This document shows positions 1-63,877 of a stretch of 63,877 nucleotides of DNA, piece by piece. The translations under genes and the position numbers were made by a program. The stretch spans positions 1 through 63,877 of the forward strand of contig JAQTVB010000003.1 in assembly GCA_028707005.1 (NCBI GenBank). The letters are read 5' to 3'. This stretch comes from Patescibacteria group bacterium. GTDB taxonomy: Bacteria > Patescibacteriota > Patescibacteriia > Patescibacteriales > GWC2-42-12. The notes below the pieces were generated by a model. The model saw nothing but the letters and a program-made list of their open reading frames with translations, made no database searches and was not told the origin of the DNA. The number at the start of each line of letters is the position of its first letter. Position 1 is the stretch's first letter.

Positions 1-588
1 GCGGCGCAGAAGCCGCTTTTGCATGTTATTTTGGTCATCGCGGCCATGTGGTTTATGTTATTTCTCGCTTATCCCAATCTGGTGATGACGCGGCTTTACG
101 CCAACGGCCGCCTGGAAAATAAATCGGCCAGTGAAAGAATGGCTTCCCTAAAAAATTCCTGGCCGATCATCAAAGAGCATTGGCTCGGCGGAGTCGGCAT
201 GGGTAATTACACTCTGGCGCTGCGTCATGAGCTTAAACAAAATGAACAGAGCTATTATTATCAGCCGATACATAATGTTTGGCTGTTGGTTTTAGCGGAG
301 ACAGGTGTGTTAGGCTTGGCGGTTTTTTTAGGAATTTTAGTATATCTGATAATTTTTAATTTTAAATTTCTAATTTCTGAGAAAATGCCCAATGCTCAAT
401 ATCCAATGTCCAAATTATTTTTGGGAGTTGGGAAGTCTGGCGATGGAACCAGCGCGCTGATCAACCTGGCCAATTTAGCAGTGATCATAGTAATCATGTG
501 CTTTGATCATTGGCTATGGAGCTTGCATTTCGGCGTCTTGTTCTTTTGGCTGATTTTGGGTCTGGCTAAAGTTTACAGCAAGGCCTAA
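1..588 (+). CDS. O-antigen ligase (Wzy_C)-like membrane protein, C-terminal part; 5' end lies outside the window
   Basis: Frame 1 is open from base 1. The product is multi-TM and carries ...YYYQPIHNVWLLVLAETGVLGL..., typical of the O-antigen ligase family. Confidence 0.5.
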   Translation, partial: AAQKPLLHVILVIAAMWFMLFLAYPNLVMTRLYANGRLENKSASERMASLKNSWPIIKEHWLGGVGMGNYTLALRHELKQNEQSYYYQPIHNVWLLVLAETGVLGLAVFLGILVYLIIFNFKFLISEKMPNAQYPMSKLFLGVGKSGDGTSALINLANLAVIIVIMCFDHWLWSLHFGVLFFWLILGLAKVYSKA

Positions 589-666
589 AAGTTGTATAAT
601 TTTTATGAGATCAGGCTTGCTAAAGCTCGGTTTTTAGTCTCTAATTTTTTAAAATAAATCATCAAA

Positions 667-2097
667 ATGGAAACTGATACTCAAAAGGCGCTTCCCGGAT
701 CGGCGGCTGAAGGAACCGCTGCCGCGGTCCAGGCTAAAACCTCGCCGGAAGTTCAGGTTAAACCCAATGTCGTCATTAAAGGCCTGGATGTGATATACAA
801 CCAAGGCAAGACCAATGAGGTAAGGTCGCTGGAGGGTATTAATTTGGAAATTTTTCCCCAGGAATACGTGATAATTTACGGGCCTTCGGGTTGCGGCAAG
901 TCAACTTTGTTGTATTCAATCGCCGGCCTGCAGCAACCGACCCATGGCACGGTAGTGGTCGACCAGCAAGACATCAATAATTATGGCAAAAAGGAAATTG
1001 CTCAATTCCACCGTCAAACCATCGGCATGATTTTTCAGTCATTTTATTTAATCGGCACTTTGAACGTTCTGGAAAACGTTTGCTTGCCCAAGACTTTTGC
1101 CGGAAAAATAGTCAGAGAGATTAGAGAGGAGGCCATGAAACTCCTGGATCGCTATCATATTTCCAATCAAGCCTATAAATTCCCTTCGGAGCTTTCCGGC
1201 GGCCAAAAGCAGCGCGTTGCCGTGGCCAGATCGTTGATTAACAATCCGGATATTATTTTAGCCGACGAGCCGGTCGGCAATCTTGATTCCAAATCGGCGC
1301 ACGTGGTAATGACGATGTTTCGGGAGCTTAACGAAGTGGAAAAAAAGACCATAATTTTGGTGACCCACGATCCGAGCCATCTGCAGAGCGGAGACAAGAT
1401 CGTCCACATGGTTGACGGCAAGATAGTAAGGATAGAATTAAAAGGAAAAAGAGATCCGGACGTGGACAGCTATATTTTCCGAGAGGGCAGAGTAAGAGAA
1501 GATATGACCCAGGGAGCGTATTTAACCAGAGAGTATATCCCGACCAATCTTAGGCTGTTGATGCAGTCTTTCAAAGGCATGACCTCTGATCGGGTCGGCA
1601 ATTTGCTCGTGCCTTTTAAGGCGCAGCAGCTTTTTTCTCACTTGTTTTTTACCATGACCAATGACCAGATTGAAAAGGCCATGAAAAAGTTAGAGAATTT
1701 TTTGTATTTTAAGGATAATTTTCATGACTTTTTCAAAGAATTGGACCTGCCGATAGAAGAAGGCGGAGCCGGCTGGGATAAGCGCTTGGCCAAGAGGTTT
1801 TCCGACAACGTGAAACAGCTGGTTTATCAGTCCGGAAAGATAAATTTTTCCGATAAAAACGCCAGCGCTCGCGATTTGGCCGATTACGTTAATTCCCGGC
1901 TGGAATTAAAATTTGATCAGGCGACTTTAGGCAAATTGTCTGGGATAATTTTGGACAGATTGGGCAATTATATCGGCAGAGACGAGTTTAGAAAATTGCT
2001 TGATAAGCCGGTTAAGGAGCATGGTCTGGGCTTTGACAAGAGAGTGGCGGAAAAGATCGCTAAAGAAATAGAATTGCTGCTGTTATTGCGGTACTAG
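667..2097 (+). CDS. ABC transporter ATP-binding protein (MacB/LolD-type) with a ~220-aa C-terminal extension
   Basis: Walker A GPSGCGKST, signature LSGGQKQR and Walker B IILADEP are present, with H-loop VTHD. An FtsX-type permease gene follows. Confidence 0.85.
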   Translation: METDTQKALPGSAAEGTAAAVQAKTSPEVQVKPNVVIKGLDVIYNQGKTNEVRSLEGINLEIFPQEYVIIYGPSGCGKSTLLYSIAGLQQPTHGTVVVDQQDINNYGKKEIAQFHRQTIGMIFQSFYLIGTLNVLENVCLPKTFAGKIVREIREEAMKLLDRYHISNQAYKFPSELSGGQKQRVAVARSLINNPDIILADEPVGNLDSKSAHVVMTMFRELNEVEKKTIILVTHDPSHLQSGDKIVHMVDGKIVRIELKGKRDPDVDSYIFREGRVREDMTQGAYLTREYIPTNLRLLMQSFKGMTSDRVGNLLVPFKAQQLFSHLFFTMTNDQIEKAMKKLENFLYFKDNFHDFFKELDLPIEEGGAGWDKRLAKRFSDNVKQLVYQSGKINFSDKNASARDLADYVNSRLELKFDQATLGKLSGIILDRLGNYIGRDEFRKLLDKPVKEHGLGFDKRVAEKIAKEIELLLLLRY

Positions 2098-2261
2098 AAG
2101 CCTGATCGGAATATTTCAGGGCAGAGTCTTATGGACATGATGGGTAAAAATTTTTAATTTTATAATTTTTACATAATATTTTATTTTTCATTAACCAAAG
2201 ATAATTCAACTCTCGCGGTTCGCGTTTTATTAAACATTATAAAATTTAAAATTTTTCTGCT

Positions 2262-3431
2262 ATGGGCTTTTGGAATTTATTAAAATTTTCCACCAGAATG
2301 TTCAAGGCTCGGACCTCCAGAACGCTTTTGACTATTTTAGGCATGGGTGTGGGCATTGCCGCGATTTTGTTTTTGGTGGCTTTGGGGTTCGGCGTCCAAA
2401 GGACGCTTTTAGAAACCATTACCACGGCTGATTCTTTGCTTACCGTAGACGCTTATCCCGGAGGATCGGCCTCGGCTATCAGCCAAACGGACGTCGCGGC
2501 AATCAACAAAATTTCGGGTGTGGATGTGATCAGCCCGGTTTTTGCAACTGCCGGCCAGATGAAGTTCGGCGGCTTGGTGGCCGAAGTCAAAATCATGGCG
2601 GTTGATGAAAAATTTTTAGATTTGGAAGGCTTGCCCGTGCAGGCGGGCAAGAAGATCAGCGGTGACGCCGGCGGCGCGGTTATTTCCGGCGCGCTTTTAA
2701 AAGTTTTTGAAAAAACTTCGGCTGAAATGCTGGGCGAGAATTTTAAGGTTTCTTTAACCGCGGGCGGAAACGTTGCGGCGCCGAGCGAGCTGGATTATAA
2801 AGTGAGCGGCGTGGTTGATAAAAAGGATATGATCGTTTATGTCAATAAAAAATCTTTGGATAGTTTTTTCCCGGTTTCGGAGTATAGCAAGCTCAAGGTC
2901 AAAAGCTCGTCCAGCAGGCAGATGGCGGGGGTAAGAAATAGTCTAACTAACAGCGGCTTCATTGTTTCCGCCTTAACCGACGTGATTGATCAGGTGGAAA
3001 AAACTTTTAGAATCATCAGGATTATTCTCGGCTTTTTCGGCACGATCGCCTTAATCGTAAGCGCTATTGGCATGTTCAACACCATGGTGGTGACGCTCTT
3101 GGAAAGAACTCAAGAAATCGGCATCATGAAATCAATCGGCGCGTCAGACTATGATATTCTTTGGATGTTTGTTTTTGAATCAACCATCATGGGTTTTCTG
3201 GGCGGAATTATCGGTCTGGCGCTCGGCTATGCCGGCGGCGTTATTTTTAACACGATCTTTAATCTGCTCGCTCGGAGTATGGGCGGATATGCCGTCTCGC
3301 TTTTCTACTTTCCGATTTGGTTTCTGGTTTTTATTTTGGCGGTGGCCACGCTGTTGGGATTTTTTACCGGTTTGATTCCGGCCAGAAAAGCCAGCAATAC
3401 TGATCCGCTGGAAGCGTTAAGATACAAGTAA
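2262..3431 (+). CDS. ABC transporter permease, FtsX/MacB-like
   Basis: N-terminal TM, a large extracytoplasmic domain, then a 3-TM FtsX-type C-terminus (..ERTQEIGIMKSIGAS..PARKASNTDPLEALRY). It is adjacent to the ABC ATPase. Confidence 0.8.
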   Translation: MGFWNLLKFSTRMFKARTSRTLLTILGMGVGIAAILFLVALGFGVQRTLLETITTADSLLTVDAYPGGSASAISQTDVAAINKISGVDVISPVFATAGQMKFGGLVAEVKIMAVDEKFLDLEGLPVQAGKKISGDAGGAVISGALLKVFEKTSAEMLGENFKVSLTAGGNVAAPSELDYKVSGVVDKKDMIVYVNKKSLDSFFPVSEYSKLKVKSSSSRQMAGVRNSLTNSGFIVSALTDVIDQVEKTFRIIRIILGFFGTIALIVSAIGMFNTMVVTLLERTQEIGIMKSIGASDYDILWMFVFESTIMGFLGGIIGLALGYAGGVIFNTIFNLLARSMGGYAVSLFYFPIWFLVFILAVATLLGFFTGLIPARKASNTDPLEALRYK

Positions 3432-3575
3432 AGAAAATTTTTAATTTTTAATTTTATAATTTTTAATAAAATGCGCAGGGTATAAGTTTAAAGGGCTGCA
3501 TGATATTTAGTTATTAAAAATTAAGATATTATTTAAAAATTATAAAATTAAAAATTAAAAATTGTTTAAATTACT

Positions 3576-4355
3576 ATGCCTTTAGATGATAGTCAACCGG
3601 CGCCATCAGGCAATCAGGCGACCAAGCCGGCCAACAATCAAACCGCGCCTCCTAACAGCGAAGTTCAATCCAAGGCGGCCGCGCCGGCGGTAAAAAAAAT
3701 CAGCGGAAAACGGATTATAATCTGGACGATTATTATCCTGCTTGTTGCGCTGGCTTTGTATTTTCTGTTTAAGTTTTTTTTGTCTCCGAAAGCGGACGAT
3801 TATGGAGCGGCGGTGGACGTAAATCAGCAGGCTAAAACCATTGAAACCAGTAAGGACCTTGGCCCGGAGACTGCGGCTCCCGCCATAATTCAAAGGGCTC
3901 AAGCCGTTGCTTCAAGCGAAAATTTTGATTTGATGCAGATCAGCCTTGAGGGATCAGGAACTAATGTTTTTGATTTTGAGGAAAACAACATCCTGGAGCT
4001 AAGCGACGTGGCCAGCGAGCTCTATACCGTCAAGCAAGGCGAGGGCAACGAAATCAGGGCGGTAATCAGCTGCCGGACGAATAAGCGCGCTTATGTTGAA
4101 GTGGAATATTTGCAAAGCGGGGAGAAAGATAAAAAAACAGTAAAAGACGATTATTTTGGTTTTGGCCATACGGTGGTTTTACCCGAACTTAATCCCGACT
4201 CGGTCTATAAATATTCAATTCGCGCCACGGACACCAGTCAAGCCGTGGTATATTCCGAGCAGTTTGTCTTTTATACCGGTGCCGGCAATATTTCTTTGGT
4301 GGACATTTTGGAAAATGCCGTGCAGAAAGTCTTCGGCTGGGCCGTGGGAAAATAA
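3576..4355 (+). CDS. Hypothetical membrane-anchored protein (one TM, beta-rich C-terminal domain)
   Basis: Long ORF with a low-complexity N-terminus, the TM segment IIIWTIIILLVALALYFLF, and an FN3-like C-terminal pattern. No specific family recognised. Confidence 0.45.
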   Translation: MPLDDSQPAPSGNQATKPANNQTAPPNSEVQSKAAAPAVKKISGKRIIIWTIIILLVALALYFLFKFFLSPKADDYGAAVDVNQQAKTIETSKDLGPETAAPAIIQRAQAVASSENFDLMQISLEGSGTNVFDFEENNILELSDVASELYTVKQGEGNEIRAVISCRTNKRAYVEVEYLQSGEKDKKTVKDDYFGFGHTVVLPELNPDSVYKYSIRATDTSQAVVYSEQFVFYTGAGNISLVDILENAVQKVFGWAVGK

Positions 4356-4356
4356 A

Positions 4357-4396
4357 TAAAAAAAGAGGCGCTGGAAGATTGGTGATCCCCAGCGCC
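4357..4396 (-). terminator. Intrinsic terminator of the minus-strand small gene
   Basis: GGCGCTGG (4367-4374) pairs with CCAGCGCC (4389-4396). The A-run 4357-4364 is a T-run on the minus strand. Confidence 0.6.
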
Positions 4397-4417
4397 GATG
4401 TCTCTCCGTCGTTCTGG

Positions 4418-4666
4418 TTAGCAGGCGTAGCATGCCCAGAGAACGAAGAGAACCAGATTGATTCCCATTAAGGCAATGGCGGTGAACCGAACCGCTGCCG
4501 GTAATCCTCGCCAAAAATTGGCGAGTTCGAGAGGAAAAAGCGGTTTCCGAGCTTGAGGCTCGAACCATCCCTGGAAGAGAGGATCGGGATGAAGTGTCCC
4601 AAATCCTTGTTGCGCCCAACCATCTTTACTTTGTCGGGCGCGGCGAAAACCAAACTTAGTTTTCAT
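4418..4666 (-). CDS. Small hypothetical protein (82 aa) with a C-terminal TM ending CYAC (island A)
   Basis: ORF taken from the internal Met (MKTKFGFRR...), sitting between a consensus promoter and a terminator. C-terminal hydrophobic segment AIALMGINLVLFVLWACYAC. Confidence 0.4.
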   Translation of the reverse strand: MKTKFGFRRARQSKDGWAQQGFGTLHPDPLFQGWFEPQARKPLFPLELANFWRGLPAAVRFTAIALMGINLVLFVLWACYAC

Positions 4667-4707
4667 TTTTTTGTTTTTTATTTGTTGTGTTACAGCCATT
4701 GAAAAAT

Positions 4708-4736
4708 ATAATACCATACTTGTTATTTAATGTCAA
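4708..4736 (-). promoter_or_regulatory. Sigma-70-type promoter, TTGACA-N17-TATTAT
   Basis: The minus strand reads TTGACA (4736-4731), a 17-nt spacer, then TATTAT (4713-4708). It lies ~40 nt upstream of the ATG at 4666. Confidence 0.6.
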
Positions 4737-4887
4737 GGGTGAATATGTGAGTGAATTTTGCTTCAGATTCTCCTCGCCAGAAATCTTTGATTCGCCGCTA
4801 ACCTATCTTAAAAAATCAATTTAGCTTGTTCCAACTTGTAATGATTGCCCTTCGTGAGCATGCGGGGATTATATAACTTTTTCCGCC

Positions 4888-4916
4888 TTGCTTTTTTTCT
4901 GGTTTCGGAGTAATTT
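4888..4916 (+). promoter_or_regulatory. Cassette promoter module copy A1, TTGCTT-N17-TAATTT
   Basis: About 45 nt (4883-4925) are near-identical to 5746-5790. The -35 and -10 spacing was read directly from the sequence. Confidence 0.5.
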
Positions 4917-5049
4917 AGGCATATCAAAAGGGATTAAACAACCACCCTTAGAAATGGAGGTGCTTACGAACTTTTTAACAATCAGGCGTAGAGGGCTTTT
5001 CGCTTTAAAGCACGAGCAGGTGCCTAGGCTTTTAAAGCTTAAGGAGATC

Positions 5050-5649
5050 ATGCACTTTGCCAGGATTCTGGCGAAGATGTTGGCCGAACAGGGGGTTTTG
5101 GGCCGAAAATTCGGTTCATCAGTTTTGCCGGCGAGGGAAGAGGATAGTAGCGGCTTGCTCATCGCGCAAGTCTTGCTCGGGTTGCCAAACATGCGGCGCG
5201 TTGTGGCGCAACAACTGGTGCGGCGCTTGGAAGAAGCGGGCATGTTCCAGCCAGATTATGTAGCCGGCTTTGACCACGGAGTCAAACTGGCTGAAGCAGT
5301 AGCGCTGATTCTTGGCGCGCAATTCGTGCGCCTGGAAATGGTTAACGGCCATTTTGAGCTTAAAGGCAGAAGAATGCTTCAGTCCGGTGGCAAGGTATTG
5401 CTGGTCGGAGACTATTGCGACCGGGCAAGTTTTTCCGAGCTGGCGCAAGCAGCGGCCGTGATCAAGCGGGCCGGAGGCGGGGTTCTGCCTTTTTATCCGG
5501 TTGTTTTCAATAACGGCGTCGTGCTGTTCGGGACTTTGGAAATTGGCGGACCCTTTCGGGTTATTGAGCTATTGAAGCCGAGGTCTGAAGTCAAACGCCT
5601 GGAGCAAGAAATTGCCCGCCTGGCGCGGAGGCAAGCAACTGGGTCTTAG
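5050..5649 (+). CDS. Type-I phosphoribosyltransferase-fold protein with a degenerate PRPP loop (island A)
   Basis: DYVAGFDHGVKLAEAVALILGAQFVRLE...GGKVLLVGDYCDRASFSELAQAAAVIKRAGG follows the PRTase layout, but VLLVDDVxTTGxT is replaced by VLLVGDYCDRASF. Start chosen after AAGGAG (5041-5046); ATG 4954 is an alternative. Confidence 0.5.
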   Translation: MHFARILAKMLAEQGVLGRKFGSSVLPAREEDSSGLLIAQVLLGLPNMRRVVAQQLVRRLEEAGMFQPDYVAGFDHGVKLAEAVALILGAQFVRLEMVNGHFELKGRRMLQSGGKVLLVGDYCDRASFSELAQAAAVIKRAGGGVLPFYPVVFNNGVVLFGTLEIGGPFRVIELLKPRSEVKRLEQEIARLARRQATGS

Positions 5650-5683
5650 CCAGTTAAGTATAGTTCGCTACCAGCAGATTTCA

Positions 5684-5722
5684 AGCGGCCAGATCTTCGC
5701 AGATCCGGGCCGCTCTTTTTTT
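5684..5722 (+). terminator. Intrinsic terminator after the PRTase-like gene
   Basis: Imperfect GC stem AGCGGCCAGATC / GATCCGGGCCGCT followed by TCTTTTTTT. Confidence 0.6.
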
Positions 5723-5750
5723 AAGGCTGATTCAAGCGAATAAATCAGCC

Positions 5751-5779
5751 TTGCTTTTTTTCTAATTTTGGAGTAATTT
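5751..5779 (+). promoter_or_regulatory. Cassette promoter module copy A2, TTGCTT-N17-TAATTT
   Basis: Preceded by a 10-bp hairpin (AAGGCTGATT 5723-5732 / AATCAGCCTT 5743-5752). Near-identical to 4883-4925. Confidence 0.5.
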
Positions 5780-5793
5780 AGGCTTAGAAAACC

Positions 5794-5852
5794 AAGGAGG
5801 CTGGGAGTTAACCCAGAATGTCCTTTAAACAAACAACAGCGGGAGATTAACA
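5794..5852 (+). promoter_or_regulatory. Conserved 5' leader: AAGGAGG + hairpin + CCTTTAAA, ~59 nt before the ATG
   Basis: AAGGAGG at 5794-5800; stem CTGGG / CCCAG (5801-5816); outer GGA / TCC pairing. Same layout as the leaders at 34296 and 55124. Confidence 0.4.
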
Positions 5853-6386
5853 ATGAAAAAGCAACATAAACTGCCGCCAATCAAATTGGTGGTCAACGGT
5901 TTGTTTGAGGCCGCGGCGATTGACGCGGTTGAGCTAGCACTCCACGATCCGCATTTTCAGCTAGTGCCATTGTCCTGGACTAGACCGTCAACTGTGTTCA
6001 GAAGTTTACAAATTGACGATCAACGGATCGTTTTATATAAACCAAGCCAGCTAATGAGAGCAGTTCGCCTTGCCAAATTTTTCAGGCTGGCTGAAAGTGC
6101 CATTTGCCTGGATTTTTGCGGGCCAGGCACGGCGCGCCACCACGCTTCGCTCTACGCCGCCAACGGTCTGGCTTTCGTCATGGGCAGTGAGATCCCGGAA
6201 GCTGACCAAGTGGCGTTTGAGCAAATCGTCAACTCGTCCAACAGGCCGGCCGTAGTGGCGCCGCAGATCAGCGCCAGAAACGCCTTGAACGCGGCGGCCT
6301 TTCTTTGGAGAGAAGTTCAAGCCGATCAAGGCAGGGGGCATATTTTTTGCCTGGAAGACGTCTTAAGGGAAGGGGGCGGTTCATGA
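5853..6386 (+). CDS. DapB N-terminal-domain-like protein lacking the GxGxxG and catalytic C-terminal motifs (island A)
   Basis: By hand alignment, IKLVVNGLFEAAAID..., AICLDFCGPGTARHHASLYAANGLAFVMGSE and PAVVAPQISARNALNAAAF match E. coli DapB IRVAIAGAGGRMG..., DVFIDFTRPEG...GMVIGTTG and IVFAANFSVGVN. The product is only 177 aa. Confidence 0.4.
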   Translation: MKKQHKLPPIKLVVNGLFEAAAIDAVELALHDPHFQLVPLSWTRPSTVFRSLQIDDQRIVLYKPSQLMRAVRLAKFFRLAESAICLDFCGPGTARHHASLYAANGLAFVMGSEIPEADQVAFEQIVNSSNRPAVVAPQISARNALNAAAFLWREVQADQGRGHIFCLEDVLREGGGS

Positions 6387-6517
6387 TGACAAGAACAATT
6401 GATGGAGGAAAAGTTTATGCTGTCCGGCGGCCAGAGCCATTAAGCCAGGCAATGCCCGGGCGCGCGGAATCAGTTTCCTGATCACATCCGGTCGGCATAT
6501 TGTCGACCGAAACCAAG

Positions 6518-6565
6518 GACGTTTGCTCTAACTTTCAGTTAGGGGTGAGCAAACGTCTTTTTTTT
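6518..6565 (+). terminator. Strong intrinsic terminator closing island A
   Basis: 11-bp stem GACGTTTGCTC (6518-6528) / GAGCAAACGTC (6547-6557) followed by T8. Confidence 0.75.
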
Positions 6566-6600
6566 ACAAAAAAGCCGTAAAATGATAAAGTGTAAATAGT

Positions 6601-7287
6601 ATGAAAAATACCACCTACATTATCTCCATCGGCGGTTCGCTGATTGCGCCTCAAGAGGGCGTGGATTGGCATTTTTTGCAAGAGTTCCGCGCTTTGATTT
6701 TAAAAAAAATCAAGCAGGGGCATAAGTTTTTTTTGATTGCCGGCGGCGGTAAAACCGCCAGGAATTATGTGGCCGCGGCCGAACGGGTGGTGAAAATTGC
6801 AAGTGATGATTTAGACTGGCTAGGCATCCATGCCACCAGATTGAATGCCCACCTGTTGCGCACGATTTTTCGCGATCAGGCCAATCCGGAGATTATTACT
6901 AATCCGACTTTCCGGCTGTTTAGCGACAAGCAGATCATGGTGGCAGCCGGCTGGAAGCCGGGCTGGTCGACCGATTATGTGGCGGCCAGGCTGGCCGAGG
7001 AATATGGCGCAAAAACCATCATCAACCTCTCCAATATTGATTATGTTTATGATAAAGATCCGAATAAGCATCGCGACGCCAAAATAAAAACCAAAATGAA
7101 CTGGCCGGAATTCAGGAAGCTGGTCGGCAATAAGTGGTCGCCCGCGCTTAACGCGCCGTTTGATCCGGTGGCGGCTAAAAAGTCCCAGGAGCTTAAGTTG
7201 GAAGTGGTGATTATGAATGGTAAAAATATCAAGAATTTGCAAAATTATTTGGAGAATAAGAAGTTTATCGGCACAGTGATAAAATGA
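6601..7287 (+). CDS. pyrH: UMP kinase (archaeal/short type, amino-acid-kinase fold)
   Basis: 228 aa with YIISIGGSLIAP...FLIAGGGKTARNYV...AAGWKPGWSTDYVAA, a pattern typical of short-type uridylate kinases. Confidence 0.65.
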   Translation: MKNTTYIISIGGSLIAPQEGVDWHFLQEFRALILKKIKQGHKFFLIAGGGKTARNYVAAAERVVKIASDDLDWLGIHATRLNAHLLRTIFRDQANPEIITNPTFRLFSDKQIMVAAGWKPGWSTDYVAARLAEEYGAKTIINLSNIDYVYDKDPNKHRDAKIKTKMNWPEFRKLVGNKWSPALNAPFDPVAAKKSQELKLEVVIMNGKNIKNLQNYLENKKFIGTVIK

Positions 7288-7351
7288 ATTAACAATTAAA
7301 AATTACGAATTACGAATTACCAATTACCAATTACCAATTACTAATTAATTC
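7288..7351. repeat. AT-rich word-repeat spacer (AATTACGAAT / CCAATTAC words)
   Basis: aattaaaaattacgaattacgaattaccaattaccaattaccaattactaattaatt, read directly. Confidence 0.9.
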
Positions 7352-7364
7352 ATAAATCAAAAAT

Positions 7365-10271
7365 ATGCGAAAATATGGAGGGCGCATGTTTATTTTAATC
7401 CTGACGGTTGTAGCTGCGGGATTTTTTTGTTGTCCGGAAGTTAAGGCCGTGGAAAAAATAAATATCAATACGGCAACACTGGAAGAGCTAGATACCCTGC
7501 CGGAGATTGGGCCGGCCAAGGCGCAGGAGATTATTAATTACCGCGCGAGCCACGGCCCTTTTTTGGCAATCGCCGAGATCATGAACGTTTCCGGAATCAA
7601 GCAGGCGACTTTTGATAAAATCAAAGATTTGATTACCGTCGGCCAGACGGTGAGCGCGCCGGTTTGCGGCAATGGCGTTCTGGAAACCGGAGAGGCCTGC
7701 GATGACGGCAATGTAAACAATGGCGACGGCTGCGACAGCAGCTGCCAAACAGAAACTGCGGCCGGCGGCACGGGTGAAAATGCAGCAATCCCCCCTGACC
7801 CCCCTTTGTCAAGGGGGGTTAGCTCTGGCGAGGTAGTGATTAACGAGTTGGTATCCGACCCGGCGGATGATGAAGTGGAGTGGATTGAGCTGTATAATAA
7901 TGCCGATCGCGAGATTGATTTAACTGGCTGGTGGCTGGAAGACGGCTCAAAGGCCAAGACAAAATTGTCCGGCATCATTAAAGCCGGCGGTTCTGGGCGC
8001 TATCAAATCATTGAACAGCCCAAAGGCAATTTGAATAATAGCGGCGACTTGGTTATGCTCTATACTTCCGATAGCCGGTTAATTGACCGGCTGGCTTATG
8101 GCGATTGGGACGATGGCAACTTAAACGACAATGCGCCGGTGGCTCATGACCCGGACAGTTTAGCCAGGCTGTCTGACGGTTACAACACTTTTAATAATGC
8201 CGATGACTTTGCCGTCACCGATCGAACCACTAAAGGTTCAAGCAATCTGATCCAAACCCAGGAGGAGGGAAGCGCGGCGGCCAAGGCCAGTTTTGATTTT
8301 TCCGACCGAATTTATCTATGGGAAATTTTGCCCAATCCGAGCGGCAATGATGCTCAAGGGGAATTCATAGAAATTTTTAATGCTGATTCGCGCGCCGTTA
8401 ATTTAACCGGCTGGAGTTTAAGCAATGAGGATGGCAAGAAAATTAATTTTGAAAAATTCGCCACTAGCACGATCATTCAAGCCGGCGAATATTTAGCCTT
8501 TTTCCGGCCAGCCACCAAGCTGGTATTGCATAATGATCAGGGGGAAGCCAGGCTGTTTCAGCCTTTAGCCGATCAGCCGCTGCGCGCGGTGTCGTATCAA
8601 GATGTTAAGGAGGGTTGGAGCTATGATAATGCGAAGATAGCAAATTATGACGCGAATGCCGCGAATAATGCCAATGCAGATTGGGTATGGAGCAAAACGC
8701 CTACGCCCGGAGCGGCCAATATCATTACAGCGGCCAGCCAACCGCTAGAGGCTGATTTTGGTTTTCCGGACCATGTTTTTGCCGGCCAGCCGGTGGTTTT
8801 TGACAGTTCGGACACGCTTGATAGCGGCAGTGGAATTTTAAAATACAGCTGGGACTTTGGCGACGGCTTTAAGAATACTCTGGCCAATCCGGAGCATACT
8901 TTCTTCCAGGCCGGCGCGTATCAAGTGCAGCTTACCGTGAGCAATGATCAAGAGACCGCGACCAAGGAAAAAAGCCTGGTGGTGGCGGCAAGCGCTACGC
9001 CTCTAGCGCTGGGAGAAAAGATCATACTCTCTCCGGCCCTAGCGGCAGAGCAGGTAATTTTCAATGAACTTCTGCCTAACCCGGCCGGCGCGGACACGGG
9101 CCAAGAATGGCTGGAGTTGAAAAATCCAACCGGGCAGAGAATTAATTTACTAAATTGGCGCGTAGAAAACGAGAATGGCAAATATAAATTTAAAAATGAT
9201 CTGTGGCTGGAGGCGGGCGGTCTTTATCTTTTAAGCAATTCGGTAAGCAAGCTGGCGCTAAAAAATAGCGCCGACACCGTTAGTTTATATGATGGCGCGG
9301 GCGAGCCGGCGGATCAGGTGCAGTATATGGCGGCGGCGCAGGGCGAAGCGTACGCGCGCGGCCAGAACGATAAGTGGTTTTGGACTACCAAGTTAACCCC
9401 GGGCCGGGAAAACGAGATCAGCGTGGCCGGGAGCAGAAGCGGAGCGATCAATCAGGAATCAGGCATAGAGGAAAAGGCGGAAGATTATATGGAGGTTGAT
9501 TTGGATAAAGTCGGGGAATTGGCCAGCGGCGACTTGGTAAAAGCGCAAGGCGTGGTGGCGGTTTTGCCGGGAATTTTGGGCGCGCAATTTTTTTACATCG
9601 TGAGCGGGTCGGCCGGTTCCTCCGCGGCCGTTGCCTCATCGTCTGATGCGGCGGTCGCGGCCGGCGTGCAGATTTATAACTATAAGAAAGACTTTCCCGA
9701 ATTAAAAGTTGGCGACAGCCTGATAGTAAGCGGAGAAATTTCTCAAGCGCAGGGCGAGGCGCGGATTAAAACCAAAAGCCAAGAAGATATGGCGGTGATC
9801 AGCCATGGGCCGGCGCCGACAGCTTTGGCCCTGGCCTGCGACCAGCTTAGCGAAGAAAACGTCGGCCAGCTGATTAGCCTAACCGGCGAAATCACGGAAA
9901 AGAAAAGCGTCAGCCTTTATCTGGACGACGGTTCGGGGGAGTTATTAATTTATTTCAAGAAGACGGCCGGCTTGAGCACTGCCGGCGCTACTTTGGGCCA
10001 GACCGCGTCCGTTACCGGCATTTTAACCAAGACATCAACCGGCTTAAGATTGCTGCCGCGTTCGCCGGACGACCTTGATTTGGAGTCGGCTAGCGGACCC
10101 GAGCCGCAAGTCTTGGGCGCAAGCGCGGCCGGCGACGATTGGGCGCTGGCTGAACGCAACAAAAAAGTGGAACTATTCAAATATTTACTCATCATCAGCG
10201 GCGGAGTGATTATGGTTTTGGTTGGGCTGTTATGGAAGGTAAAAAAGAGAGCAAGAGAAACAGGGAAATAA
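7365..10271 (+). CDS. ComEA-type HhH DNA-binding domain fused to Cys-rich repeat, lamin-tail (LTD), PKD and OB-like domains; C-terminal TM anchor
   Basis: INTATLEELDTLPEIGPAKAQEIINYR (ComEA HhH); CGNGVLETGEACDDGNVNNGDGCDSSC; three xxINEl..nP....EwIELyN LTD-like repeats; YSWDFGDG PKD motif; C-terminal TM. The start could be the ATG at 7386. Confidence 0.75.
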   Translation: MRKYGGRMFILILTVVAAGFFCCPEVKAVEKININTATLEELDTLPEIGPAKAQEIINYRASHGPFLAIAEIMNVSGIKQATFDKIKDLITVGQTVSAPVCGNGVLETGEACDDGNVNNGDGCDSSCQTETAAGGTGENAAIPPDPPLSRGVSSGEVVINELVSDPADDEVEWIELYNNADREIDLTGWWLEDGSKAKTKLSGIIKAGGSGRYQIIEQPKGNLNNSGDLVMLYTSDSRLIDRLAYGDWDDGNLNDNAPVAHDPDSLARLSDGYNTFNNADDFAVTDRTTKGSSNLIQTQEEGSAAAKASFDFSDRIYLWEILPNPSGNDAQGEFIEIFNADSRAVNLTGWSLSNEDGKKINFEKFATSTIIQAGEYLAFFRPATKLVLHNDQGEARLFQPLADQPLRAVSYQDVKEGWSYDNAKIANYDANAANNANADWVWSKTPTPGAANIITAASQPLEADFGFPDHVFAGQPVVFDSSDTLDSGSGILKYSWDFGDGFKNTLANPEHTFFQAGAYQVQLTVSNDQETATKEKSLVVAASATPLALGEKIILSPALAAEQVIFNELLPNPAGADTGQEWLELKNPTGQRINLLNWRVENENGKYKFKNDLWLEAGGLYLLSNSVSKLALKNSADTVSLYDGAGEPADQVQYMAAAQGEAYARGQNDKWFWTTKLTPGRENEISVAGSRSGAINQESGIEEKAEDYMEVDLDKVGELASGDLVKAQGVVAVLPGILGAQFFYIVSGSAGSSAAVASSSDAAVAAGVQIYNYKKDFPELKVGDSLIVSGEISQAQGEARIKTKSQEDMAVISHGPAPTALALACDQLSEENVGQLISLTGEITEKKSVSLYLDDGSGELLIYFKKTAGLSTAGATLGQTASVTGILTKTSTGLRLLPRSPDDLDLESASGPEPQVLGASAAGDDWALAERNKKVELFKYLLIISGGVIMVLVGLLWKVKKRARETGK
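7787..7818 (+). repeat. 30-nt palindromic element, copy 1 (in frame in the LTD protein: IPPDPPLSRG)
   Basis: AATCCCCCCTGACCCCCCTTTGTCAAGGGGGG. Same family as 19580, 31186 and 35097. Confidence 0.9.
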
Positions 10272-10403
10272 ATTTCTAATTAACCTAATTTCTAATTAAC
10301 CTAATCAAACCCCAAATCCCAGTGCCCAATAATTAGGGTTTGAAATTTAGGGCTTTGTTGGGATTTGGGGTTTGGGATTTTATTAGGAATTAGAAATTAG
10401 TAT
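10271..10403. repeat. Long imperfect palindromic word spacer
   Basis: The left half has AATTTCTAATT x2 and AACCCCAAATCCCA. The right half has their complements TGGGATTTGGGGTTTGGG and AATTAGAAATT. Confidence 0.85.
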
Positions 10404-10425
10404 TTTTATCACCCAGAGCTTTAGT

Positions 10426-10454
10426 TTGACAGAAGGTATTATTTTCGCTATTCT
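10426..10454 (+). promoter_or_regulatory. Sigma-70-type promoter, TTGACA-N17-TATTCT, upstream of island B
   Basis: Hexamers and spacing read directly. It lies 100 nt upstream of the ATG at 10554. Confidence 0.45.
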
Positions 10455-10504
10455 TAGTTTAATCAGGAGTAGAACTTTAAGATTTTAATTTACAATCTCA
10501 GACA

Positions 10505-10520
10505 TGGATTGATCATTGCA
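10505..10520 (+). promoter_or_regulatory. Candidate sigma-54 (-24/-12) promoter, TGGATTGATCATTGCA
   Basis: TGG (10505-10507) - N9 - TTGCA (10516-10520) has the canonical GG-N10-GC spacing. The GC lies 35 nt upstream of the ATG at 10554, with the SD TAGGAGG in between. Confidence 0.35.
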
Positions 10521-10553
10521 AATAAACACAATTTAACAAATAGGAGGAAAGCC

Positions 10554-10805
10554 ATGAAGAGCGACAGTACGGTGCAAGCGTCAACGAGCCGCGACCTCAA
10601 TGCAATTATTAGTTCGGTGCTGGGCGTTGACCAGAATTCAATTAATCCCGATTTGTCCTTAAGTGAACAATTTGGCGCGACCGAGGCTGACATTAGGGAA
10701 ATTCTGCGGCGGTTAAATTTAACTCCGCAGGAAGGGTCCAAAAGTCTGACGCCAAAAGAAATAAGCCAACAAATGTTGTGGCATTCTGGTCAGCCAACCA
10801 AGTAA
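10554..10805 (+). CDS. Carrier-protein (ACP/PCP)-like small protein B1; Glu at the Ser position
   Basis: LNAIISSVLGVDQNSINPDLSLSEQFGATEADIREILRRL follows the ACP helix I-loop-helix II layout, with GATEAD in place of GxDSLD. SD AGGAGG precedes the start. Confidence 0.5.
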   Translation: MKSDSTVQASTSRDLNAIISSVLGVDQNSINPDLSLSEQFGATEADIREILRRLNLTPQEGSKSLTPKEISQQMLWHSGQPTK

Positions 10806-10835
10806 CGACAAACAATTAAACATTAGGAGAGCAAG

Positions 10836-11111
10836 ATGCAAACAGAACCAACGATTGAACAACGCGCGATCCAAGAGATCGCCGAACACTTCGGCAAACA
10901 TCCGGCCAACATCAAGGCCGAAACTCATTTTCATCGGGATTTGGGGGTCGAAAAGTACTATATTATGACCTTTCTTTACCAGCGCCTGGGAGAGGTGCTG
11001 AACGTAAGAATCAACCCATCGGACGCAAACTTTCAGACGGTTGGCGACGTGCTCGATTATTTAAACCAGCGCGTTGGGCAAGGGGCGTGGGTTCGACAAA
11101 ACAGCGACTAA
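10836..11111 (+). CDS. Carrier-protein-like small protein B2; no Ser at the attachment position
   Basis: IQEIAEHFGKHPANIKAETHFHRDLGVEKYYIMTFLYQRLGEVLNVRINPSDANFQTVGDVLDYL. DLGVEKY replaces DLGxDSL, and the TVGDxxDY helix-IV pattern is ACP-like. Confidence 0.55.
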   Translation: MQTEPTIEQRAIQEIAEHFGKHPANIKAETHFHRDLGVEKYYIMTFLYQRLGEVLNVRINPSDANFQTVGDVLDYLNQRVGQGAWVRQNSD

Positions 11112-11126
11112 CCGGAGGATAGCAAG

Positions 11127-11405
11127 ATGCAAACAGAAGCAACGATTGAAGAGCGCGCGATCGCGACGATCGCCTCATTTTTTTGCAGAAGTCCATACAA
11201 CATCACGGCTAACACTAATTTTAGCCGGGATTTGGGAGTTGAATACCTCCTTGAAATGCTCTGTCTTCGCGAGTGGCTGGAAAGGGAGCTGAACGTAACA
11301 ATTAAACCATCGGACGCAAACTTTCAGACGGTCGGCGACGTTTTGCAGTATTTGCGCACTTGCGCCGGCCCAAAACCGCAAACCCAACAACCAAACGGAG
11401 GATGA
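11127..11405 (+). CDS. Carrier-protein-like small protein B3 (paralog of B2)
   Basis: The first 30 nt and a ~53-nt 3' block (11289-11341 vs 10998-11050) are near-identical to B2. DLGVEYLLE sits at the attachment site. Confidence 0.55.
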   Translation: MQTEATIEERAIATIASFFCRSPYNITANTNFSRDLGVEYLLEMLCLREWLERELNVTIKPSDANFQTVGDVLQYLRTCAGPKPQTQQPNGG

Positions 11406-11406
11406 A

Positions 11407-11673
11407 ATGAGTGAAGCATTGGATGGAATAGTTCGGCGCACGGAGCAACACCAGGTCATGGGAGTGGTTGCTTCAATCATGGACAAAGAAGGTGTTGACC
11501 CTAACACCAGCTTGGCCGCCTTAACACCGAACCAGCGCACCAGACTGGCAAGGGAGCTGGCCGCTAACCAGGGCGTGCCCATTTCTGATGAGGCGGCGCG
11601 GGGTTGGAGCACAGCCGGCGACGCGCTGCGAGCCGTTAGGGAAGCGGCGGAATTGGAGCTGGACGGCGATTAG
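11407..11673 (+). CDS. Carrier-protein-like small protein B4 (most divergent)
   Basis: VMGVVASIMDKEGVDPNTSLAALTPNQRTRLARELAANQGVPISDEAARGWSTAGDALRAV is PCP-like in layout, with Thr at the Ser position. The start lies 1 nt after the B3 stop. Confidence 0.4.
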   Translation: MSEALDGIVRRTEQHQVMGVVASIMDKEGVDPNTSLAALTPNQRTRLARELAANQGVPISDEAARGWSTAGDALRAVREAAELELDGD

Positions 11674-11697
11674 GCAGCTTTTTTTGAGTCTTCACAG

Positions 11698-11724
11698 CCC
11701 GTTGCAGGTAGCAACGGGTTTTTT
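11698..11724 (+). terminator. Intrinsic terminator closing island B
   Basis: CCCGTTGC (11698-11705) / GCAACGGG (11711-11718) followed by T6. Confidence 0.75.
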
Positions 11725-11917
11725 ATTGATAACAGGCTGGAATAAATGGAAAAATATGGTATAATAACAATACGAATTACGAATCTTATACCTGACTACC
11801 GGACAGGCAGGCGAATTTACGAATACTGATATCCGCGTTATTTGCCTTTATTATGTTTTTCATTACATTCATTCGTAAATTCGTAATAAATTCGTAATTC
11901 GTATTATATTATATATT

Positions 11918-14449
11918 ATGGTTAGGCGTAGAAGGAAAGCCAATTCGCTGGATTATGTAAGGCTGCCCAAAGTTGATTTAGACCCGGAAATGAAGCGGGG
12001 TATTTTTATTATCTTGATTTTAGCTTTTGGCGCCATCAGCTTATTATCGCTTTTTGGCTTGGCTGAAGGCTTGGGCAGTTATTTGGAAAAGACCATTATT
12101 TTTTTATTCGGCTGGGACAAATGGCTCTTTCCTCTGTTTTTGTTCGCCATCGGTTTCTTGATGTATAACCGGGATAAAAATTGGGTGCGGGGCGCTAACT
12201 TTCTGGGTGTGTTTATTTTTGTGCTTTTTTTTGGCGCGCTTCTCCATACTTTTGTGGGCGCAGCCAACTGGCAGGCGGCGGTGAGCCAAGGCGCGGGCGG
12301 CGGCTATATCGGTTATGGCATCTTATCGGTTTTTTATAAAATCATGGGTTTTTGGGCCAGCTTAATTGTCATTGTCTGCTTAATCTTGATTGCTTTAATG
12401 CTCATGTTTAACGCCACCTTAGAATCCATTATCGGCCGGGAAAGCTGGTTCGCCAAGCTGCTTTATCCGATCAATTTCATTTTTAATAAAATTTTCGGCG
12501 GCGGCCAGGCGGAAGAAGCTCTGGCGGACGAGCCGGAAGATGGAGAATTCGACGAACCGGAGTTGGCCGAAGAGGAAGGGGAGGGCGCGTCAGCCAAAGC
12601 CGGTGAAACCGGATTTCATAAACACAAAATAAAAGCCGGGGCTGACGACAGCGAGGAGGGAGAGACTGAAGAAACCAAAGTCAAAGATAGCGGCTCGCCT
12701 CGTTCCGCCGGCGAAGCGGGCTGGCAGCCGAGTTTCATAAAAATTGATCTGCCCCTAGATCTTTTAAATCCCAAAATCGGCCGGCCCACTTCCGGGGACA
12801 TCAAGAATAACATGCAGATCATCCAGCGGACTTTGGAAAATTTCGGCATCCCGGTGGAGATGGGAGAAATCAACGTCGGCCCGACTGTCACGCAATATAC
12901 TTTAAAGCCGGCCGAGGGCATAAAATTAACTCGCATTACCACCCTGTCCAATGACCTGGCGCTATCGCTCGCCGCCCATCCCATCAGAATTGAAGCGCCG
13001 ATTCCCGGCCGATCATTAGTGGGCGTGGAAGTGCCCAACCAGACCAAGGCGATCGTCGGTTTAAGAGAAGTTTTATCCGGAGAAATGTATAAAAACAGGA
13101 AAACCAATACCATGGTGGCTTTAGGCAAAGACGTGGCCGGAAAAGTTTGGCTGGATGACTTGGCGAAAATGCCCCATCTGCTCGTAGCCGGCGCGACCAA
13201 TTCCGGAAAATCAGTCTGCCTGAACGCGATTATTATCAGTTTGCTTTATCAAAACAGTCCGGATGATTTGCGTTTTATCATGGTTGACCCCAAGCGGGTG
13301 GAATTGCCGGCCTATAATGGCATCCCTCATCTGCTCACGCCGGTGATCACCGAGGTGGGCAAAACCATCAACGCCTTAAAATGGTGCTTGAACGAAATGG
13401 ACCGGCGCTATGAAATTTTCGCCCAAGCCGGCCATAAAAAGAATATTGTAAGTTATAATGAAAGCGGCCGGGATAAAATGCCGTCGGTTGTTTTTATTAT
13501 TGACGAGCTGGCTGATTTCATGGTGGCGGCCAGGCGGGACGTGGAGGCCAGCGTTATCCGCTTGGCGCAGATGGCCCGGGCGGTCGGCATCCATTTGATT
13601 TTAGCGACCCAGCGGCCGAGCGTAGACGTTATTACCGGTCTGATTAAAGCCAACATGCCGGCGCGCATCGCTTTTTCCGTGGCCTCGGGCATTGACTCGC
13701 GCACGATTTTAGATTCTCTAGGCGCGGAAAAATTATTGGGCCGCGGCGACATGCTTTTTAGCACCGCGGATATTTCCAAGCCCAAGAGGTTGCAAGGCGC
13801 TTTCGTAAGCGAAAATGAAATCAAGCGCGTGGTTAATTATATTAAAGATCATGGCGGCGAGCCGCAATACATTGAAGGCATTACGGAACGGCAGAAAGTC
13901 CATGGCATCGCCGGCGTGGGATTAGACGGTTCCGGCTCGGATGAAGAAGACGAACTTTTGGAAGAGGCCAAAGAACTAATCATCAATTCGGGCAAGGCTT
14001 CGGCTTCATATTTGCAGAGGCGCTTAAGCGTCGGCTACGCGCGCGCGGCCCGGCTCTTAGATCTTTTGGAAGAGGCCGGCGTGATCGGCCCGGGTTCGGG
14101 CTCCAAGCCGCGCGAAGTCTTGATTACGCGCGAACAATATGATAGCATGATTAATCAGGGCGTGAGCGGCGCGCCGCTTCATCAGCGCGAAGAAGCCAAG
14201 GCGCCGGATGAATTTTTGCCAGAATCCGCGGACGAAGATGAGCCTGATTTAGCCGACGAGCCCGAAGCCGGAGATGAAGAGGATGAGGAAGAGAATGAAG
14301 ACCCTTCGGCAAGCTCAGGGCGAGCCGAAGATCAAGAGCCAGTAGGTGAAACAGCAATAAGTGAATCTGATGATTTGCCGGCAGAGAGAACTAAGACTGT
14401 GAGCTTGCCCGACGAGGACGATGACGAGGGGAAATATTTTGCGAGATAA
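11918..14449 (+). CDS. ftsK: DNA translocase FtsK/SpoIIIE
   Basis: N-terminal TMs; Walker A GATNSGKS; Walker B FIIDELADFM; C-terminal gamma winged helix ASYLQRRLSVGYARAARLLDLLEEAGVIGP; acidic tail. Confidence 0.9.
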   Translation: MVRRRRKANSLDYVRLPKVDLDPEMKRGIFIILILAFGAISLLSLFGLAEGLGSYLEKTIIFLFGWDKWLFPLFLFAIGFLMYNRDKNWVRGANFLGVFIFVLFFGALLHTFVGAANWQAAVSQGAGGGYIGYGILSVFYKIMGFWASLIVIVCLILIALMLMFNATLESIIGRESWFAKLLYPINFIFNKIFGGGQAEEALADEPEDGEFDEPELAEEEGEGASAKAGETGFHKHKIKAGADDSEEGETEETKVKDSGSPRSAGEAGWQPSFIKIDLPLDLLNPKIGRPTSGDIKNNMQIIQRTLENFGIPVEMGEINVGPTVTQYTLKPAEGIKLTRITTLSNDLALSLAAHPIRIEAPIPGRSLVGVEVPNQTKAIVGLREVLSGEMYKNRKTNTMVALGKDVAGKVWLDDLAKMPHLLVAGATNSGKSVCLNAIIISLLYQNSPDDLRFIMVDPKRVELPAYNGIPHLLTPVITEVGKTINALKWCLNEMDRRYEIFAQAGHKKNIVSYNESGRDKMPSVVFIIDELADFMVAARRDVEASVIRLAQMARAVGIHLILATQRPSVDVITGLIKANMPARIAFSVASGIDSRTILDSLGAEKLLGRGDMLFSTADISKPKRLQGAFVSENEIKRVVNYIKDHGGEPQYIEGITERQKVHGIAGVGLDGSGSDEEDELLEEAKELIINSGKASASYLQRRLSVGYARAARLLDLLEEAGVIGPGSGSKPREVLITREQYDSMINQGVSGAPLHQREEAKAPDEFLPESADEDEPDLADEPEAGDEEDEEENEDPSASSGRAEDQEPVGETAISESDDLPAERTKTVSLPDEDDDEGKYFAR

Positions 14450-14531
14450 TTATTAAGGGATACGAATTACGAATTTGTTACGAATTTACGAATATTTGTG
14501 GATTCGTAAGTAATTTGCATGCCGAAAATAT

Positions 14532-17396
14532 ATGCCAATAGAACAAACTCAACAACATACTCCTGAACAATTAGGCGATGATGAGTTAGAAATCGAGCCA
14601 GAGACTTCGCCGGAAGTGCAAACTATGGTTGAACAGATAAGCCAAAGCATAAAAGACAGCCAAGAATTCGCCGATGGTTTAGGCCGGCTAGCGAAAGATC
14701 AAATATTTGCTGGCGATAGGCAAGCATTGGAAGAAATTCTCTATCAAGAGGTGGGCAAAGGCAAGTTGGGCAAGGATGAAGCCCCATATTTTCAACGAGC
14801 TGGCCGAGGCTTAAAGATCAGGCACGCATTATTGACAATTATTGGCGCGGGCGGCAGTGACTATGCCTTGCGGGATAAAAATGGTTTGTTGGTTGATTCT
14901 CGAAAATTAAATTTTGGAGCGCAACAAGCGCTGGATGAAGACAAAAGGCGCGGAATCAAGCATTCAGTCAACGGCGCAGAAAAAAAAGAAGCAAGTGAAA
15001 GCGGCCAAGTTGAATTAGCGCCCAACCAACCTTACTGGAAGAAATATGAACTAGTTGACGGCAAAATGGAAAAAACATATATAGGCAAAAGAGCGGAAAA
15101 AGAGGCGATTCAGATTGCGGCTGATGTGCTAAATAGGCGGTTGGATGAGTTAACAACGAAGGATGGCGCGGCCCTAAGACAAACTAAAGAAAAAATTGAA
15201 AAAGACGAAAAATTAGCACAAAATGTTATAAGGGGATTGCAAGAAGAAGCTCAGGCGCGGCTAGCTAAGGCACAAAAAAAACAAGAAAAATTAGGCGCTG
15301 ACGATCCAAGCGTTAAAAAAGAGCAAGCTAAGTTAGAGGAGCTTAATAGAGAAATAGTTGAACTGCAAGGCAAATCGCAGTCAGAGCTTGAAACGCGGCG
15401 GGGCTTAATCAAAGACCAGCAAATTGCGTTAGATAATGAATTAAAAGTTATCCGCGAACCCCTGGAAGCACAATTAAAAGATATTGAAAAACCATTAGGA
15501 GATTTATCCAGTATTTTAGAAAGGGTGACGGATGAGGAAGCAACGCAAAGCGAGGAAGTTCTTTTTAGAAAAAAGAGGATAAGCAGTTTTGGCGGCGAGA
15601 AAGAATTAATGGAAAGTTTGGGTGAAGGCAAAGCAGAGTGGGCGCAAGAAATGGCTCAGCTGCAAGCCAACTCCGATGCTTTAAAAGCAGGTAAGAGAGA
15701 CTTAGAAAAAAGGATCGCTGAACTTCAGGCTAGAAAGCGTGAAGCAGAAAAAACTTTGGCTAGAATTGATAAGATCGGCAAAACTCCGGCTGAATTAAGT
15801 GAGAAACAAGCGGCTAAACAAAAGCCAGTGGCCGGTACTCAATCGGCCGGGCCGGTGGTTGTTACACGGTCGGAAGATTATAATCTAGAATTTCCTGATC
15901 AAGATGATCAACCGGCTCAGTCGGTCGGAGGGCCATCGGTCGGTTCGCAGAACAAGACCCATGAAGTTACCTCCTCTCAGGACCAGCTTTCAGAAAAATA
16001 TAGCAGTTTAATGGAACAGATGAAGTCTTTGAAAGAGCAGATCGTGTCTGAAGCCAGGGCTGGAAAGGCTGAAGCGGTTGCCAAAAAGGTGGAAGAAGTG
16101 AAACAAATTGTAGGTCAGCTAAAAGCAAATTTAGCAGAGCAAGTGAAGCATAGATATATTACACAGAAAGACGCGGATACTAAAAGTGGTAAATTTGACG
16201 AGATTATTGGATCTATGAATCGGTTTTGGTTGATAGCGCGAAACAATAAACTAAGATCCCAGAGAGAAAATCAGGTGAATCAAGCGCCAGTGGACACTGA
16301 AGAGCCGTTGCCGTCTAATGATTATGTTGAAGCTGATATCAAAGAAAGAGGAAGAATAAATCAAGAGGGATATGCAGTAGCAGATACTTCTCGTGATATT
16401 CCTCCGGAACAGTCGGCAGAAGAAATGGCCGCGGTTGACAATTGGGCGGATTCAGAAGCGGGGCGGCAGGAAATTGAAAACAAAGATAAAGAGGCAGAGA
16501 GAGGATGGCTTGGTGTTATTTTCAAGAGATTTTTAGGACGGAAAAGAGAAAAACAACAGGAAGTGACTACAACGGTTAATGAGTGGTATAAAAATATTTA
16601 CCCTAATGGCGTGGCTGACGCAAGACTCAAGATTTGGCAAGAACATTTTCGAGCGGCTGATCAGGGATATAATATAATGACTAAAATGAGCGAGAGCCAG
16701 GTTGAGAAGGCTTTGATAAAATTTTTATTAGCTGCTAATTCAGCAGAGCATAAGTCCGGCAAGGGGAAGTTTTCTGCCGATAGCGCTGAACGTTTGGCGA
16801 CGCGACTTTTACAAGCAGCTCTTCGAAGAATGCAAAAAGGTAAGCATGAGGGTGGGCCGTCTAAGGAGAAGGTCGCTGCCGCAAAAACACCGCCAGTAGC
16901 TCCTCCTCCATCTCCAGCTCCAGAAAATCCAAGAAGTACCATAGTAGACTTAGCTAATGCTTTTGATCAGGGTCTGCAAGGTAGGGGAACTGAAAATACG
17001 GCGCCGCCCGCTCCACCGTCAGAAACTTCAGCCCCCGATCGCACTAAGACTGAACCGGAGACACCCCCTCAGCCGTCTGCCGAACCCGAGGCTACAGAGG
17101 CGGAAACGGGTCAGGAAACTGGAGAAAGCGTTAGATTATCGGCCGAACAATTATTGGATCTGCTTGGAGAAAATTTGAGAGGTCTGAATCGTGCTAAGAA
17201 GGGGGCTCTCAATACACATTTTGGTTTGTCCGGAAGGCGCTTGGCCGAACAAGCGGCAGAGAAGTTTTTTACTCTCCAAGAAGCGAAGACAGCAGTGGCG
17301 GGGTATGCGACTAGCGTGTCTGGGCTACCCAAAGCCCAGGCTGAAGCAATGGCTGATGAAAAAATAGAACAATTTTTAAACAAGGATAAAAAATAA
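14532..17396 (+). CDS. Large (954 aa) acidic/Lys-rich coiled-coil protein with a Pro-rich segment; no family recognised
   Basis: A single uninterrupted ORF with long heptad-like E/K/Q/L stretches and a PPVAPPPSPAPENP...APPAPPSETSAP linker. No TM or signal peptide seen. Confidence 0.55.
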   Translation: MPIEQTQQHTPEQLGDDELEIEPETSPEVQTMVEQISQSIKDSQEFADGLGRLAKDQIFAGDRQALEEILYQEVGKGKLGKDEAPYFQRAGRGLKIRHALLTIIGAGGSDYALRDKNGLLVDSRKLNFGAQQALDEDKRRGIKHSVNGAEKKEASESGQVELAPNQPYWKKYELVDGKMEKTYIGKRAEKEAIQIAADVLNRRLDELTTKDGAALRQTKEKIEKDEKLAQNVIRGLQEEAQARLAKAQKKQEKLGADDPSVKKEQAKLEELNREIVELQGKSQSELETRRGLIKDQQIALDNELKVIREPLEAQLKDIEKPLGDLSSILERVTDEEATQSEEVLFRKKRISSFGGEKELMESLGEGKAEWAQEMAQLQANSDALKAGKRDLEKRIAELQARKREAEKTLARIDKIGKTPAELSEKQAAKQKPVAGTQSAGPVVVTRSEDYNLEFPDQDDQPAQSVGGPSVGSQNKTHEVTSSQDQLSEKYSSLMEQMKSLKEQIVSEARAGKAEAVAKKVEEVKQIVGQLKANLAEQVKHRYITQKDADTKSGKFDEIIGSMNRFWLIARNNKLRSQRENQVNQAPVDTEEPLPSNDYVEADIKERGRINQEGYAVADTSRDIPPEQSAEEMAAVDNWADSEAGRQEIENKDKEAERGWLGVIFKRFLGRKREKQQEVTTTVNEWYKNIYPNGVADARLKIWQEHFRAADQGYNIMTKMSESQVEKALIKFLLAANSAEHKSGKGKFSADSAERLATRLLQAALRRMQKGKHEGGPSKEKVAAAKTPPVAPPPSPAPENPRSTIVDLANAFDQGLQGRGTENTAPPAPPSETSAPDRTKTEPETPPQPSAEPEATEAETGQETGESVRLSAEQLLDLLGENLRGLNRAKKGALNTHFGLSGRRLAEQAAEKFFTLQEAKTAVAGYATSVSGLPKAQAEAMADEKIEQFLNKDKK

Positions 17397-17401
17397 ATAT
17401 T

Positions 17402-17605
17402 ATGCCCAAGCAAAATAATCAAGCCCAGCAGGCGCAGGCTTTGCTGGATGAATTCAAGGCCGCTAACGCCAAGGCTAAAGCCTTCCTAAGCGATTTGGAT
17501 AAAAAAATCGCCGCCGCCGACTTAAAGTACGCGCAGCATTTGGTGCAAAATGACATCAATATCATGAAAGCGGCCAAGACGGTGCTAGAGGGCGAAGGGA
17601 AATAA
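17402..17605 (+). CDS. Small (67 aa) helical hypothetical protein
   Basis: The ORF starts 5 nt after the 954-aa gene's stop. Ala/Lys-rich helical composition. Confidence 0.35.
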   Translation: MPKQNNQAQQAQALLDEFKAANAKAKAFLSDLDKKIAAADLKYAQHLVQNDINIMKAAKTVLEGEGK

Positions 17606-17787
17606 TAATTTTCAATTCTCAATTCTCAATTTTCCCGCCCGCCTCGCAAGCAAGGCGCGCGGGCGGGCAATCAATTTTCAATGAATTAATTTTCAATTTG
17701 TGTTTAGTGATTGAAATATTAAGTCATTGTTTAAAAATTAAAAATTGCCTGCCTGCCGGTAGGCAGGAAAATTAAAAATTTTATTCT
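17606..17787. repeat. Word-hairpin-word spacer with two GC hairpins
   Basis: TTTTCAATTC words flank CCCGCCCGCC...GCGGGCGGG (17634-17667). AAAATTAAAAATT words flank CCTGCCTGCCGGTAGGCAGG (17748-17767). The block 17672-17699 recurs at 61616-61643. Confidence 0.9.
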
Positions 17788-18432
17788 ATGTACATCACTT
17801 GGTTAGGACAATCCTGCTTTAAACTGCAGGACAAAATCGGCCCGGACGGCTGTTTATTGGTGACCGATCCGTATAACGACGATACGGGCATGAAAATGCC
17901 GCATTTTGAAGCCGACATCGTGACGGTGAGCCATGATCATCATGACCACAATAATGCCGGCGCCATCCGCGGCAACCCGCTGATTATCAATACGGCTGGA
18001 GAGTATGAGACCAGGGGCGTTTTTATTGAAGGCGTGGAAGCCTGGCACGATGATAAAAGCGGAGCGGAACGGGGGAAAAATATTATTTACCGGATTGAGA
18101 TGGAAGATATTTCCATAACTCATTTGGGCGACTTGGGGCATGTCTTAGATACCAAACAGCTGGAAAAATTGGAAGGCACGGACATTTTATTGATCCCGGT
18201 GGGCGGCAAATATACGCTTAACGCGGCTAAGGCCGTGGAAGTAATCTCGCAGATTGAACCGCGCCTTGTCATACCCATGCATTACAAAACGCCCGGGCTT
18301 AAAGCGGATATTGACGGCGTGGATAAATTTATTAAAGAAATCGGCATTAAGCCCAGGCAGGAAGAGAAGTTAAAGATTTCAAAGAAAGATTTGCCGCAGG
18401 AAGATATGGAATTGGTGGTGCTAAGCCTATAA
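17788..18432 (+). CDS. MBL-fold metal-dependent hydrolase (UPF0173-like)
   Basis: MYITWLGQSCFKL..., the HDHHDH motif, a ~214-aa size and ...GDLGH... are typical of this family. Confidence 0.7.
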   Translation: MYITWLGQSCFKLQDKIGPDGCLLVTDPYNDDTGMKMPHFEADIVTVSHDHHDHNNAGAIRGNPLIINTAGEYETRGVFIEGVEAWHDDKSGAERGKNIIYRIEMEDISITHLGDLGHVLDTKQLEKLEGTDILLIPVGGKYTLNAAKAVEVISQIEPRLVIPMHYKTPGLKADIDGVDKFIKEIGIKPRQEEKLKISKKDLPQEDMELVVLSL

Positions 18433-18438
18433 GGGAGT

Positions 18439-18467
18439 TTGACATAGCTTTGGCTTAAGCTTATAAT
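18439..18467 (+). promoter_or_regulatory. Consensus sigma-70 promoter, TTGACA-N17-TATAAT
   Basis: Exact hexamers at 18439-18444 and 18462-18467. The ATG at 18482 implies a very short leader. Confidence 0.7.
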
Positions 18468-18481
18468 GTAGTTATAATAAT

Positions 18482-18802
18482 ATGGCAGACAAAATAACAA
18501 TTGACAGTTTGGCTGGCATGATGAAGAAAGAGTTTGATATTATGGGTGATCGGTTTGATAAAGTAGATCAGAGATTTAATAAGCTTGAAGGTCGGATGGA
18601 AAAAATTGAAGCTACCATGGTGACTAAGGACTATTTAGATGAAAAATTGGCCGATCTGCGCGGCGATTTAGTGGTGTTAACGCGGAAAGAAGACAATAAA
18701 GTGTGCAAATTAATAGCAGTGCTAAAAAGGCGTAAAGTTATTTCCGAAGCTGAAGAAAAAGAAATTTTATCCATGGAACCGTTTGCCAAGATGTCTGTCT
18801 AA
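18482..18802 (+). CDS. Small coiled-coil protein (paralog of 56428..56730)
   Basis: KKEFDIMGDRFDKVDQRFNKLEGRMEKIE resembles KGEFDHVDDEFKKVNGRFDKVEDDLKELK. Both genes sit behind perfect consensus promoters. Confidence 0.5.
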   Translation: MADKITIDSLAGMMKKEFDIMGDRFDKVDQRFNKLEGRMEKIEATMVTKDYLDEKLADLRGDLVVLTRKEDNKVCKLIAVLKRRKVISEAEEKEILSMEPFAKMSV

Positions 18803-18987
18803 ATTGATTAAAAATATTTTTTTAAATAAAACTCCGTTTAGGCGGAGTTTTATTTAATATTAGCCATAATATAAAGGGAAAGACAGAAGCAAAGTTTTGC
18901 TTTTCAGCTGTTTACTTCTTTGGGCCTTTTTGCTATAATTTAAATAGTTTTAGGCGCTTTTCCGGCGCGATTTTTAAATGTCATTTT

Positions 18988-19371
18988 ATGCCCCCAAGGA
19001 GGCCAAACAAGCCAACTCTGGTTGACCGCGAAGCGGCTCAAGCCAAAAATCAGCTCATTGCCAAAGTCGGCGTTACCAGTGTCATGATCATCTTTTTTAT
19101 TATCTGGATGTTTGTCCTAAAATATGAATTTTCAGTAAGCACCAGATCAAGCCGAACCAACAGCGGGTTTGATTTAAACCAGGTGAGGAGCGAATTGGAT
19201 AAAACCATGCAGAAAGTGAAAGAAGGCATTGCCGAGATTAAGGCCATACAGCAGAATTCGCAGAGCGCTACTTCATCTCGGGCGGCGGATTTAACGCCCG
19301 AGCAGTTGGATTTGTTAAAAGGCAAGCTGTTGGACGGGATGGCCAGCGGGACGGAGACAATTAACAATTAA
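18988..19371 (+). CDS. Hypothetical membrane protein (one TM)
   Basis: ORF with the TM segment VTSVMIIFFIIWMFVL. No family recognised. Confidence 0.35.
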   Translation: MPPRRPNKPTLVDREAAQAKNQLIAKVGVTSVMIIFFIIWMFVLKYEFSVSTRSSRTNSGFDLNQVRSELDKTMQKVKEGIAEIKAIQQNSQSATSSRAADLTPEQLDLLKGKLLDGMASGTETINN

Positions 19372-19454
19372 AAATTACGAATTACGAATCAAGAATTGAT
19401 TAAGTCATTTCTGCGGCTCCGCCGGTAAACAGAGACGCGGGAATAATCAATATA

Positions 19455-22151
19455 ATGGCTAAAAAAATAATCAAGAAAAAAAAGAAAATTGGAAATAAAA
19501 AGGCCGCTAAGATTGAGCCGGTTGTTAAAAAGGTTGTGAAAGATCAGGAAATTATGGAAGCCGTAGTTAAGGCTGATAAAATCCCCCTTAATCCCCCTTT
19601 ATCAAGGGGGAAAAATCAGGTTGACGAAGAAGCGGTTGAATCTGCGAATAAGAACGGCGTGGGTTCTATTCCCAATTTGACGGTTACCAAAAGAGAAAAA
19701 ACTCTTTATGGCACGGTTGAACCGCAACCCCTGGTGAGCGAAATCCGCCAATCATATCTGGATTACGCCATGAGCGTAATCGTCTCTCGCGCTTTGCCGG
19801 ACGTACGCGACGGCTTAAAGCCGGTGCATCGGAGAATTTTATATGCCATGTGGAGCATCGGCTTGAAGGCTGGCGCGCGGTTCAGGAAATCGGCCACCGT
19901 GGTCGGCGAAGTTTTGGGCAAATACCACCCGCACGGCGATTCCGCGGTCTACGATTCCATGGTGAGGATGGCGCAGGATTTTTCCATGCGCTACCCGTTA
20001 GTGCGCGGCCAAGGCAACTTCGGTTCTATGGACGGCGACAGCGCCGCGGCCATGCGCTATACCGAAGCGAAATTATCCGCCATTGCCGAAGAGCTGATGT
20101 TTGATATTGAAAAAAACACGGTTAATTTCGTACCTAATTTTGACGGTTCCCAGCAGGAGCCGCTCGTCATGCCGGCTAAATTGCCCAATCTTTTGTTAAA
20201 TGGCACCATGGGCATCGCCGTGGGCATGGCGACCAACATTCCGCCGCATAATTTAAAAGAATTGGTGGGAGCCATCACTCATCTGATAGATCATCCCGAC
20301 GCTACGGTTGAAGATTTAATGCAATTCGTTAAAGGGCCGGATTTTCCCACCGGCGGCGTAATTTTTAACCAAAAAGACATTTTGCAGGCTTATGCTACCG
20401 GCAAGGGCGGCATTGTCATGCGCGGCGTAGCTGAAGTGGCGGAAAATAAAAACGGCCAATTTCAAATAGTTATTTCCGAGATACCGTATCAGATCAATAA
20501 AGCCGCTTTAGTGGAAAAGATCGCCGAGCTGGTCAAAGACAAAAAATTGGAAGGCATCAAAGACTTGCGCGACGAATCGGATAAAGAAGGCGTGCGCGTG
20601 GTCATTGATTTGAAAAAAGACGCTTACCCCAAAAAGATTTTAAACAATTTGTTCAAGATGACTCAGCTGCAAGAGACTTTTCATGTTAACATGCTGGCTT
20701 TAGTTGACGGCCTGCAACCCAAGGTTTTAACCTTAAAAATGGTTTTAGAAGAGTATATTAAGCATCGCCTGGAAGTGGTTAAGCGCCGAACGCAATTTGA
20801 TTTGGACAAGGCCCGCGAACGCGCCCATATTTTAGAAGGCTTGATGATCGCTTTAAATAATATTGACGCGGTAATTAAGGTGATTAAAGCTTCCAAGGAT
20901 AAAGAAGTGGCTAAGATTAATCTGATGAAAAAATTCAAATTGACCGAGCGTCAGTCTGTTGCCATCCTGGACATGCGTTTGTCCGCCCTGGCCAATCTGG
21001 AAAGGCTGAAGATTGAAAATGAATTGAAAGAAAAGCGGGCGCTGATTAAGGAGTTGGAAGCGATTTTGAAGTCGGCCGCGAAAGTCAAAGAAATAATTAA
21101 AAAAGAAATTAAGGAATTGGCGGAAAAATTCGGCGATGACAGAAAAACCAAGGTGATGGCGCATGGCGTTAAGGAGTTTTCCGCCGAGGATTTAGTGCCG
21201 AACGAAGAGGCGGTAGTGATGATGACGCGCGACGGCTATATCAAGCGGCTGGCGCCGGACATTTTTAAGGTGCAAGGTCGAGGCGGCAAGGGCGTCATCG
21301 GCTTAACCACCAAAGAGGAAGACATGGTGGATTTTATGTTCACGACCATGACGCATAATGATTTATTGTTTTTTACCACCAAAGGCCGGGTTTTCCAGCT
21401 TAAGGCCTATGAAATACCGCCGGCGGCCAGGACCGCTAAAGGCACGCCGATTGTCAACTTTTTGCAGCTGGCCGGCGGGGAAAAAATTACCTCGGTTTTG
21501 CCTTTGGATAAGCTGGCCAAGAGCAAATTTCTTTTTTTCGCCACGGAGAAGGGCTTGGTTAAGAAAGTGAAGATTGACGCCTTTGCCAATGTGCGCCGTT
21601 CCGGCTTGATTGCCATCAAGATTAAAGATGATGATAAACTAATCTGGACCAAACCGACCGCGGGCGACGATCAAATTGAGCTGGTGACGGCTTTGGGCCA
21701 GGCGATCAGGTTTAAAGAAACCGATGTGCGCGATATGGGCCGGAACGCGGCCGGCGTGCGTGGCATTCGTTTGAAAAAGCAAGGCGATGCGGTGGTTGGT
21801 ATGGGCATAATTAAAAACGACAAAGAGAAAATGAAAAAATATCAAGTTTTGGCTATTGCGGAAAATGGCTTTGGCAAACGCACCAGCTTGGGCTTTTATA
21901 AAGTACAGGGCCGGGGCGGGTCAGGTATAAAAACAGCTAAAGTTACATCTAAAACTGGAAAATTAATCAACGCTTTTGTGGTTAATGCCGAATCAATGGA
22001 AGCCAAAGACCTGATTATCATTTCGGAAAAAGGCCAGGTAATCAGATTGCCGTTTAAGAGCGTTAACCTGCTGGGCCGCGATACGCAGGGCGTTAGGCTG
22101 ATGCGCTTTAAGGAAGAATCGGATAAAGTAGCCTGCGTAACGTGGGTGTAA
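19455..22151 (+). CDS. gyrA: DNA gyrase subunit A, with a ~90-aa Lys-rich N-terminal extension
   Basis: [42 protein letters not shown] and C-terminal beta-pinwheel repeats. The true start is uncertain (see findings). Confidence 0.9.
19580..19610 (+). repeat. 30-nt palindromic element, copy 2 (in the gyrA N-terminal extension: [10 protein letters not shown])
   Basis: AATCCCCCTTAATCCCCCTTTATCAAGGGGG. Confidence 0.9.
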
Positions 22152-22261
22152 AACAATTAAAAATTAAGAATTAACAATTAATAACAGTACTTACGCACTT
22201 TAAATTTCAAGCTGATCTTAAAATAGACTATCAATTAAAAGCAACAGACTATAATGCTAAT

Positions 22262-22345
22262 TCCGCGAATTAGGGAGCGAATGCTGCGAATGATGAATAA
22301 TATTCGCGGCATTCGCCTTTATTCGCAGATTCGCATTATATCCCA
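22262..22345. repeat. Inverted word array (GCGAATGCTGCGAAT / ATTCGCGGCATTCGC)
   Basis: Read directly. It is flanked by the 11-bp inverted repeat TACTTACGCAC (about 22189) / GTGCGTAAGTA (about 22398). Confidence 0.85.
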
Positions 22346-22419
22346 GTTCTTGCCAAAAATAAATAGTTTATCTTTAAAATTCGCTAAACTTTTTATGTGC
22401 GTAAGTAATGTTAATAATT

Positions 22420-22596
22420 ATGTCGATAAAAGTAAACCATGAATTGTGCATCGGCTGCGGCGCTTGCGAAGCCGTCTGTCCGGCAGTTTTTAAAATGAAC
22501 GCCGTGGGCAAGGCCGAGGCCGTAAGCCAGGATGATCCGGGATGCACTAAAGCCGCGGCCGAAAGTTGCCCGGTGCAGGCGATCGAAGCCAATTAA
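22420..22596 (+). CDS. Small 4Fe-4S ferredoxin
   Basis: MSIKVNHELCIGCGACEAVCP...AAESCPVQAI gives CxxCxxC...CP plus a distal CP cluster ligand pattern. Confidence 0.75.
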   Translation: MSIKVNHELCIGCGACEAVCPAVFKMNAVGKAEAVSQDDPGCTKAAAESCPVQAIEAN

Positions 22597-22790
22597 AAAT
22601 TAAAAATTACGAATTGACAATTAAAAACAATCCATTAGTCATGGTGGGTTGTTTTTTGTTGGAAAAAGTGATAGAATAATGCAAAATGTAAATCTCCCGC
22701 CCGCAATGCCTAAGCGTAGCTTTGGCGGGCGCGGCAAAATGCAAAATGACAATGTAAAGTTTAAAATTATTAATTTTACATTAAATTTTT

Positions 22791-24086
22791 ATGACTCTGG
22801 AAAATCTAAAAAAGCTGAATATTCCAATAACCCCCGGCTCGTACCAATTTTACAATGTTAAGGGCGAAATTATTTATATCGGCAAAGCGGCTAATTTAAA
22901 AAGCCGGGTTTTGTCTTACTGGCAAAAAAGCGCGAATCATGCGCCGGCCAAGAGCAAGATGGTTGCTGAAGTAAAGAAAATAACATGGATTAGCGTGGAC
23001 AGCGAAATTGAGGCTTTGCTTTTGGAAGCTAACCTGATTAAAAAATATCAGCCATATTATAACGTGCTGCTCCGCGACGATAAGCGGTTTGCCTATATTA
23101 AAATTTCGCTCTCCGATGAGATCCCCGGCGTTTTCATAACCCGGCAAATTGACAAATCTGGCAAATATTTTGGGCCGTTCGTCAGTTCGCAAGCGGCGCG
23201 CGAAACCATCAAAGCCGTCAGAAAAATTTTTCCTTATTGCACCATGCGCCGGGCGCAAAAGCGGCCCTGCTTTTATCATCAGATCGGCCGCTGTCTTGGC
23301 GTCTGCGGAGGAATAATCAGCCAGCAGGAATATATGAAGCGGGTAATTAAACCATTGATAATGTTTTTGGAAGGAAAAAAAAGTAAGATAGTTAAGAACC
23401 TGGAAGTCAGAATTAAGAAGTTAGAAAAAAATAATGCGAATGCTGCGAATGTAGATGCGAATGCTGCGAATAGAGAATTAATAAATTTGAAGTTTCAACT
23501 GAAAAACATGAAATATGTTTTAGAAAGCGCCAGGGTGTTAAGCGTGGGCGAGAAATATGCTAACGATGTGGTGGAATTAGCCAAGATGCTGGCCTTGCCC
23601 AAGGTTCCGGAACGAATTGAGGGTTATGACATTGCTAATATTTTTGGCCGAGAAGCGGTTGGCTCAATGGTAGTTTTTACTGCCGGTGAGGCGAATAAAA
23701 GTGAATATAGAAAATTTAAGATTAAAATAGGCCAGGGAGAAGCTAATGATGTGGGCATGTTGAAAGAGGTGCTGGAGAGAAGATTTAATAATACTTGGCC
23801 AGCTCCAGACTTGATTATCGTTGACGGCGGCAAAGCCCAGCTGAACGCGGCTTTAAGAGTATTGCAGCGGCGCAAGTTGCCAATTCCGCTGATTGCCATT
23901 TCTAAAGGGTTGGGCTTAAGATCAGCCAATGCTCCTGACAAGCTATTTTTTCCCGGCCAGGCCAGGCCGCTGGAATTGCCTTTGGCTTCGCCGGCTCTGC
24001 ACCTGATAAAGCGGGTGCGCGATGAGGCGCACCGCTTCGCCATCGGCTATCATCGGCAACTAAGAAGCCGAGAGAATTTTAAATAA
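22791..24086 (+). CDS. uvrC: Excinuclease ABC subunit C (short form, no C-terminal HhH)
   Basis: GIY-YIG N-terminus (PGSYQFYNVKGEIIYIGKAANLKSRVLSY) and the UvrC endonuclease domain (EGYDIANIFGREAVGSMVVF...IVDGGKAQL). Confidence 0.8.
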   Translation: MTLENLKKLNIPITPGSYQFYNVKGEIIYIGKAANLKSRVLSYWQKSANHAPAKSKMVAEVKKITWISVDSEIEALLLEANLIKKYQPYYNVLLRDDKRFAYIKISLSDEIPGVFITRQIDKSGKYFGPFVSSQAARETIKAVRKIFPYCTMRRAQKRPCFYHQIGRCLGVCGGIISQQEYMKRVIKPLIMFLEGKKSKIVKNLEVRIKKLEKNNANAANVDANAANRELINLKFQLKNMKYVLESARVLSVGEKYANDVVELAKMLALPKVPERIEGYDIANIFGREAVGSMVVFTAGEANKSEYRKFKIKIGQGEANDVGMLKEVLERRFNNTWPAPDLIIVDGGKAQLNAALRVLQRRKLPIPLIAISKGLGLRSANAPDKLFFPGQARPLELPLASPALHLIKRVRDEAHRFAIGYHRQLRSRENFK

Positions 24087-24129
24087 AAAAACGTAGAGAC
24101 GCGCCGCGGCGCGTCTCTACGTTTTTTTA
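24084..24129. terminator. Bidirectional intrinsic terminator between convergent uvrC and the RND gene
   Basis: 15-bp perfect stem ACGTAGAGACGCGCC (24091-24105) / GGCGCGTCTCTACGT (24108-24122), flanked by an A-run and a T-run. Confidence 0.85.
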
Positions 24130-27100
24130 AAATCTTTCTTCTGGACGAATCAAAGTGATAAAGAGGATGGGCACAATGAATAAGGTAAAGAAGGAAGAAA
24201 GCATTAAGCCGAAAATAATTGCGCCGCCTAAAGCGGTCCAAGTTTCATTAGATAAAGTAACCGGGATGATGCCGACGATGGTGCAAATGGAAGTAATAAT
24301 AATCGCCTCTAATCTTGATTTGCCCGCGTCGACAATCGCTTCTGAAAAAGGAATTTTACTTTTTAGATTGAGATTAATTTTATCAATTAAAATAATAGCA
24401 TTTTTTACCACAATGCCGAAGAGCGCGACAATGCCGATTAGGCCGGGGAATGATAATGTTAGATGGAAGATGGCCATGCCGAAGAAGACGCCAATCAGCG
24501 CCAAAGGGATGGTTACCAAGACGATAAGCGCTTTTTTGAAAGAATTAAACTGAATGATCAGCGTTGAAACAATTAATAGAGCGGCCAGCACCATGGCCCG
24601 TAAAATAGAAGCGACCGATTCGTTGTTTTCTTCGTTCTGTCCGCCGTAAGTTATATTATAACCGCTGGGCAGGCGATAATTTTTTTCTACTTTATTTTGG
24701 AATTCTTTCACCACCGCGGCCGGAAGATTATCTTTAGTGACGCTGGCTGAAAGCAGAACGGTTCTTTTTTGGTCAACGCGGCTGATGGTTTCCACCGACG
24801 GCTCCAGTCTGATTCTAGCCACGTCTCGCAAAAAGACTGGCTGTTTTTTTAAATTTAAAATCTGCAGATTCTGGATAGCCTCTAAATTGGGCAATTTATC
24901 CTCGGCAAAAGTGGCCAAGACATCAATTTCTTTGCCCTGATCCAAAACCGTAGTTACTTTCGTTCCGGCGATAGCCATTCTGATTATTGAGCCGACATAA
25001 GCGGCGTTCAGATCATATAATTCCAGCCTGGCCGGATCCAAGACAAAGGTGTAATCAGCAGGCGAGTCTTTCAGGGAAATATCATCATTCACTACGCCTT
25101 TAATCGCGGTTAAAAAGGGACGCAGATCATGGGCGATTTTATCCAGCGTTTGCAAGTCGTCGCCGGCAATTCTGGCTTCAAAATCAGCGCCCGAGGGCGG
25201 ACCGCCGCGCGGCGTAGTGACATTAATCGTCGCCGTTTTAAGATCGTTTAAATCTTGCCTGATTATTTCGGTGAGTTGATAAGATTTTAATTTTCTTTGT
25301 TTGGCGTCTACCAACTTGACGGTAATTTGTCCTTTATTAGATGGATTGCCGGATGAGCCGGAAAAGCCGCTTGAATTAGTGCCGGCTGAACCGACGACCG
25401 TGGAAAAATTGCTGATTTCTTGGTATTTATACAGTTTATTTTCAATTTGACTGGCAATTTTATCGGTTTCCGCCAGGTTGGCGCCGACCGGGGCGGTGAG
25501 ATCTATGTAAAGGTAATCAAAATCGGCGGCTGGAAAAAATTCGCTGGGCACAACGCCGAGTATTGGCAAACTTACTGCCGCGGCAAATAAAACAAAAACA
25601 ATGATTAGGGTTGCTAGACGATTTTTTTTAGTGCTTAAAACTCGGCGCAGATATTTTTCATAGATTGGCAAGAGCCGGTCGAATTTAGCAATGCCATGGA
25701 TTAAGCGGTTAAACCAATTGCCGTTTTCATGTTCGCTTTGATACTTTAATTTCTGTTTGATTAAATCATCATTGAGCCATTCAGACTCTTTTAAGCGGTA
25801 ATTTTCTTCCATGAGCGCCCGCCCGCCTTTAACGTAAAATTTAACCATTAGGGTGAGGACAAGGAAAATCATCAAGGCCAAGCCATAACCAATATAGCTT
25901 TTTAGAAAAATAAAACTTAAGCCAATAACAAAAAGAGTTATGGCTAGCGCCAAGAAGATTTTTTTTGTCAATCTGACTCTTTCCAGGATGGCCGCCAGCG
26001 GGTGATTAATAATCAAGGCGATGATCAGGGATGAGATAAGGGTCACCGAAACCGTGATGGGGATGGATTTAATAAATTCGCCGATGATGCCGGTGGAAGA
26101 AAGCAGCGGCAAAAAAGCCCAAACCGTGGTTAAAGTAGTGGTGGTTAAAACAACCTTAAAATCATTTAAGACCAAGAGCACCGCTTCTTCGGGCGTGAAT
26201 TTGCCGGTTTTAATATATTGTTTAGTGGCGCTGACCACGACAATGGCGTCATCTACCAATAAGCCCAAGGCGAGAATCAGAGAAAACATGGACAAGAAAT
26301 TTAAGGTGATGCCAGTATAAAGCATGACGCCGAAAGTGGCAAAGAAAACTAGCGGCACCGCCAAGCCGGCGACAATCGCTTCTTTTAAACCGACAATCAA
26401 AAATAAAATGGAAAACACTAGAATAATGGTTAAAATAAAATCATGGCCTAGCTGGTTGAAGTCTTTTTTAATTTGTTCAGAGGTATCCACAGTGATGTCA
26501 TAATAAAGGCTCTTAGGGAAGGTAGCCAATAAACTATTGATTTTGGCTTTGGCCGCGTCCGCTGTTTGAACAATATTACCGCCGGTTTTTTTAATTACAT
26601 CAATGTTGACGCCGTTTTGGGCCGGCCGGCCTTTTTCGGAAAATCTGGAAACTACCGTTCGTTTAACTGCGGTTTCAGTCACCTCGGCCACATCTTTTAA
26701 ATAAATCACCGCGCCTTCGCTGGTGTGCCCCAGGGGCGTATTGGCGATGACTGCGGTCGTGTAAAAACGAGCGTCAGCTTTTATCGGGTATGAATATTTC
26801 TGCCCTTCAAAATTTCCGCCCGGCACCACCAAGTTGGTCGCTTTAATAACTTGGTTGGCTTGGTCCGGAGAAATATTATAAAACGTCAGTTTCAGCGGAT
26901 CGTAAGCGATTTTAAACTCTTTGATGTCGCCGCCCGAAACGTTAACTTGCCTGACGCCGGAGATTTTCTCCAGTTCGTCTTGAATTTTCTCCGCGTAGGT
27001 CCTTAAAGTGAAACCGTCGTAAGGTCCGGCCAAAGAAAAAGAAAAAATCGGCGTATCATCAAAAGAAATTTCGCGGACTATCGGATCATTAGCGTCGGCC

Positions 27101-27561
27101 GGCAAGTCATTTTTTATTGTGTTGACTTGATCGGTTAAGTTGCGGATACTAGAAGTTAGATCAGCTTTGGCGTTAAACTCAACAGAAATTGAAGAAATTG
27201 AATTTAATGAGTTTGAGGTGATAGTTTTAACATCTTTGATGCCGGCGATTTTAGTTTCGATTTTTTTGGTTATTAGTTCTTCGACATCGGCCGGGGAAGC
27301 GCCGGGATAAGTAGTCACAACTACGGCGTAAGGTATTTTAACTTCCGGCTGTGATTCCAGCGGCAGTTGAGTATAGGAATAAACACCCCAGATAGTTAAT
27401 AAAATAATCAAGAGAATCACTACGCGGAAATTGGAGACGAAAAAATTAAGCCAGCCTTTCCTTAATTCAGGCTTGAATGACAATTTTTCCAAATATAAAT
27501 AATCGGAAGATTTTTCTCCATTACTTTGGCCGTTTTCGTTTGGCTGATTATTTAATTCCAT
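24127..27561 (-). CDS. RND efflux transporter, AcrB/AcrD/AcrF family
   Basis: 1144 aa with 12-TM topology, two large periplasmic loops and family-typical N-terminal and TM4 regions. Confidence 0.88.
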   Translation of the reverse strand: MELNNQPNENGQSNGEKSSDYLYLEKLSFKPELRKGWLNFFVSNFRVVILLIILLTIWGVYSYTQLPLESQPEVKIPYAVVVTTYPGASPADVEELITKKIETKIAGIKDVKTITSNSLNSISSISVEFNAKADLTSSIRNLTDQVNTIKNDLPADANDPIVREISFDDTPIFSFSLAGPYDGFTLRTYAEKIQDELEKISGVRQVNVSGGDIKEFKIAYDPLKLTFYNISPDQANQVIKATNLVVPGGNFEGQKYSYPIKADARFYTTAVIANTPLGHTSEGAVIYLKDVAEVTETAVKRTVVSRFSEKGRPAQNGVNIDVIKKTGGNIVQTADAAKAKINSLLATFPKSLYYDITVDTSEQIKKDFNQLGHDFILTIILVFSILFLIVGLKEAIVAGLAVPLVFFATFGVMLYTGITLNFLSMFSLILALGLLVDDAIVVVSATKQYIKTGKFTPEEAVLLVLNDFKVVLTTTTLTTVWAFLPLLSSTGIIGEFIKSIPITVSVTLISSLIIALIINHPLAAILERVRLTKKIFLALAITLFVIGLSFIFLKSYIGYGLALMIFLVLTLMVKFYVKGGRALMEENYRLKESEWLNDDLIKQKLKYQSEHENGNWFNRLIHGIAKFDRLLPIYEKYLRRVLSTKKNRLATLIIVFVLFAAAVSLPILGVVPSEFFPAADFDYLYIDLTAPVGANLAETDKIASQIENKLYKYQEISNFSTVVGSAGTNSSGFSGSSGNPSNKGQITVKLVDAKQRKLKSYQLTEIIRQDLNDLKTATINVTTPRGGPPSGADFEARIAGDDLQTLDKIAHDLRPFLTAIKGVVNDDISLKDSPADYTFVLDPARLELYDLNAAYVGSIIRMAIAGTKVTTVLDQGKEIDVLATFAEDKLPNLEAIQNLQILNLKKQPVFLRDVARIRLEPSVETISRVDQKRTVLLSASVTKDNLPAAVVKEFQNKVEKNYRLPSGYNITYGGQNEENNESVASILRAMVLAALLIVSTLIIQFNSFKKALIVLVTIPLALIGVFFGMAIFHLTLSFPGLIGIVALFGIVVKNAIILIDKINLNLKSKIPFSEAIVDAGKSRLEAIIITSICTIVGIIPVTLSNETWTALGGAIIFGLMLSSFFTLFIVPILFITLIRPEERF

Positions 27562-27566
27562 CTTTT

Positions 27567-29279
27567 TTATTTTATTAATTCAACCGCATCACCCTCCTGG
27601 ATCAATTTATTGCCATCGGTGATAATCACCGCGGTGTCAGGCAGATCGACTTTGACTTCCGCCGTCTCGCCGCTGATTTTTATAATTTCCACGGAGATTT
27701 TTTTGGCTTGGCCGTTGTCTATGATGAAAAGACTGTTGCCGTTCTGGCCGATTTCTATGGTTGATAAAGGCAAGATAATATTTTCGGCCGTTGATTTGGT
27801 TTCTGTGGTAATAATAATGTTAACTACCGTGCCCAAAAAGAAGTCGGCGGCCTGGAAATTAATTGGCGCAATTTCCGCTAAAAATCTTTTGGTTAAAGAG
27901 TCGGCTTGAGCCGCTAAGCTGGTAATTTTCCCCGGGATTTCTTTGCCGTCATTATTTATAATGGTGACCGTTTGCTCGGGGCGGAGTTGTTTTAAAACAG
28001 CTTCATCAACATAAACCTGGAATTTGACAGTTTGGCCGGAGCTGATAGTCGCTAGCTGCTGGCCCGCCGATACCGTGTCGCCTCTGGCAATAAAATTTTG
28101 GGTAACTTTTCCGCTGATTGGCGCGATTACTGAATGAGCATCAATAATGCTCTGTAAATTTATCAAGGCATTGCGGTAAGCCAAATCGGCCGCGTCTTGG
28201 CTGGATTTGATGGAGGCTTGTTGGGTGGCGAGAGACTGCAGGGCGTTTTTCGCTTGCTCCTTGGCTAGTTCATAGGCTTTAGTAAGCGCGTCAGCATTGG
28301 TTGTATTATTGATCAAATTATTTTCCAGGGTTTGCTGGGCGCCATTAATCTGCGTCAAAGCGGCGCTAATCTGCGTTTGGTAGCCGGCAACGGTTGTTTG
28401 GTAGCCGCTCAAAACAGTTTGCGTGAACTGGCCGCCGACCAAACTGCTATCCACATAATTTTTAGTTATATTAACCAGCTCATGAGTTTGTTCAGCCAAA
28501 GCAATGGTTTTTTTCACCTTAATTGCAAGGTCAGTCAAATCGCTGGCGTGGTATTGATCATCTAGAGATTGCGTGGCCAGGAAGACGCCTTTGGCGTTAA
28601 TGATTAGTTGGCTGTCAATGACGCCTAAATTATCCTTGTAGGGTGACTCGCCAATGCCGACCGGATCAAAATGGGCGATGCTATTGATGCCTGAAATAAT
28701 TGTGCCGCAGGTATTGGCGACAGAGTCGACGATGGTGTAAGTATTGGTATCAAGGTCCGAATAGGATTGATTGATGCTGGTTTGCCGGTTTTCCAGATTT
28801 AATTTAGCCTGTTCAGCGGCGATTTTGGCCGATTCATAAGCGATCTGCACGCCTTTCAAGCTTTCCGCTGAGGTTAGAGCGACGTTGCGTTTATTAGTTT
28901 CCGCTTGTTCAACTGCCAGTTGGGCCTGCCTGACCTGGTTAGCGTTCAAACCGAAGCTAAAAGTATTGTCGCCCTGGTTGATGTCGTCAATCCTGGCCAG
29001 CAAGCTGCCGGCTTTAACCGTATCGCCCAGCTTATAATTAAGCTGTTTAACCGTGCCGGAGGTTTTAGCGATAATTCTGGCTTCTTGTTCGCTTAAAACC
29101 ATGGTCGGATATTCATATTGCTGGCTGACAGACCGGCTTTGGTCCACGGTTTGTCCCTTAACCTGGAGCGGCGCCTTGGTTTCTGTCGGTGTATTGGCGG
29201 TGTTTTGATTGCAAGCGGTTAAAAACAGCAAGAGCGAGAATAAGGCGACGGCGAGAGAAATTTTCTTGGTTTTAGTCAT
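27567..29279 (-). CDS. Efflux RND periplasmic adaptor (HlyD/MFP family) lipoprotein with an extended coiled-coil hairpin
   Basis: Lipobox LLFLTAC; lipoyl-like motif GTVKQLNYKLGDTVKAGSLLARID / VIAPISGKVTQ; long alpha-hairpin. It lies immediately upstream of the RND gene. Confidence 0.8.
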   Translation of the reverse strand: MTKTKKISLAVALFSLLLFLTACNQNTANTPTETKAPLQVKGQTVDQSRSVSQQYEYPTMVLSEQEARIIAKTSGTVKQLNYKLGDTVKAGSLLARIDDINQGDNTFSFGLNANQVRQAQLAVEQAETNKRNVALTSAESLKGVQIAYESAKIAAEQAKLNLENRQTSINQSYSDLDTNTYTIVDSVANTCGTIISGINSIAHFDPVGIGESPYKDNLGVIDSQLIINAKGVFLATQSLDDQYHASDLTDLAIKVKKTIALAEQTHELVNITKNYVDSSLVGGQFTQTVLSGYQTTVAGYQTQISAALTQINGAQQTLENNLINNTTNADALTKAYELAKEQAKNALQSLATQQASIKSSQDAADLAYRNALINLQSIIDAHSVIAPISGKVTQNFIARGDTVSAGQQLATISSGQTVKFQVYVDEAVLKQLRPEQTVTIINNDGKEIPGKITSLAAQADSLTKRFLAEIAPINFQAADFFLGTVVNIIITTETKSTAENIILPLSTIEIGQNGNSLFIIDNGQAKKISVEIIKISGETAEVKVDLPDTAVIITDGNKLIQEGDAVELIK

Positions 29280-29388
29280 ATAGATGGCAAAAGCTTAGAC
29301 GATTAATGTGTCTAAGCCCTCTAATTTTACTGAATTAATTTGATTGGTAAATTGAATTAGTTTAACAAAAAGTCATTTAAAAGTCAAG

Positions 29389-29414
29389 ATGGTATACATT
29401 TATGGTATACATTT
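29389..29414. promoter_or_regulatory. Perfect tandem 13-mer ATGGTATACATTT x2 (candidate operator)
   Basis: Each unit contains the palindrome GTATAC. The repeat lies 110-135 nt upstream of the adaptor/RND operon start on the minus strand. Confidence 0.35.
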
Positions 29415-29466
29415 ATATTTATGTTTGATACAATATTTATATCTATTACTTCACTAAGGGGGGACG

Positions 29467-29515
29467 CAGGACAGGCCGTGGTATTATTGTTTTAAATGGA
29501 TAACGGCCTGTCCTG
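29467..29515. repeat. 13-bp perfect hairpin upstream of the RAYT-like gene
   Basis: CAGGACAGGCCGT (29467-29479) / ACGGCCTGTCCTG (29503-29515). Confidence 0.85.
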
Positions 29516-29528
29516 GCGTAGTTTATAT

Positions 29529-30080
29529 ATGAGAGTCCGCAAATTAAACCGTCTGCCATTTTTTGATTATGCGCAGAATGGTTTTTATTTTGTAACCATT
29601 TGTGTTAAAGATCGGGAGGAAATTTTCGGGCAGGTGATAAATGAAAAAATGGTTTTAAATAGATGCGGCTGGGTTATTAGAAATCAATGGCAATGGTTGG
29701 CGGGTCGTTTTCCTTATTTAGAATTGGACGAATATATTGTTATGCCCAATCATTTGCATGGAATTCTGATGATTAACACCGATGACGATAACGTAGGGAC
29801 AGTAGGGGCAGGTCGCGACGGGGATAACGTAGGGACAGGTCGCGACCTGTCCCTACAATGCGGGAAAATAAAATCCGTTTCGGAATTAATTGGCGCGTTT
29901 AAAACCACGTCGTCAAAATTGATTCATTATATGGGGTATTCGGATTTCGCCTGGCAACGATCATTTTATGACCATATTATTAGAAATGAAAAATCCCTGA
30001 TTAAAATCAGGGAATATATCATAAATAATCCGGCAAAATGGGAAAGGGATAGAAATAATCCGGCAGATTTATTAATGTAA
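29529..30080 (+). CDS. IS200/IS605-type Y1 (HUH) transposase-like protein, REP-associated tyrosine transposase (RAYT)-like
   Basis: YFVTICVKDRE..., HUH motif MPNHLHGILMI and the C-terminal AWQRSFYDHIIRNE Tyr region. It is a single gene with no IS ends recognised. Confidence 0.7.
   Translation: MRVRKLNRLPFFDYAQNGFYFVTICVKDREEIFGQVINEKMVLNRCGWVIRNQWQWLAGRFPYLELDEYIVMPNHLHGILMINTDDDNVGTVGAGRDGDNVGTGRDLSLQCGKIKSVSELIGAFKTTSSKLIHYMGYSDFAWQRSFYDHIIRNEKSLIKIREYIINNPAKWERDRNNPADLLM
29829..29856. repeat. Perfect 28-nt palindrome inside the RAYT-like CDS
   Basis: GTAGGGACAGGTCGCGACCTGTCCCTAC. It is preceded by a duplicated GATAACGTAGGGACAG (29787-29802 and 29823-29838). Confidence 0.95.
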
Positions 30081-30084
30081 AATA

Positions 30085-31887
30085 TCAAATAATTGATTCA
30101 TGGAATTTCGCTTCAATCTGGCGCGGCGTGATGCCGTGTTTTTTATTGTAGGCTTCCTGAACGCGCCGGCGCCGCTCTGTTTCCTTAATAGCGTAGCGCA
30201 TGGCCGGGGTGATTTTATCCGCATACATAATCACTTTGCCTTCAAGATGCCGGGCGGCGCGGCCCATGGTTTGGATCAGCGAGGTTTCGGTGCGCAAAAA
30301 GCCGGACATGTCCGCGTCTAAAATGGCCACCAGCGAGACTTCGGGCAAATCCAGCCCCTCGCGCAAAAGATTAATGCCCACTAAGACGTCATATTTGCCC
30401 AAGCGCAGGTCGCGCAAAATTTCCACCCGCTCCAAAGTTTCTATTTCGCTGTGCAGATATTGGACTTTGATTTTCCGCTCTTGCAGGTAGCTGGCCAATT
30501 CTTCGGCCATGCGCTTGGTTAAAGTCGTGACCAAGGTTCTTTGCCCCTTGTTGGTTCTGATGGTGATTTCTTTAATCAAATCCTGAATTTGGCCCTGGTT
30601 CGGCCTTACTTCTATCTCCGGATCCAATAGTCCGGTAGGCCTGACCAGCTGTTCCACCACCTGGCGGGAATTTTTAATTTCGTATTCTGCCGGCGTGGCG
30701 CTTGCATAGATAACCTGCTTGATTTTATTGTTAAATTCTTTAAAGTTGAGCGGCCGGTTGTCGCGCGCGCTGGGCAAGCGGAAGCCAAAATCAATCAGGG
30801 TTTGCTTCCTGGACTGGTCGCCGGCGTACATGCCGCGGACTTGCGGCAGGGAAACATGAGACTCGTCAATGAGCATCAGGTAATCTTGGGGAAAGAAGTC
30901 AATTAAGGTTTCCGGCGGCTGGCCGGCTGCGCGGCCGGTAAGGTGGCGCGAGTAATTTTCTATGCCATTCGCATAGCCGACTTCTTCCATCATCTCCAAA
31001 TCATAGTTGGTTTTTTTCTCCAGGCGGTAAGCTTCAATAGTTTTATCCTGTTTTCTCAATTCTGCCAGCCTTATCTCCAGCTCTTGGCGGATATTTTTTA
31101 ATGCTCGTTGCATTTTTTCTTGCGGCGTCATAAAATGCTTGGCCGGCAGAATGGAAATTTTGGGGAGTTGCTGTCCTGAAGAAAAAATCCCTCCAACCCC
31201 CTTTATCAAGGGGGCAGTAACGATTTCTTCGATTTCATCGCCAAGCAGGCTGATGCGCGCCACGGCTTCGCCGGTCGCCAGATGAATATCAATAACGTCT
31301 CCTTTGGCGCGGAAGGTGCCGCGCTTAAAAGTTTGATCGTCGCGCGTGTATTGGATTTTTATCAAGTCGCGCAAAATTTGGTTGCGCTTGATTTTTTGGC
31401 CGACCAGAAAATGCTGGCTCATGGCTTGATAGTCGGCTTTTTCACCCAAACCATAAATGCAGGAAACGCTGGCCACGATCAAGACATCGGGGCGGTTTAA
31501 TAAAGATTGGGTGGCAGCATGGCGCAAGCGGTCGATTTCTTCATTGATGGTAGCTTCTTTTTCAATGTAAGTATCGGTTTGCGGAATATAGGCTTCGGGC
31601 TGGTAGTAGTCGTAATAGGAAACGAAATAGTGTACGGCGTTGTCCGGGAAAAATTGTTTGAATTCGCCGTAAAGCTGGGCGGCCAAAGTTTTGTTATGGG
31701 AAATCACCAGAGTGGGTTTCTGGATTTTTTCAATAATGCCGGCCATGGTAAAAGTTTTGCCCGAGCCGGTCACGCCCAAAAGCGTCTGGTCGCGATAGCC
31801 CTTCTTTAGGCCGTCGACCAGCTTGGCAATCGCTTCCGGTTGGTCGCCGGTAGGCTTGAAATTACTTTTCAAGATAAATCTGTTCAT
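30085..31887 (-). CDS. uvrB: Excinuclease ABC subunit B
   Basis: [18 protein letters not shown]...[16 protein letters not shown] box and helicase motifs. The protein ends without the long UVR tail. Confidence 0.9.
31186..31214 (+). repeat. 30-nt palindromic element, copy 3 (antisense and in frame within uvrB: APLIKGVGG)
   Basis: AATCCCTCCAACCCCCTTTATCAAGGGGG. Confidence 0.9.
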
Positions 31888-32083
31888 AGAAAACTAAAAC
31901 ATGTCTTAGCCGGCTCCCGTCCAGCTCCAGTTTAAGAAACTGGGGCTGGGTCGCCGGTAGGGCGGAATTTACTTCTTAGGGTAAATTTAGGCATAAAATT
32001 GATTTTTACATGAAGTAATCATAATCTTTCCGGCCGCCTTTATCAAGAGATTGTGATGATTTGTGATGATTGTGATGATGAGA

Positions 32084-32116
32084 ATAAAAAAAGTCTTGCA
32101 CTGATTGGTGCAAGAC
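32084..32116 (-). terminator. Intrinsic terminator of the minus-strand 161-aa ORF
   Basis: GTCTTGCAC (32093-32101) / GTGCAAGAC (32108-32116). The A-run 32084-32092 is a T-run on the minus strand. Confidence 0.7.
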
Positions 32117-32165
32117 GGTGACAGGATTCTTCCCGCATGGGGCGGAAGGTTCATCGGCTACCCGG

Positions 32166-32651
32166 CTATTTGGGCAAGCCGCTGGCATGACTGAAGGGGT
32201 GGCTGTCTTTTTCTCCCGGCAAAATTGCCAAGGCATTCAGGAGCAGGGAGTTCTGCACCCGCGCTAGTTTTCTAGCTGGCGGTTCTTGGTGATCGGCCGC
32301 GGACGCTGTTGCGGCTGAGGCGGGAGGCGGACTGGGTGGAACGGGAGTCGCGGTCGCAAGATCGGTGGCTCGACGTCCATGTCGTCTCCGGAGCGGTTTT
32401 AGCAGGGATGGGGTGTCACGAGGAGCTAGCCCCCCACCAAACCATTGGCCCCAAAACGCCCCCGGTTGTTCTTGATGACCAAGGGAAACGTGTAGGTACT
32501 CCGCACATAGCAAAAAGGTCTCCGCAAAGGAGTCTGCCACAACCCCGTCAGGAGGGATAATCCGCATCATGACGCAGGGCTTATCTTTCGCTTTCCTGGA
32601 ATCAGGACCGGGTTCTCGCAAGTCAATTTCAACCTTACAGATGAATTTCAT
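32166..32651 (-). CDS. Hypothetical protein (161 aa, Pro/Ala-rich centre), divergent from the EBP gene
   Basis: It is bracketed by a promoter (TTGACA-N18-TAAAAT) and a terminator. There is no SD and no family recognised, so coding status is uncertain. Confidence 0.3.
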   Translation of the reverse strand: MKFICKVEIDLREPGPDSRKAKDKPCVMMRIIPPDGVVADSFAETFLLCAEYLHVSLGHQEQPGAFWGQWFGGGLAPRDTPSLLKPLRRRHGRRATDLATATPVPPSPPPASAATASAADHQEPPARKLARVQNSLLLNALAILPGEKDSHPFSHASGLPK

Positions 32652-32702
32652 ATTTTAATGGTTTGTTTTTGGTTGTTCAAAGGTGCGAAAATTCATAAAG
32701 AT

Positions 32703-32732
32703 ATTTTAATCCTTAGTTGCTGTGGTTGTCAA
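32703..32732 (-). promoter_or_regulatory. Sigma-70-type promoter, TTGACA-N18-TAAAAT (minus strand)
   Basis: TTGACA is the complement of 32727-32732. TAAAAT is the complement of 32703-32708. Confidence 0.5.
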
Positions 32733-32784
32733 GGCCGGTTGTCTGGTAAATTTTTTGAAAGCCAAAGAGAAAAAGTATTTATGG

Positions 32785-32813
32785 TTGACTAAAATTAGCC
32801 ATAGGTTTATAGT
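32785..32813 (+). promoter_or_regulatory. Sigma-70-type promoter, TTGACT-N17-TATAGT, for the EBP gene
   Basis: Hexamers at 32785-32790 and 32808-32813. Confidence 0.5.
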
Positions 32814-32918
32814 GGTGGTATCAAACATGTTCTTTGGAAAATTTTGCAGTTTTGTTTTTTGTTCGCAGTTAGGCAAGGATCGGGAAGTTCAGTAACAATT
32901 CAACCATTAGGAGGCACT

Positions 32919-34118
32919 ATGAAAGCATTGGAAGAAGCAGGCGGTCGGACTGAGCGGATAACTGCGGGCGGCAATGGCGGCAACGGCGGCCAAGGGCAAG
33001 CAGGTGGTAACCATGAAGCAGTGGAATTCGCCGACGGCGATGGTGGTCTTAGAGAGGAGACCCAAGGATTGGCCGGGCTGAAAAATCATCACAGGGTCAG
33101 GCGTATATACAAACCGTATGACGTTATCAGCCCTGATAATTCAACATTTCAAAAAGATTTGGGCAAGGATCATGTCGTGGTTGTGGCCAGCCCGCCAATG
33201 TCACGGTTGCTTAAAGAACTAAGCATATTCGCCAGATCCGACGCTCCGGTCCTGATCACCGGGGAAAGCGGAGTTGGCAAAGAAGCCTTGGCCAGCCTTT
33301 TGCATTACAAAAGCGGGTGGTCTAAGGGGCCGTTCGTTTCAGTAAACTGCGCGGCCATACCGTCAGAATTAGTGGAAAGCGAAATGTTTGGCTTAGTCCG
33401 AGGCGCTTTTACCGGCGCTCTTCGCGAGCGTTTCGGTCTTTTCGGAGAAGCCGACAGCGGTACGCTTTTTCTGGATGAAATTGCAGAGATGAGCCTGCCA
33501 CTGCAAAGTAAGCTACTGCGGGCGTTACAGACTGAAGGCGAAATGCGCCAAGTTGGTGCTAGCGGAACGTATAGGGTAAATTGCCGGATTGTAACGGCCA
33601 CCAATCGGTCAGCCAAAGAGCTGGCGCAGAAGCTTCGAGCGGACATTTTAAATCGGATTGCGGTCTTTCAGATCAATGTCCCGCCGCTAAGGAAACGGCC
33701 GGAAGACATCCAGCCTTTGGCAGAGCACTTCTTGGCTTTATACAAAAGGATAGAAGATCGTTTGGCCGTTACTGGTTTTACCGCGGAGGCCCGACAGGCT
33801 CTTCAATCCTGCCCATGGCCAGGCAACGTCCGCCAACTGTCAAACGCAGTGCGGCGGGCAGTGATGCTGGCTTCAACCACCCAGATCGATGTCCAGAACT
33901 TGCAGCTCAATCCGCCCGAACCAGCGGACGAGGCGCAAACAACAGCGCCGACAGAAGTGGTGCAAGAATGGACTGTGCTGGAGAGAGTAGAACGCAACGC
34001 AATAATCAAGATGCTCGTGGAAACTGGCGGTAATAAGCTGGAAACAGCCAGGCGGCTGGGCATTGGCCGGCAGACGCTCTATAACAAGATCAAAGCTTAT
34101 AGGATTGAGGGTTTTTAA
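32919..34118 (+). CDS. Sigma-54-dependent transcriptional activator (bEBP), AAA+ and Fis-type HTH, no sensory/receiver domain
   Basis: Walker A GESGVGKE, ESEMFG, GAFTGA (33402-33419), Walker B TLFLDEI, LRADILNRIAVFQINVPPLRKRPEDI and C-terminal GGNKLETARRLGIGRQTLYNKIK. SD TAGGAGG at 32908. The N-terminal ~100 aa are Gly/Asn/Gln-rich. Confidence 0.85.
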   Translation: MKALEEAGGRTERITAGGNGGNGGQGQAGGNHEAVEFADGDGGLREETQGLAGLKNHHRVRRIYKPYDVISPDNSTFQKDLGKDHVVVVASPPMSRLLKELSIFARSDAPVLITGESGVGKEALASLLHYKSGWSKGPFVSVNCAAIPSELVESEMFGLVRGAFTGALRERFGLFGEADSGTLFLDEIAEMSLPLQSKLLRALQTEGEMRQVGASGTYRVNCRIVTATNRSAKELAQKLRADILNRIAVFQINVPPLRKRPEDIQPLAEHFLALYKRIEDRLAVTGFTAEARQALQSCPWPGNVRQLSNAVRRAVMLASTTQIDVQNLQLNPPEPADEAQTTAPTEVVQEWTVLERVERNAIIKMLVETGGNKLETARRLGIGRQTLYNKIKAYRIEGF

Positions 34119-34141
34119 TAACCCCTTCCTGCTAGTCGAGA

Positions 34142-34221
34142 ACTTCACCTCGCGGTTTGGCACACCGCGAGTTTTTTTTATCTAAAATTAGGTATTTTTG
34201 CGGCTGATTTTAGGCTAAGCC
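34142..34221 (+). repeat. 80-nt direct repeat, copy C1 (terminator hairpin + promoter-like module)
   Basis: It differs from 34972-35050 by 4 substitutions and 1 indel. It contains the terminator CTCGCGGT / ACCGCGAG + T8 (34149-34179). Confidence 0.9.
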
Positions 34222-34244
34222 CATGGTGTTAACTGTACAGTGAT

Positions 34245-34273
34245 TTGACTTTTGGTTTTCAGTGAGGTAAATT
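34245..34273 (+). promoter_or_regulatory. Cassette promoter, TTGACT-N17-TAAATT
   Basis: Hexamers at 34245-34250 and 34268-34273. The -10 lies 22 nt before AAGGAGG, the same distance as in island D. Confidence 0.5.
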
Positions 34274-34295
34274 TACATTAAATTTAACAATCACT

Positions 34296-34358
34296 AAGGA
34301 GGCCTGGTAGCGCGTGCTACAAGGGCTCTTTTTAAAACTCAACGAAAGAGAACGGAAA
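34296..34358 (+). promoter_or_regulatory. Conserved leader: AAGGAGG embedded in a terminator-like hairpin + CTCTTTTTAAA
   Basis: Stem 34299-34311 / 34316-34328, U-tract 34329-34333, then AAAGAGAACGGAAAATG. It is homologous to 55124-55188. Confidence 0.5.
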
Positions 34359-34901
34359 ATGAACATACCATATTCACATATTATCGCGGTGCCTGCTCGT
34401 CAGGCAACAGTGGATCAACCTCTTATGGCTAAGCTGGCGAAACAAATGCTGTTTTTGAGAAAGCAGAGTTGCTTTTTGGTCGCAATGCCGGAGGGGGAGG
34501 AGCCTGCAGTGACTCAAACCGCCGAGCTTTTGTCCACGGAATTGCAGCGCCTCGAACTTTTAATCAAAAAACAGGATGCCCCATTCAATCCGTCTCCGGC
34601 CAGTTCAACCGTGACTGACGAGAAAACCAAAGCCCTGATCCAGCAAGCGCTTGATCTCTCCGCTCCCGGAGACCAAGCCAAGGCCCTCATTGTCGTGGCA
34701 GACCTTGAATATGCTCAGAAAATGGCTCGGATCATTCTCTGGGACTTTCTAGGCAATCACACAATCCAGAGGCGGCTTGACCAAAGTCTTTCACCTGGTG
34801 AAGCGGTAGTAGTTAATTGCCGGCGTCAAAGCAGAGACACACTTCACCCGGAAGGATACGAGGCCTGGGCAGCCGCGACACTGGCCGCCCCCATTGTTTG
34901 A
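34359..34901 (+). CDS. Hypothetical protein (180 aa from ATG 34359; 195 aa if GTG 34314 is used)
   Basis: The ORF is flanked by the 80-nt direct repeats. No confident family; only a faint histidine-phosphatase-like layout that lacks RHG. Confidence 0.4.
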   Translation: MNIPYSHIIAVPARQATVDQPLMAKLAKQMLFLRKQSCFLVAMPEGEEPAVTQTAELLSTELQRLELLIKKQDAPFNPSPASSTVTDEKTKALIQQALDLSAPGDQAKALIVVADLEYAQKMARIILWDFLGNHTIQRRLDQSLSPGEAVVVNCRRQSRDTLHPEGYEAWAAATLAAPIV

Positions 34902-34971
34902 TGAGACTATTCGTGACATCATTAAGGCCTATAATATTAAGGAGCAGTAGGCCTGGCGCTTTTCAGAATGC

Positions 34972-35050
34972 ACTTCACCTCGCGGTTCAGCACACCGCGA
35001 GTTTTTTTATCTAAAATTAGATATTTTTGCGGCTAATTTTAGGCTAAGCC
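34972..35050 (+). repeat. 80-nt direct repeat, copy C2
   Basis: See copy C1. Terminator hairpin at 34979-35008. Confidence 0.9.
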
Positions 35051-35085
35051 TTGACAAGATTATTTAGTTATGATAAGCTGTAAAG

Positions 35086-35258
35086 TTAACTTAAATAATC
35101 CCCCTAGCCCCCTTTATCAAGGGGGTAAAAGGTAAGGCCAATTTAAGCGGGCCAGGCACGACAAGCATGGGGATTTTCTTGTAAGGTATAACATGGTTTC
35201 TAACTGTGTTCTGCCTTGCGGAAATTTTCTTGCCTGCCCGCTTAAGCTGGTCTTTTTT
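35086..35258 (+). ncRNA. Candidate structured small RNA (~170 nt); class unknown
   Basis: There is no ORF. Upstream is TTGACA-N17(TG)-TAAGCT (35051-35079). A ~19-bp closing helix (35138-35158 / 35231-35250) encloses hairpins 35161-35182 and 35183-35217, followed by a U-tract at 35252-35257. Confidence 0.3.
35097..35125 (+). repeat. 30-nt palindromic element, copy 4 (non-coding, inside the candidate RNA)
   Basis: AATCCCCCTAGCCCCCTTTATCAAGGGGG. Confidence 0.9.
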
Positions 35259-35316
35259 ATTTTTTAAAATTAACGAAGAATGGCAGACAGATTAGGAATT
35301 AGGAATTAGAAATTTT

Positions 35317-35349
35317 AAAAACTGCCCTGGCTATGGGGCAGTTTTTTTT
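35317..35349. terminator. Bidirectional terminator (VanW gene / island C)
   Basis: ACTGCCC / GGGCAGT stem with a T8 run on the plus strand and a T5 run on the minus strand. Confidence 0.6.
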
Positions 35350-37234
35350 AATTCTGGCTAGGAGTTGAACTGGCCGTGCCGTCGGGCGGTCCGCCGGCTG
35401 GCGGAGATAATTGCTCTACGCCCAACAGGCAGACTTCCTGCCAGGGAACATAATGAGAAGAAAATTTAGTTTTTTTAACTTCGCCGCTCGGATAAGTAAC
35501 GGCGTAATCAAAATAAGCGTCAGCGCCGTTATGGGCCTGTTCGGTGCATTTTTTCTCGCCCGGCTTTAAATCCAGAGTTTCAACGATTTTCGCCGGCGCC
35601 GGCTTAACAATATTGTAAATTGTCGATTTGGTTTTTTCCACCAGCCGGCCGTCGCGCGTGCCCCAAAATTCATAAGCCAGCGTGCTGGTGCCGACTTTTG
35701 TTTGAATCAGAATATGAGTGGGCGTATCATTGATAAAGCGAAAATCCGGCCAAGGATCATAAATCGTGGCGTCGGTGCCGGCCGGCTCGTAATAGCTAAC
35801 GCGGTAGGAGTGGTTGCGCCGCATGGTTATGGGCAAGCCGCTGTCTAAAGCCGCGCGGAACATCGTAGTGCCGACCTGGCATAAGCCCCCGCCGTATTCC
35901 GGCGTGGTTTTATTTTCTTTGATAACTAATTCCGGCAAATAGCCGGTGTCGCCGCCCACCTTTCCCAAAGCCCGATTCAGCGAGAATTCTTGTCCCGGCT
36001 TAATCAGCAAGCCGTTGATAGTATTGCTGCCGACCTTGATATTATGTTTTCGGTTTGCCGGCGAGCCGGTAAAGTTGGATGTGCCGATGCCGATAATTTC
36101 TTTAATGCCCAGATTATTGGTTTGGCCGGCGTTGGATAAGGTCGGCTTAACGTTAACGACCAATTCAATTTTGCCGTTTTGTCCGCCGCCGTTGGCGAGC
36201 TGGCTGTCAATCTTTTTAAAACTGGCCGCAACGTCCAGCGCCAATCCATCCTGGCCGTTTTGGAATTCGGTTACTCGGCCATCCGTTATTGCGAATTTAG
36301 CTTCAATCGGTTCTTGATCTATGGCAGAGGAGATTTCTTCAGCAAGATAATCTTTGAATTTATCTTCATCCAATCCCACGCCAACCCGATCAATGTCCGA
36401 ATCGGTTTGTCTTAAGGCAAGCATTTGCGCAAACAAGTCCTGGCTGATGGGCCATTCTTTTTCACCGCGCGTTAATGCAAGGGGCGCGAGATTTAGAAAG
36501 GCGGCGGCTTTTGCTTCAATGTTTAAACAATCTTTTGTTAAAATGCGCGGATATTGGGTGATCGTCGCTAGACCGATCGGCGCGGGATTGAGATTCGCCA
36601 AGTTGGCCGTTAAGATCGCGATAGCTTCGTTATAATCAATGGTTTTTCCGTATTTTTCGCCAGTGATAATAAATTCATAATTATCCCCCGGAGTTTTGTT
36701 TGCCGCCAGGCCGGCGTTTTTAGCCGGTTCGTCAAAGCTGGAAAAATTATCCTTTAATATTTTTACCACGCTCTCTTCGTTTATTAAAATCGGCATCGCA
36801 AACCGTTCTTTTTTAAAAAGCGCCAGCAGCTGTTCGGTTAGTTTTTTAAAAAAATCGTCGTTTCGGCCATAATAAAAAGCCGAGTCTACCGCCTGGTCGG
36901 CGTTAAAGCTGATTAATTGATGGGCTATGCTGCCGTCAGCCGAGGCGATTACCGGCATAACGGCGATGCGGCGATTTTTGTATGAAAAAACGATGCCGTG
37001 CTGATTAATCTCATCAATTCGCCGGTTAATCAGGCGCTTGGCCGCTTCAGCCGATTGTCCGCTTAAATCAAGATCGCCAACCATGATATTGGGGTAGATT
37101 TTATTTTTAAACATGCCATCGTAAACAATCAAGCCGGCGGCAGCGGAAAAAAACAAAATAAAAAAAATGATTGCTAATACAAGCAACCACCGCGGCGTTT
37201 GATCATTTTGCTTGGCTGGAATGAAGTTCAACAT
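35348..37234 (-). CDS. VanW-family protein (membrane-anchored)
   Basis: N-terminal TM and the C-terminal VanW motif region GGGLCQVGTTMFRAALDSGLPITMRRNHSY. Confidence 0.75.
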   Translation of the reverse strand: MLNFIPAKQNDQTPRWLLVLAIIFFILFFSAAAGLIVYDGMFKNKIYPNIMVGDLDLSGQSAEAAKRLINRRIDEINQHGIVFSYKNRRIAVMPVIASADGSIAHQLISFNADQAVDSAFYYGRNDDFFKKLTEQLLALFKKERFAMPILINEESVVKILKDNFSSFDEPAKNAGLAANKTPGDNYEFIITGEKYGKTIDYNEAIAILTANLANLNPAPIGLATITQYPRILTKDCLNIEAKAAAFLNLAPLALTRGEKEWPISQDLFAQMLALRQTDSDIDRVGVGLDEDKFKDYLAEEISSAIDQEPIEAKFAITDGRVTEFQNGQDGLALDVAASFKKIDSQLANGGGQNGKIELVVNVKPTLSNAGQTNNLGIKEIIGIGTSNFTGSPANRKHNIKVGSNTINGLLIKPGQEFSLNRALGKVGGDTGYLPELVIKENKTTPEYGGGLCQVGTTMFRAALDSGLPITMRRNHSYRVSYYEPAGTDATIYDPWPDFRFINDTPTHILIQTKVGTSTLAYEFWGTRDGRLVEKTKSTIYNIVKPAPAKIVETLDLKPGEKKCTEQAHNGADAYFDYAVTYPSGEVKKTKFSSHYVPWQEVCLLGVEQLSPPAGGPPDGTASSTPSQN

Positions 37235-37236
37235 TT

Positions 37237-37452
37237 TTACGGTTGGCCAATGATTTCGTTGAGAATCTCTTTGGCCGTTTGCTTATCTTTGATTTCGCGT
37301 TCCCGCTCTTCAAGAATTTCAAAATTCAGAGCAGAGCCCTCGCGTGAATTGGGCGGCAATTGATTTTTCGGCCAAACAATCATTTGACCGTCGCTAGCAA
37401 CTAGGACGGTCTGGCCTCCTTCAAAGCGATCTATGGTAAGTCTTATTATCAT
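37237..37452 (-). CDS. DUF3006-like small protein
   Basis: MIIRLTIDRFEGGQTVLVASDGQMIVWPKNQLP matches the DUF3006 pattern. The gene is translationally adjacent to the VanW gene. Confidence 0.55.
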   Translation of the reverse strand: MIIRLTIDRFEGGQTVLVASDGQMIVWPKNQLPPNSREGSALNFEILEEREREIKDKQTAKEILNEIIGQP

Positions 37453-37541
37453 AATAAAATATAATTTAATATAATCCTAATCTACGAATCAAAATCCGAA
37501 TCTACAAATAATGCCAAAAATATTCGTAGATTAGATTTTTT

Positions 37542-37997
37542 TTATTTCTCTCTTACTTTAATGGAAATCTGCTTGGCGCTTTTCGCTTTGGGCAAAGTAA
37601 CAGTAAGGACGCCGTTGTCCAGAGCGGCCTCCACCTTTTCCGCCTCCACTTCAACCGGCAGGATGACGGAGCGGGAAAAACCGCCCCAGTAACATTCTTT
37701 GATCAAATAGTTGTCTTCCTTGATTATTTCCGTTTCTTCGCGTTTGCCCCGAATAGTAAGCATGTCATTATTGATGGAAATATCAATATCCGCAGGCTTG
37801 ACCCCGGCGATAGTTGACTTAACAACAAGTTTGTCCGGCGTTTGATAAACATCTATGGAGAGCTGGCCTTCGTCATAGTCGCCGCCCAGCCATTCTTGCT
37901 CTTCGGACGGTTCTATTTTTATTTTTTTGGTTTCTTCTTCCGCCGCCGAATCATTTTTGCCGCTTAAACCGGCAAGTTTTTTAAAAATATTGGCCAT
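37542..37997 (-). CDS. Hsp20/alpha-crystallin small heat-shock protein
   Basis: Alpha-crystallin domain: ...LSIDVYQTPDKLVVKSTIAGVKPADIDISINNDMLTIRGKRE...GVLTVTLPK. Confidence 0.85.
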   Translation of the reverse strand: MANIFKKLAGLSGKNDSAAEEETKKIKIEPSEEQEWLGGDYDEGQLSIDVYQTPDKLVVKSTIAGVKPADIDISINNDMLTIRGKREETEIIKEDNYLIKECYWGGFSRSVILPVEVEAEKVEAALDNGVLTVTLPKAKSAKQISIKVREK

Positions 37998-38141
37998 AAA
38001 TTTATGAGTCCAGTAATTAAAACTTATGTCTGTATTATACTATATATATTAATACTTTCAAGGGGAGCGGGTTTTTGCCCGCCTTGAAAGCGGTACGCAG
38101 CCTTACTTTACAAAAAAATTAAATGAATATAGAATAAGACC

Positions 38142-39188
38142 ATGGATTTAGAGTCAAAAAATCAAGCCGGCCCATCGGTCAAAAAAACGGTTTTTTCCGG
38201 AGTGCAGCCTTCGGGCATTTTGCATTTGGGCAATTATTTGGGCGCTTTGGCTCAATGGGTGGAAATGCAGAGTAAGTACCACTGCATTTTTTGCGTGGTT
38301 GATTATCATGCCATCACGGTTAAACAAAAGCCGGAGGAGTTATCGCGGCGCATTTTGGACGTGGTAAAAATATACTTGGCTTCGGGCATTAATCCGGAAA
38401 AGGCGGTGATTTTCCGCCAATCAGACGTCAAGGCTCATGTTGAGCTGGCCTGGATTTTAAATTGCGCGGCGGCTCGCATGGCCGATTTGAATAAAATGAC
38501 CCAGTTTAAGGAGAAGGGAGCTAATAAAGAGTCGGTGAGCGTCGGCCTGTTTGACTACCCGGTTTTAATGGCCGCAGACATTTTATTATACAATACCGAT
38601 TTAGTGCCGGTGGGAGAGGATCAAGTGCAGCACGTGGAATTGACCAGAACCTTGGCGAGCAGGTTTAACCGCGATTATGGCCAGGTGTTTAAAATTCCGG
38701 CCGTGGCGGTAAGAAAACAAGGCGCGCGCATTATGGGCTTAGATGATCCGACTAAAAAGATGAGTAAGAGCGCCAGTTCGCCGGCCAACTATATCGCTTT
38801 GACCGATACGCCGGAAGCCGCGGCCAAGAAAATCAAGCGCGCGGTTACCGATTCGGGCAAAGAGATAAAATTTGACCAAAACAAGAAGCCGGCCATTGCC
38901 AATTTACTGACAATTTATTCGCTGTTAAGCGGCCTGAGCTTTAAAGAGCTGGAAGAGAAATATCGGGGCCAGGGTCCCGCCTATGCCGGAGCTTCGGCGG
39001 GCAAGTATGGCGAGTTTAAAAATGATTTGGCCGAAGAGGTAAGAAAGTTTCTTGTTGAATTCCAGATTAAGTACCGCGGTTTTACCGATGATGAAGTGAG
39101 GGAGATTTTACAAGACGGCGCGGATAGAGTAAGGCCGATCGCTCAAGAGACTTTAAATAAAGTGAAAAATAAATTAGGAATAAATTAA
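38142..39188 (+). CDS. trpS: Tryptophan--tRNA ligase
   Basis: FSGVQPSGILHLGNYLGA (HIGH-type) and KMSKS. Class Ic length. Confidence 0.9.
   Translation: MDLESKNQAGPSVKKTVFSGVQPSGILHLGNYLGALAQWVEMQSKYHCIFCVVDYHAITVKQKPEELSRRILDVVKIYLASGINPEKAVIFRQSDVKAHVELAWILNCAAARMADLNKMTQFKEKGANKESVSVGLFDYPVLMAADILLYNTDLVPVGEDQVQHVELTRTLASRFNRDYGQVFKIPAVAVRKQGARIMGLDDPTKKMSKSASSPANYIALTDTPEAAAKKIKRAVTDSGKEIKFDQNKKPAIANLLTIYSLLSGLSFKELEEKYRGQGPAYAGASAGKYGEFKNDLAEEVRKFLVEFQIKYRGFTDDEVREILQDGADRVRPIAQETLNKVKNKLGIN
38976..39001. repeat. GC hairpin (CCCGCC...GGCGGG) in frame within trpS
   Basis: cccgcctatgccggagcttcggcggg encodes PAYAGASAG, inserted in the G(x)G-YGxFK region. Confidence 0.7.
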
Positions 39189-39207
39189 TATAAGATTATT
39201 GTGATTT

Positions 39208-39273
39208 TTGGGATATTTAAGATTTTTAGGATTTAGTCGCTAGTGAGTATCTTAAAAATCTTAAATATCCCAA
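39208..39273. repeat. 21-bp perfect inverted repeat built from spacer words
   Basis: TTGGGATATTTAAGATTTTTA (39208-39228) / TAAAAATCTTAAATATCCCAA (39253-39273). Confidence 0.95.
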
Positions 39274-39286
39274 CAATCCCAACTTT

Positions 39287-40525
39287 ATGGCGAACCAATT
39301 AAAAGGAGCGGTTAATCAGTTAAATAAAGTCGCGCAGATTATGGGTTTGACCTGCGATGAGCTGGAAATTTTAAGAAGGCCGGATCGCGTGCTGGAGGTT
39401 TCTTTGCCTGTTTTAATGGATAATGGGCGAATGAAAGTCTTTACCGGGTATCGCGTGCAATATAACAATATCCGCGGGCCGTATAAGGGCGGCATCCGTT
39501 TTCATCCCCGGGTGAACTTAGACGAGGTTAAGGCCCTGGCTTTCTGGATGACCATCAAATGCGCTGTGGCCGATATTCCTTACGGCGGCGGCAAGGGCGG
39601 TATAGCGGTTAATCCGAAAATTTTAAGCCGCGGCGAGCTGGAACGTTTGACGCGCGCTTATACCAGGGGCTTTGCCGATTTCATCGGGCCGAAGACCGAT
39701 ATCCCGGCGCCGGATGTCGGTACCACTCCGCAAATCATGGCCTGGCTGATGGATGAATACAGCCATATTAACGGCGAGAACATACCGGCTGTGGTTACCG
39801 GCAAGCCGGTGGAAGTCGGCGGCTCGTTGGGGCGAGAGACTGCTACCGGTTTGGGCGGCTTTTATGTCTTGGAACAAGTTTTAAGCAAAATGAAGATGGC
39901 CAAAAGCAAAACCAGCGTGGCGGTCCAAGGCTTTGGCAACGTGGGCATGAATTTCGCTTTGATCGCTTATCGCGCCGGCTATAAAATCGTGGCGGTTTCC
40001 GATTCTCGCGGCGGCATTTATAACGCCAGCGGCCTGAATTTGGCAGAGGTTTTAGCGCATAAGCAAGCGACCGGCAGCGTGGTTGATTTCAATAAAGCTA
40101 AAAATATTACCAATGAAAAATTATTGGAGTTGCCGGTAGAGGTTGTTGTGCCGGCCGCTTTAGAAAATGTTATCAGCGAACAAAACGCCGGCCGGATTAA
40201 AGCTAAAATCATTTTGGAGCTGGCCAACGGGCCGACTATGGAGTCGGCCGAAGCCAAGCTTAATAAAAAAGGCGTTTTGGTCGTGCCGGACGTTTTAGCC
40301 AATGGCGGCGGCGTGATCGCTTCTTACTTTGAGTGGGTACAGAATATCAGGCAGTACTATTGGGATCAGGACAAGGTTGAGGCTAGGTTGAAAGAAAAAA
40401 TTGTCGCGGCTTTTGAAAAAGTCTGGCAGACCATGGAAGCGGGCGGCAACCGTGAAATGAGAAATGCGGCTTATATCGTGGCGGTGGAAAGATTGGTCAA
40501 AGCGCTCAGAACCCGGGGAATATAG
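39287..40525 (+). CDS. gdhA: Glutamate dehydrogenase (Glu/Leu/Phe/Val dehydrogenase family)
   Basis: GPYKGGIRFHP, ADIPYGGGKGGI and the NAD(P) motif QGFGNVG. Confidence 0.9.
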   Translation: MANQLKGAVNQLNKVAQIMGLTCDELEILRRPDRVLEVSLPVLMDNGRMKVFTGYRVQYNNIRGPYKGGIRFHPRVNLDEVKALAFWMTIKCAVADIPYGGGKGGIAVNPKILSRGELERLTRAYTRGFADFIGPKTDIPAPDVGTTPQIMAWLMDEYSHINGENIPAVVTGKPVEVGGSLGRETATGLGGFYVLEQVLSKMKMAKSKTSVAVQGFGNVGMNFALIAYRAGYKIVAVSDSRGGIYNASGLNLAEVLAHKQATGSVVDFNKAKNITNEKLLELPVEVVVPAALENVISEQNAGRIKAKIILELANGPTMESAEAKLNKKGVLVVPDVLANGGGVIASYFEWVQNIRQYYWDQDKVEARLKEKIVAAFEKVWQTMEAGGNREMRNAAYIVAVERLVKALRTRGI

Positions 40526-40770
40526 GGGAAGAGAAAATTCCTAATTCCTAATTCCTAATGGCTAATAAAATTTCCAAATTCCAATTTTCAGCGACCAATA
40601 TACGATAGCCGATGAAACTGTTAAATTATTATGGCCAATGATTGATAAAATTGCGGACTCCAAGATAAATTTTAAAAATAAATCGCCCACTCTACTCTTG
40701 TCTTGACATAATTTGATAATGGTGTAAAAATGCTGGGTTAAGCTCAATAAATTTACCCTTATCATTTATT

Positions 40771-43700
40771 ATGCATCATATGAAAAGTAAGCGAATTTTC
40801 GCCGTTGGTATAATTTTTGTCACCGTTCTGTCAATGAGCGTGGTAACGGCCCCTACGGCCCAAGCCGCCGCTTCAACCGGCGACTTAATTAAAATAGCCG
40901 GGACTTCCTCCGTTTATTATTTGACCAACGGCAAGAGGTATGTTTTTCCCAATGAGCAAATCTATTTTTCCTGGTACTCTGATTTCTCTGGAGTTAAGAC
41001 CATTTCTAAAACGGAATTAGCATCATATCCTTTGGGGGCCAATATTACTATTAGGCCGGGCACTAAGTTGGTCAAAATAACCACTGATCCCAAAGTCTGG
41101 GCGGTTGCTCCCAATGGCGAATTAAAATGGATTTCCAGCGAAGCCACGGCCGCCACTTTGTATGGCGCCGACTGGGCAAAAAGAGTTATCGACATGCCTG
41201 ATAGTTTTATTGGGGATTATAGAGTTAATGGAGTTGCTTATGGGCGAAAAACCGATGCGGATGTTGCTACTTCAAAAGTGACTACCATGGCCTATCCTCA
41301 GGGCAGTTTAGTCAAGTATGCAGGCTCAACCGATATTTATTACATCAATGTTGATGGTTCGGCTTCTAAAATTACCTCTTCTTCAGCTTTCTCGGCCAAT
41401 CGTTTTAAATGGTCTGATGTGGTTACGGCCCAAATTGATAAACCGGCCGAAAGCGCGGCGATTTCTGGGAAAGTGCCGGCTTTGGTGCAAACTTACACCA
41501 ATACCGACCAAGATGATGATATCGTTTCTTCATTAGTAAGTATTGCCATTACCACGCCGGCTACCAAAACGATTTACCAAGTTGGCGACTCATTGTCAGT
41601 GGAAGGGTTGGCAGTGAGCGGCAAATACAGCGACCAGACCACCAAGATTTTACTAATCAGCGCCGCCAACATTACCGGTTTTAACAGTTCGGCGCCGATC
41701 GCCAGCCAAACTCTTACTATTACTTATAGCGGCAAAACAGCGACTTATAAGGTTAAAATAAACGCGGCGTCAGCTTTGTCCAGTATTGCCATTACCACGC
41801 CGGCCACCAAAACGATTTACCAAGTTGGCGACTCATTGTCAGTGGAAGGGTTGGCAGTGAGCGGCAAATACAGCGATCAGACCACTAAGATTTTACCAAT
41901 CAGCGCCGCCAACATTACCGGTTTTGACAGTTCGGCGCCGGACGCCAGCCAAGCTCTTACTATTACCTACGGCGGCAAGACAGCGGCCTATACAATCAAG
42001 ATTAACGCGGCGCCGGTCGTGCCATCATTAAATTCGGCGTCAAATGTTGTTTCGGTTTTTGCGTTTGACGAAGAAGAATACAATAAAATTTCCTTGTCTT
42101 GGCGTGCCGCCAGCTCTAGCGGAGGTTTAATCTTGGGCGGTTATCGGATTTACCGTGATGGGTCTAAAATCTACGATTTGGCCGCGACTGCTAACAGCAT
42201 TATTGATTACGCAAATACTAGTTACGGGTTTAATGCCAATACGCAATATTGCTATGTTGTTGAGGCTCACGATTCAACTAATCAATATTTCGCTTCTAGC
42301 ACGCCTAGTTGTGTAATAACGCCACAAAACTCGCTGGTGCCAACGCCTACCAATGCGGTAGCGACGATGTTCGGGCCAACACAAGTTAAGCTAACTTGGG
42401 ACTCTGGCAGTCAATCAGGCCTTTCTTATGTTGTGCAGAGATTATTTATTTATGGCTGGCGAAACATAGTAAATCCGACGTCTGAAACAGCCCAGTCTTT
42501 TATAGATAGCGATGTTCAAACCGGCAAGACTTATCAATACAGAATTTTTCGTGTTGGAGACTCGGGCGCTTCAGGCTTATCTAATGTTGTGGTTATTACT
42601 GTGCCGTCTGCCGCAGCATTGCCCGGCGCGCCTTTGAATTTTAAAGCGGTTGTATCTGGCCAATCAAGCATGCGTTTGAATTGGGTTGATAACTCCGATA
42701 ACGAGGACGGCTTTAAGGTTGAATCTTTTAATTCGGCCGCCAATTCCTGGCAACTTCTGACTACCCAGACTTCTAATTGGGGCGTTGTTTATCTATCAGG
42801 GTTGCAGCCATCAACTACGTATAGGTTAAGATTATATGCTTATAATGGTTTTGGTTCTTCCTTGGCGGCGGAATTAACCACTGCTACTTTATCTCCACCG
42901 GCCGCTTATTGGACCGCGCCTGATCCAGCCAAGCATCTATTAGTTGTCTATAACTTAGCTTCTCCGGAAAGTGCGGTCATGAAGGATTATTATCTTACTC
43001 ATCGGCCGGGCATTACCTCAGCCAATGTTTTGGGCGTTACTACGGCGACTACCGAAATAATTGACGGGTTAGAATATAAAACTACAATTCAGGATCCGGT
43101 TATCAACTGGCTGCAAAGCCACCCCGACAAGCCTATTAGGTATATCGTCTTAGTGTATGGCATGCCTTCCAGAACTATCGTTCATTTAGAAGCGCCCTAT
43201 TATGGCAGCGGCGGCGTGGGCCAAGCTTTGAGTGAATGTCTATTGACTGCTGGTTTGAAAGAAGGCGCGAAATATCACGCGCCCGAAATAAACGATCACT
43301 ATGCTTCATATCTTGAATATTATCAGCGTTTTACGCCTGAATATTATCAGGGAACAACTGCTTTAGTTACCAGCTTAGATACAGGTTCGGTTGATTCAAC
43401 TAAAGCCTATATTGATAAATTGGCCTCAGTTTACAGTAAGATGGCTCACCCTAACGTAGTTATTTCCGGCCAAGACGCCGGCATCCTAGGATCAACTTAC
43501 TATTTCGATGATGCGCCTAGCGGCGTCACTTGTCCTGGCTCATCATGCGCTAAGCCGGGCCAATGGGCTAAAGACGCGGTTTTGTATGAGAATTCCCAAG
43601 TCTCGGTTGTCAGCGACACGATTAATCATATTGTTGACGCCAGCAATGTTCGGGGTTATCTAAGCTGGGGAGCTAATGGCGGCTTAGGCGCTTATTATCC

Positions 43701-44016
43701 GACTGACGGTACTATAAAATTTCAGGGCAATTCAAGTTGGTATATGATACAAACTAATGAGTCATTTAATGGCCAAAAATACCAAACCGGACAAGGCAAC
43801 TTTGTTAGATGGTTTTCCGCCAATGCCTTTAGCGGCGCTAATTACGCCAATACGCCGGTTATTGCTGTTAGCCATGTTGAAGAACCGGGCGGGATAGGCA
43901 ACACGGAAGTGCTTTTTGGTTTGTGGGAGCGCGGCTATTTATCAGCCGAAGCGGCCTACTTAAGCTACCATCGAGGCTCGGTAATGGTTATTGGCGACCC
44001 CTTAATAACAAAATAG
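40771..44016 (+). CDS. Secreted 1081-aa protein with two Ig-like repeats, FN3-like domains and a large uncharacterised C-terminal domain
   Basis: Signal peptide ...VVTAPTAQAAAS; an 81-aa repeat x2; FN3-like segments (LNFKAVVSGQSSMRLNWVDNSDNEDGFKVE). The C-terminal ~400 aa are unassigned. Confidence 0.7.
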   Translation: MHHMKSKRIFAVGIIFVTVLSMSVVTAPTAQAAASTGDLIKIAGTSSVYYLTNGKRYVFPNEQIYFSWYSDFSGVKTISKTELASYPLGANITIRPGTKLVKITTDPKVWAVAPNGELKWISSEATAATLYGADWAKRVIDMPDSFIGDYRVNGVAYGRKTDADVATSKVTTMAYPQGSLVKYAGSTDIYYINVDGSASKITSSSAFSANRFKWSDVVTAQIDKPAESAAISGKVPALVQTYTNTDQDDDIVSSLVSIAITTPATKTIYQVGDSLSVEGLAVSGKYSDQTTKILLISAANITGFNSSAPIASQTLTITYSGKTATYKVKINAASALSSIAITTPATKTIYQVGDSLSVEGLAVSGKYSDQTTKILPISAANITGFDSSAPDASQALTITYGGKTAAYTIKINAAPVVPSLNSASNVVSVFAFDEEEYNKISLSWRAASSSGGLILGGYRIYRDGSKIYDLAATANSIIDYANTSYGFNANTQYCYVVEAHDSTNQYFASSTPSCVITPQNSLVPTPTNAVATMFGPTQVKLTWDSGSQSGLSYVVQRLFIYGWRNIVNPTSETAQSFIDSDVQTGKTYQYRIFRVGDSGASGLSNVVVITVPSAAALPGAPLNFKAVVSGQSSMRLNWVDNSDNEDGFKVESFNSAANSWQLLTTQTSNWGVVYLSGLQPSTTYRLRLYAYNGFGSSLAAELTTATLSPPAAYWTAPDPAKHLLVVYNLASPESAVMKDYYLTHRPGITSANVLGVTTATTEIIDGLEYKTTIQDPVINWLQSHPDKPIRYIVLVYGMPSRTIVHLEAPYYGSGGVGQALSECLLTAGLKEGAKYHAPEINDHYASYLEYYQRFTPEYYQGTTALVTSLDTGSVDSTKAYIDKLASVYSKMAHPNVVISGQDAGILGSTYYFDDAPSGVTCPGSSCAKPGQWAKDAVLYENSQVSVVSDTINHIVDASNVRGYLSWGANGGLGAYYPTDGTIKFQGNSSWYMIQTNESFNGQKYQTGQGNFVRWFSANAFSGANYANTPVIAVSHVEEPGGIGNTEVLFGLWERGYLSAEAAYLSYHRGSVMVIGDPLITK
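41539..42012 (+). repeat. Tandem 243-nt (81-aa) coding repeat x2
   Basis: Units start at 41539 and 41782 and are near-identical (SIAITTPATKTIYQVGDSLSVEGLAVSGKYSDQTTKIL...). Confidence 0.9.
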
Positions 44017-44027
44017 ATTTTAACCTT

Positions 44028-44324
44028 ATGGACATCCAAGAACTTTTGGCTTCGGCCAAAACGCAAACCTTCGACCGCTTTGAGCGCAAGTTGAATGAAT
44101 TGGTAAGATTGAATTACCGCTTCAGCAATTTAGACGAGGCGAACCGCAAGCTGGTTTTGAGTATTATTAAAAAGCATTTGTCGGACATCCATAACGGCAT
44201 CGGCATTTCTTCTTATGTGGCGGAGCGGGAGACCTACCATCTTTATGAAAACCGCATCAAGCTGCATTTAACCGAGGAGGACATCAGGGATATTAAGGAA
44301 ATTTTGGCTTTATTTAAAAGATAA
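44028..44324 (+). CDS. Hypothetical small helical protein (98 aa)
   Basis: ORF taken from ATG 44028, after the stop of the upstream gene. The longer 43923 start overlaps that gene. Confidence 0.4.
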   Translation: MDIQELLASAKTQTFDRFERKLNELVRLNYRFSNLDEANRKLVLSIIKKHLSDIHNGIGISSYVAERETYHLYENRIKLHLTEEDIRDIKEILALFKR

Positions 44325-44433
44325 ACACGAAAGAAACGAAGAAAAACACGAATTAGAAAAGACGTTTCACGAAAGGGTGGAACGTCTTTTTAAGATTTTA
44401 TAGAAGATTGAATTATATTAATTATCTAGTAGG

Positions 44434-44593
44434 GCCTTGGTTAAATTTATTTAATTTTTTCGTTGCGGAACTCGCCAATCGCTAACTGTGTTAAAATCAT
44501 TCATGGCCAGACTAAATTAGTTGGAGCATAATTCACGAGCTGTAGAGGCTCAAACAATCCTTGCTTCAAAAATTAAATAAATTTAACCAAGGC
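44434..44593. repeat. 26-bp perfect terminal inverted repeats around a 108-nt core (MITE-like or long hairpin)
   Basis: GCCTTGGTTAAATTTATTTAATTTTT (44434-44459) / AAAAATTAAATAAATTTAACCAAGGC (44568-44593). Confidence 0.85.
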
Positions 44594-44621
44594 TAGGAAG
44601 TAATTCTTGAGTAGCATTAAT

Positions 44622-46055
44622 TTATTTCAGGCTATTCAAATTAACGCACAATTGATCTTGCCAAATCATCTCCGGGTAGCTTTTCAGCATGTCCCGCACA
44701 TATTTTTTCCTGGCTTCATAGGTTTTTTGGTCCGTAGCTTCAAATTTTATGGTAAGGTAGGGTCCATTTTGCGAATATCGGAAAATTATCATGCCATCGG
44801 CGAAATCAGCTCTCACTCCGTCATCGCCGGGGATGATCGTGTCATCAGTAATTTGCGCGTCCGGAAAATCATTTTTGAATTTTTTAGACAAATCCTTTAC
44901 CACCGCTACTTTGGTTTCGTCAGGGCAGCCGATTTTTATTTCCGGCGAAGAAATGTATTTCGGGAAAGTCTCATAGAGCCGGCTTAGAGTGGTATTTTTA
45001 TCGGATAAATATTCCAGGACCCTTAAGGCGGCGTAGCTGCCATCGTCGTGGCCATAGGCGTTATCGTTAAAGAAGAAATGCCCGGACAGCTCGCCGCCGA
45101 AAGCCGCGCCTTCTTCGGCGATTTTTCTTTTAATAAAGGAATGGCCGGTTCGCCACATGATGGGCGCGCCGCCATTTTTTTCCACCACTTTTTTCACCAC
45201 TTGCGAGCATAAAGTGTTGTAGATGATTTTTGAGCCCGGGAACCTTTCTAAGATTTCTTGGGAAAAAATCGCTACCAAGACGTCATTCCATAAGATTCGC
45301 CCCCGTTCATCAACGGTGCCGATGCGGTCGCCATCGCCGTCAAAGCCCAAGCCAAAATCGGCTTTTTCCGCGATAACCACTTTAGCCAGTTCCTTGATGA
45401 AATCTTCTGCTGTCGGGTCGGGCGTGCCGGCCGGAAAGCTGCCGTCGACTTTATCGCGCCGAGCAACTACTTGGCAGCCGGCGCGTTTTAAAAGTTCCGG
45501 CACATACATGCCCGGAGTGCCGTGCCGGAAATCAACGACGACTTTGAATTTTCTCTTCAGCCTGATCCTTTTCAAGACATCGTTAAAATAATCTTCTTTA
45601 ATATCGGCTGGGCTTACTTTGCCCGGCGTTTTTGGCTGATAAAAATTTTCTTTTTCCACATAGCCCCTGATTTCCTGGACTTCTTCCATCTCCGTGGTTT
45701 TGGAAAAACCCACGCCCAGTTTAAAGCCGTTGAAATTGTAAGGGTTGTGCGAAGCCGTGATCATGGCGCCGCCGTTTACCTGGAAGCGGTATTGGCCATA
45801 ATACATCATTTGCGTCATAATCATGCCCAAATCAATCACGTCCACGCCAGTAGAAATCAGGCCCTTAATAAACGCCGGCTGGTACTCTTCGCCGCTTAGA
45901 CGGCAGTCGCGGCCCACTACCGCCTGCCTGATTTTTCTCCGATGCAGGAAAGCGCCGTAAGCCTTGCCGATGGCTTCAATATTTTTCAGATTAAAATCTT
46001 GGCCGGCCATGCCCCTAATATCATAATTTCTAAAAATTAAAGGATTAATTTTCAT
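44622..46055 (-). CDS. Phosphomannomutase/phosphoglucomutase
   Basis: Active-site TASHNPYNFNGFK and metal loop GFDGDGDR. 477 aa. Confidence 0.85.
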   Translation of the reverse strand: MKINPLIFRNYDIRGMAGQDFNLKNIEAIGKAYGAFLHRRKIRQAVVGRDCRLSGEEYQPAFIKGLISTGVDVIDLGMIMTQMMYYGQYRFQVNGGAMITASHNPYNFNGFKLGVGFSKTTEMEEVQEIRGYVEKENFYQPKTPGKVSPADIKEDYFNDVLKRIRLKRKFKVVVDFRHGTPGMYVPELLKRAGCQVVARRDKVDGSFPAGTPDPTAEDFIKELAKVVIAEKADFGLGFDGDGDRIGTVDERGRILWNDVLVAIFSQEILERFPGSKIIYNTLCSQVVKKVVEKNGGAPIMWRTGHSFIKRKIAEEGAAFGGELSGHFFFNDNAYGHDDGSYAALRVLEYLSDKNTTLSRLYETFPKYISSPEIKIGCPDETKVAVVKDLSKKFKNDFPDAQITDDTIIPGDDGVRADFADGMIIFRYSQNGPYLTIKFEATDQKTYEARKKYVRDMLKSYPEMIWQDQLCVNLNSLK

Positions 46056-46219
46056 ATGGTTTTATGGATTATGCTAATTAGGCGATAAAATTTTTTGACT
46101 AAATTTATTTATAAATTTAGCCAATATTAAATTGGTTAACTAGCATATATTAGATGGTTTTAAATTAAAAAGCGATCTTTAATATCGCTTTCTAATTCTA
46201 TCAGAGTATTTTGTATTTG

Positions 46220-47341
46220 TTAAGTTTTCTTTAAGATTAGCGCAATTCCTCCCAACCCCCAAAGCATAGCCAAGAGCGAGACAATCCAGCCGATAAAGGG
46301 TATGGCAAAAATCAAATAGCTGATAACAATGCCGACTACCATGGCCAGAAGCAAAGAATCTTTATGTTTCGGCAGCAAGCTGTTTAACAGGCTGCGGCCG
46401 ATCAGAATGCCGGCGAGAATTTTGCTTACATATAAAGCGATCAGCCAGAGCGCGACCAAGATTAAAGAAAGCGGTATGCCAATGATGGTGATCAATAAGA
46501 TAATCGCCAGCGGCGGAGTCAAAATCAGAACTAAAAATCCCCAGCCCAGACTGGCGCCAACTCTTTTGAGCATTGAGTCGGTAATTTTTATTACCCCGGC
46601 GCGCCAGAAGCTGATTAAGACCAAGCCGATTACCAGGGCGGAGAAGATGGCAATGAGATTACCCCACCACCAGGCCGGCCAAAAGTCAGTTTGTTTTTTA
46701 AGCGACGGCACAGCATGGTTGACCTGGCCTTTGATCTGGGCATTAGTGGCGATAGCCGCATTTTTTTCCGCGGTGTAGCGCAAGTCGCCGTTGATTTTAG
46801 CCGTGTCGGCGACAACCAGTAGCCCATAATTGGCCGCATCAAAATTTAGATTAACATTATTATCCACCGAACCGGTTAGATTGGCTCTATCCAGGCGGCC
46901 ATACAGGTCGCGGCCGACCTTGCCTCTTAGCTCTAAGACATTGCCCATCACCAGGCAGTCCCAGCCGATATTGGCATCATTGTTGGCAATAATGGTGTTG
47001 CCCAGAAGCGTGGCATTGCGAGCCACCGAGCCGTTAAGATTGATAGTTTCGCCGATTAAGCGCACATTGCCGCCGACTTTACCGTTAATAGTAACCGATT
47101 GTCCGGCGCAAATCACGTCGCCGGCCACGTCGCCGGAGATATTAACCGACTGTCCGGCGCAAATCACGTCGCCGTCGACCTTGCCCTCGATGGTTAAGTT
47201 GGCGCCGGCGGCATAGAAGTTGCCGGTAATAGTTTCCTCTTTGCCCAAATAGACCGAGTTGCCGCTTTTTACGCTGTAAGCCGAAGCCGCCAGCGGCAAA
47301 AGGACAACCAACAAGCAGACTGCGAGTATTGTTTTTTTCAT
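46220..47341 (-). CDS. Bactofilin-like (polymer-forming, beta-helix repeat) domain fused to a C-terminal multi-TM domain
   Basis: Signal/TM MKKTILAVCLLVVLLPLAASA; repeats GDVICAGQSVNISGDVAGDVICAGQSVTINGKVGGNV; four C-terminal TMs. Start moved to the internal Met at 47341. Confidence 0.45.
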   Translation of the reverse strand: MKKTILAVCLLVVLLPLAASAYSVKSGNSVYLGKEETITGNFYAAGANLTIEGKVDGDVICAGQSVNISGDVAGDVICAGQSVTINGKVGGNVRLIGETINLNGSVARNATLLGNTIIANNDANIGWDCLVMGNVLELRGKVGRDLYGRLDRANLTGSVDNNVNLNFDAANYGLLVVADTAKINGDLRYTAEKNAAIATNAQIKGQVNHAVPSLKKQTDFWPAWWWGNLIAIFSALVIGLVLISFWRAGVIKITDSMLKRVGASLGWGFLVLILTPPLAIILLITIIGIPLSLILVALWLIALYVSKILAGILIGRSLLNSLLPKHKDSLLLAMVVGIVISYLIFAIPFIGWIVSLLAMLWGLGGIALILKKT

Positions 47342-47429
47342 AGTGTTATGGTTAAATAATAGATACTTAAATAATAACACTTTTTTGTTGTCATTGCGAG
47401 CAATGACAATTAAGATAAAGCATAAAGTA

Positions 47430-49106
47430 ATGAAAACTAAAGAACCACATAACCGCGCCAGGGCCATTAGCGAACTGCTGGGCGAGGAAATTAATTCGCG
47501 AGCCGGCCTAATGTCCGCTAAAAGAAAACTGGCCAAAAGGTACGGCATAGGCATTTTGGGCAATGCGGAAATTTTACAAGAGTATCAGAGGCGTTTGCTG
47601 GCCAGAGCGGTTAAGCGTTCGCCGGCCTTGGAAAAAACTTTGCGCAAGCGGACTGTTCGCACCATGTCCGGCGTTGCGCCGGTAGCGGTTTTGACCAAGG
47701 CCTATCCTTGTCCAGGCCGCTGCGCTTATTGCCCGACGGAGAAGAACATGCCGCAAAGCTATTTGTCCAACGAGCCGGCGGTCATGCGCGCCGTGCGCTG
47801 TGATTTTAATCCATATTGGCAGGTGCAAGACAGGCTGGCGGCGCTGGAAGCCAACGGCCATAAACCGGAAAAGATTGAATTGATTGTCATCGGCGGAACA
47901 TGGTCGGTGTTGCCCGCGGCTTATAAGTATTGGTATATTTGGCAATGCTTTAAGGCGGCGAACGAATATGGAGGGAAAATCCCAAATTCCAAATCCCAAA
48001 TTCCAAACAAATTCCAAATCCCAAATTCCAAACAAATACAAAATACTAAATACAAAATACAAGAATTTAGGCAAAAATTATTGCGGGAGCAAAAGAAGAA
48101 TGAGTCGGCTAAATATAGAATCATTGGCATCACGCTGGAAACCCGGCCGGACTATATCAATGAAGGCGAGCTGTGGCAGATGCGCGAGCTGGGTTGTACT
48201 CGGGTGGAAATCGGCGTGCAGGCGATTGATGATAAGATTTTAAAGCTGAATCGGCGCGGCCATGGCGTTTTAGCCATCGCGGCGGCGACCAAGATGCTGA
48301 AAGATTACGGTTTCAAAGTCACTTATCATCTGATGCCCGGTTTGCCCGGTTCCAGCGCCAGAAAAGATCTGGCCATGTTTAAAAAATTATTTACTGATCA
48401 GCGCTTTCAGCCGGACCAAATAAAATTTTATCCCACGGTGGTAACGCGCGGCAGTTTGCTGTACCGGTGGTGGCGAGCCGGCAAGTACCGGCCGTATTCG
48501 GACAAGGCGTTGCAGAATTTAATCGTGGAGTGCAAAAAAGCGGTGCCGCCTTACGTACGAATTATCAGGCTGATCCGCGACATTCCCAAGGAGTCAATCG
48601 TAGCCGGAAATAAAATTACCAATTTGCGCCAGATCATGAAAGACCGCGGCGCGGCTTGCCGCTGCATCAGATGCCGGGAAGCGGGAGGAAAACAATTATC
48701 AATTAAAAATTACCTGCCTACCGGACAGGCAGGCGAATTACGAATTATTAAATACCATGCGTCTGATGGCCTGGAGTTTTTTATCCAAGCGACTGATAAA
48801 AGTGGAGGAGTGCTTTATGGGTTTTGCCGGTTAAGATTAATATCTCATAGCTCCATAAAAAATGCCGCTTTGATTCGTGAATTGCATGTCTATGGCGAAT
48901 TAGTGCCGGTGGGCGCAGAGACGCGCCGCGGCGCGTCTGTACAGCACGCTGGCCTGGGAAAAATGTTAATGAAAAAAGCCGAAGCCATCGCCAAAGAGAA
49001 TGGCTATAAAAAAATAGCAGTAATTTCTGGCATAGGCGTGCGCGGCTATTATCGCAAGCTAGGCTATAAGCTGCAGCATAGTTATATGGTGAAAAATTTG
49101 GTATAA
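47430..49106 (+). CDS. elp3: Elp3-type radical SAM + GNAT enzyme (bacterial Elp3 homolog)
   Basis: CPGRCAYCP radical-SAM cluster motif, ...ITLETRPD..., and C-terminal GNAT RELHVYG...QHAGLGKMLMKKAE. It contains three repeat-derived in-frame segments. Confidence 0.8.
   Translation: MKTKEPHNRARAISELLGEEINSRAGLMSAKRKLAKRYGIGILGNAEILQEYQRRLLARAVKRSPALEKTLRKRTVRTMSGVAPVAVLTKAYPCPGRCAYCPTEKNMPQSYLSNEPAVMRAVRCDFNPYWQVQDRLAALEANGHKPEKIELIVIGGTWSVLPAAYKYWYIWQCFKAANEYGGKIPNSKSQIPNKFQIPNSKQIQNTKYKIQEFRQKLLREQKKNESAKYRIIGITLETRPDYINEGELWQMRELGCTRVEIGVQAIDDKILKLNRRGHGVLAIAAATKMLKDYGFKVTYHLMPGLPGSSARKDLAMFKKLFTDQRFQPDQIKFYPTVVTRGSLLYRWWRAGKYRPYSDKALQNLIVECKKAVPPYVRIIRLIRDIPKESIVAGNKITNLRQIMKDRGAACRCIRCREAGGKQLSIKNYLPTGQAGELRIIKYHASDGLEFFIQATDKSGGVLYGFCRLRLISHSSIKNAALIRELHVYGELVPVGAETRRGASVQHAGLGKMLMKKAEAIAKENGYKKIAVISGIGVRGYYRKLGYKLQHSYMVKNLV
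47976..48062. repeat. Word repeat (AAATCCCAAATTCCAAA...) in frame within Elp3
   Basis: It encodes KIPNSKSQIPNKFQIPNSKQIQNTKYKIQ. The word family is the same as in spacers 10271-10403 and 62690-62835. Confidence 0.85.
48693..48752. repeat. Complete word-hairpin-word spacer module in frame within Elp3
   Basis: caattatcaattaaaaattac + CCTGCCTACCGGACAGGCAGG + cgaattacgaatt. The first 21 nt are identical to the tRNA spacer at 56905-56925. Confidence 0.9.
48917..48938. repeat. Terminator-type hairpin in frame within Elp3
   Basis: The 22-mer AGAGACGCGCCGCGGCGCGTCT is identical to 24095-24116 in the uvrC/RND terminator. It encodes ETRRGAS. Confidence 0.9.
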
Positions 49107-49147
49107 TAAAAAGTGAATTATGAATTACGAATAAAAATAATAAATTT

Positions 49148-49741
49148 ATGAATTCAAAAAATATTGTTAATTTTATTTTTGAGATCAATCAGCTAAAGCG
49201 CCAGTGCCACAGCGGCTTTCAGCTAGTGGGCGTGAAAAATCCTGATAGCGTGGCCGAGCATGTGATGCGGGCGGCCCAGATCGGCTATATTCTGGCCGTG
49301 ATGGAAGGCGACGCCAACCCGGAAAAAGTGGCCGCCATGGTTTTAATCCATGACAACGGCGAAGCCAGGGTCGGCGATCAGCACAAAGTAGCGGCCAGAT
49401 ATTATGCCAAAGAAGACGCCGAAGCTAACGCTTTTTTCGATCAGTTAAAAAATTTAGGCCGGACCATTGAGAAAAAATGGGCAAAATATTTTCAAGAATT
49501 TGAACAGAGAAACACCAAAGAAGGCATAATCGCCAAAGACGCGGATTGGCTGGAGACCGCTTTCCAGGCCAAGGAATATCTGGATATCGGTTATCCATTT
49601 TTAGACGTCTGGATAAAAAATACCAGCAAGGCCCTGGAAACAAAATCAGCCAAAGCGCTTCTCAAAGCTATGGCTTCAACCAAGTTCACTGACTGGTGGC
49701 CGGCTTTGAAAAAGATGACATATAAAAAACTTTATCGGTAA
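49148..49741 (+). CDS. HD-domain phosphohydrolase (YfbR-like)
   Basis: ...DSVAEHVMRAAQIGYILA...LIHDNGEARVGD... gives the H..HD..D pattern. ~197 aa. Confidence 0.65.
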   Translation: MNSKNIVNFIFEINQLKRQCHSGFQLVGVKNPDSVAEHVMRAAQIGYILAVMEGDANPEKVAAMVLIHDNGEARVGDQHKVAARYYAKEDAEANAFFDQLKNLGRTIEKKWAKYFQEFEQRNTKEGIIAKDADWLETAFQAKEYLDIGYPFLDVWIKNTSKALETKSAKALLKAMASTKFTDWWPALKKMTYKKLYR

Positions 49742-49816
49742 AATAATTTTATGGTGTAATTTTTTTTAAATTTTTCTCATTTTTAATTCGTAATTTTTAA
49801 TTTTTAATTGACTTCT

Positions 49817-51064
49817 ATGTTTGACTATAAAAATATTCATAGCGAAGATCCGGCGGTGCTGGAGATCATCAAAAAAGAGACCAGGCGCCAGTCGGAAGAG
49901 ATGGAATTGATCGCCTCGGAAAATTATGTGTCCAAAGCCGTTTTAGAAGCCATGGCGACCGTGTTGACCAATAAATACAGTGAAGGCTATATCGGCCATC
50001 GCTATTATGGCGGCAACCAGATGATTGACGAGATGGAAAGCCTGGCCATCGAGCGCGCTAAAAAACTATTCAATGCCGAACATGTCAATGTCCAACCCTT
50101 GTCCGGCTCGCCGGCCAACGCGGCCGTGTATATGGCTTTTCTTAAGCCGGGCGACAAAGTTTTGGGCTTAAAACTTGACCATGGCGGGCATTTGTCCCAT
50201 GGCCATCCGGTAAATTTTTCCGGCATGCTGTATAATTTCACCCAATATGAAGTGGACGTGAAGACCGGCCGGATTGACATGGCCAAAGTCCGGGAGATTG
50301 CCTTGCGCGAAAAGCCCAAGATGATTGTGGCCGGCTATAGCGCCTATTCGCGCGAAGTGGAGTGGGAGAAGTTTAAAGAGATTGCTGACAAAATCGGCGC
50401 TTTTACTTTTGCCGACATCGCGCACACAGCCGGCCTGATCGCGGCCGGCGAAATGGTCAACCCAGTGCCCTTTTTCGACGTGGTCACTACCACGACGCAC
50501 AAAACCTTGCGCGGCCCCAGGGGCGCGATCATCATGTGCAAAGAAAAATTCGTGAAGCTTGTTGATCGGGCGGTTTTCCCCGGCATGCAGGGCGGCCCGC
50601 ATGAGCATATTATCGCGGCCAAAGCCGTGGCTTTTGGCGAGGCGCTAAAACCGGAATTCAAGCAATACGCCAAACAAGTAATGGCCAACGCCAAAACCAT
50701 GGCCGAGGAATTCACGAAATTAGGCTATCAGGTTATTTCCGGCGGCACGGACAATCATCTAATGGTAGTGGATATGACCAACAAAGGACTCTCCGGCAAA
50801 GAAGCCGAGAGCGTTTTGGATAGATGCGGCATTTCGGTCTCCCGCTCGACCATACCGAACGATCCCAATCCGCCCATGAATCCGTCGGGCGTGCGCTTCG
50901 GCACGCCGGCGATCACCACGCGCGGCCTCGGGCAGGAAGAAGTTAAGAAGGTGGTAACCTGGATTAATGCCGCGATTGAACACAAAGAGGAAACAGAGGT
51001 CTTGGAAAAAATCAGGGAAGAAGTAAAAGAGATGTGCCTAAAATTTCCCATACCTAGTATCTAA
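49817..51064 (+). CDS. glyA: Serine hydroxymethyltransferase
   Basis: ELIASENYVS, RYYGGN and the PLP site TTTTHKTLRGPRG. Confidence 0.92.
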   Translation: MFDYKNIHSEDPAVLEIIKKETRRQSEEMELIASENYVSKAVLEAMATVLTNKYSEGYIGHRYYGGNQMIDEMESLAIERAKKLFNAEHVNVQPLSGSPANAAVYMAFLKPGDKVLGLKLDHGGHLSHGHPVNFSGMLYNFTQYEVDVKTGRIDMAKVREIALREKPKMIVAGYSAYSREVEWEKFKEIADKIGAFTFADIAHTAGLIAAGEMVNPVPFFDVVTTTTHKTLRGPRGAIIMCKEKFVKLVDRAVFPGMQGGPHEHIIAAKAVAFGEALKPEFKQYAKQVMANAKTMAEEFTKLGYQVISGGTDNHLMVVDMTNKGLSGKEAESVLDRCGISVSRSTIPNDPNPPMNPSGVRFGTPAITTRGLGQEEVKKVVTWINAAIEHKEETEVLEKIREEVKEMCLKFPIPSI

Positions 51065-51128
51065 CTACTATCTTGTCATCCCCGCGAAAGCGGGGATCCA
51101 GGGGGAAAAAGCAGGAATAAAATTGTTT

Positions 51129-51788
51129 ATGAAACAGTGGGATAAAGCGTTTAAAAAGTATGGCAGGGTATTTTTGAAGCCTCAAGAAGATATGCTATCA
51201 GTGGTTAAAGAATTTAAGAAACATGGAACTAACAGAGTTTTGGATTTAGGATGCGGCACAGGCAGACATTTGGTATATTTAGCGAAGCAAGGATTTGATG
51301 TTTATGGCATAGACATCGCCGCGGAAGGAATCAGACAAGCGAAACAATGGCTGAAAAGCGAAAATCTTAAGGCCAGTTTAAAGATTGGGTCAATTTATCA
51401 AAGATTGCCATATAACGACAATTTTTTTGATGCTATTATTTCCACCCTTACAATTCATCATCAAAAAATTGAAAATATAAGAAAAGCAATTTGTGAAATT
51501 GAGAGGATATTAAAACCCGGCGGTTTTATATTCATAAATGTTCGTAAAAGGAAATTTAGAAAATTTTATAGCGCCGGTGAAATAGTTGAAAAATACGGTG
51601 GACAGAAAACAAACTATAAAGTAATCGCACCAAACACTTATGTTCCCGTATCCGGCGATGAACAAGGATTAACTCATTACCTTTTCAATAAAAAGACTAT
51701 CAATAAAGAATTTAGAAATTTTAAGCCAGAAATTTGGGTGGACAAAAAAGCAAGGCATTATTGTTTTTTTGGTAGACTAAAAAAATAA
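51129..51788 (+). CDS. Class I SAM-dependent methyltransferase
   Basis: Motif I VLDLGCGTGRH and post-I DVYGIDI. Confidence 0.7.
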   Translation: MKQWDKAFKKYGRVFLKPQEDMLSVVKEFKKHGTNRVLDLGCGTGRHLVYLAKQGFDVYGIDIAAEGIRQAKQWLKSENLKASLKIGSIYQRLPYNDNFFDAIISTLTIHHQKIENIRKAICEIERILKPGGFIFINVRKRKFRKFYSAGEIVEKYGGQKTNYKVIAPNTYVPVSGDEQGLTHYLFNKKTINKEFRNFKPEIWVDKKARHYCFFGRLKK

Positions 51789-51916
51789 TTCGTGCAGTTA
51801 ACTCCTGGATTGCTCCTCTGTGCCGACCTTGGCGCTGAAAAGGAAAATGGGGTGCTTTCGCCCGCCTCGACTCGCACGCTTGTCGGGCGAGGCGGGCGGG
51901 GATGACAATGCTTTAT

Positions 51917-52783
51917 ATGAAAATTATTGACGGTAAAAAATTAGCGGAAAAAATTCAAGACGACGTTGTCGAAGAAATTGTTAAGCTGAATGGCGGCCAC
52001 GCCGAGCAGGCGCTCAAGCGGCCTAATTTGGCTATTATTTTAGTGGGCGATAGGGAAGATTCAAAAATTTATGTCGCTAAAAAAGAGCGCGAGGCGAAAA
52101 AAGTCGGCATTGATACGCATCTATATCAATGCAGTGAAAAAATCAGCAAAAGCGAGCTTTTGGAAATGGTTAAATGCCTGAACGAAGATGAATTGATAGA
52201 CGCCATCTTGGTGCAATTGCCTCTGCCCGCGGCGATTGATACGGATACCATTATTATGTCCATTGATCCGGTTAAAGATGTTGACGGTTTTCATCCGGAT
52301 AATTTGGAAAAATTATTAACAAGTTGTCAGTTCGATGGTTTAATGCCGCCAGTCTTCGCCGCCGCGCTGGAAATGCTGGCTAGCATAAATTACCATATTA
52401 AGGACAAGCAGGTTTATATCATTTCCAATTCAGATATTTTTGGCAAGAGCCTGGCGCACGTGTTAAAATGCCAAGGGGCAAAAACTGCAGTGGTTAAGCC
52501 AGAAGATGCCGAGTTAACTGGAAAAATCAGTCAAGCCGATATTTTGATTACGGCCGTGGGCAAGCCGGAATTTATTAAAAAAGAGATGATTAAGGCTGGC
52601 GCGGTAATCATAGATATCGGCATCACCAAGCTAAACGACAGAGTGGTCGGCGACGTGGATTTTAACGATGTTAAAGATAAGGCCGGCTATCTTACGCCCG
52701 TGCCGGGCGGCGTCGGCCCCATGACTATCGCCATGGCCTTTAAGAATACGGTAGAGATTTATAAAAGAAGGCACAAAATATAA
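51917..52783 (+). CDS. folD: Bifunctional methylenetetrahydrofolate dehydrogenase/cyclohydrolase
   Basis: MKIIDGKKLA..., LILVGDREDSKIYV, VQLPLP and PVPGGVGPMTIAM. Confidence 0.9.
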   Translation: MKIIDGKKLAEKIQDDVVEEIVKLNGGHAEQALKRPNLAIILVGDREDSKIYVAKKEREAKKVGIDTHLYQCSEKISKSELLEMVKCLNEDELIDAILVQLPLPAAIDTDTIIMSIDPVKDVDGFHPDNLEKLLTSCQFDGLMPPVFAAALEMLASINYHIKDKQVYIISNSDIFGKSLAHVLKCQGAKTAVVKPEDAELTGKISQADILITAVGKPEFIKKEMIKAGAVIIDIGITKLNDRVVGDVDFNDVKDKAGYLTPVPGGVGPMTIAMAFKNTVEIYKRRHKI

Positions 52784-52946
52784 TGCGAATACTACAAATT
52801 AGTAATAATTCAAATACTACAAAAATTATCCGAATACTACAAATATTTGACTATCATAATATTTGTATTATTCGCGGTTTATATTATTTGTAGTATTTGC
52901 ATATTAATTTGTAGTATTCGTATTATATATTTGTAGTAATATTTTT
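52784..52946. repeat. Inverted word arrays (CGAATACTACAAAT x3 / ATTTGTAGTATTCG x3)
   Basis: Read directly. The arrays form a ~160-nt imperfect palindrome, and the same words recur at 63175-63265. Confidence 0.9.
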
Positions 52947-52947
52947 T

Positions 52948-55023
52948 ATGGGCGATATTAATAATAAACAACAACTTTTGGAACTCTTAAAAATCCACTA
53001 CGGCTTCTCGTCTTTTCGGCCCGGGCAGGAAAAAGTGATTGATAATATTTTGGCCGGCATCGACACGGTAGTGATCATGCCCACGGGCGGGGGCAAATCT
53101 TTATGTTACCAATTGCCGGCTTTGGTATTGCCTGGCGTGACGCTCGTGGTTTCGCCGTTGATCGCTTTAATGAAAGATCAGGTGGATGCTCTTTTGCGCA
53201 TCGGCATTCCGGCCACTTTCATTAACTCTTCTTTAAGCCAGGCCGAAACCGCCAGTCGCCTGGAAGCCGTCAAGCTCGGGCGATATAAATTGTTGTATAT
53301 CGCGCCGGAAAGATTTTACAGCTTGGAATTTTTAGCCGCTCTCAAAAATATCAAAGTAAGCCTCTTTGCCATTGATGAGGCGCATTGCATCAGCCAATGG
53401 GGCCATGATTTTCGGCCCAGTTATTTAAAATTGAAAAGCGTGATTGAATCTTTGGGCCGGCCGGTGGTCGTAGCTTTAACCGCCACCGCCACCACAGAAG
53501 TTCGGGAAGATATTATTAAGCAGCTGGGCATTGCTGACGCCAGCCTGGTGATTACCGGTTTTGCCAGGTCCAATTTGCAATTCGGCGTGATTAACACCAC
53601 TGACAGCCGCAAACCGCAATTTGTCTTAGACGCCATCGCCAGTGCGCCCGAAGGTTCGGGTATAATTTATGTCGGCACCAGGGCGCGGGCCGATGAACTC
53701 TTGCAAGTTTTGTTAGGCCATAATATTGAAGCCGTAAGCTATCACGCCGGCATGGACATAGAAGACCGGAAATGGGTGCAGGAAAATTTCATGAGCGGCA
53801 AGGCCAAAGTGATTATCGCCACCAACGCTTTCGGCCTGGGCATAGATAAGCGCGACATCAGGTTTGTCATCCATTATGACATGCCGGGCACGATTGAAGC
53901 CTATTATCAGGAAGCCGGGCGCGCCGGACGCGACGGCCAGCCGAGTTTTTGCTTATTGCTCTATAGCCCGCGCGACCGCTATTTGCAAGAATTTTTTATC
54001 AAAGGCGATAATCCGGCGCCGGAACTGATTTTGGAAATTTATGAGATTCTTAAAAATTATGACAGTGAAACCGTGCTGATTACTTATGCCGCCATAGCCG
54101 AACAGCTGTCCGATAAAGTGCCGGAAATGGCCGTAGGCACCAGCTTAAAAATTCTGGAACGCTTAGGCTTGATTGCCCGTTCGCACGAGCGCGTGGGTCA
54201 GGCGTACATTAAGTCTCGCAGCTCGCAGCCAGAAGCTCGCAGCTCTTTCGTAACCAAGAGTAAACAGCAGAAGGAAATATTTGAACGGCTGTTGGATAAA
54301 TACGGCGCAGAAATGGTTAAGGGCTGGTATGTAAATCTGGAAGAAGCGGCGGAAATTTTGAATATTAAAAAGGACTCATTGGCACGGCTCATAAAAAAGC
54401 TGGCCGATTGGAATTTTATTGAATATCTGCCGCCGTTTCGCGGCACGGAATTAAAAGTTTTACAGCGCCTGAACAAGGCTGAAGTTAAGCTGGACTTCGG
54501 GGCGCTCCAGCATAAGCTTAAGCATGCCTATAAAAAACTGGATCTGATGGAAAATTACGCCTATCATTATGACTGCCGGCAGAAATATATTTTGAATTAT
54601 TTCGGCGAAAGCGACATGGACGCCTGCGCCAAATGCGACAACTGCCTGACCCAGAATATGGGTGAAGTGGAAAAGGTTCAGGTTGAAGCCAGGCATAAGA
54701 AAAAGACTTCTAGCTTATCAACCAAGCTTACCCAGCTGGAAACTTTGGAGTTATGGAATAGAGGCATGAGCATAGAAAAAATCGCCGAAGCGCGCGAGCT
54801 GACGCCCGGCACGATCGTCGGCCATCTATGTTTTTTGGCGGAAAAAGGCTTGGGTATTGACATTGATAAGTTAGTCAAGCCGGAGCGGCAGAAAAAAATC
54901 ATGGCTGCGGTGAAAAAGGTTGGCGCGGGAAAGCTTACGCCGATTCGTGAAACTTTAGGCGAGGATTATGGCTGGGATGAAATAAAACTTACGTTGGCCA
55001 AGATGAAGTCGCGCAACCCTTAA
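52948..55023 (+). CDS. recQ: ATP-dependent DNA helicase RecQ
   Basis: [29 protein letters not shown], the Zn-binding C...CxxCDNC region and a C-terminal HTH-like tail. Confidence 0.9.
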
Positions 55024-55072
55024 CTTGTTTTTTAGTTAATAGTCCTTGGCGGGAGCGGCGGCCAGGAAGCAG

Positions 55073-55101
55073 TTGACTTTTTATCTCAAATTAGGTAATT
55101 T
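55073..55101 (+). promoter_or_regulatory. Cassette promoter, TTGACT-N17-TAATTT (island D)
   Basis: The spacer TTTTATCTCAAATTAGG is near-identical to TTTTATCTAAAATTAGG in the C1/C2 repeats. Confidence 0.5.
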
Positions 55102-55122
55102 GAAAGCAGATTCAATAAAATT

Positions 55123-55185
55123 AAAGGAGGTCTCGGCATAACGCCGCGGAGCTCTTTTTAAATCCAAAAGAGAAAGGAAAATTAT
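55123..55185 (+). promoter_or_regulatory. Conserved leader: AAGGAGG embedded in a terminator-like hairpin + CTCTTTTTAAA (island D)
   Basis: Stem 55127-55137 / 55143-55154, U-tract 55155-55159, then AAAGAGAAAGGAAAATTATATG. Confidence 0.5.
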
Positions 55186-55554
55186 ATGGGATATTGGGAT
55201 GCAACAGATGAGTTTTTAAGAGAACATAGCGGCCACGGACCGACTTGCCCCAACTGTGGGAAAGCAATGTTTCCTGAAGACGACCATGGTCGTTTTGTTT
55301 GTTCCTGCAAACTGGGTGGCAGTTTTGATGTAGTAAGTGGCGAGCCAACGCAAGCGTCGAAAATCCCGCAGGTGGATACAGATGGCATGTCGGACGCGGA
55401 AAAGGCCCAAATTCCGCTGATCAACCGGCTTGAATCTGAACCGACAGCAGCCGAGGCCAAGATTCTTTTAATGCTTCTTCGCGGCCCGGAGGTCATGGAT
55501 GACCCTGAATACTTAAAGGCTCGCCAGGCCCTGAAGAGGGAAAGGGGAGAATAG
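55186..55554 (+). CDS. Small Zn-ribbon protein (122 aa), hypothetical (island D)
   Basis: CPNCGKAMFPEDDHGRFVCSC gives CxxC...CxC. The C-terminus is helical. Confidence 0.45.
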   Translation: MGYWDATDEFLREHSGHGPTCPNCGKAMFPEDDHGRFVCSCKLGGSFDVVSGEPTQASKIPQVDTDGMSDAEKAQIPLINRLESEPTAAEAKILLMLLRGPEVMDDPEYLKARQALKRERGE

Positions 55555-55581
55555 TCTTTGCTTTTATTTTCTTGGGCGCAT

Positions 55582-55613
55582 GAGCGATGTTTCGGCATCG
55601 CTCTTTTCTTTTT
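55582..55613 (+). terminator. Intrinsic terminator closing island D
   Basis: GAGCGATG / CATCGCTC followed by TTTTCTTTTT. Confidence 0.7.
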
Positions 55614-55638
55614 GGCGGAAAAATGGTAAAAAACAGAT

Positions 55639-56358
55639 ATGGACCAAGCGACACAACAAAATTTGTTAGAGCTAGTAAAGAATAATTATGATCAAATCGC
55701 GGTAAGTTTTTCCACTACGCGGACAAAATATATCTGGCCGGAGTTGGTTAAGTTGGCCGGCCAGGTAAAAGATGGTGATAAAATTTTAGACGTGGGTTGC
55801 GGCAACGGGCGACTGCTACAAGTTTTGGGCGGGAAAAACATCCAGTATCTGGGTTTAGATAACAGCGTGAAACTTTTGGAGGAGGCCAGAAACAGCTGGA
55901 AGATGTCGGCCGCCTTAAGGAGCGGGGACTGGAATTTTATTCAAGGCGACATTTTATCCCTGGAGAGAGTTCCGAATAAAGATTTTGATTATATTTTTTG
56001 CGTGGCGGTGCTGCATCATCTGCCGGGAATTGACTTACGGATTAAAGCGCTTAAGCAGATGAAAGCTAAGATCGGTTTGGGCGGGAAAATCGTGGTGACG
56101 GTTTGGAACTTATGGACTCAAGAGAAATTCAATCAGCTCATTCGCCGCGCGGCATTTTTAAAATTTTTTGGCAAGAGTAAGATGGACTATGGCGACATTG
56201 TTTTTGACTGGAAGGATCATCAAGGCCAGCCGGTGAGCCGGCGCTATTATCATGCTTTTACCAAGCGCGGCTTAAAAAAAATTGCGGCTCAAGCCGGCTT
56301 GAAAGTGGACAAGCTATATAGTGATAAATTCAATTATTATTTAATTTTAGAAAAATAG
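55639..56358 (+). CDS. Class I SAM-dependent methyltransferase
   Basis: ILDVGCGNGRLL motif I, then LGLDNS and AVLHHLP. Confidence 0.7.
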   Translation: MDQATQQNLLELVKNNYDQIAVSFSTTRTKYIWPELVKLAGQVKDGDKILDVGCGNGRLLQVLGGKNIQYLGLDNSVKLLEEARNSWKMSAALRSGDWNFIQGDILSLERVPNKDFDYIFCVAVLHHLPGIDLRIKALKQMKAKIGLGGKIVVTVWNLWTQEKFNQLIRRAAFLKFFGKSKMDYGDIVFDWKDHQGQPVSRRYYHAFTKRGLKKIAAQAGLKVDKLYSDKFNYYLILEK

Positions 56359-56370
56359 AAAAACAAACTA

Positions 56371-56399
56371 TTGACACTCAAATGGCGTGAAAGTATAAT
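56371..56399 (+). promoter_or_regulatory. Consensus sigma-70 promoter, TTGACA-N17-TATAAT
   Basis: Exact hexamers at 56371-56376 and 56394-56399. Confidence 0.7.
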
Positions 56400-56427
56400 A
56401 TAGGCACGAGTTAATTAATATAAAAAT

Positions 56428-56730
56428 ATGCCTGATAATATGACAACCGATGATTTAGCAAAGGTAATGAAAGGCGAATTTAAAAATATCAAAGGCGAAT
56501 TTAACGATTTAACCGGAATTATCAAAGGCGAATTTGACCATGTAGATGATGAATTTAAGAAAGTAAATGGTCGATTTGATAAAGTAGAAGATGATTTAAA
56601 AGAATTAAAACAAGGCCATGAAAATATGGAATTAAAATTAAGCAACGTGGCCTATCGTTTTGAAGTAGATGATTTGAAAAATCAGCTTAATCTTTTAAAA
56701 CAAAGGGTTGATTCTTTAGAACATAAATAA
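56428..56730 (+). CDS. Small coiled-coil protein (paralog of 18482..18802)
   Basis: Contains repeated GEF(K/D/N) motifs. See 18482..18802. Confidence 0.5.
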   Translation: MPDNMTTDDLAKVMKGEFKNIKGEFNDLTGIIKGEFDHVDDEFKKVNGRFDKVEDDLKELKQGHENMELKLSNVAYRFEVDDLKNQLNLLKQRVDSLEHK

Positions 56731-56827
56731 GGCGTCAGGCATTGATTTTAATCTTGTCTTGTGTTAATATATTTTTGAACTCCTTAGTTAAGGAGTTTTT
56801 TGCTATAATATAGTTAGGCGATGTTAT

Positions 56828-56902
56828 GCTCCTGTGGTGAAATGGATATCATATTTGGCTTCGGACCAAAAGTTCCGGGTTCGAATCCTGGCGGGAGCAC
56901 CA
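56828..56902 (+). tRNA. tRNA-Arg (anticodon TCG), CCA encoded
   Basis: A hand-folded cloverleaf: acceptor GCTCCTG / CGGGAGC, anticodon loop CTTCGGA, T-arm CCGGG-TTCGAAT-CCTGG, 3' ACCA. Confidence 0.8.
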
Positions 56903-56946
56903 AACAATTATCAATTAAAAATTACGAATTACGAATGTAATTTTTT

Positions 56947-57021
56947 GGCTGGGTAGCTCAGTTTGGTCAGAGCGTGGCATTCATAACGCCGAGGTCGAGA
57001 GTTCGATTCTCTCCCCAGCCA
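56947..57021 (+). tRNA. tRNA with CAT anticodon (elongator Met or Ile2; not initiator-like)
   Basis: Acceptor GGCTGGG / CCCAGCC (G1-C72), anticodon loop TTCATAA, T-arm GAGAG-TTCGATT-CTCTC. No CCA is encoded. Confidence 0.8.
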
Positions 57022-57101
57022 CTATATCAATTACGAATTAAAAATTAAAAATTATAAATTCCTTAATTCGTAATTGCTAATTGATAATTTTTAATTGACT
57101 T

Positions 57102-57174
57102 GCGCCGTTAACTCAGTTGGTAGAGTAACTGCCTCTTAAGCAGTGAGTCGCTGGTTCGAATCCAGCACGGCGCA
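57102..57174 (+). tRNA. tRNA-Lys (anticodon CTT)
   Basis: Acceptor GCGCCGT / ACGGCGC, anticodon stem ACTGC / GCAGT with loop CTCTTAA, T-arm GCTGG-TTCGAAT-CCAGC. Confidence 0.85.
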
Positions 57175-57334
57175 CAAAATAAGTAGAATCAAGAACAATA
57201 TATTAAAAATCATGGGAAAAAGGCGAGTAGAGCTCGCCTTTTATAATATAAAAAAGCCGAGAGATTTTTTTGTCAATTATAAAAGAAAAGCCTTCAAGGC
57301 TTTTCTTTTAGATAGAGCATATTGTCAATCTTTT

Positions 57335-57616
57335 TTATTTTCCCTTCAACGCATCTTTCAGAGTTTTCCCGGTTTTGAATTTTGCCACCGTAACTTGCGG
57401 AATCTGGATTCTCTCGGTTGGCCTCTGCGGATTAACGCCGCCGCGGGCATGCCTGGTTTTTGCCAAAAAAGTGCCGAAACCGGTGATAGTAACTTCATTG
57501 CCGGCTTTGAGTTCGGCCACAATGGTTCCAACCAAGGCTTCAATCATGTCCTCGGCTTGTTTTTTAGTGACCGCCACTTCGGCGGCGATCTTTTCAATTA
57601 AGCCTGCTTTGTTCAT
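57335..57616 (-). CDS. hup: DNA-binding protein HU
   Basis: MNKAGLIEKIA...GFGTF...R.ARGGVNPQ...I...V.KFK.GK is the HU/IHF signature. Confidence 0.9.
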   Translation of the reverse strand: MNKAGLIEKIAAEVAVTKKQAEDMIEALVGTIVAELKAGNEVTITGFGTFLAKTRHARGGVNPQRPTERIQIPQVTVAKFKTGKTLKDALKGK

Positions 57617-57626
57617 AAATTTAAAG

Positions 57627-58424
57627 TTAGCTTATATTAATAAATTTTGTTATTGATTTTATGCTTACCGCCTTTTTGGTTTTTTCATCAATCGTGAGCG
57701 ACACGGCGTTGAAGATCGCTCGCCCGGTTTCGGGAATAACATGAGGATATTTGGTCTGCGTCAAAAATGTTTTAATGATGCCGTCTTTTTCCACGCCGAT
57801 CACTCCATCCGCGAAACCGGTTTGGCCCAGATCGGTGAGGAGCGCGGTGCCGTAATTTGAAATCCGCGCGTCCGCGGTCATAACATGAGTGTGCGTGCCG
57901 ATAATCGCGCCGGCTCGGCCGTCAAGATAATGAGACAGAGCGATCTTTTCCGAAGTGGCCTCGGCATGCATATCAATAATTATAGCAGATATATTATTGT
58001 TGGCAAGATTAGATAAAATTTTATCCGCCTCTGTAAAAGGATTATTGAAACTCATGGGCATGAAAACCTGGCCGATCAAGCTAATCAGCAGGATTTTATG
58101 GCCATTAGCTTCAAGCACCATATGGCCGCGGCCGGGCGCGCTTACCGCGTAATTGGCCGGCCGCAGCAAGGGCAGATCGCTGTCATAGAGATTAAGATGG
58201 GCGGTATTGCCGAAGCAATGATCGCCGCCGGTGAAGGCGTTAACGCCCGCGTCCATCATTTCTTTAATGGCGTCTTTGGATACGCCGTTGCCATGAGCCA
58301 GATTGTCGGCGTTGGCGACTACTAAGTCCGGTTTTAATTTTTGCTTTAAGCCGGGCAGTATTTTTTTTACTGTCTCGCGCCCGATTTTGCCGTTAATTTC
58401 GCCGATGAAAAGAATGTTTAGCAT
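57627..58424 (-). CDS. ymdB: YmdB-like metallophosphoesterase (TIGR00282 family)
   Basis: MLNILFIGEINGKIGRE..., NADNLAHGNG and GTHTHV. It lies directly downstream of rny, as in Bacillus. Confidence 0.8.
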   Translation of the reverse strand: MLNILFIGEINGKIGRETVKKILPGLKQKLKPDLVVANADNLAHGNGVSKDAIKEMMDAGVNAFTGGDHCFGNTAHLNLYDSDLPLLRPANYAVSAPGRGHMVLEANGHKILLISLIGQVFMPMSFNNPFTEADKILSNLANNNISAIIIDMHAEATSEKIALSHYLDGRAGAIIGTHTHVMTADARISNYGTALLTDLGQTGFADGVIGVEKDGIIKTFLTQTKYPHVIPETGRAIFNAVSLTIDEKTKKAVSIKSITKFINIS

Positions 58425-58515
58425 AAGATTATTGGGATGGTTGTGATTTTTGAGATTTTTAGGATTTAATTATCCTAATAATCTTAAAAATCCTAATAAT
58501 CCTAAATGTCTTAAA

Positions 58516-60033
58516 TTATCTGGCGTATTCCGTCACCCGCATTTCCCTGATGACATTTACTTTGATTTCGCCCGGATATTTTAATTCCTGCTCAATTTTT
58601 TTGGCGATCTCTTTGGCAATATTAATAGCCGCTAAGTCATCCAGCTTTTCCGGCGTGACAAAAACCCTTACTTCCCGTCCGGCCTGGATGGCGTAGGCCT
58701 TTTCTATGCCGTCAAACGAAGTGGCGATTTTTTCCAGTTCTTCCAAACGTTGGATGTAATTCTCAAAAGTGTCGCGCCGCGCGCCCGGCCGGGCCGCGGA
58801 AATCGCGTCGGCAACTTTAACGATAACTGAAATCAAACCGTTGGGGCGGTCGTCATGGTGAGTCAAGATCGGGGCGATCAATTCTTCCGGCAAGCCGAAC
58901 TTTTTGCCGATATTGGCGCCGATTTCCGGATGCGTGCCCTGGACTTCATGGTCAACCGCTTTGCCGATATCATGAAGCAGGCCGCCCTTTTTAGCCAAAG
59001 TTACGTCCGCGCCCAGCTCTTCCGCGATTAAAGCTGATAAATGGGCGACTTCCACCGAATGCCTTAAAGCGTTCTGGCCATAGCTGGTGCGGTATTTCAA
59101 GCGTCCCAGGATTTGCACCAGTTTAATGTCAAAGCCGGCCACGCCGACTTCATACATAGCTTCTTCGCCGGCTTTTTTAATATCCAAAGCCAGTTCTTCT
59201 TTAGCCTGTTTGATGGCGTCTTCAATCTTGGTTGGATGGATGCGGCCGTCTTTTATTAAATGGTCTAAAGTTCTTTTGGCAACATGCCGTCTGATCGGGG
59301 AGAAGCCGGAAATAGTGATGGCGTTGGGCGTGTCGTCAACGATAATTTCCACGCCGGTAAGCTGTTCAATAACTTTAATATTGCGCCCTTCGCGGCCGAT
59401 GATCCGGCCCTTCATCTCGTCATTGGGCAGATCAACCGTGGTAGTGGTTATTTCCGTAGCAAAGGTTGAGGCCAGGCGCTGCATGGCTCCGGCCATCATG
59501 TCGCGGGCCTTGTCCTCAAGGCTGTCCGAGGATTCTTTTTCCAGCTTGTTGATCCTGATAACCAAATCATCTTTAATTTCCCGCTCGATATTTTTAAATA
59601 AAACCTCTTTAGCTTCCTCTTTGGTTAAGCCGGCGATTTTTTCCAATTTGGCCAGCTGTTCATCATGAATTTTTTTAATTTTCTCTTTAACCTCTTCCAC
59701 TTTATTGACTTTGTCATAAAGCAGCTGCTGTTTGTCCTGGAGTTCCAGGAGTTTTTGCGAGAAAACGGTTTCTCTTTTTTCCAATCTGGCTTGCAGGTTG
59801 TTGACCTCCTGTCGTCTTTTATCATCTTCCCGTTTCGCTTCCTCAATAATTTTTAAGGCTTTGTCCTGTGCGGCCAAGAGGAGTTCTTTTTGCTTAGCCT
59901 TGGTTTCGGTTAAGACTTTTTCGGCATGCGCTTCCGCATTCGCTACTTTAGCCGAAGCTCTTTTTTTTCTGGTCCAATAGCCAACAAAAAAACCGCCGAT
60001 TACCGCCAGAAGACCAATGATTAATAAATCCAT
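58516..60033 (-). CDS. rny: Ribonuclease Y
   Basis: N-terminal TM, coiled coil, KH domain (GRIIGREGRNI) and HD domain (LLHDIGKA). Confidence 0.9.
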   Translation of the reverse strand: MDLLIIGLLAVIGGFFVGYWTRKKRASAKVANAEAHAEKVLTETKAKQKELLLAAQDKALKIIEEAKREDDKRRQEVNNLQARLEKRETVFSQKLLELQDKQQLLYDKVNKVEEVKEKIKKIHDEQLAKLEKIAGLTKEEAKEVLFKNIEREIKDDLVIRINKLEKESSDSLEDKARDMMAGAMQRLASTFATEITTTTVDLPNDEMKGRIIGREGRNIKVIEQLTGVEIIVDDTPNAITISGFSPIRRHVAKRTLDHLIKDGRIHPTKIEDAIKQAKEELALDIKKAGEEAMYEVGVAGFDIKLVQILGRLKYRTSYGQNALRHSVEVAHLSALIAEELGADVTLAKKGGLLHDIGKAVDHEVQGTHPEIGANIGKKFGLPEELIAPILTHHDDRPNGLISVIVKVADAISAARPGARRDTFENYIQRLEELEKIATSFDGIEKAYAIQAGREVRVFVTPEKLDDLAAINIAKEIAKKIEQELKYPGEIKVNVIREMRVTEYAR

Positions 60034-60383
60034 AGGTTTATTTTCTAGCGTCGGAGGTCAATATTATTCGCATGTGCGGCATTTGTAGTGCCGCTCGCGA
60101 AGCGATAACATAAAACAAGACTAAATTTATTTTAGTTCGGGCAAGATATTTTGGGCGTTTTTTGATGTTTCAGTGCCAAGGTTACGATCACAAAATTTTG
60201 CTAATCTAAAAGTAAAATTTAAACTTGTAAAATTATTCCGTTAGTCATCCGACTGCTAGAACTTATTAAGATTATTTTACATTTTTTAGCTTAACATAAG
60301 GAGCGGGGTTTGGCAAGAGGCGAGACTAAAAAGAGGTCGAACCTCTAACTTGAAGGTTCGACCTCTTGGCAAGCAAGCTGTTA

Positions 60384-60899
60384 TTAGGCAAGATTTAGTA
60401 TCTCGGCTTTGTTCGTTTTGGTGTCGTAAATGGCGACCGTTATCGCGTCATCCAATTTAGACTCTCTTATTCCGCAAATTGATCCCGGGTTAACATGAGT
60501 TGTCTTATTGTAGGTTTTAATGCCGGCCAAATGATTATGCCCGGAAAAGACGGCGTCATATTTATTACAGCTTATTAGGGCTTGAAGCAGCTGGGGAGAT
60601 TCTCCATGGTAGGCGATAATTTTTTTGCCGTCTAAATTAAGCTCCACTGTTTCTTTTTGGAAATCAATATTCCAGGCGCGTTCTTTCGCTCTAGCTAAAA
60701 AACGGTAAGTATCATTTTCATTATTACCGAAAATTGAAATGATTTTACAATTCAGCTCTTGGCAAAAGTCGGGCATAAAGGGCGAGACCCAGTCGCCGCA
60801 ATGTATGACCAATTCTACTTTTTGTTCATTAAAAAGCTTAATTGCTTTCAGCAAATTGGCCGCGTTGTCATGGGTGTCGGAAATTATGCCTAATTTCAT
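60384..60899 (-). CDS. MJ0936/YfcE-family metallophosphoesterase
   Basis: MKLGIISDTHDN, HCGDW, GNNE and GHNH motifs. Confidence 0.75.
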   Translation of the reverse strand: MKLGIISDTHDNAANLLKAIKLFNEQKVELVIHCGDWVSPFMPDFCQELNCKIISIFGNNENDTYRFLARAKERAWNIDFQKETVELNLDGKKIIAYHGESPQLLQALISCNKYDAVFSGHNHLAGIKTYNKTTHVNPGSICGIRESKLDDAITVAIYDTKTNKAEILNLA

Positions 60900-60904
60900 A
60901 TAGT

Positions 60905-61492
60905 TTATTTAGTGATTATCTTATCCACGATGCCGTATTTTTTCGCGTCTTCAGCGCTCATAAAGTTATCGCGGTCAGTGTCTTTCTCGATCGTGGCGAT
61001 CGGCTGGCCCGTATGCTTGGCCAAGATTCTGTTTAATTTTTCCCTTACTCTCAGGATGTGCTCCGAATGGATTTTGATATCCGAAGCCTGGCCTTCAAAA
61101 CCGCCCATCACCTGATGGATCAGAATTTCCGAATTGGGCAAGGTGAATCTTTTGCCGGGCGCGCCGGCGGCCAGGAGCACCGCGCCCATGGAAGCGGCCA
61201 GGCCGACGCAAATCGTGGAAACGTCGCATTTGACGTATTGCATGGTATCGTAAATCGCCATGCCGGCTGTGACCGAGCCGCCGGGCGTGTTGATGTAAAA
61301 TTTTATGTCCTTATCTTTACTTTCCGCGTCCAAGAATAAAAATTGCGCGATCACAATATTGGCAACATGGTCGGAAATCGGTTCGCCCAAAAAAATAATG
61401 CGGTCTTTTAGCAGGCGCGAGTAGATATCATAGGCCCGCTCAATTTGGCCTGATTTTTCAATCACGGTGGGTATTAATGGCATATAATTCAA
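60905..61492 (-). CDS. clpP: ATP-dependent Clp protease proteolytic subunit
   Basis: RIIFLGEPI, the active-site [11 protein letters not shown] and IHQ. Confidence 0.92.
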
Positions 61493-61723
61493 TGTTAATA
61501 GTTAGATTTAATCAGCAAATTATTTTAATTTTAATAGTTTTATTCCTTAAAGTCAATATGATCAAATTTTTAATTTTCCTGCCTACCGGCAGGCAGGCAA
61601 TTTTTAATTTTTAAACAATTTTCAATGAATTAATTTCCAATTTTTAAATAATTATTTATTTCTGTTTGAAAATTGATACATTGGATTATTGTTTAGAAAT
61701 TAGAAATTAGAAATTGAAAATTG
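61493..61723. repeat. Word-hairpin-word spacer
   Basis: AATTTTTAATTTT words flank CCTGCCTACCGGCAGGCAGG (61578-61597). The block 61616-61643 matches 17672-17699, and AGAAATT words follow. Confidence 0.9.
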
Positions 61724-62680
61724 TTACACCACTCTCCACCCGCTCGCCGTTTTTTCCAGCTTCCCGTCAATAGTGAAGCCGGCGGCCCGGGCGTGCCCGC
61801 CGCCACCCAGGATTTGCGCCAGCCGGGCCATGTCAACTTTAGGCCTTGAGGTGCGCAAACTGCCTTTTATTTTGTTGCCCGGGACCTCCCTTAGAAGCAA
61901 CAGGCCATTGGTTTTTTCCAAGTTGCTTAAAAATCCGGAGACGCCTTCCATATCCTCCTCGGTAATGTCTTCGGGCATATCCGTGGCGCGCAAAACCGTA
62001 AAGGCGAAATTATATTTTTTGCTGATTTCCAAATTGGACATGGCCTTGCCCCAGGCTTTCATTGAGGCCAGGCTTTTGTTGCGCCAGGTGTTTTCCATAA
62101 TCTGCGGCAGCCGCGCTCCTTTTGTAAGCATTTCCGAGGCGATATTAATGGTTTGGGGGGAAGTGGAAGGGTAAAGGAAATTGCCCGTGTCGGTCATGAT
62201 GCCGGTAAGGACGCAATTGGCCAAATTTTTAGTGATTTTAATTTTATTGGCTTTTAGAAAATAATATAAAATTTCCGCGGTCGCGGCCGCCGCGGCGTCG
62301 CGTATTTCCAGATTCGCGTAATCATCAATCTTCGGGTGATGGTCGATTTCCAGCACCTGCTGGCCGGGAAGCCGGTTGGCAATTTTTTGCGCCAATCCGG
62401 TCCGCTTCAAGTTGCCGCAATCCAGGACGATGATCAGATCAAAGTCAAAGCGTTCTTGGCTGGCCGTAAATTTTTCCAGATGCGGCAGAAAATCAAATTG
62501 AGCATGGGCTTGATCCTGGCAGTAAAGAGAAAATTTTTTATTAAGCAATGTCAAAATTTCAGCCATCAAGCAAGCTGAAGCGATAGCGTCGCCGTCCGGG
62601 TTGGCGTGAATGACGACCAGAGTGTTAGCGGCGGCTTTGATTAAATTGTAGGCTCTGGTGAATAGAGAGTGATCTGTCAT
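61724..62680 (-). CDS. nrnA: DHH/DHHA1 phosphoesterase (NrnA-like)
   Basis: HANPDGDAIAS, DCG, DHH (EIDHHP) and GGGH motifs. Start moved to the internal Met because the upstream codons are spacer words. Confidence 0.75.
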   Translation of the reverse strand: MTDHSLFTRAYNLIKAAANTLVVIHANPDGDAIASACLMAEILTLLNKKFSLYCQDQAHAQFDFLPHLEKFTASQERFDFDLIIVLDCGNLKRTGLAQKIANRLPGQQVLEIDHHPKIDDYANLEIRDAAAAATAEILYYFLKANKIKITKNLANCVLTGIMTDTGNFLYPSTSPQTINIASEMLTKGARLPQIMENTWRNKSLASMKAWGKAMSNLEISKKYNFAFTVLRATDMPEDITEEDMEGVSGFLSNLEKTNGLLLLREVPGNKIKGSLRTSRPKVDMARLAQILGGGGHARAAGFTIDGKLEKTASGWRVV

Positions 62681-62782
62681 ATATAATCTTGAGAAAATTT
62701 CCAATTTCCAAATCCCAATTTCCAATAAAATGCCCAAATCATAATGACCAACGAATCCTAAACCATAAGTCTCAAATATCGC

Positions 62783-63169
62783 TTAGGATTTAAGGCTTGA
62801 GGCTTGGTTGGTCATTGGGATTTGGTCATTGGGATTTTCTTCTTTGATTTGTTTAATTATCTCCTCAATTTTCGCCGCTTGGCTTTCCGTAGTGTCCAGC
62901 GTCCAATGGAAGGAGGGGATTTGCCTGATTTTCAGCTTTTTTTTTAAAGATTGGCTGAAATAGCCGGAAAGCTTTTTTAATTTTTTCAGAACCGAAGGGC
63001 TGAATTTTTCCGGCAGTATTGAGATCCCTATTTTCGCGTGTTTTAAATCGGTTGCGCAGTCGACAAAGCTCACGGTAATCAGGCCGTTCTTTAAAGGCAT
63101 TTCCTTAACAATCAGGATGGCCAATTCTTCTCTAAGCTGGTCGTTTAATTGTTCAATGCGTCTGGGCAT
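62783..63169 (-). CDS. rbfA: Ribosome-binding factor A, with a repeat-derived C-terminal tail
   Basis: MPRRIEQLNDQLREELAILI...VSFVDCATDLKHAKI. It lies downstream of infB, the usual order. Confidence 0.8.
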   Translation of the reverse strand: MPRRIEQLNDQLREELAILIVKEMPLKNGLITVSFVDCATDLKHAKIGISILPEKFSPSVLKKLKKLSGYFSQSLKKKLKIRQIPSFHWTLDTTESQAAKIEEIIKQIKEENPNDQIPMTNQASSLKS

Positions 63170-63269
63170 AATATTTTAATACGAATATTACAAATTACAT
63201 CCGAATATTACAAATATTTTTTTGTAGCATTCGTAGTATTTGAATACAATTTGTAGTATTCGTATTATA

Positions 63270-63877
63270 TTAGTTTTGTTTTTTCTTCTTTTCCATTTTG
63301 TAAAATTGCAAAATGTCGCCCACTTTTATAACCGGCTTGCCTTCATAGCTTAAGCCGCATTCCTGGTTGGTTTCCACAATACTCACGTCTTGTTTGGCGA
63401 TTTGCAGCTTGGCCAGCTTGCCTTCAGCCAAAACCTGCTTGTCGCGCGTTACTTCAACCAAAGCTTTGGCTTCAACCTTGCCGTCGATAATCCGCCCGCC
63501 TACGATTTGTCCGGCTTTTTCCGTGCGGAAAATAGCCAGAACTTTCATGCGGCCGATGTCCGCCCGCTCCAGATCTTCTTCAATCAAGCTGGCTACCTCG
63601 GCCTTAAGGTCGTTTATCAGTTCATAGATGATTTTATAATTTTTGATCGCCACTTTTTTCTCTCTGGCCAGCCGGGCGGCCAGGGGAGTGGTGTTAACGT
63701 TGAAGCCGATCAGCTTGGCGCTCGACGCTTCGGCGCGCGCCACGTCGCCCTCGGTGATGTTGCCCAAGCCTTTGTTTAAAATTTTGATTTTAATCTCCGG
63801 AGTTTCAATTTTGGCCAGCGAGCCTTCTATGGCTTCGCCGGATCCTAAGACGTCGCTCTTGATCAGCAAATTTATGT
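63270..63877 (-). CDS. infB: Translation initiation factor IF-2, C-terminal part (5' end outside the window)
   Basis: The C2 beta-barrel region ...VLAIFRTEKAGQIVGGRIIDGKV... is present, and the ORF is open to the window edge. Confidence 0.85.
   Translation of the reverse strand, partial: INLLIKSDVLGSGEAIEGSLAKIETPEIKIKILNKGLGNITEGDVARAEASSAKLIGFNVNTTPLAARLAREKKVAIKNYKIIYELINDLKAEVASLIEEDLERADIGRMKVLAIFRTEKAGQIVGGRIIDGKVEAKALVEVTRDKQVLAEGKLAKLQIAKQDVSIVETNQECGLSYEGKPVIKVGDILQFYKMEKKKKQN

Follow-up and report, generated by a model that had tools for sequence, protein, structure and literature searches.

In one contig of an uncultured Patescibacteria bacterium, three unrelated genes are preceded by what their sequences indicate are copies of a single promoter-plus-leader unit, those of islands C and D being close relatives and that of island A2 a diverged one. 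The unit appears to be specific to this lineage. We read it, at a probability of roughly 40% and thus tentatively, as a reused regulatory cassette of the lineage in which a leader hairpin with a buried SD-like motif, AAGGAGG, would most likely limit or condition the expression of the downstream ORF in cis. In the Patescibacteria (CPR) genomes are small and regulators that can be recognised are scarce, and promoters, leaders and post-transcriptional control are hardly known; the reused unit supplies a defined promoter and leader of this lineage that can be put to the test.

The window, that is, the whole stretch of DNA analysed, is the 63,877-nt contig JAQTVB010000003.1 (assembly GCA_028707005.1, source sample SRR22315508), and coordinates are those of its forward strand (Table 1). 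The host genome consists mostly of SD-less genes, an SD being present in just 8 of the 52 genes of the window (~15%). With a GC content of 0.52-0.54, where the mean is 0.47 (sd 0.05), the island genes stand apart only mildly in composition, and their GC3 is unremarkable. Pfam and defence-system annotation gave no match for the island proteins. In an Rfam 15 scan of the whole window only three tRNAs reached the gathering threshold, and no 16S gene was found.

Table 1. Positions of the leader units, their genes and neighbouring features in the window
Feature	Position	Strand	Details
A1 promoter copy only	4888..4916	+	A1 gene 4954-5649
A2 predicted promoter	5751..5779	+	TTGCTT, N17, TAATTT; nearly identical to the A1 promoter
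A2 leader hairpin	5794..5825	+	AAGGA pairs with UCCUU 5821-5825; inner stem CUGGG/CCCAG; AAGGAGG 5794-5800
Left ~80-bp direct repeat of island C	34142..34221	+	Terminator hairpin CTCGCGG..CCGCGAG, T8 run, TTTATCTAAAATTAGGTATTTT...GGCTAAGCC; repeat family D11
C predicted promoter	34245..34273	+	TTGACT 34245-50, N17, TAAATT 34268-73; 9/12 in consensus scan
C leader hairpin	34296..34331	+	AAGGAG pairs with CUCUUU 34326-34331; AAGGAGG 34296-302
C purine box AAAGAGAACGGAAA	34345..34358	+	AAAGAG 34345-34350, alternative partner of CUCUUU
Gene C, orphan ORF	34359..34901	+	Start uncertain
Right direct repeat of island C	34972..35050	+	49-nt core 35002-35050, 96% identical to left copy
D predicted sigma-70-type promoter	55073..55101	+	TTGACT 55073-78, N17, TAATTT 55096-101; putatively active
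D leader hairpin	55123..55158	+	AAAGGAG (AAGGAGG 55124-55130) pairs with CUCUUUU 55152-55158
D T5 run 55155-59, then AAA (TTTTTAAA)	55155..55162	+	4/5 U inside stem
D purine box AAAAGAGAAAGGAAAATTAT	55166..55185	+	AAAAGAG 55166-55172 can pair with CUCUUUU
Gene D	55186..55554	+	122 aa; Zn-ribbon-like CPxCG...DDHGRFxCxC motif; no Pfam family

The leaders of C, D, A2 and A1 were compared by global alignment against 500 shuffles. C and D are similar from the -35 box through to the ATG (z=11.1), and the likeness ends at precisely these two limits; A2 is a weaker relative of both (z=5.6 with D, 3.9 with C). The proteins of the four genes are mutually unrelated, no match being found in an all-against-all BLASTP. 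Similar upstream regions before non-homologous genes of one genome, the pattern that defines promoter reuse, are thus present according to the z values and the BLASTP result. The original prediction of a homologous promoter-plus-leader module is borne out clearly for C and D and more weakly for A2; the strings that it quoted are all in the DNA, and its coordinates, rechecked for D, C and A2, are nearly all exact. An extended promoter pattern occurs at six sites in the window against 0.9 expected.

Within the C-D alignment, identical blocks (TTGACTTTT, AGGTAA, AAGGAGG, GCTCTTTTTAAA, AAAGAGAA and GGAAAAT) alternate with a promoter spacer, a 22-nt segment and a hairpin interior that are near random in identity, and this mosaic fits selection on the blocks. 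AAGGAGG starts 22 nt past the TAATTT of D and the TAAATT of C, and from its start to that of the ATG there are 62 nt in D, 63 nt in C and 59 nt in A2.

A1 had been counted as a fourth member of the family, and this did not hold. Its similarity to A2 (z=7.0) is limited to the promoter, and it shows no significant likeness to C (z 1.5) or D (z 1.9). What had been taken for its leader, ATGGAGG...CTTTTTAA, is codons 1-9 of a 231-aa protein whose start codon is ATG 4954: homologues align from their residues 2-8 to query residues 5-8, and the Logan gene call is of the same length. A start at ATG 5050, which would make the stretch a leader, was rejected because the alignments with homologues take in the 32 residues that lie before it.

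Folding places AAGGAGG in a hairpin in C, D and A2, as had been proposed, and the motif is fully paired in both the MFE and the centroid structures. The proposed pairing of GAG with the CTC before the U-tract is present but belongs to a larger helix, in which the whole AAGGAG pairs with CUCUUU (AAGGA with UCCUU in A2), so that part of the U-run lies inside the stem. C and D have a common layout (a base of 6-7 bp, a G.G mismatch, 3 bp, a bulge and 4-5 bp). The inner stems of the three copies differ in sequence and keep the same arrangement, with UCU/GGA and CGGC/GCCG in D (loop AUAAC; arms 55127-37/55143-54) and CCU/AGG and GUAGC/GCUAC in C (loop GCGU; arms 34299-311/34316-328). The MFE is -17.5 kcal/mol in D (z -3.76) and -19.5 kcal/mol in C (z -3.75), none of 200 shuffles being as good in either case, and -13.2 kcal/mol in A2 (z -1.2). 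The T5 run of C (34329-34333) has three of its five U inside the stem and is followed by AAAA; past the A2 stem there are three U only. The hairpin lies between the predicted promoter, whose start site is putative and which in D matches only 8 of 12 consensus positions and hence was absent from the list of a simple consensus scan, and the ATG.

The description of this hairpin as terminator-like can be kept in part. On a d'Aubenton-Carafa-type score it is borderline in C (+2.0) and D (-3.0) and fails in A2 (-37.7). The window's strong gene-end terminators range from +23 to +62 and its weaker but plausible ones from +0.8 to +18, and C and D stand at the low edge of the genome's gene-end terminators (e.g. 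+7.6, +3.1 and +0.8 for T5-type tails). Since A2 has three U and d=-38, termination cannot be the function common to all copies.

Only when AAGGAGG was constrained to be unpaired did the pyrimidine strand pair with the purines before the gene, as CUCUUUU:AAAAGAG in D (7 bp), CUCUUU:AAAGAG in C and UCCU:GGGA in A2; under this constraint the best fold of the whole leader weakened to -12.2 kcal/mol in D (from -19.6) and to -12.9 kcal/mol in C (from -20.7). The alternative helix is short and AU-rich, and its formation is to some extent automatic, since a pyrimidine run complementary to an SD-like motif also matches a purine-rich RBS.

As to promoter activity, the transcription start, termination, switching and the factor that would drive it, we infer the following course. 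The unit, of ~115 nt, would have its exact limits at a sigma-70-type -35 box and the start codon, and its transcript is predicted to start ~15 nt 5' of AAGGAGG. The nascent RNA would fold at once, AAGGAG acting as a decoy SD and not as a working RBS and pairing with CUCUUU, and in C and D, where five U come after the stem, the hairpin would act as an intrinsic terminator, though a weak and leaky one. As long as the pyrimidine strand, which all three copies have, lay on the decoy, the real RBS would be open; if the decoy were occupied or removed, that strand would pair with the RBS purines and close the RBS. Attenuation in C and D is plausible on this model. If the hairpin is a conditional terminator, the leader would count as a minimal attenuator lacking any known sensor, and if it is not, the unit is still a tidy case of promoter and leader reuse.

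Promoter-proximal attenuators built on intrinsic terminators (riboswitch, T-box, leader-peptide and protein-mediated) likewise have a hairpin and U-run between promoter, here a predicted one, and ATG, and an alternative pairing through the 3' strand of the hairpin. Unlike them, the present leaders contain no recognisable aptamer, leader peptide or protein-binding element; they are ~80 nt long, their U-runs are of five (C, D) or three (A2) residues and partly in the stem, and their scores are borderline. A search for a sensor gave neither an upstream ORF with ATG, GTG or TTG shared by the leaders, a canonical leader ORF being absent, nor an Rfam aptamer; the leaders may still hold a binding site for a protein or for 30S subunits. 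In the three-element SD/anti-SD/anti-anti-SD switches, too, the middle one of three segments (purine, pyrimidine, purine) pairs with either the first (1:2) or the third (2:3), the third overlapping the RBS; here, however, the 1:2 helix greatly exceeds the alternative in stability and would be the first to form, there is no known trigger and the complementarity is partly automatic.

Flavobacterium johnsoniae ribosomes lacking bS21 read one strong SD (PMC9976891, PMC13000453). By analogy, the buried AAGGAGG could be a co-transcriptional sensor of 30S subunits with a free anti-SD tail, to which we give little credence. The decoy would be captured before the 3' strand was made, no hairpin would form and CUCUUU would pass to the RBS purines; if true, transcription and translation of accessory island genes would be coupled to the state of the ribosome without a leader peptide.

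The 5' hairpins of the ompA and T7 gene 10 leaders are the comparison for a different explanation, namely that the hairpin is a constitutive 5' stem-loop which stabilises or insulates the mRNA with no regulated termination, holding CUCUUU and thereby keeping a weak RBS accessible, the SD-like motif possibly giving STAB-SD-type protection. This we regard as doubtful. In its favour, the hairpin with its AAGGA:UCCUU pairing is kept in A2 without a U-tract, the U-runs of D and C are largely in the stem and followed by A residues, and the region from hairpin to ATG is A/G-rich and unstructured in the folds. SD-like stabilisers remote from the start codon are moreover known, as in the cry3Aa leader of Bacillus thuringiensis, where the STAB-SD is a remote SD-like motif of the 5' UTR (Agaisse and Lereclus 1996, in the account given by PMC12970973), and in the ribosome-dependent protection of B. 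subtilis hbs mRNA (PMC5737220). The leaders here share with these a strong 5' UTR motif which lies far from the start (59-63 nt) and does not direct initiation; unlike the STAB-SD, it is paired in a hairpin of -17 to -19 kcal/mol, in a genome that is mostly SD-less, and would be poorly available to 30S subunits. The predicted hairpin is also ~15 nt from the 5' end and not terminal, and stability alone does not explain why GCUCUUUUUAAA is conserved exactly in C and D. The module may be an example of a strong SD-like motif neutralised or exploited in an SD-poor genome.

Orthologues served for comparison. Some 30 homologues of the D protein were found; the proteins of genes C and A2 had no homologue among 5.8 billion proteins. 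Most of the 48 orthologue loci fetched have an AGGAGG-type motif at a distance of 4-9 nt from the ATG and ~20 nt past a conserved upstream motif, the latter being also the spacing of promoter and AAGGAGG in the window. In the present genome, then, the motif has moved ~55 nt away from the start. None of the 48 loci has the leader hairpin. AAGGAGG might accordingly be no more than the ancestral SD of gene D, pushed away by a ~55-nt insertion, the unit having then reached C and A2 as a copy through recombination or duplication and the hairpin being a captured terminator-like sequence of little function. The resemblance of AAGGAGGTCTCGGCAT of D to AAGGAGGTGTCGCATG in two orthologue loci (L004 and L022) agrees with this, as do the insertion or duplication signs at island C; we nevertheless hold it to be unlikely, because the blocks that are 100% identical between C and D amid saturated sequence argue for continuing selection and the inner stems are still paired despite complete sequence turnover. 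The equation of GCTCTTTTTAAA of the window with GCTCTTTAAAAC, which stands before the conserved motif of the orthologues, is uncertain, the distance to the ATG being 35 against ~70 nt and the alignment ambiguous.

Ordinary gene-end terminators of bidirectional style (A-run, stem, U-run) offer another account, in which the promoters would partly be T-rich terminator tails and D would be transcribed together with recQ by read-through. Between recQ and the D hairpin there is indeed no strong terminator (best d=-8.9, in a hairpin that ends in the T-run of the D -35 box), so the D hairpin could end the recQ transcript. A covariance model, R1, built from the three leaders C, D and A2 found its own training sequences in the window (A2 at E=7e-16, though A2 was in the training set) and, after them, genuine terminators of like style (AAGGACG..CGUCUUUUUUUU at 6509-6590; AAAAGACG..CGUCUUUUUAAG at 44352-44417); a viral-contig pattern scan gave two chance matches only, one of which (AAGGAGGGCG..CGCTCTTTTTAAAA) is a plain terminator in a phage contig. 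C and A2, however, each have a separate terminator of their own upstream, with no ORF between it and the hairpin, so that these hairpins are not mere ends of a previous gene. The homology, moreover, runs through the RBS to the ATG and the order of promoter then hairpin is kept in 3/3 copies, which makes this account quite improbable.

It is very unlikely that AAGGAGG is a working RBS, either of an N-extended gene C or of a tiny leader peptide controlling the hairpin. In D the motif is followed by no ATG, GTG or TTG, and the frame is closed by an in-frame TAA which, as predicted, bars upstream extension of the ORF, although it lies at 55159-55161 and not at 55158-55160; the start of gene D is set at MGYWD by the orthologues. 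The AAGGA 8 nt 5' of this ATG in the purine box, which MAFFT aligned opposite the AAAGGAGGTG SD of the orthologues, is likely the working, if weak, SD. In A2 the ATG (5853) follows the motif by 59 nt, no start codon is suitably placed, and the gene has an SD of its own, GGGAG (5841-5845), the alternative partner of UCCU. Only in C could the motif serve an extended ORF, through GTG 34314 (195 aa), which is in frame, 11 nt past AAGGAGG and the choice of the Logan gene caller; the other candidate starts are ATG 34359 (180 aa) and GTG 34410 (163 aa), the latter being that of the window's own gene call. An AUA codon at the equivalent loop position of D opens a frame of seven further codons that stops inside TTTTTAAA, but an open frame of 15 codons is expected by chance about half the time, and the C-D indels in this stretch are not multiples of three. 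Least probable of all is a ~50-nt small RNA made of promoter, hairpin and U-run, the standard layout of an sRNA gene, with the downstream ORFs reached by read-through only: conservation continues for 27-30 nt to the ATG, no second promoter serves the ORFs, the U-tract is missing in A2 and no Rfam family matches.

Further copies and covariation were also sought. In 210 kb of DNA from other Patescibacteria loci the R1 model gave no convincing hit. Over the nine alignable pairs of the three sequences, 92% of the cells are paired and one pair shows a two-sided change, but 320 of 500 shuffles equal this, so that the covariation is not significant. Judged by the refuting conditions set in the original prediction, its attenuator is a candidate and not a confirmed one. 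Among the Rfam 15 families none matched the leaders better than E=0.4, all being far below their gathering scores (DUF805 RNA, 17.6 bits with a threshold of 51.1; RefA9, 18 with a threshold of 49), and blastn against phage records gave chance matches of 26-28 nt only. A preQ1-I-like appearance of the A2 hairpin with its A-rich tail was dropped for want of Rfam support. An AAGGAGG with a hairpin at 37421 of the minus strand, apparently a fifth copy, was rejected because it lies within a DUF3006 ORF whose Pfam match begins at residue 6.

Putative mobile promoters, that is, highly similar 5' regulatory regions before non-homologous genes of one genome, have been described (PMC3575422), and the present unit resembles them in having its boundaries at the promoter and the start codon. 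It differs in its structured leader and in that the island C copy is flanked by 80-bp direct repeats. Homologues of D and the 22-mer described below are absent from viral contigs.

Phage morons are self-contained units of promoter, gene and terminator. Island C is similarly a discrete unit of ~830 bp between two host genes, with its own promoter, orphan ORF and terminator, but no prophage context was found for it. A search for strain variants with an empty island C site returned contigs of the same sample only. Island C shows signs of insertion or duplication, and the module may serve as a marker of recently inserted or rewired accessory genes such as this one. The cassette family of the original prediction, from which A1 drops out, is strengthened by the direct repeats of island C and by the recurrence of a 22-mer in the D promoter, of which bases 55080-55101 (TTTATCTCAAATTAGGTAATTT) are common with these repeats. 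The 22-mer (TTTATCTMAAATTAGGTAWTTT) occurs three times against 0.02 expected, inside the C repeats and as the spacer and -10 box of D.

The original prediction had placed a shared promoter-plus-leader module before four island genes of the window, A1, A2, C and D, and its leader strings for D, C and A2 were present, by sequence check, where it had put them; the in-frame TAA that it noted in D exists as well, one nucleotide away at 55159-55161. In global alignments scored against 500 shuffles the leaders resemble one another beyond chance (C-D, z = 11.1; A2-D, z = 5.6; A2-C, z = 3.9), and the extended promoter pattern occurs 6 times against 0.9 expected. The similarity between C and D starts at the -35 box, stops at the ATG and is mosaic: TTGACTTTT, AGGTAA, AAGGAGG, GCTCTTTTTAAA, AAAGAGAA and GGAAAAT are identical blocks, and the sequence is near-random in the spacer of the promoter, in the 22-nt segment and inside the hairpin. 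The proteins of A1, A2, C and D are mutually unrelated, and none of the four has a Pfam family. A homologous promoter-plus-leader unit before unrelated genes is upheld by the z-scores for C, D and, more weakly, A2.

The membership of A1 was not borne out. Its 231-aa frame from ATG 4954 has homologues across its N-terminus: a search of 1.8 billion representative proteins gave 37, whose residue 2-8 is aligned to query residue 5-8, and L8 and E31, conserved in the multiple alignment, both lie upstream of the internal Met originally taken as the start. Because the homologue alignment and the Logan gene call both give 231 aa, 'ATGGAGG...CTTTTTAA' constitutes codons 1-9. In the global alignments against shuffles the upstream regions of A1 and A2 are similar (z = 7.0) and those of A1-C and A1-D not significantly so; A1 and its neighbour A2 have only the promoter in common, apparently through a local duplication. 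A1 (4954-5649) is one of a family of proteins 230-250 aa long; the family consensus includes an EDxCTxGTG motif, presumably phosphoribosyltransferase-like from its appearance and degenerate in A1 (GDYCDRAS); no Pfam model matched A1.

Coordinates of the leader elements and of repeated features; L numbers are loci of D homologues in other Patescibacteria
Feature	Position	Elements
D promoter	55073	TTGACT, 17 nt, TAATTT, then 22 nt to AAGGAGG
D AAGGAGG	55124-55130	
D stem arms	55127-37 + 55143-54	then T5 and AAA
D start codon	55186	ATG
C leader	AAGGAGG 34296-34302; ATG 34359	element order of D
A2 leader	AAGGAGG 5794; ATG 5853	TTGCTT-N17-TAATTT, AAGGAGG, CTGGG/CCCAG, CCTTTAAAC
Island C direct repeats	34142-34221; 34972-35050	
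7-nt tandem-unit regions (examples)	7265-7359; 19344-19410; 22576-22642; 47951-48084; 56898-57080	
AAAACAAATACTTTTAGGAAG copies (first/second)	L003 2943/3438; L004 2945/3425; L021 2410/2890; L013 2937/3295; L026 25/503; L011 2956/3299; L033 1949/2454; L046 -/3248	
CCCCCTTTATCAAGGGGG element copies	7785; 19578; 31182; 32019; 35093	

The pairing of GAG with CTC first described in the hairpin is present and extends further, the whole AAGGAG pairing with CUCUUU on RNA folding; the base helix is AAAGGAG:CUCUUUU in D and AAGGA:UCCUU in A2. C and D are alike in layout above the base (G.G mismatch, 3 bp, bulge, 4-5 bp and a 4-5-nt loop), and the inner stems of D (UCU/GGA and CGGC/GCCG), C (CCU/AGG and GUAGC/GCUAC) and A2 (CUGGG/CCCAG) have no sequence kinship. 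The folding energies are -17.5 kcal/mol in D and -19.5 kcal/mol in C (both z about -3.8, 0 of 200 shuffles as good) and -13.2 kcal/mol in A2 (z -1.2). Over nine alignable pairs 92% of cells pair, with one pair changed on both sides; as 320 of 500 shuffles of these three sequences do as well, there is no covariation beyond shuffles, and the case for a conserved structure comes from the independent inner stems rather than from statistics.

All gene ends of the window, along with the leader hairpins, were given a d'Aubenton-Carafa-type score. Strong terminators at gene ends reached +23 to +62 and weaker plausible ones, several with T5AA-type tails, +0.8 to +18. The terminator-like character first proposed is borderline in C (+2.0) and D (-3.0), which are predicted to be of weak-terminator grade, and absent in A2 (-37.7), which scores as no terminator; if so, termination cannot be a property common to all three copies. 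What D, C and A2 do have in common is a three-element arrangement, a pyrimidine strand with two purine partners. When AAGGAGG was held unpaired in constrained folding, this strand paired instead with purines of the genuine ribosome-binding region: D forms CUCUUUU:AAAAGAG, C forms CUCUUU:AAAGAG and A2, with its true SD, UCCU:GGGA. Such complementarity is partly a matter of course, since both partners are rich in purines.

The firm finding is that unrelated accessory genes are preceded by paralogous copies of a promoter-plus-leader unit, in whose conserved hairpin a non-initiating SD-like motif is buried. It is a real, lineage-specific, putatively regulatory module and falls in no described family, the nearest known concepts being promoter reuse (PMC3575422), STAB-SD (PMC12970973, PMC5737220) and terminator-based attenuators. 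The preferred reading, to which a probability of roughly 0.4 is given, is control of downstream expression in cis: the C and D hairpins would cause leaky termination ahead of the ORF, and in D, C and A2 the pyrimidine strand would switch between the decoy SD and the real RBS. A constitutive stem-loop with a stabilising or insulating role is a somewhat unlikely alternative.

Proteins identical to those of the window occur only in contigs of sample SRR22315508, and C and A2 encode orphan proteins. The D family comprises small proteins that carry a Zn-ribbon-like motif; it occurs across Patescibacteria, is absent from viral contigs and is set in differing neighbourhoods (beside ribosomal protein S9 and an ECF sigma factor; beside PilM; between a tyrosine integrase and peptide deformylase). 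The leader hairpin is present in 0 of the 48 fetched loci of D homologues; most of them carry an AGGAGG-type SD 4-9 nt before the ATG, and in about 12 the SD follows a conserved upstream motif by ~20 nt. Since in the window D keeps the promoter distance of its SD-like motif, has ~55 extra nt before the ATG and has lost the native upstream motif, replacement of its regulatory region by a reused module would fit. That the AAGGAGG so placed is the relic of an ancestral SD is unlikely.

In other Patescibacteria a 21-nt motif, AAAACAAATACTTTTAGGAAG, stands in inverted copies on either side of the D-homologue gene; its conservation exceeds that of the protein (50-66% aa identity). The first copy lies ~45 nt before the ATG, and the second, on the opposite strand ~70 nt past the stop, runs into a GGGAAGG..CCTTCCC hairpin. 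Neither the window nor the viral contigs contain the motif; the pair may mark convergent sense/antisense promoters or operator sites.

Island C, flanked by ~80-bp direct repeats whose 49-nt core is 96% identical, has the look of a ~830-bp unit that was inserted or duplicated; each repeat joins a terminator hairpin and a T-run to TTTATCTAAAATTAGGTATTTT...GGCTAAGCC. The 22-mer TTTATCTMAAATTAGGTAWTTT occurs 3 times in the window (0.02 expected): both repeats contain it, and it forms the spacer and -10 box of the D promoter. The A1 and A2 promoters are its more diverged relatives. The promoter-like element stands at the left end of C as well as of D, in either case immediately following a hairpin and T-run. 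The covariance model trained on D, C and A2 found its three sources at E<1e-15, and its next matches in the window were ordinary A-run/stem/U-run terminators (6509-6590 and 44352-44417). It is quite improbable that the hairpins are ordinary terminators with fortuitous promoter-like tails. Further copies in relatives did not appear, as the model had no convincing hit in 210 kb from other Patescibacteria loci; no Rfam family matches the leader, and pattern and BLAST searches of viral/phage collections gave chance matches only, one an ordinary terminator.

AAGGAGG is not an RBS in D, where no ATG, GTG or TTG follows it, the frame is closed and 30 homologues agree on MGYWD as the start, nor in A2, where it lies 59 nt from the ATG and the gene's own GGGAG is 8 nt before it. 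In C such a role is possible only via GTG 34314, 11 nt downstream in the hairpin loop, which one gene caller picked; a second begins C at 34410, and the C-D alignment has frame-breaking indels in this stretch. A real RBS or a leader peptide is very improbable. Sensing of 30S subunits by the buried AAGGAGG, as first proposed, would have a parallel in the SD-blind ribosomes of Bacteroidia (PMC7797042, PMC9976891, PMC13000453) and is very doubtful; that promoter and hairpin make up a small RNA gene is the least credible reading of a unit whose similarity runs on to the ATG.

An SD-like motif stands 7-20 nt ahead of the start in only 8 of 52 window genes, so the strong AAGGAGG motifs stand out; upstream regions of most genes are AT-rich and packed with 7-nt tandem repeats. 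Most intergenic regions consist of such units, e.g. AATTACG, AATTAAA, AATTACC and CCAAATT. The SD-bearing genes are clustered (4954-5649, 7386, 10554-11673 and 32919) and include two small tandem paralogues, 10825-11353, 74% identical over 238 nt.

The ~300 bp past the right island C repeat (35051-35347) have no plus-strand ORF and open with TTGACA and a TATGAT-like box; they may be a small RNA gene or a remnant of the original downstream promoter. They include one of five window copies of a 33-nt element ending in the small palindrome CCCCCTTTATCAAGGGGG; several others lie within long ORFs, and the element could be REP-like or a recurrent peptide motif. On the minus strand, at 29387-29277, the HlyD-like gene 27567-29279 has a promoter of the same family as the leader promoters, TTGACTTTTAAATGACTTTTTGTTAAACT, followed by an SD-like GAGGG forming the 5' strand of a 12-bp hairpin that closes on CUUUU 12 nt before the AUG (-14 kcal/mol, z -2.9), a theme like that of C and D without sequence homology in the leader. 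The plus-strand ORF 29496-30080 (194 aa, borderline Pfam Y1_Tnp match, IS200-like transposase) has its start codon in the loop of a stem at 29464-29519, ACGCAGGACAGGCCGU:ACGGCCUGUCCUGGCGU (-34 kcal/mol, z -5.8), with a AAGGGGGG motif 37 nt upstream; this is reminiscent of IS200, which has an RBS-occluding stem-loop. Finally, a 243-nt tandem repeat (91% identical) lies at 41539-42012 within the 1081-aa ORF 40771-44016.
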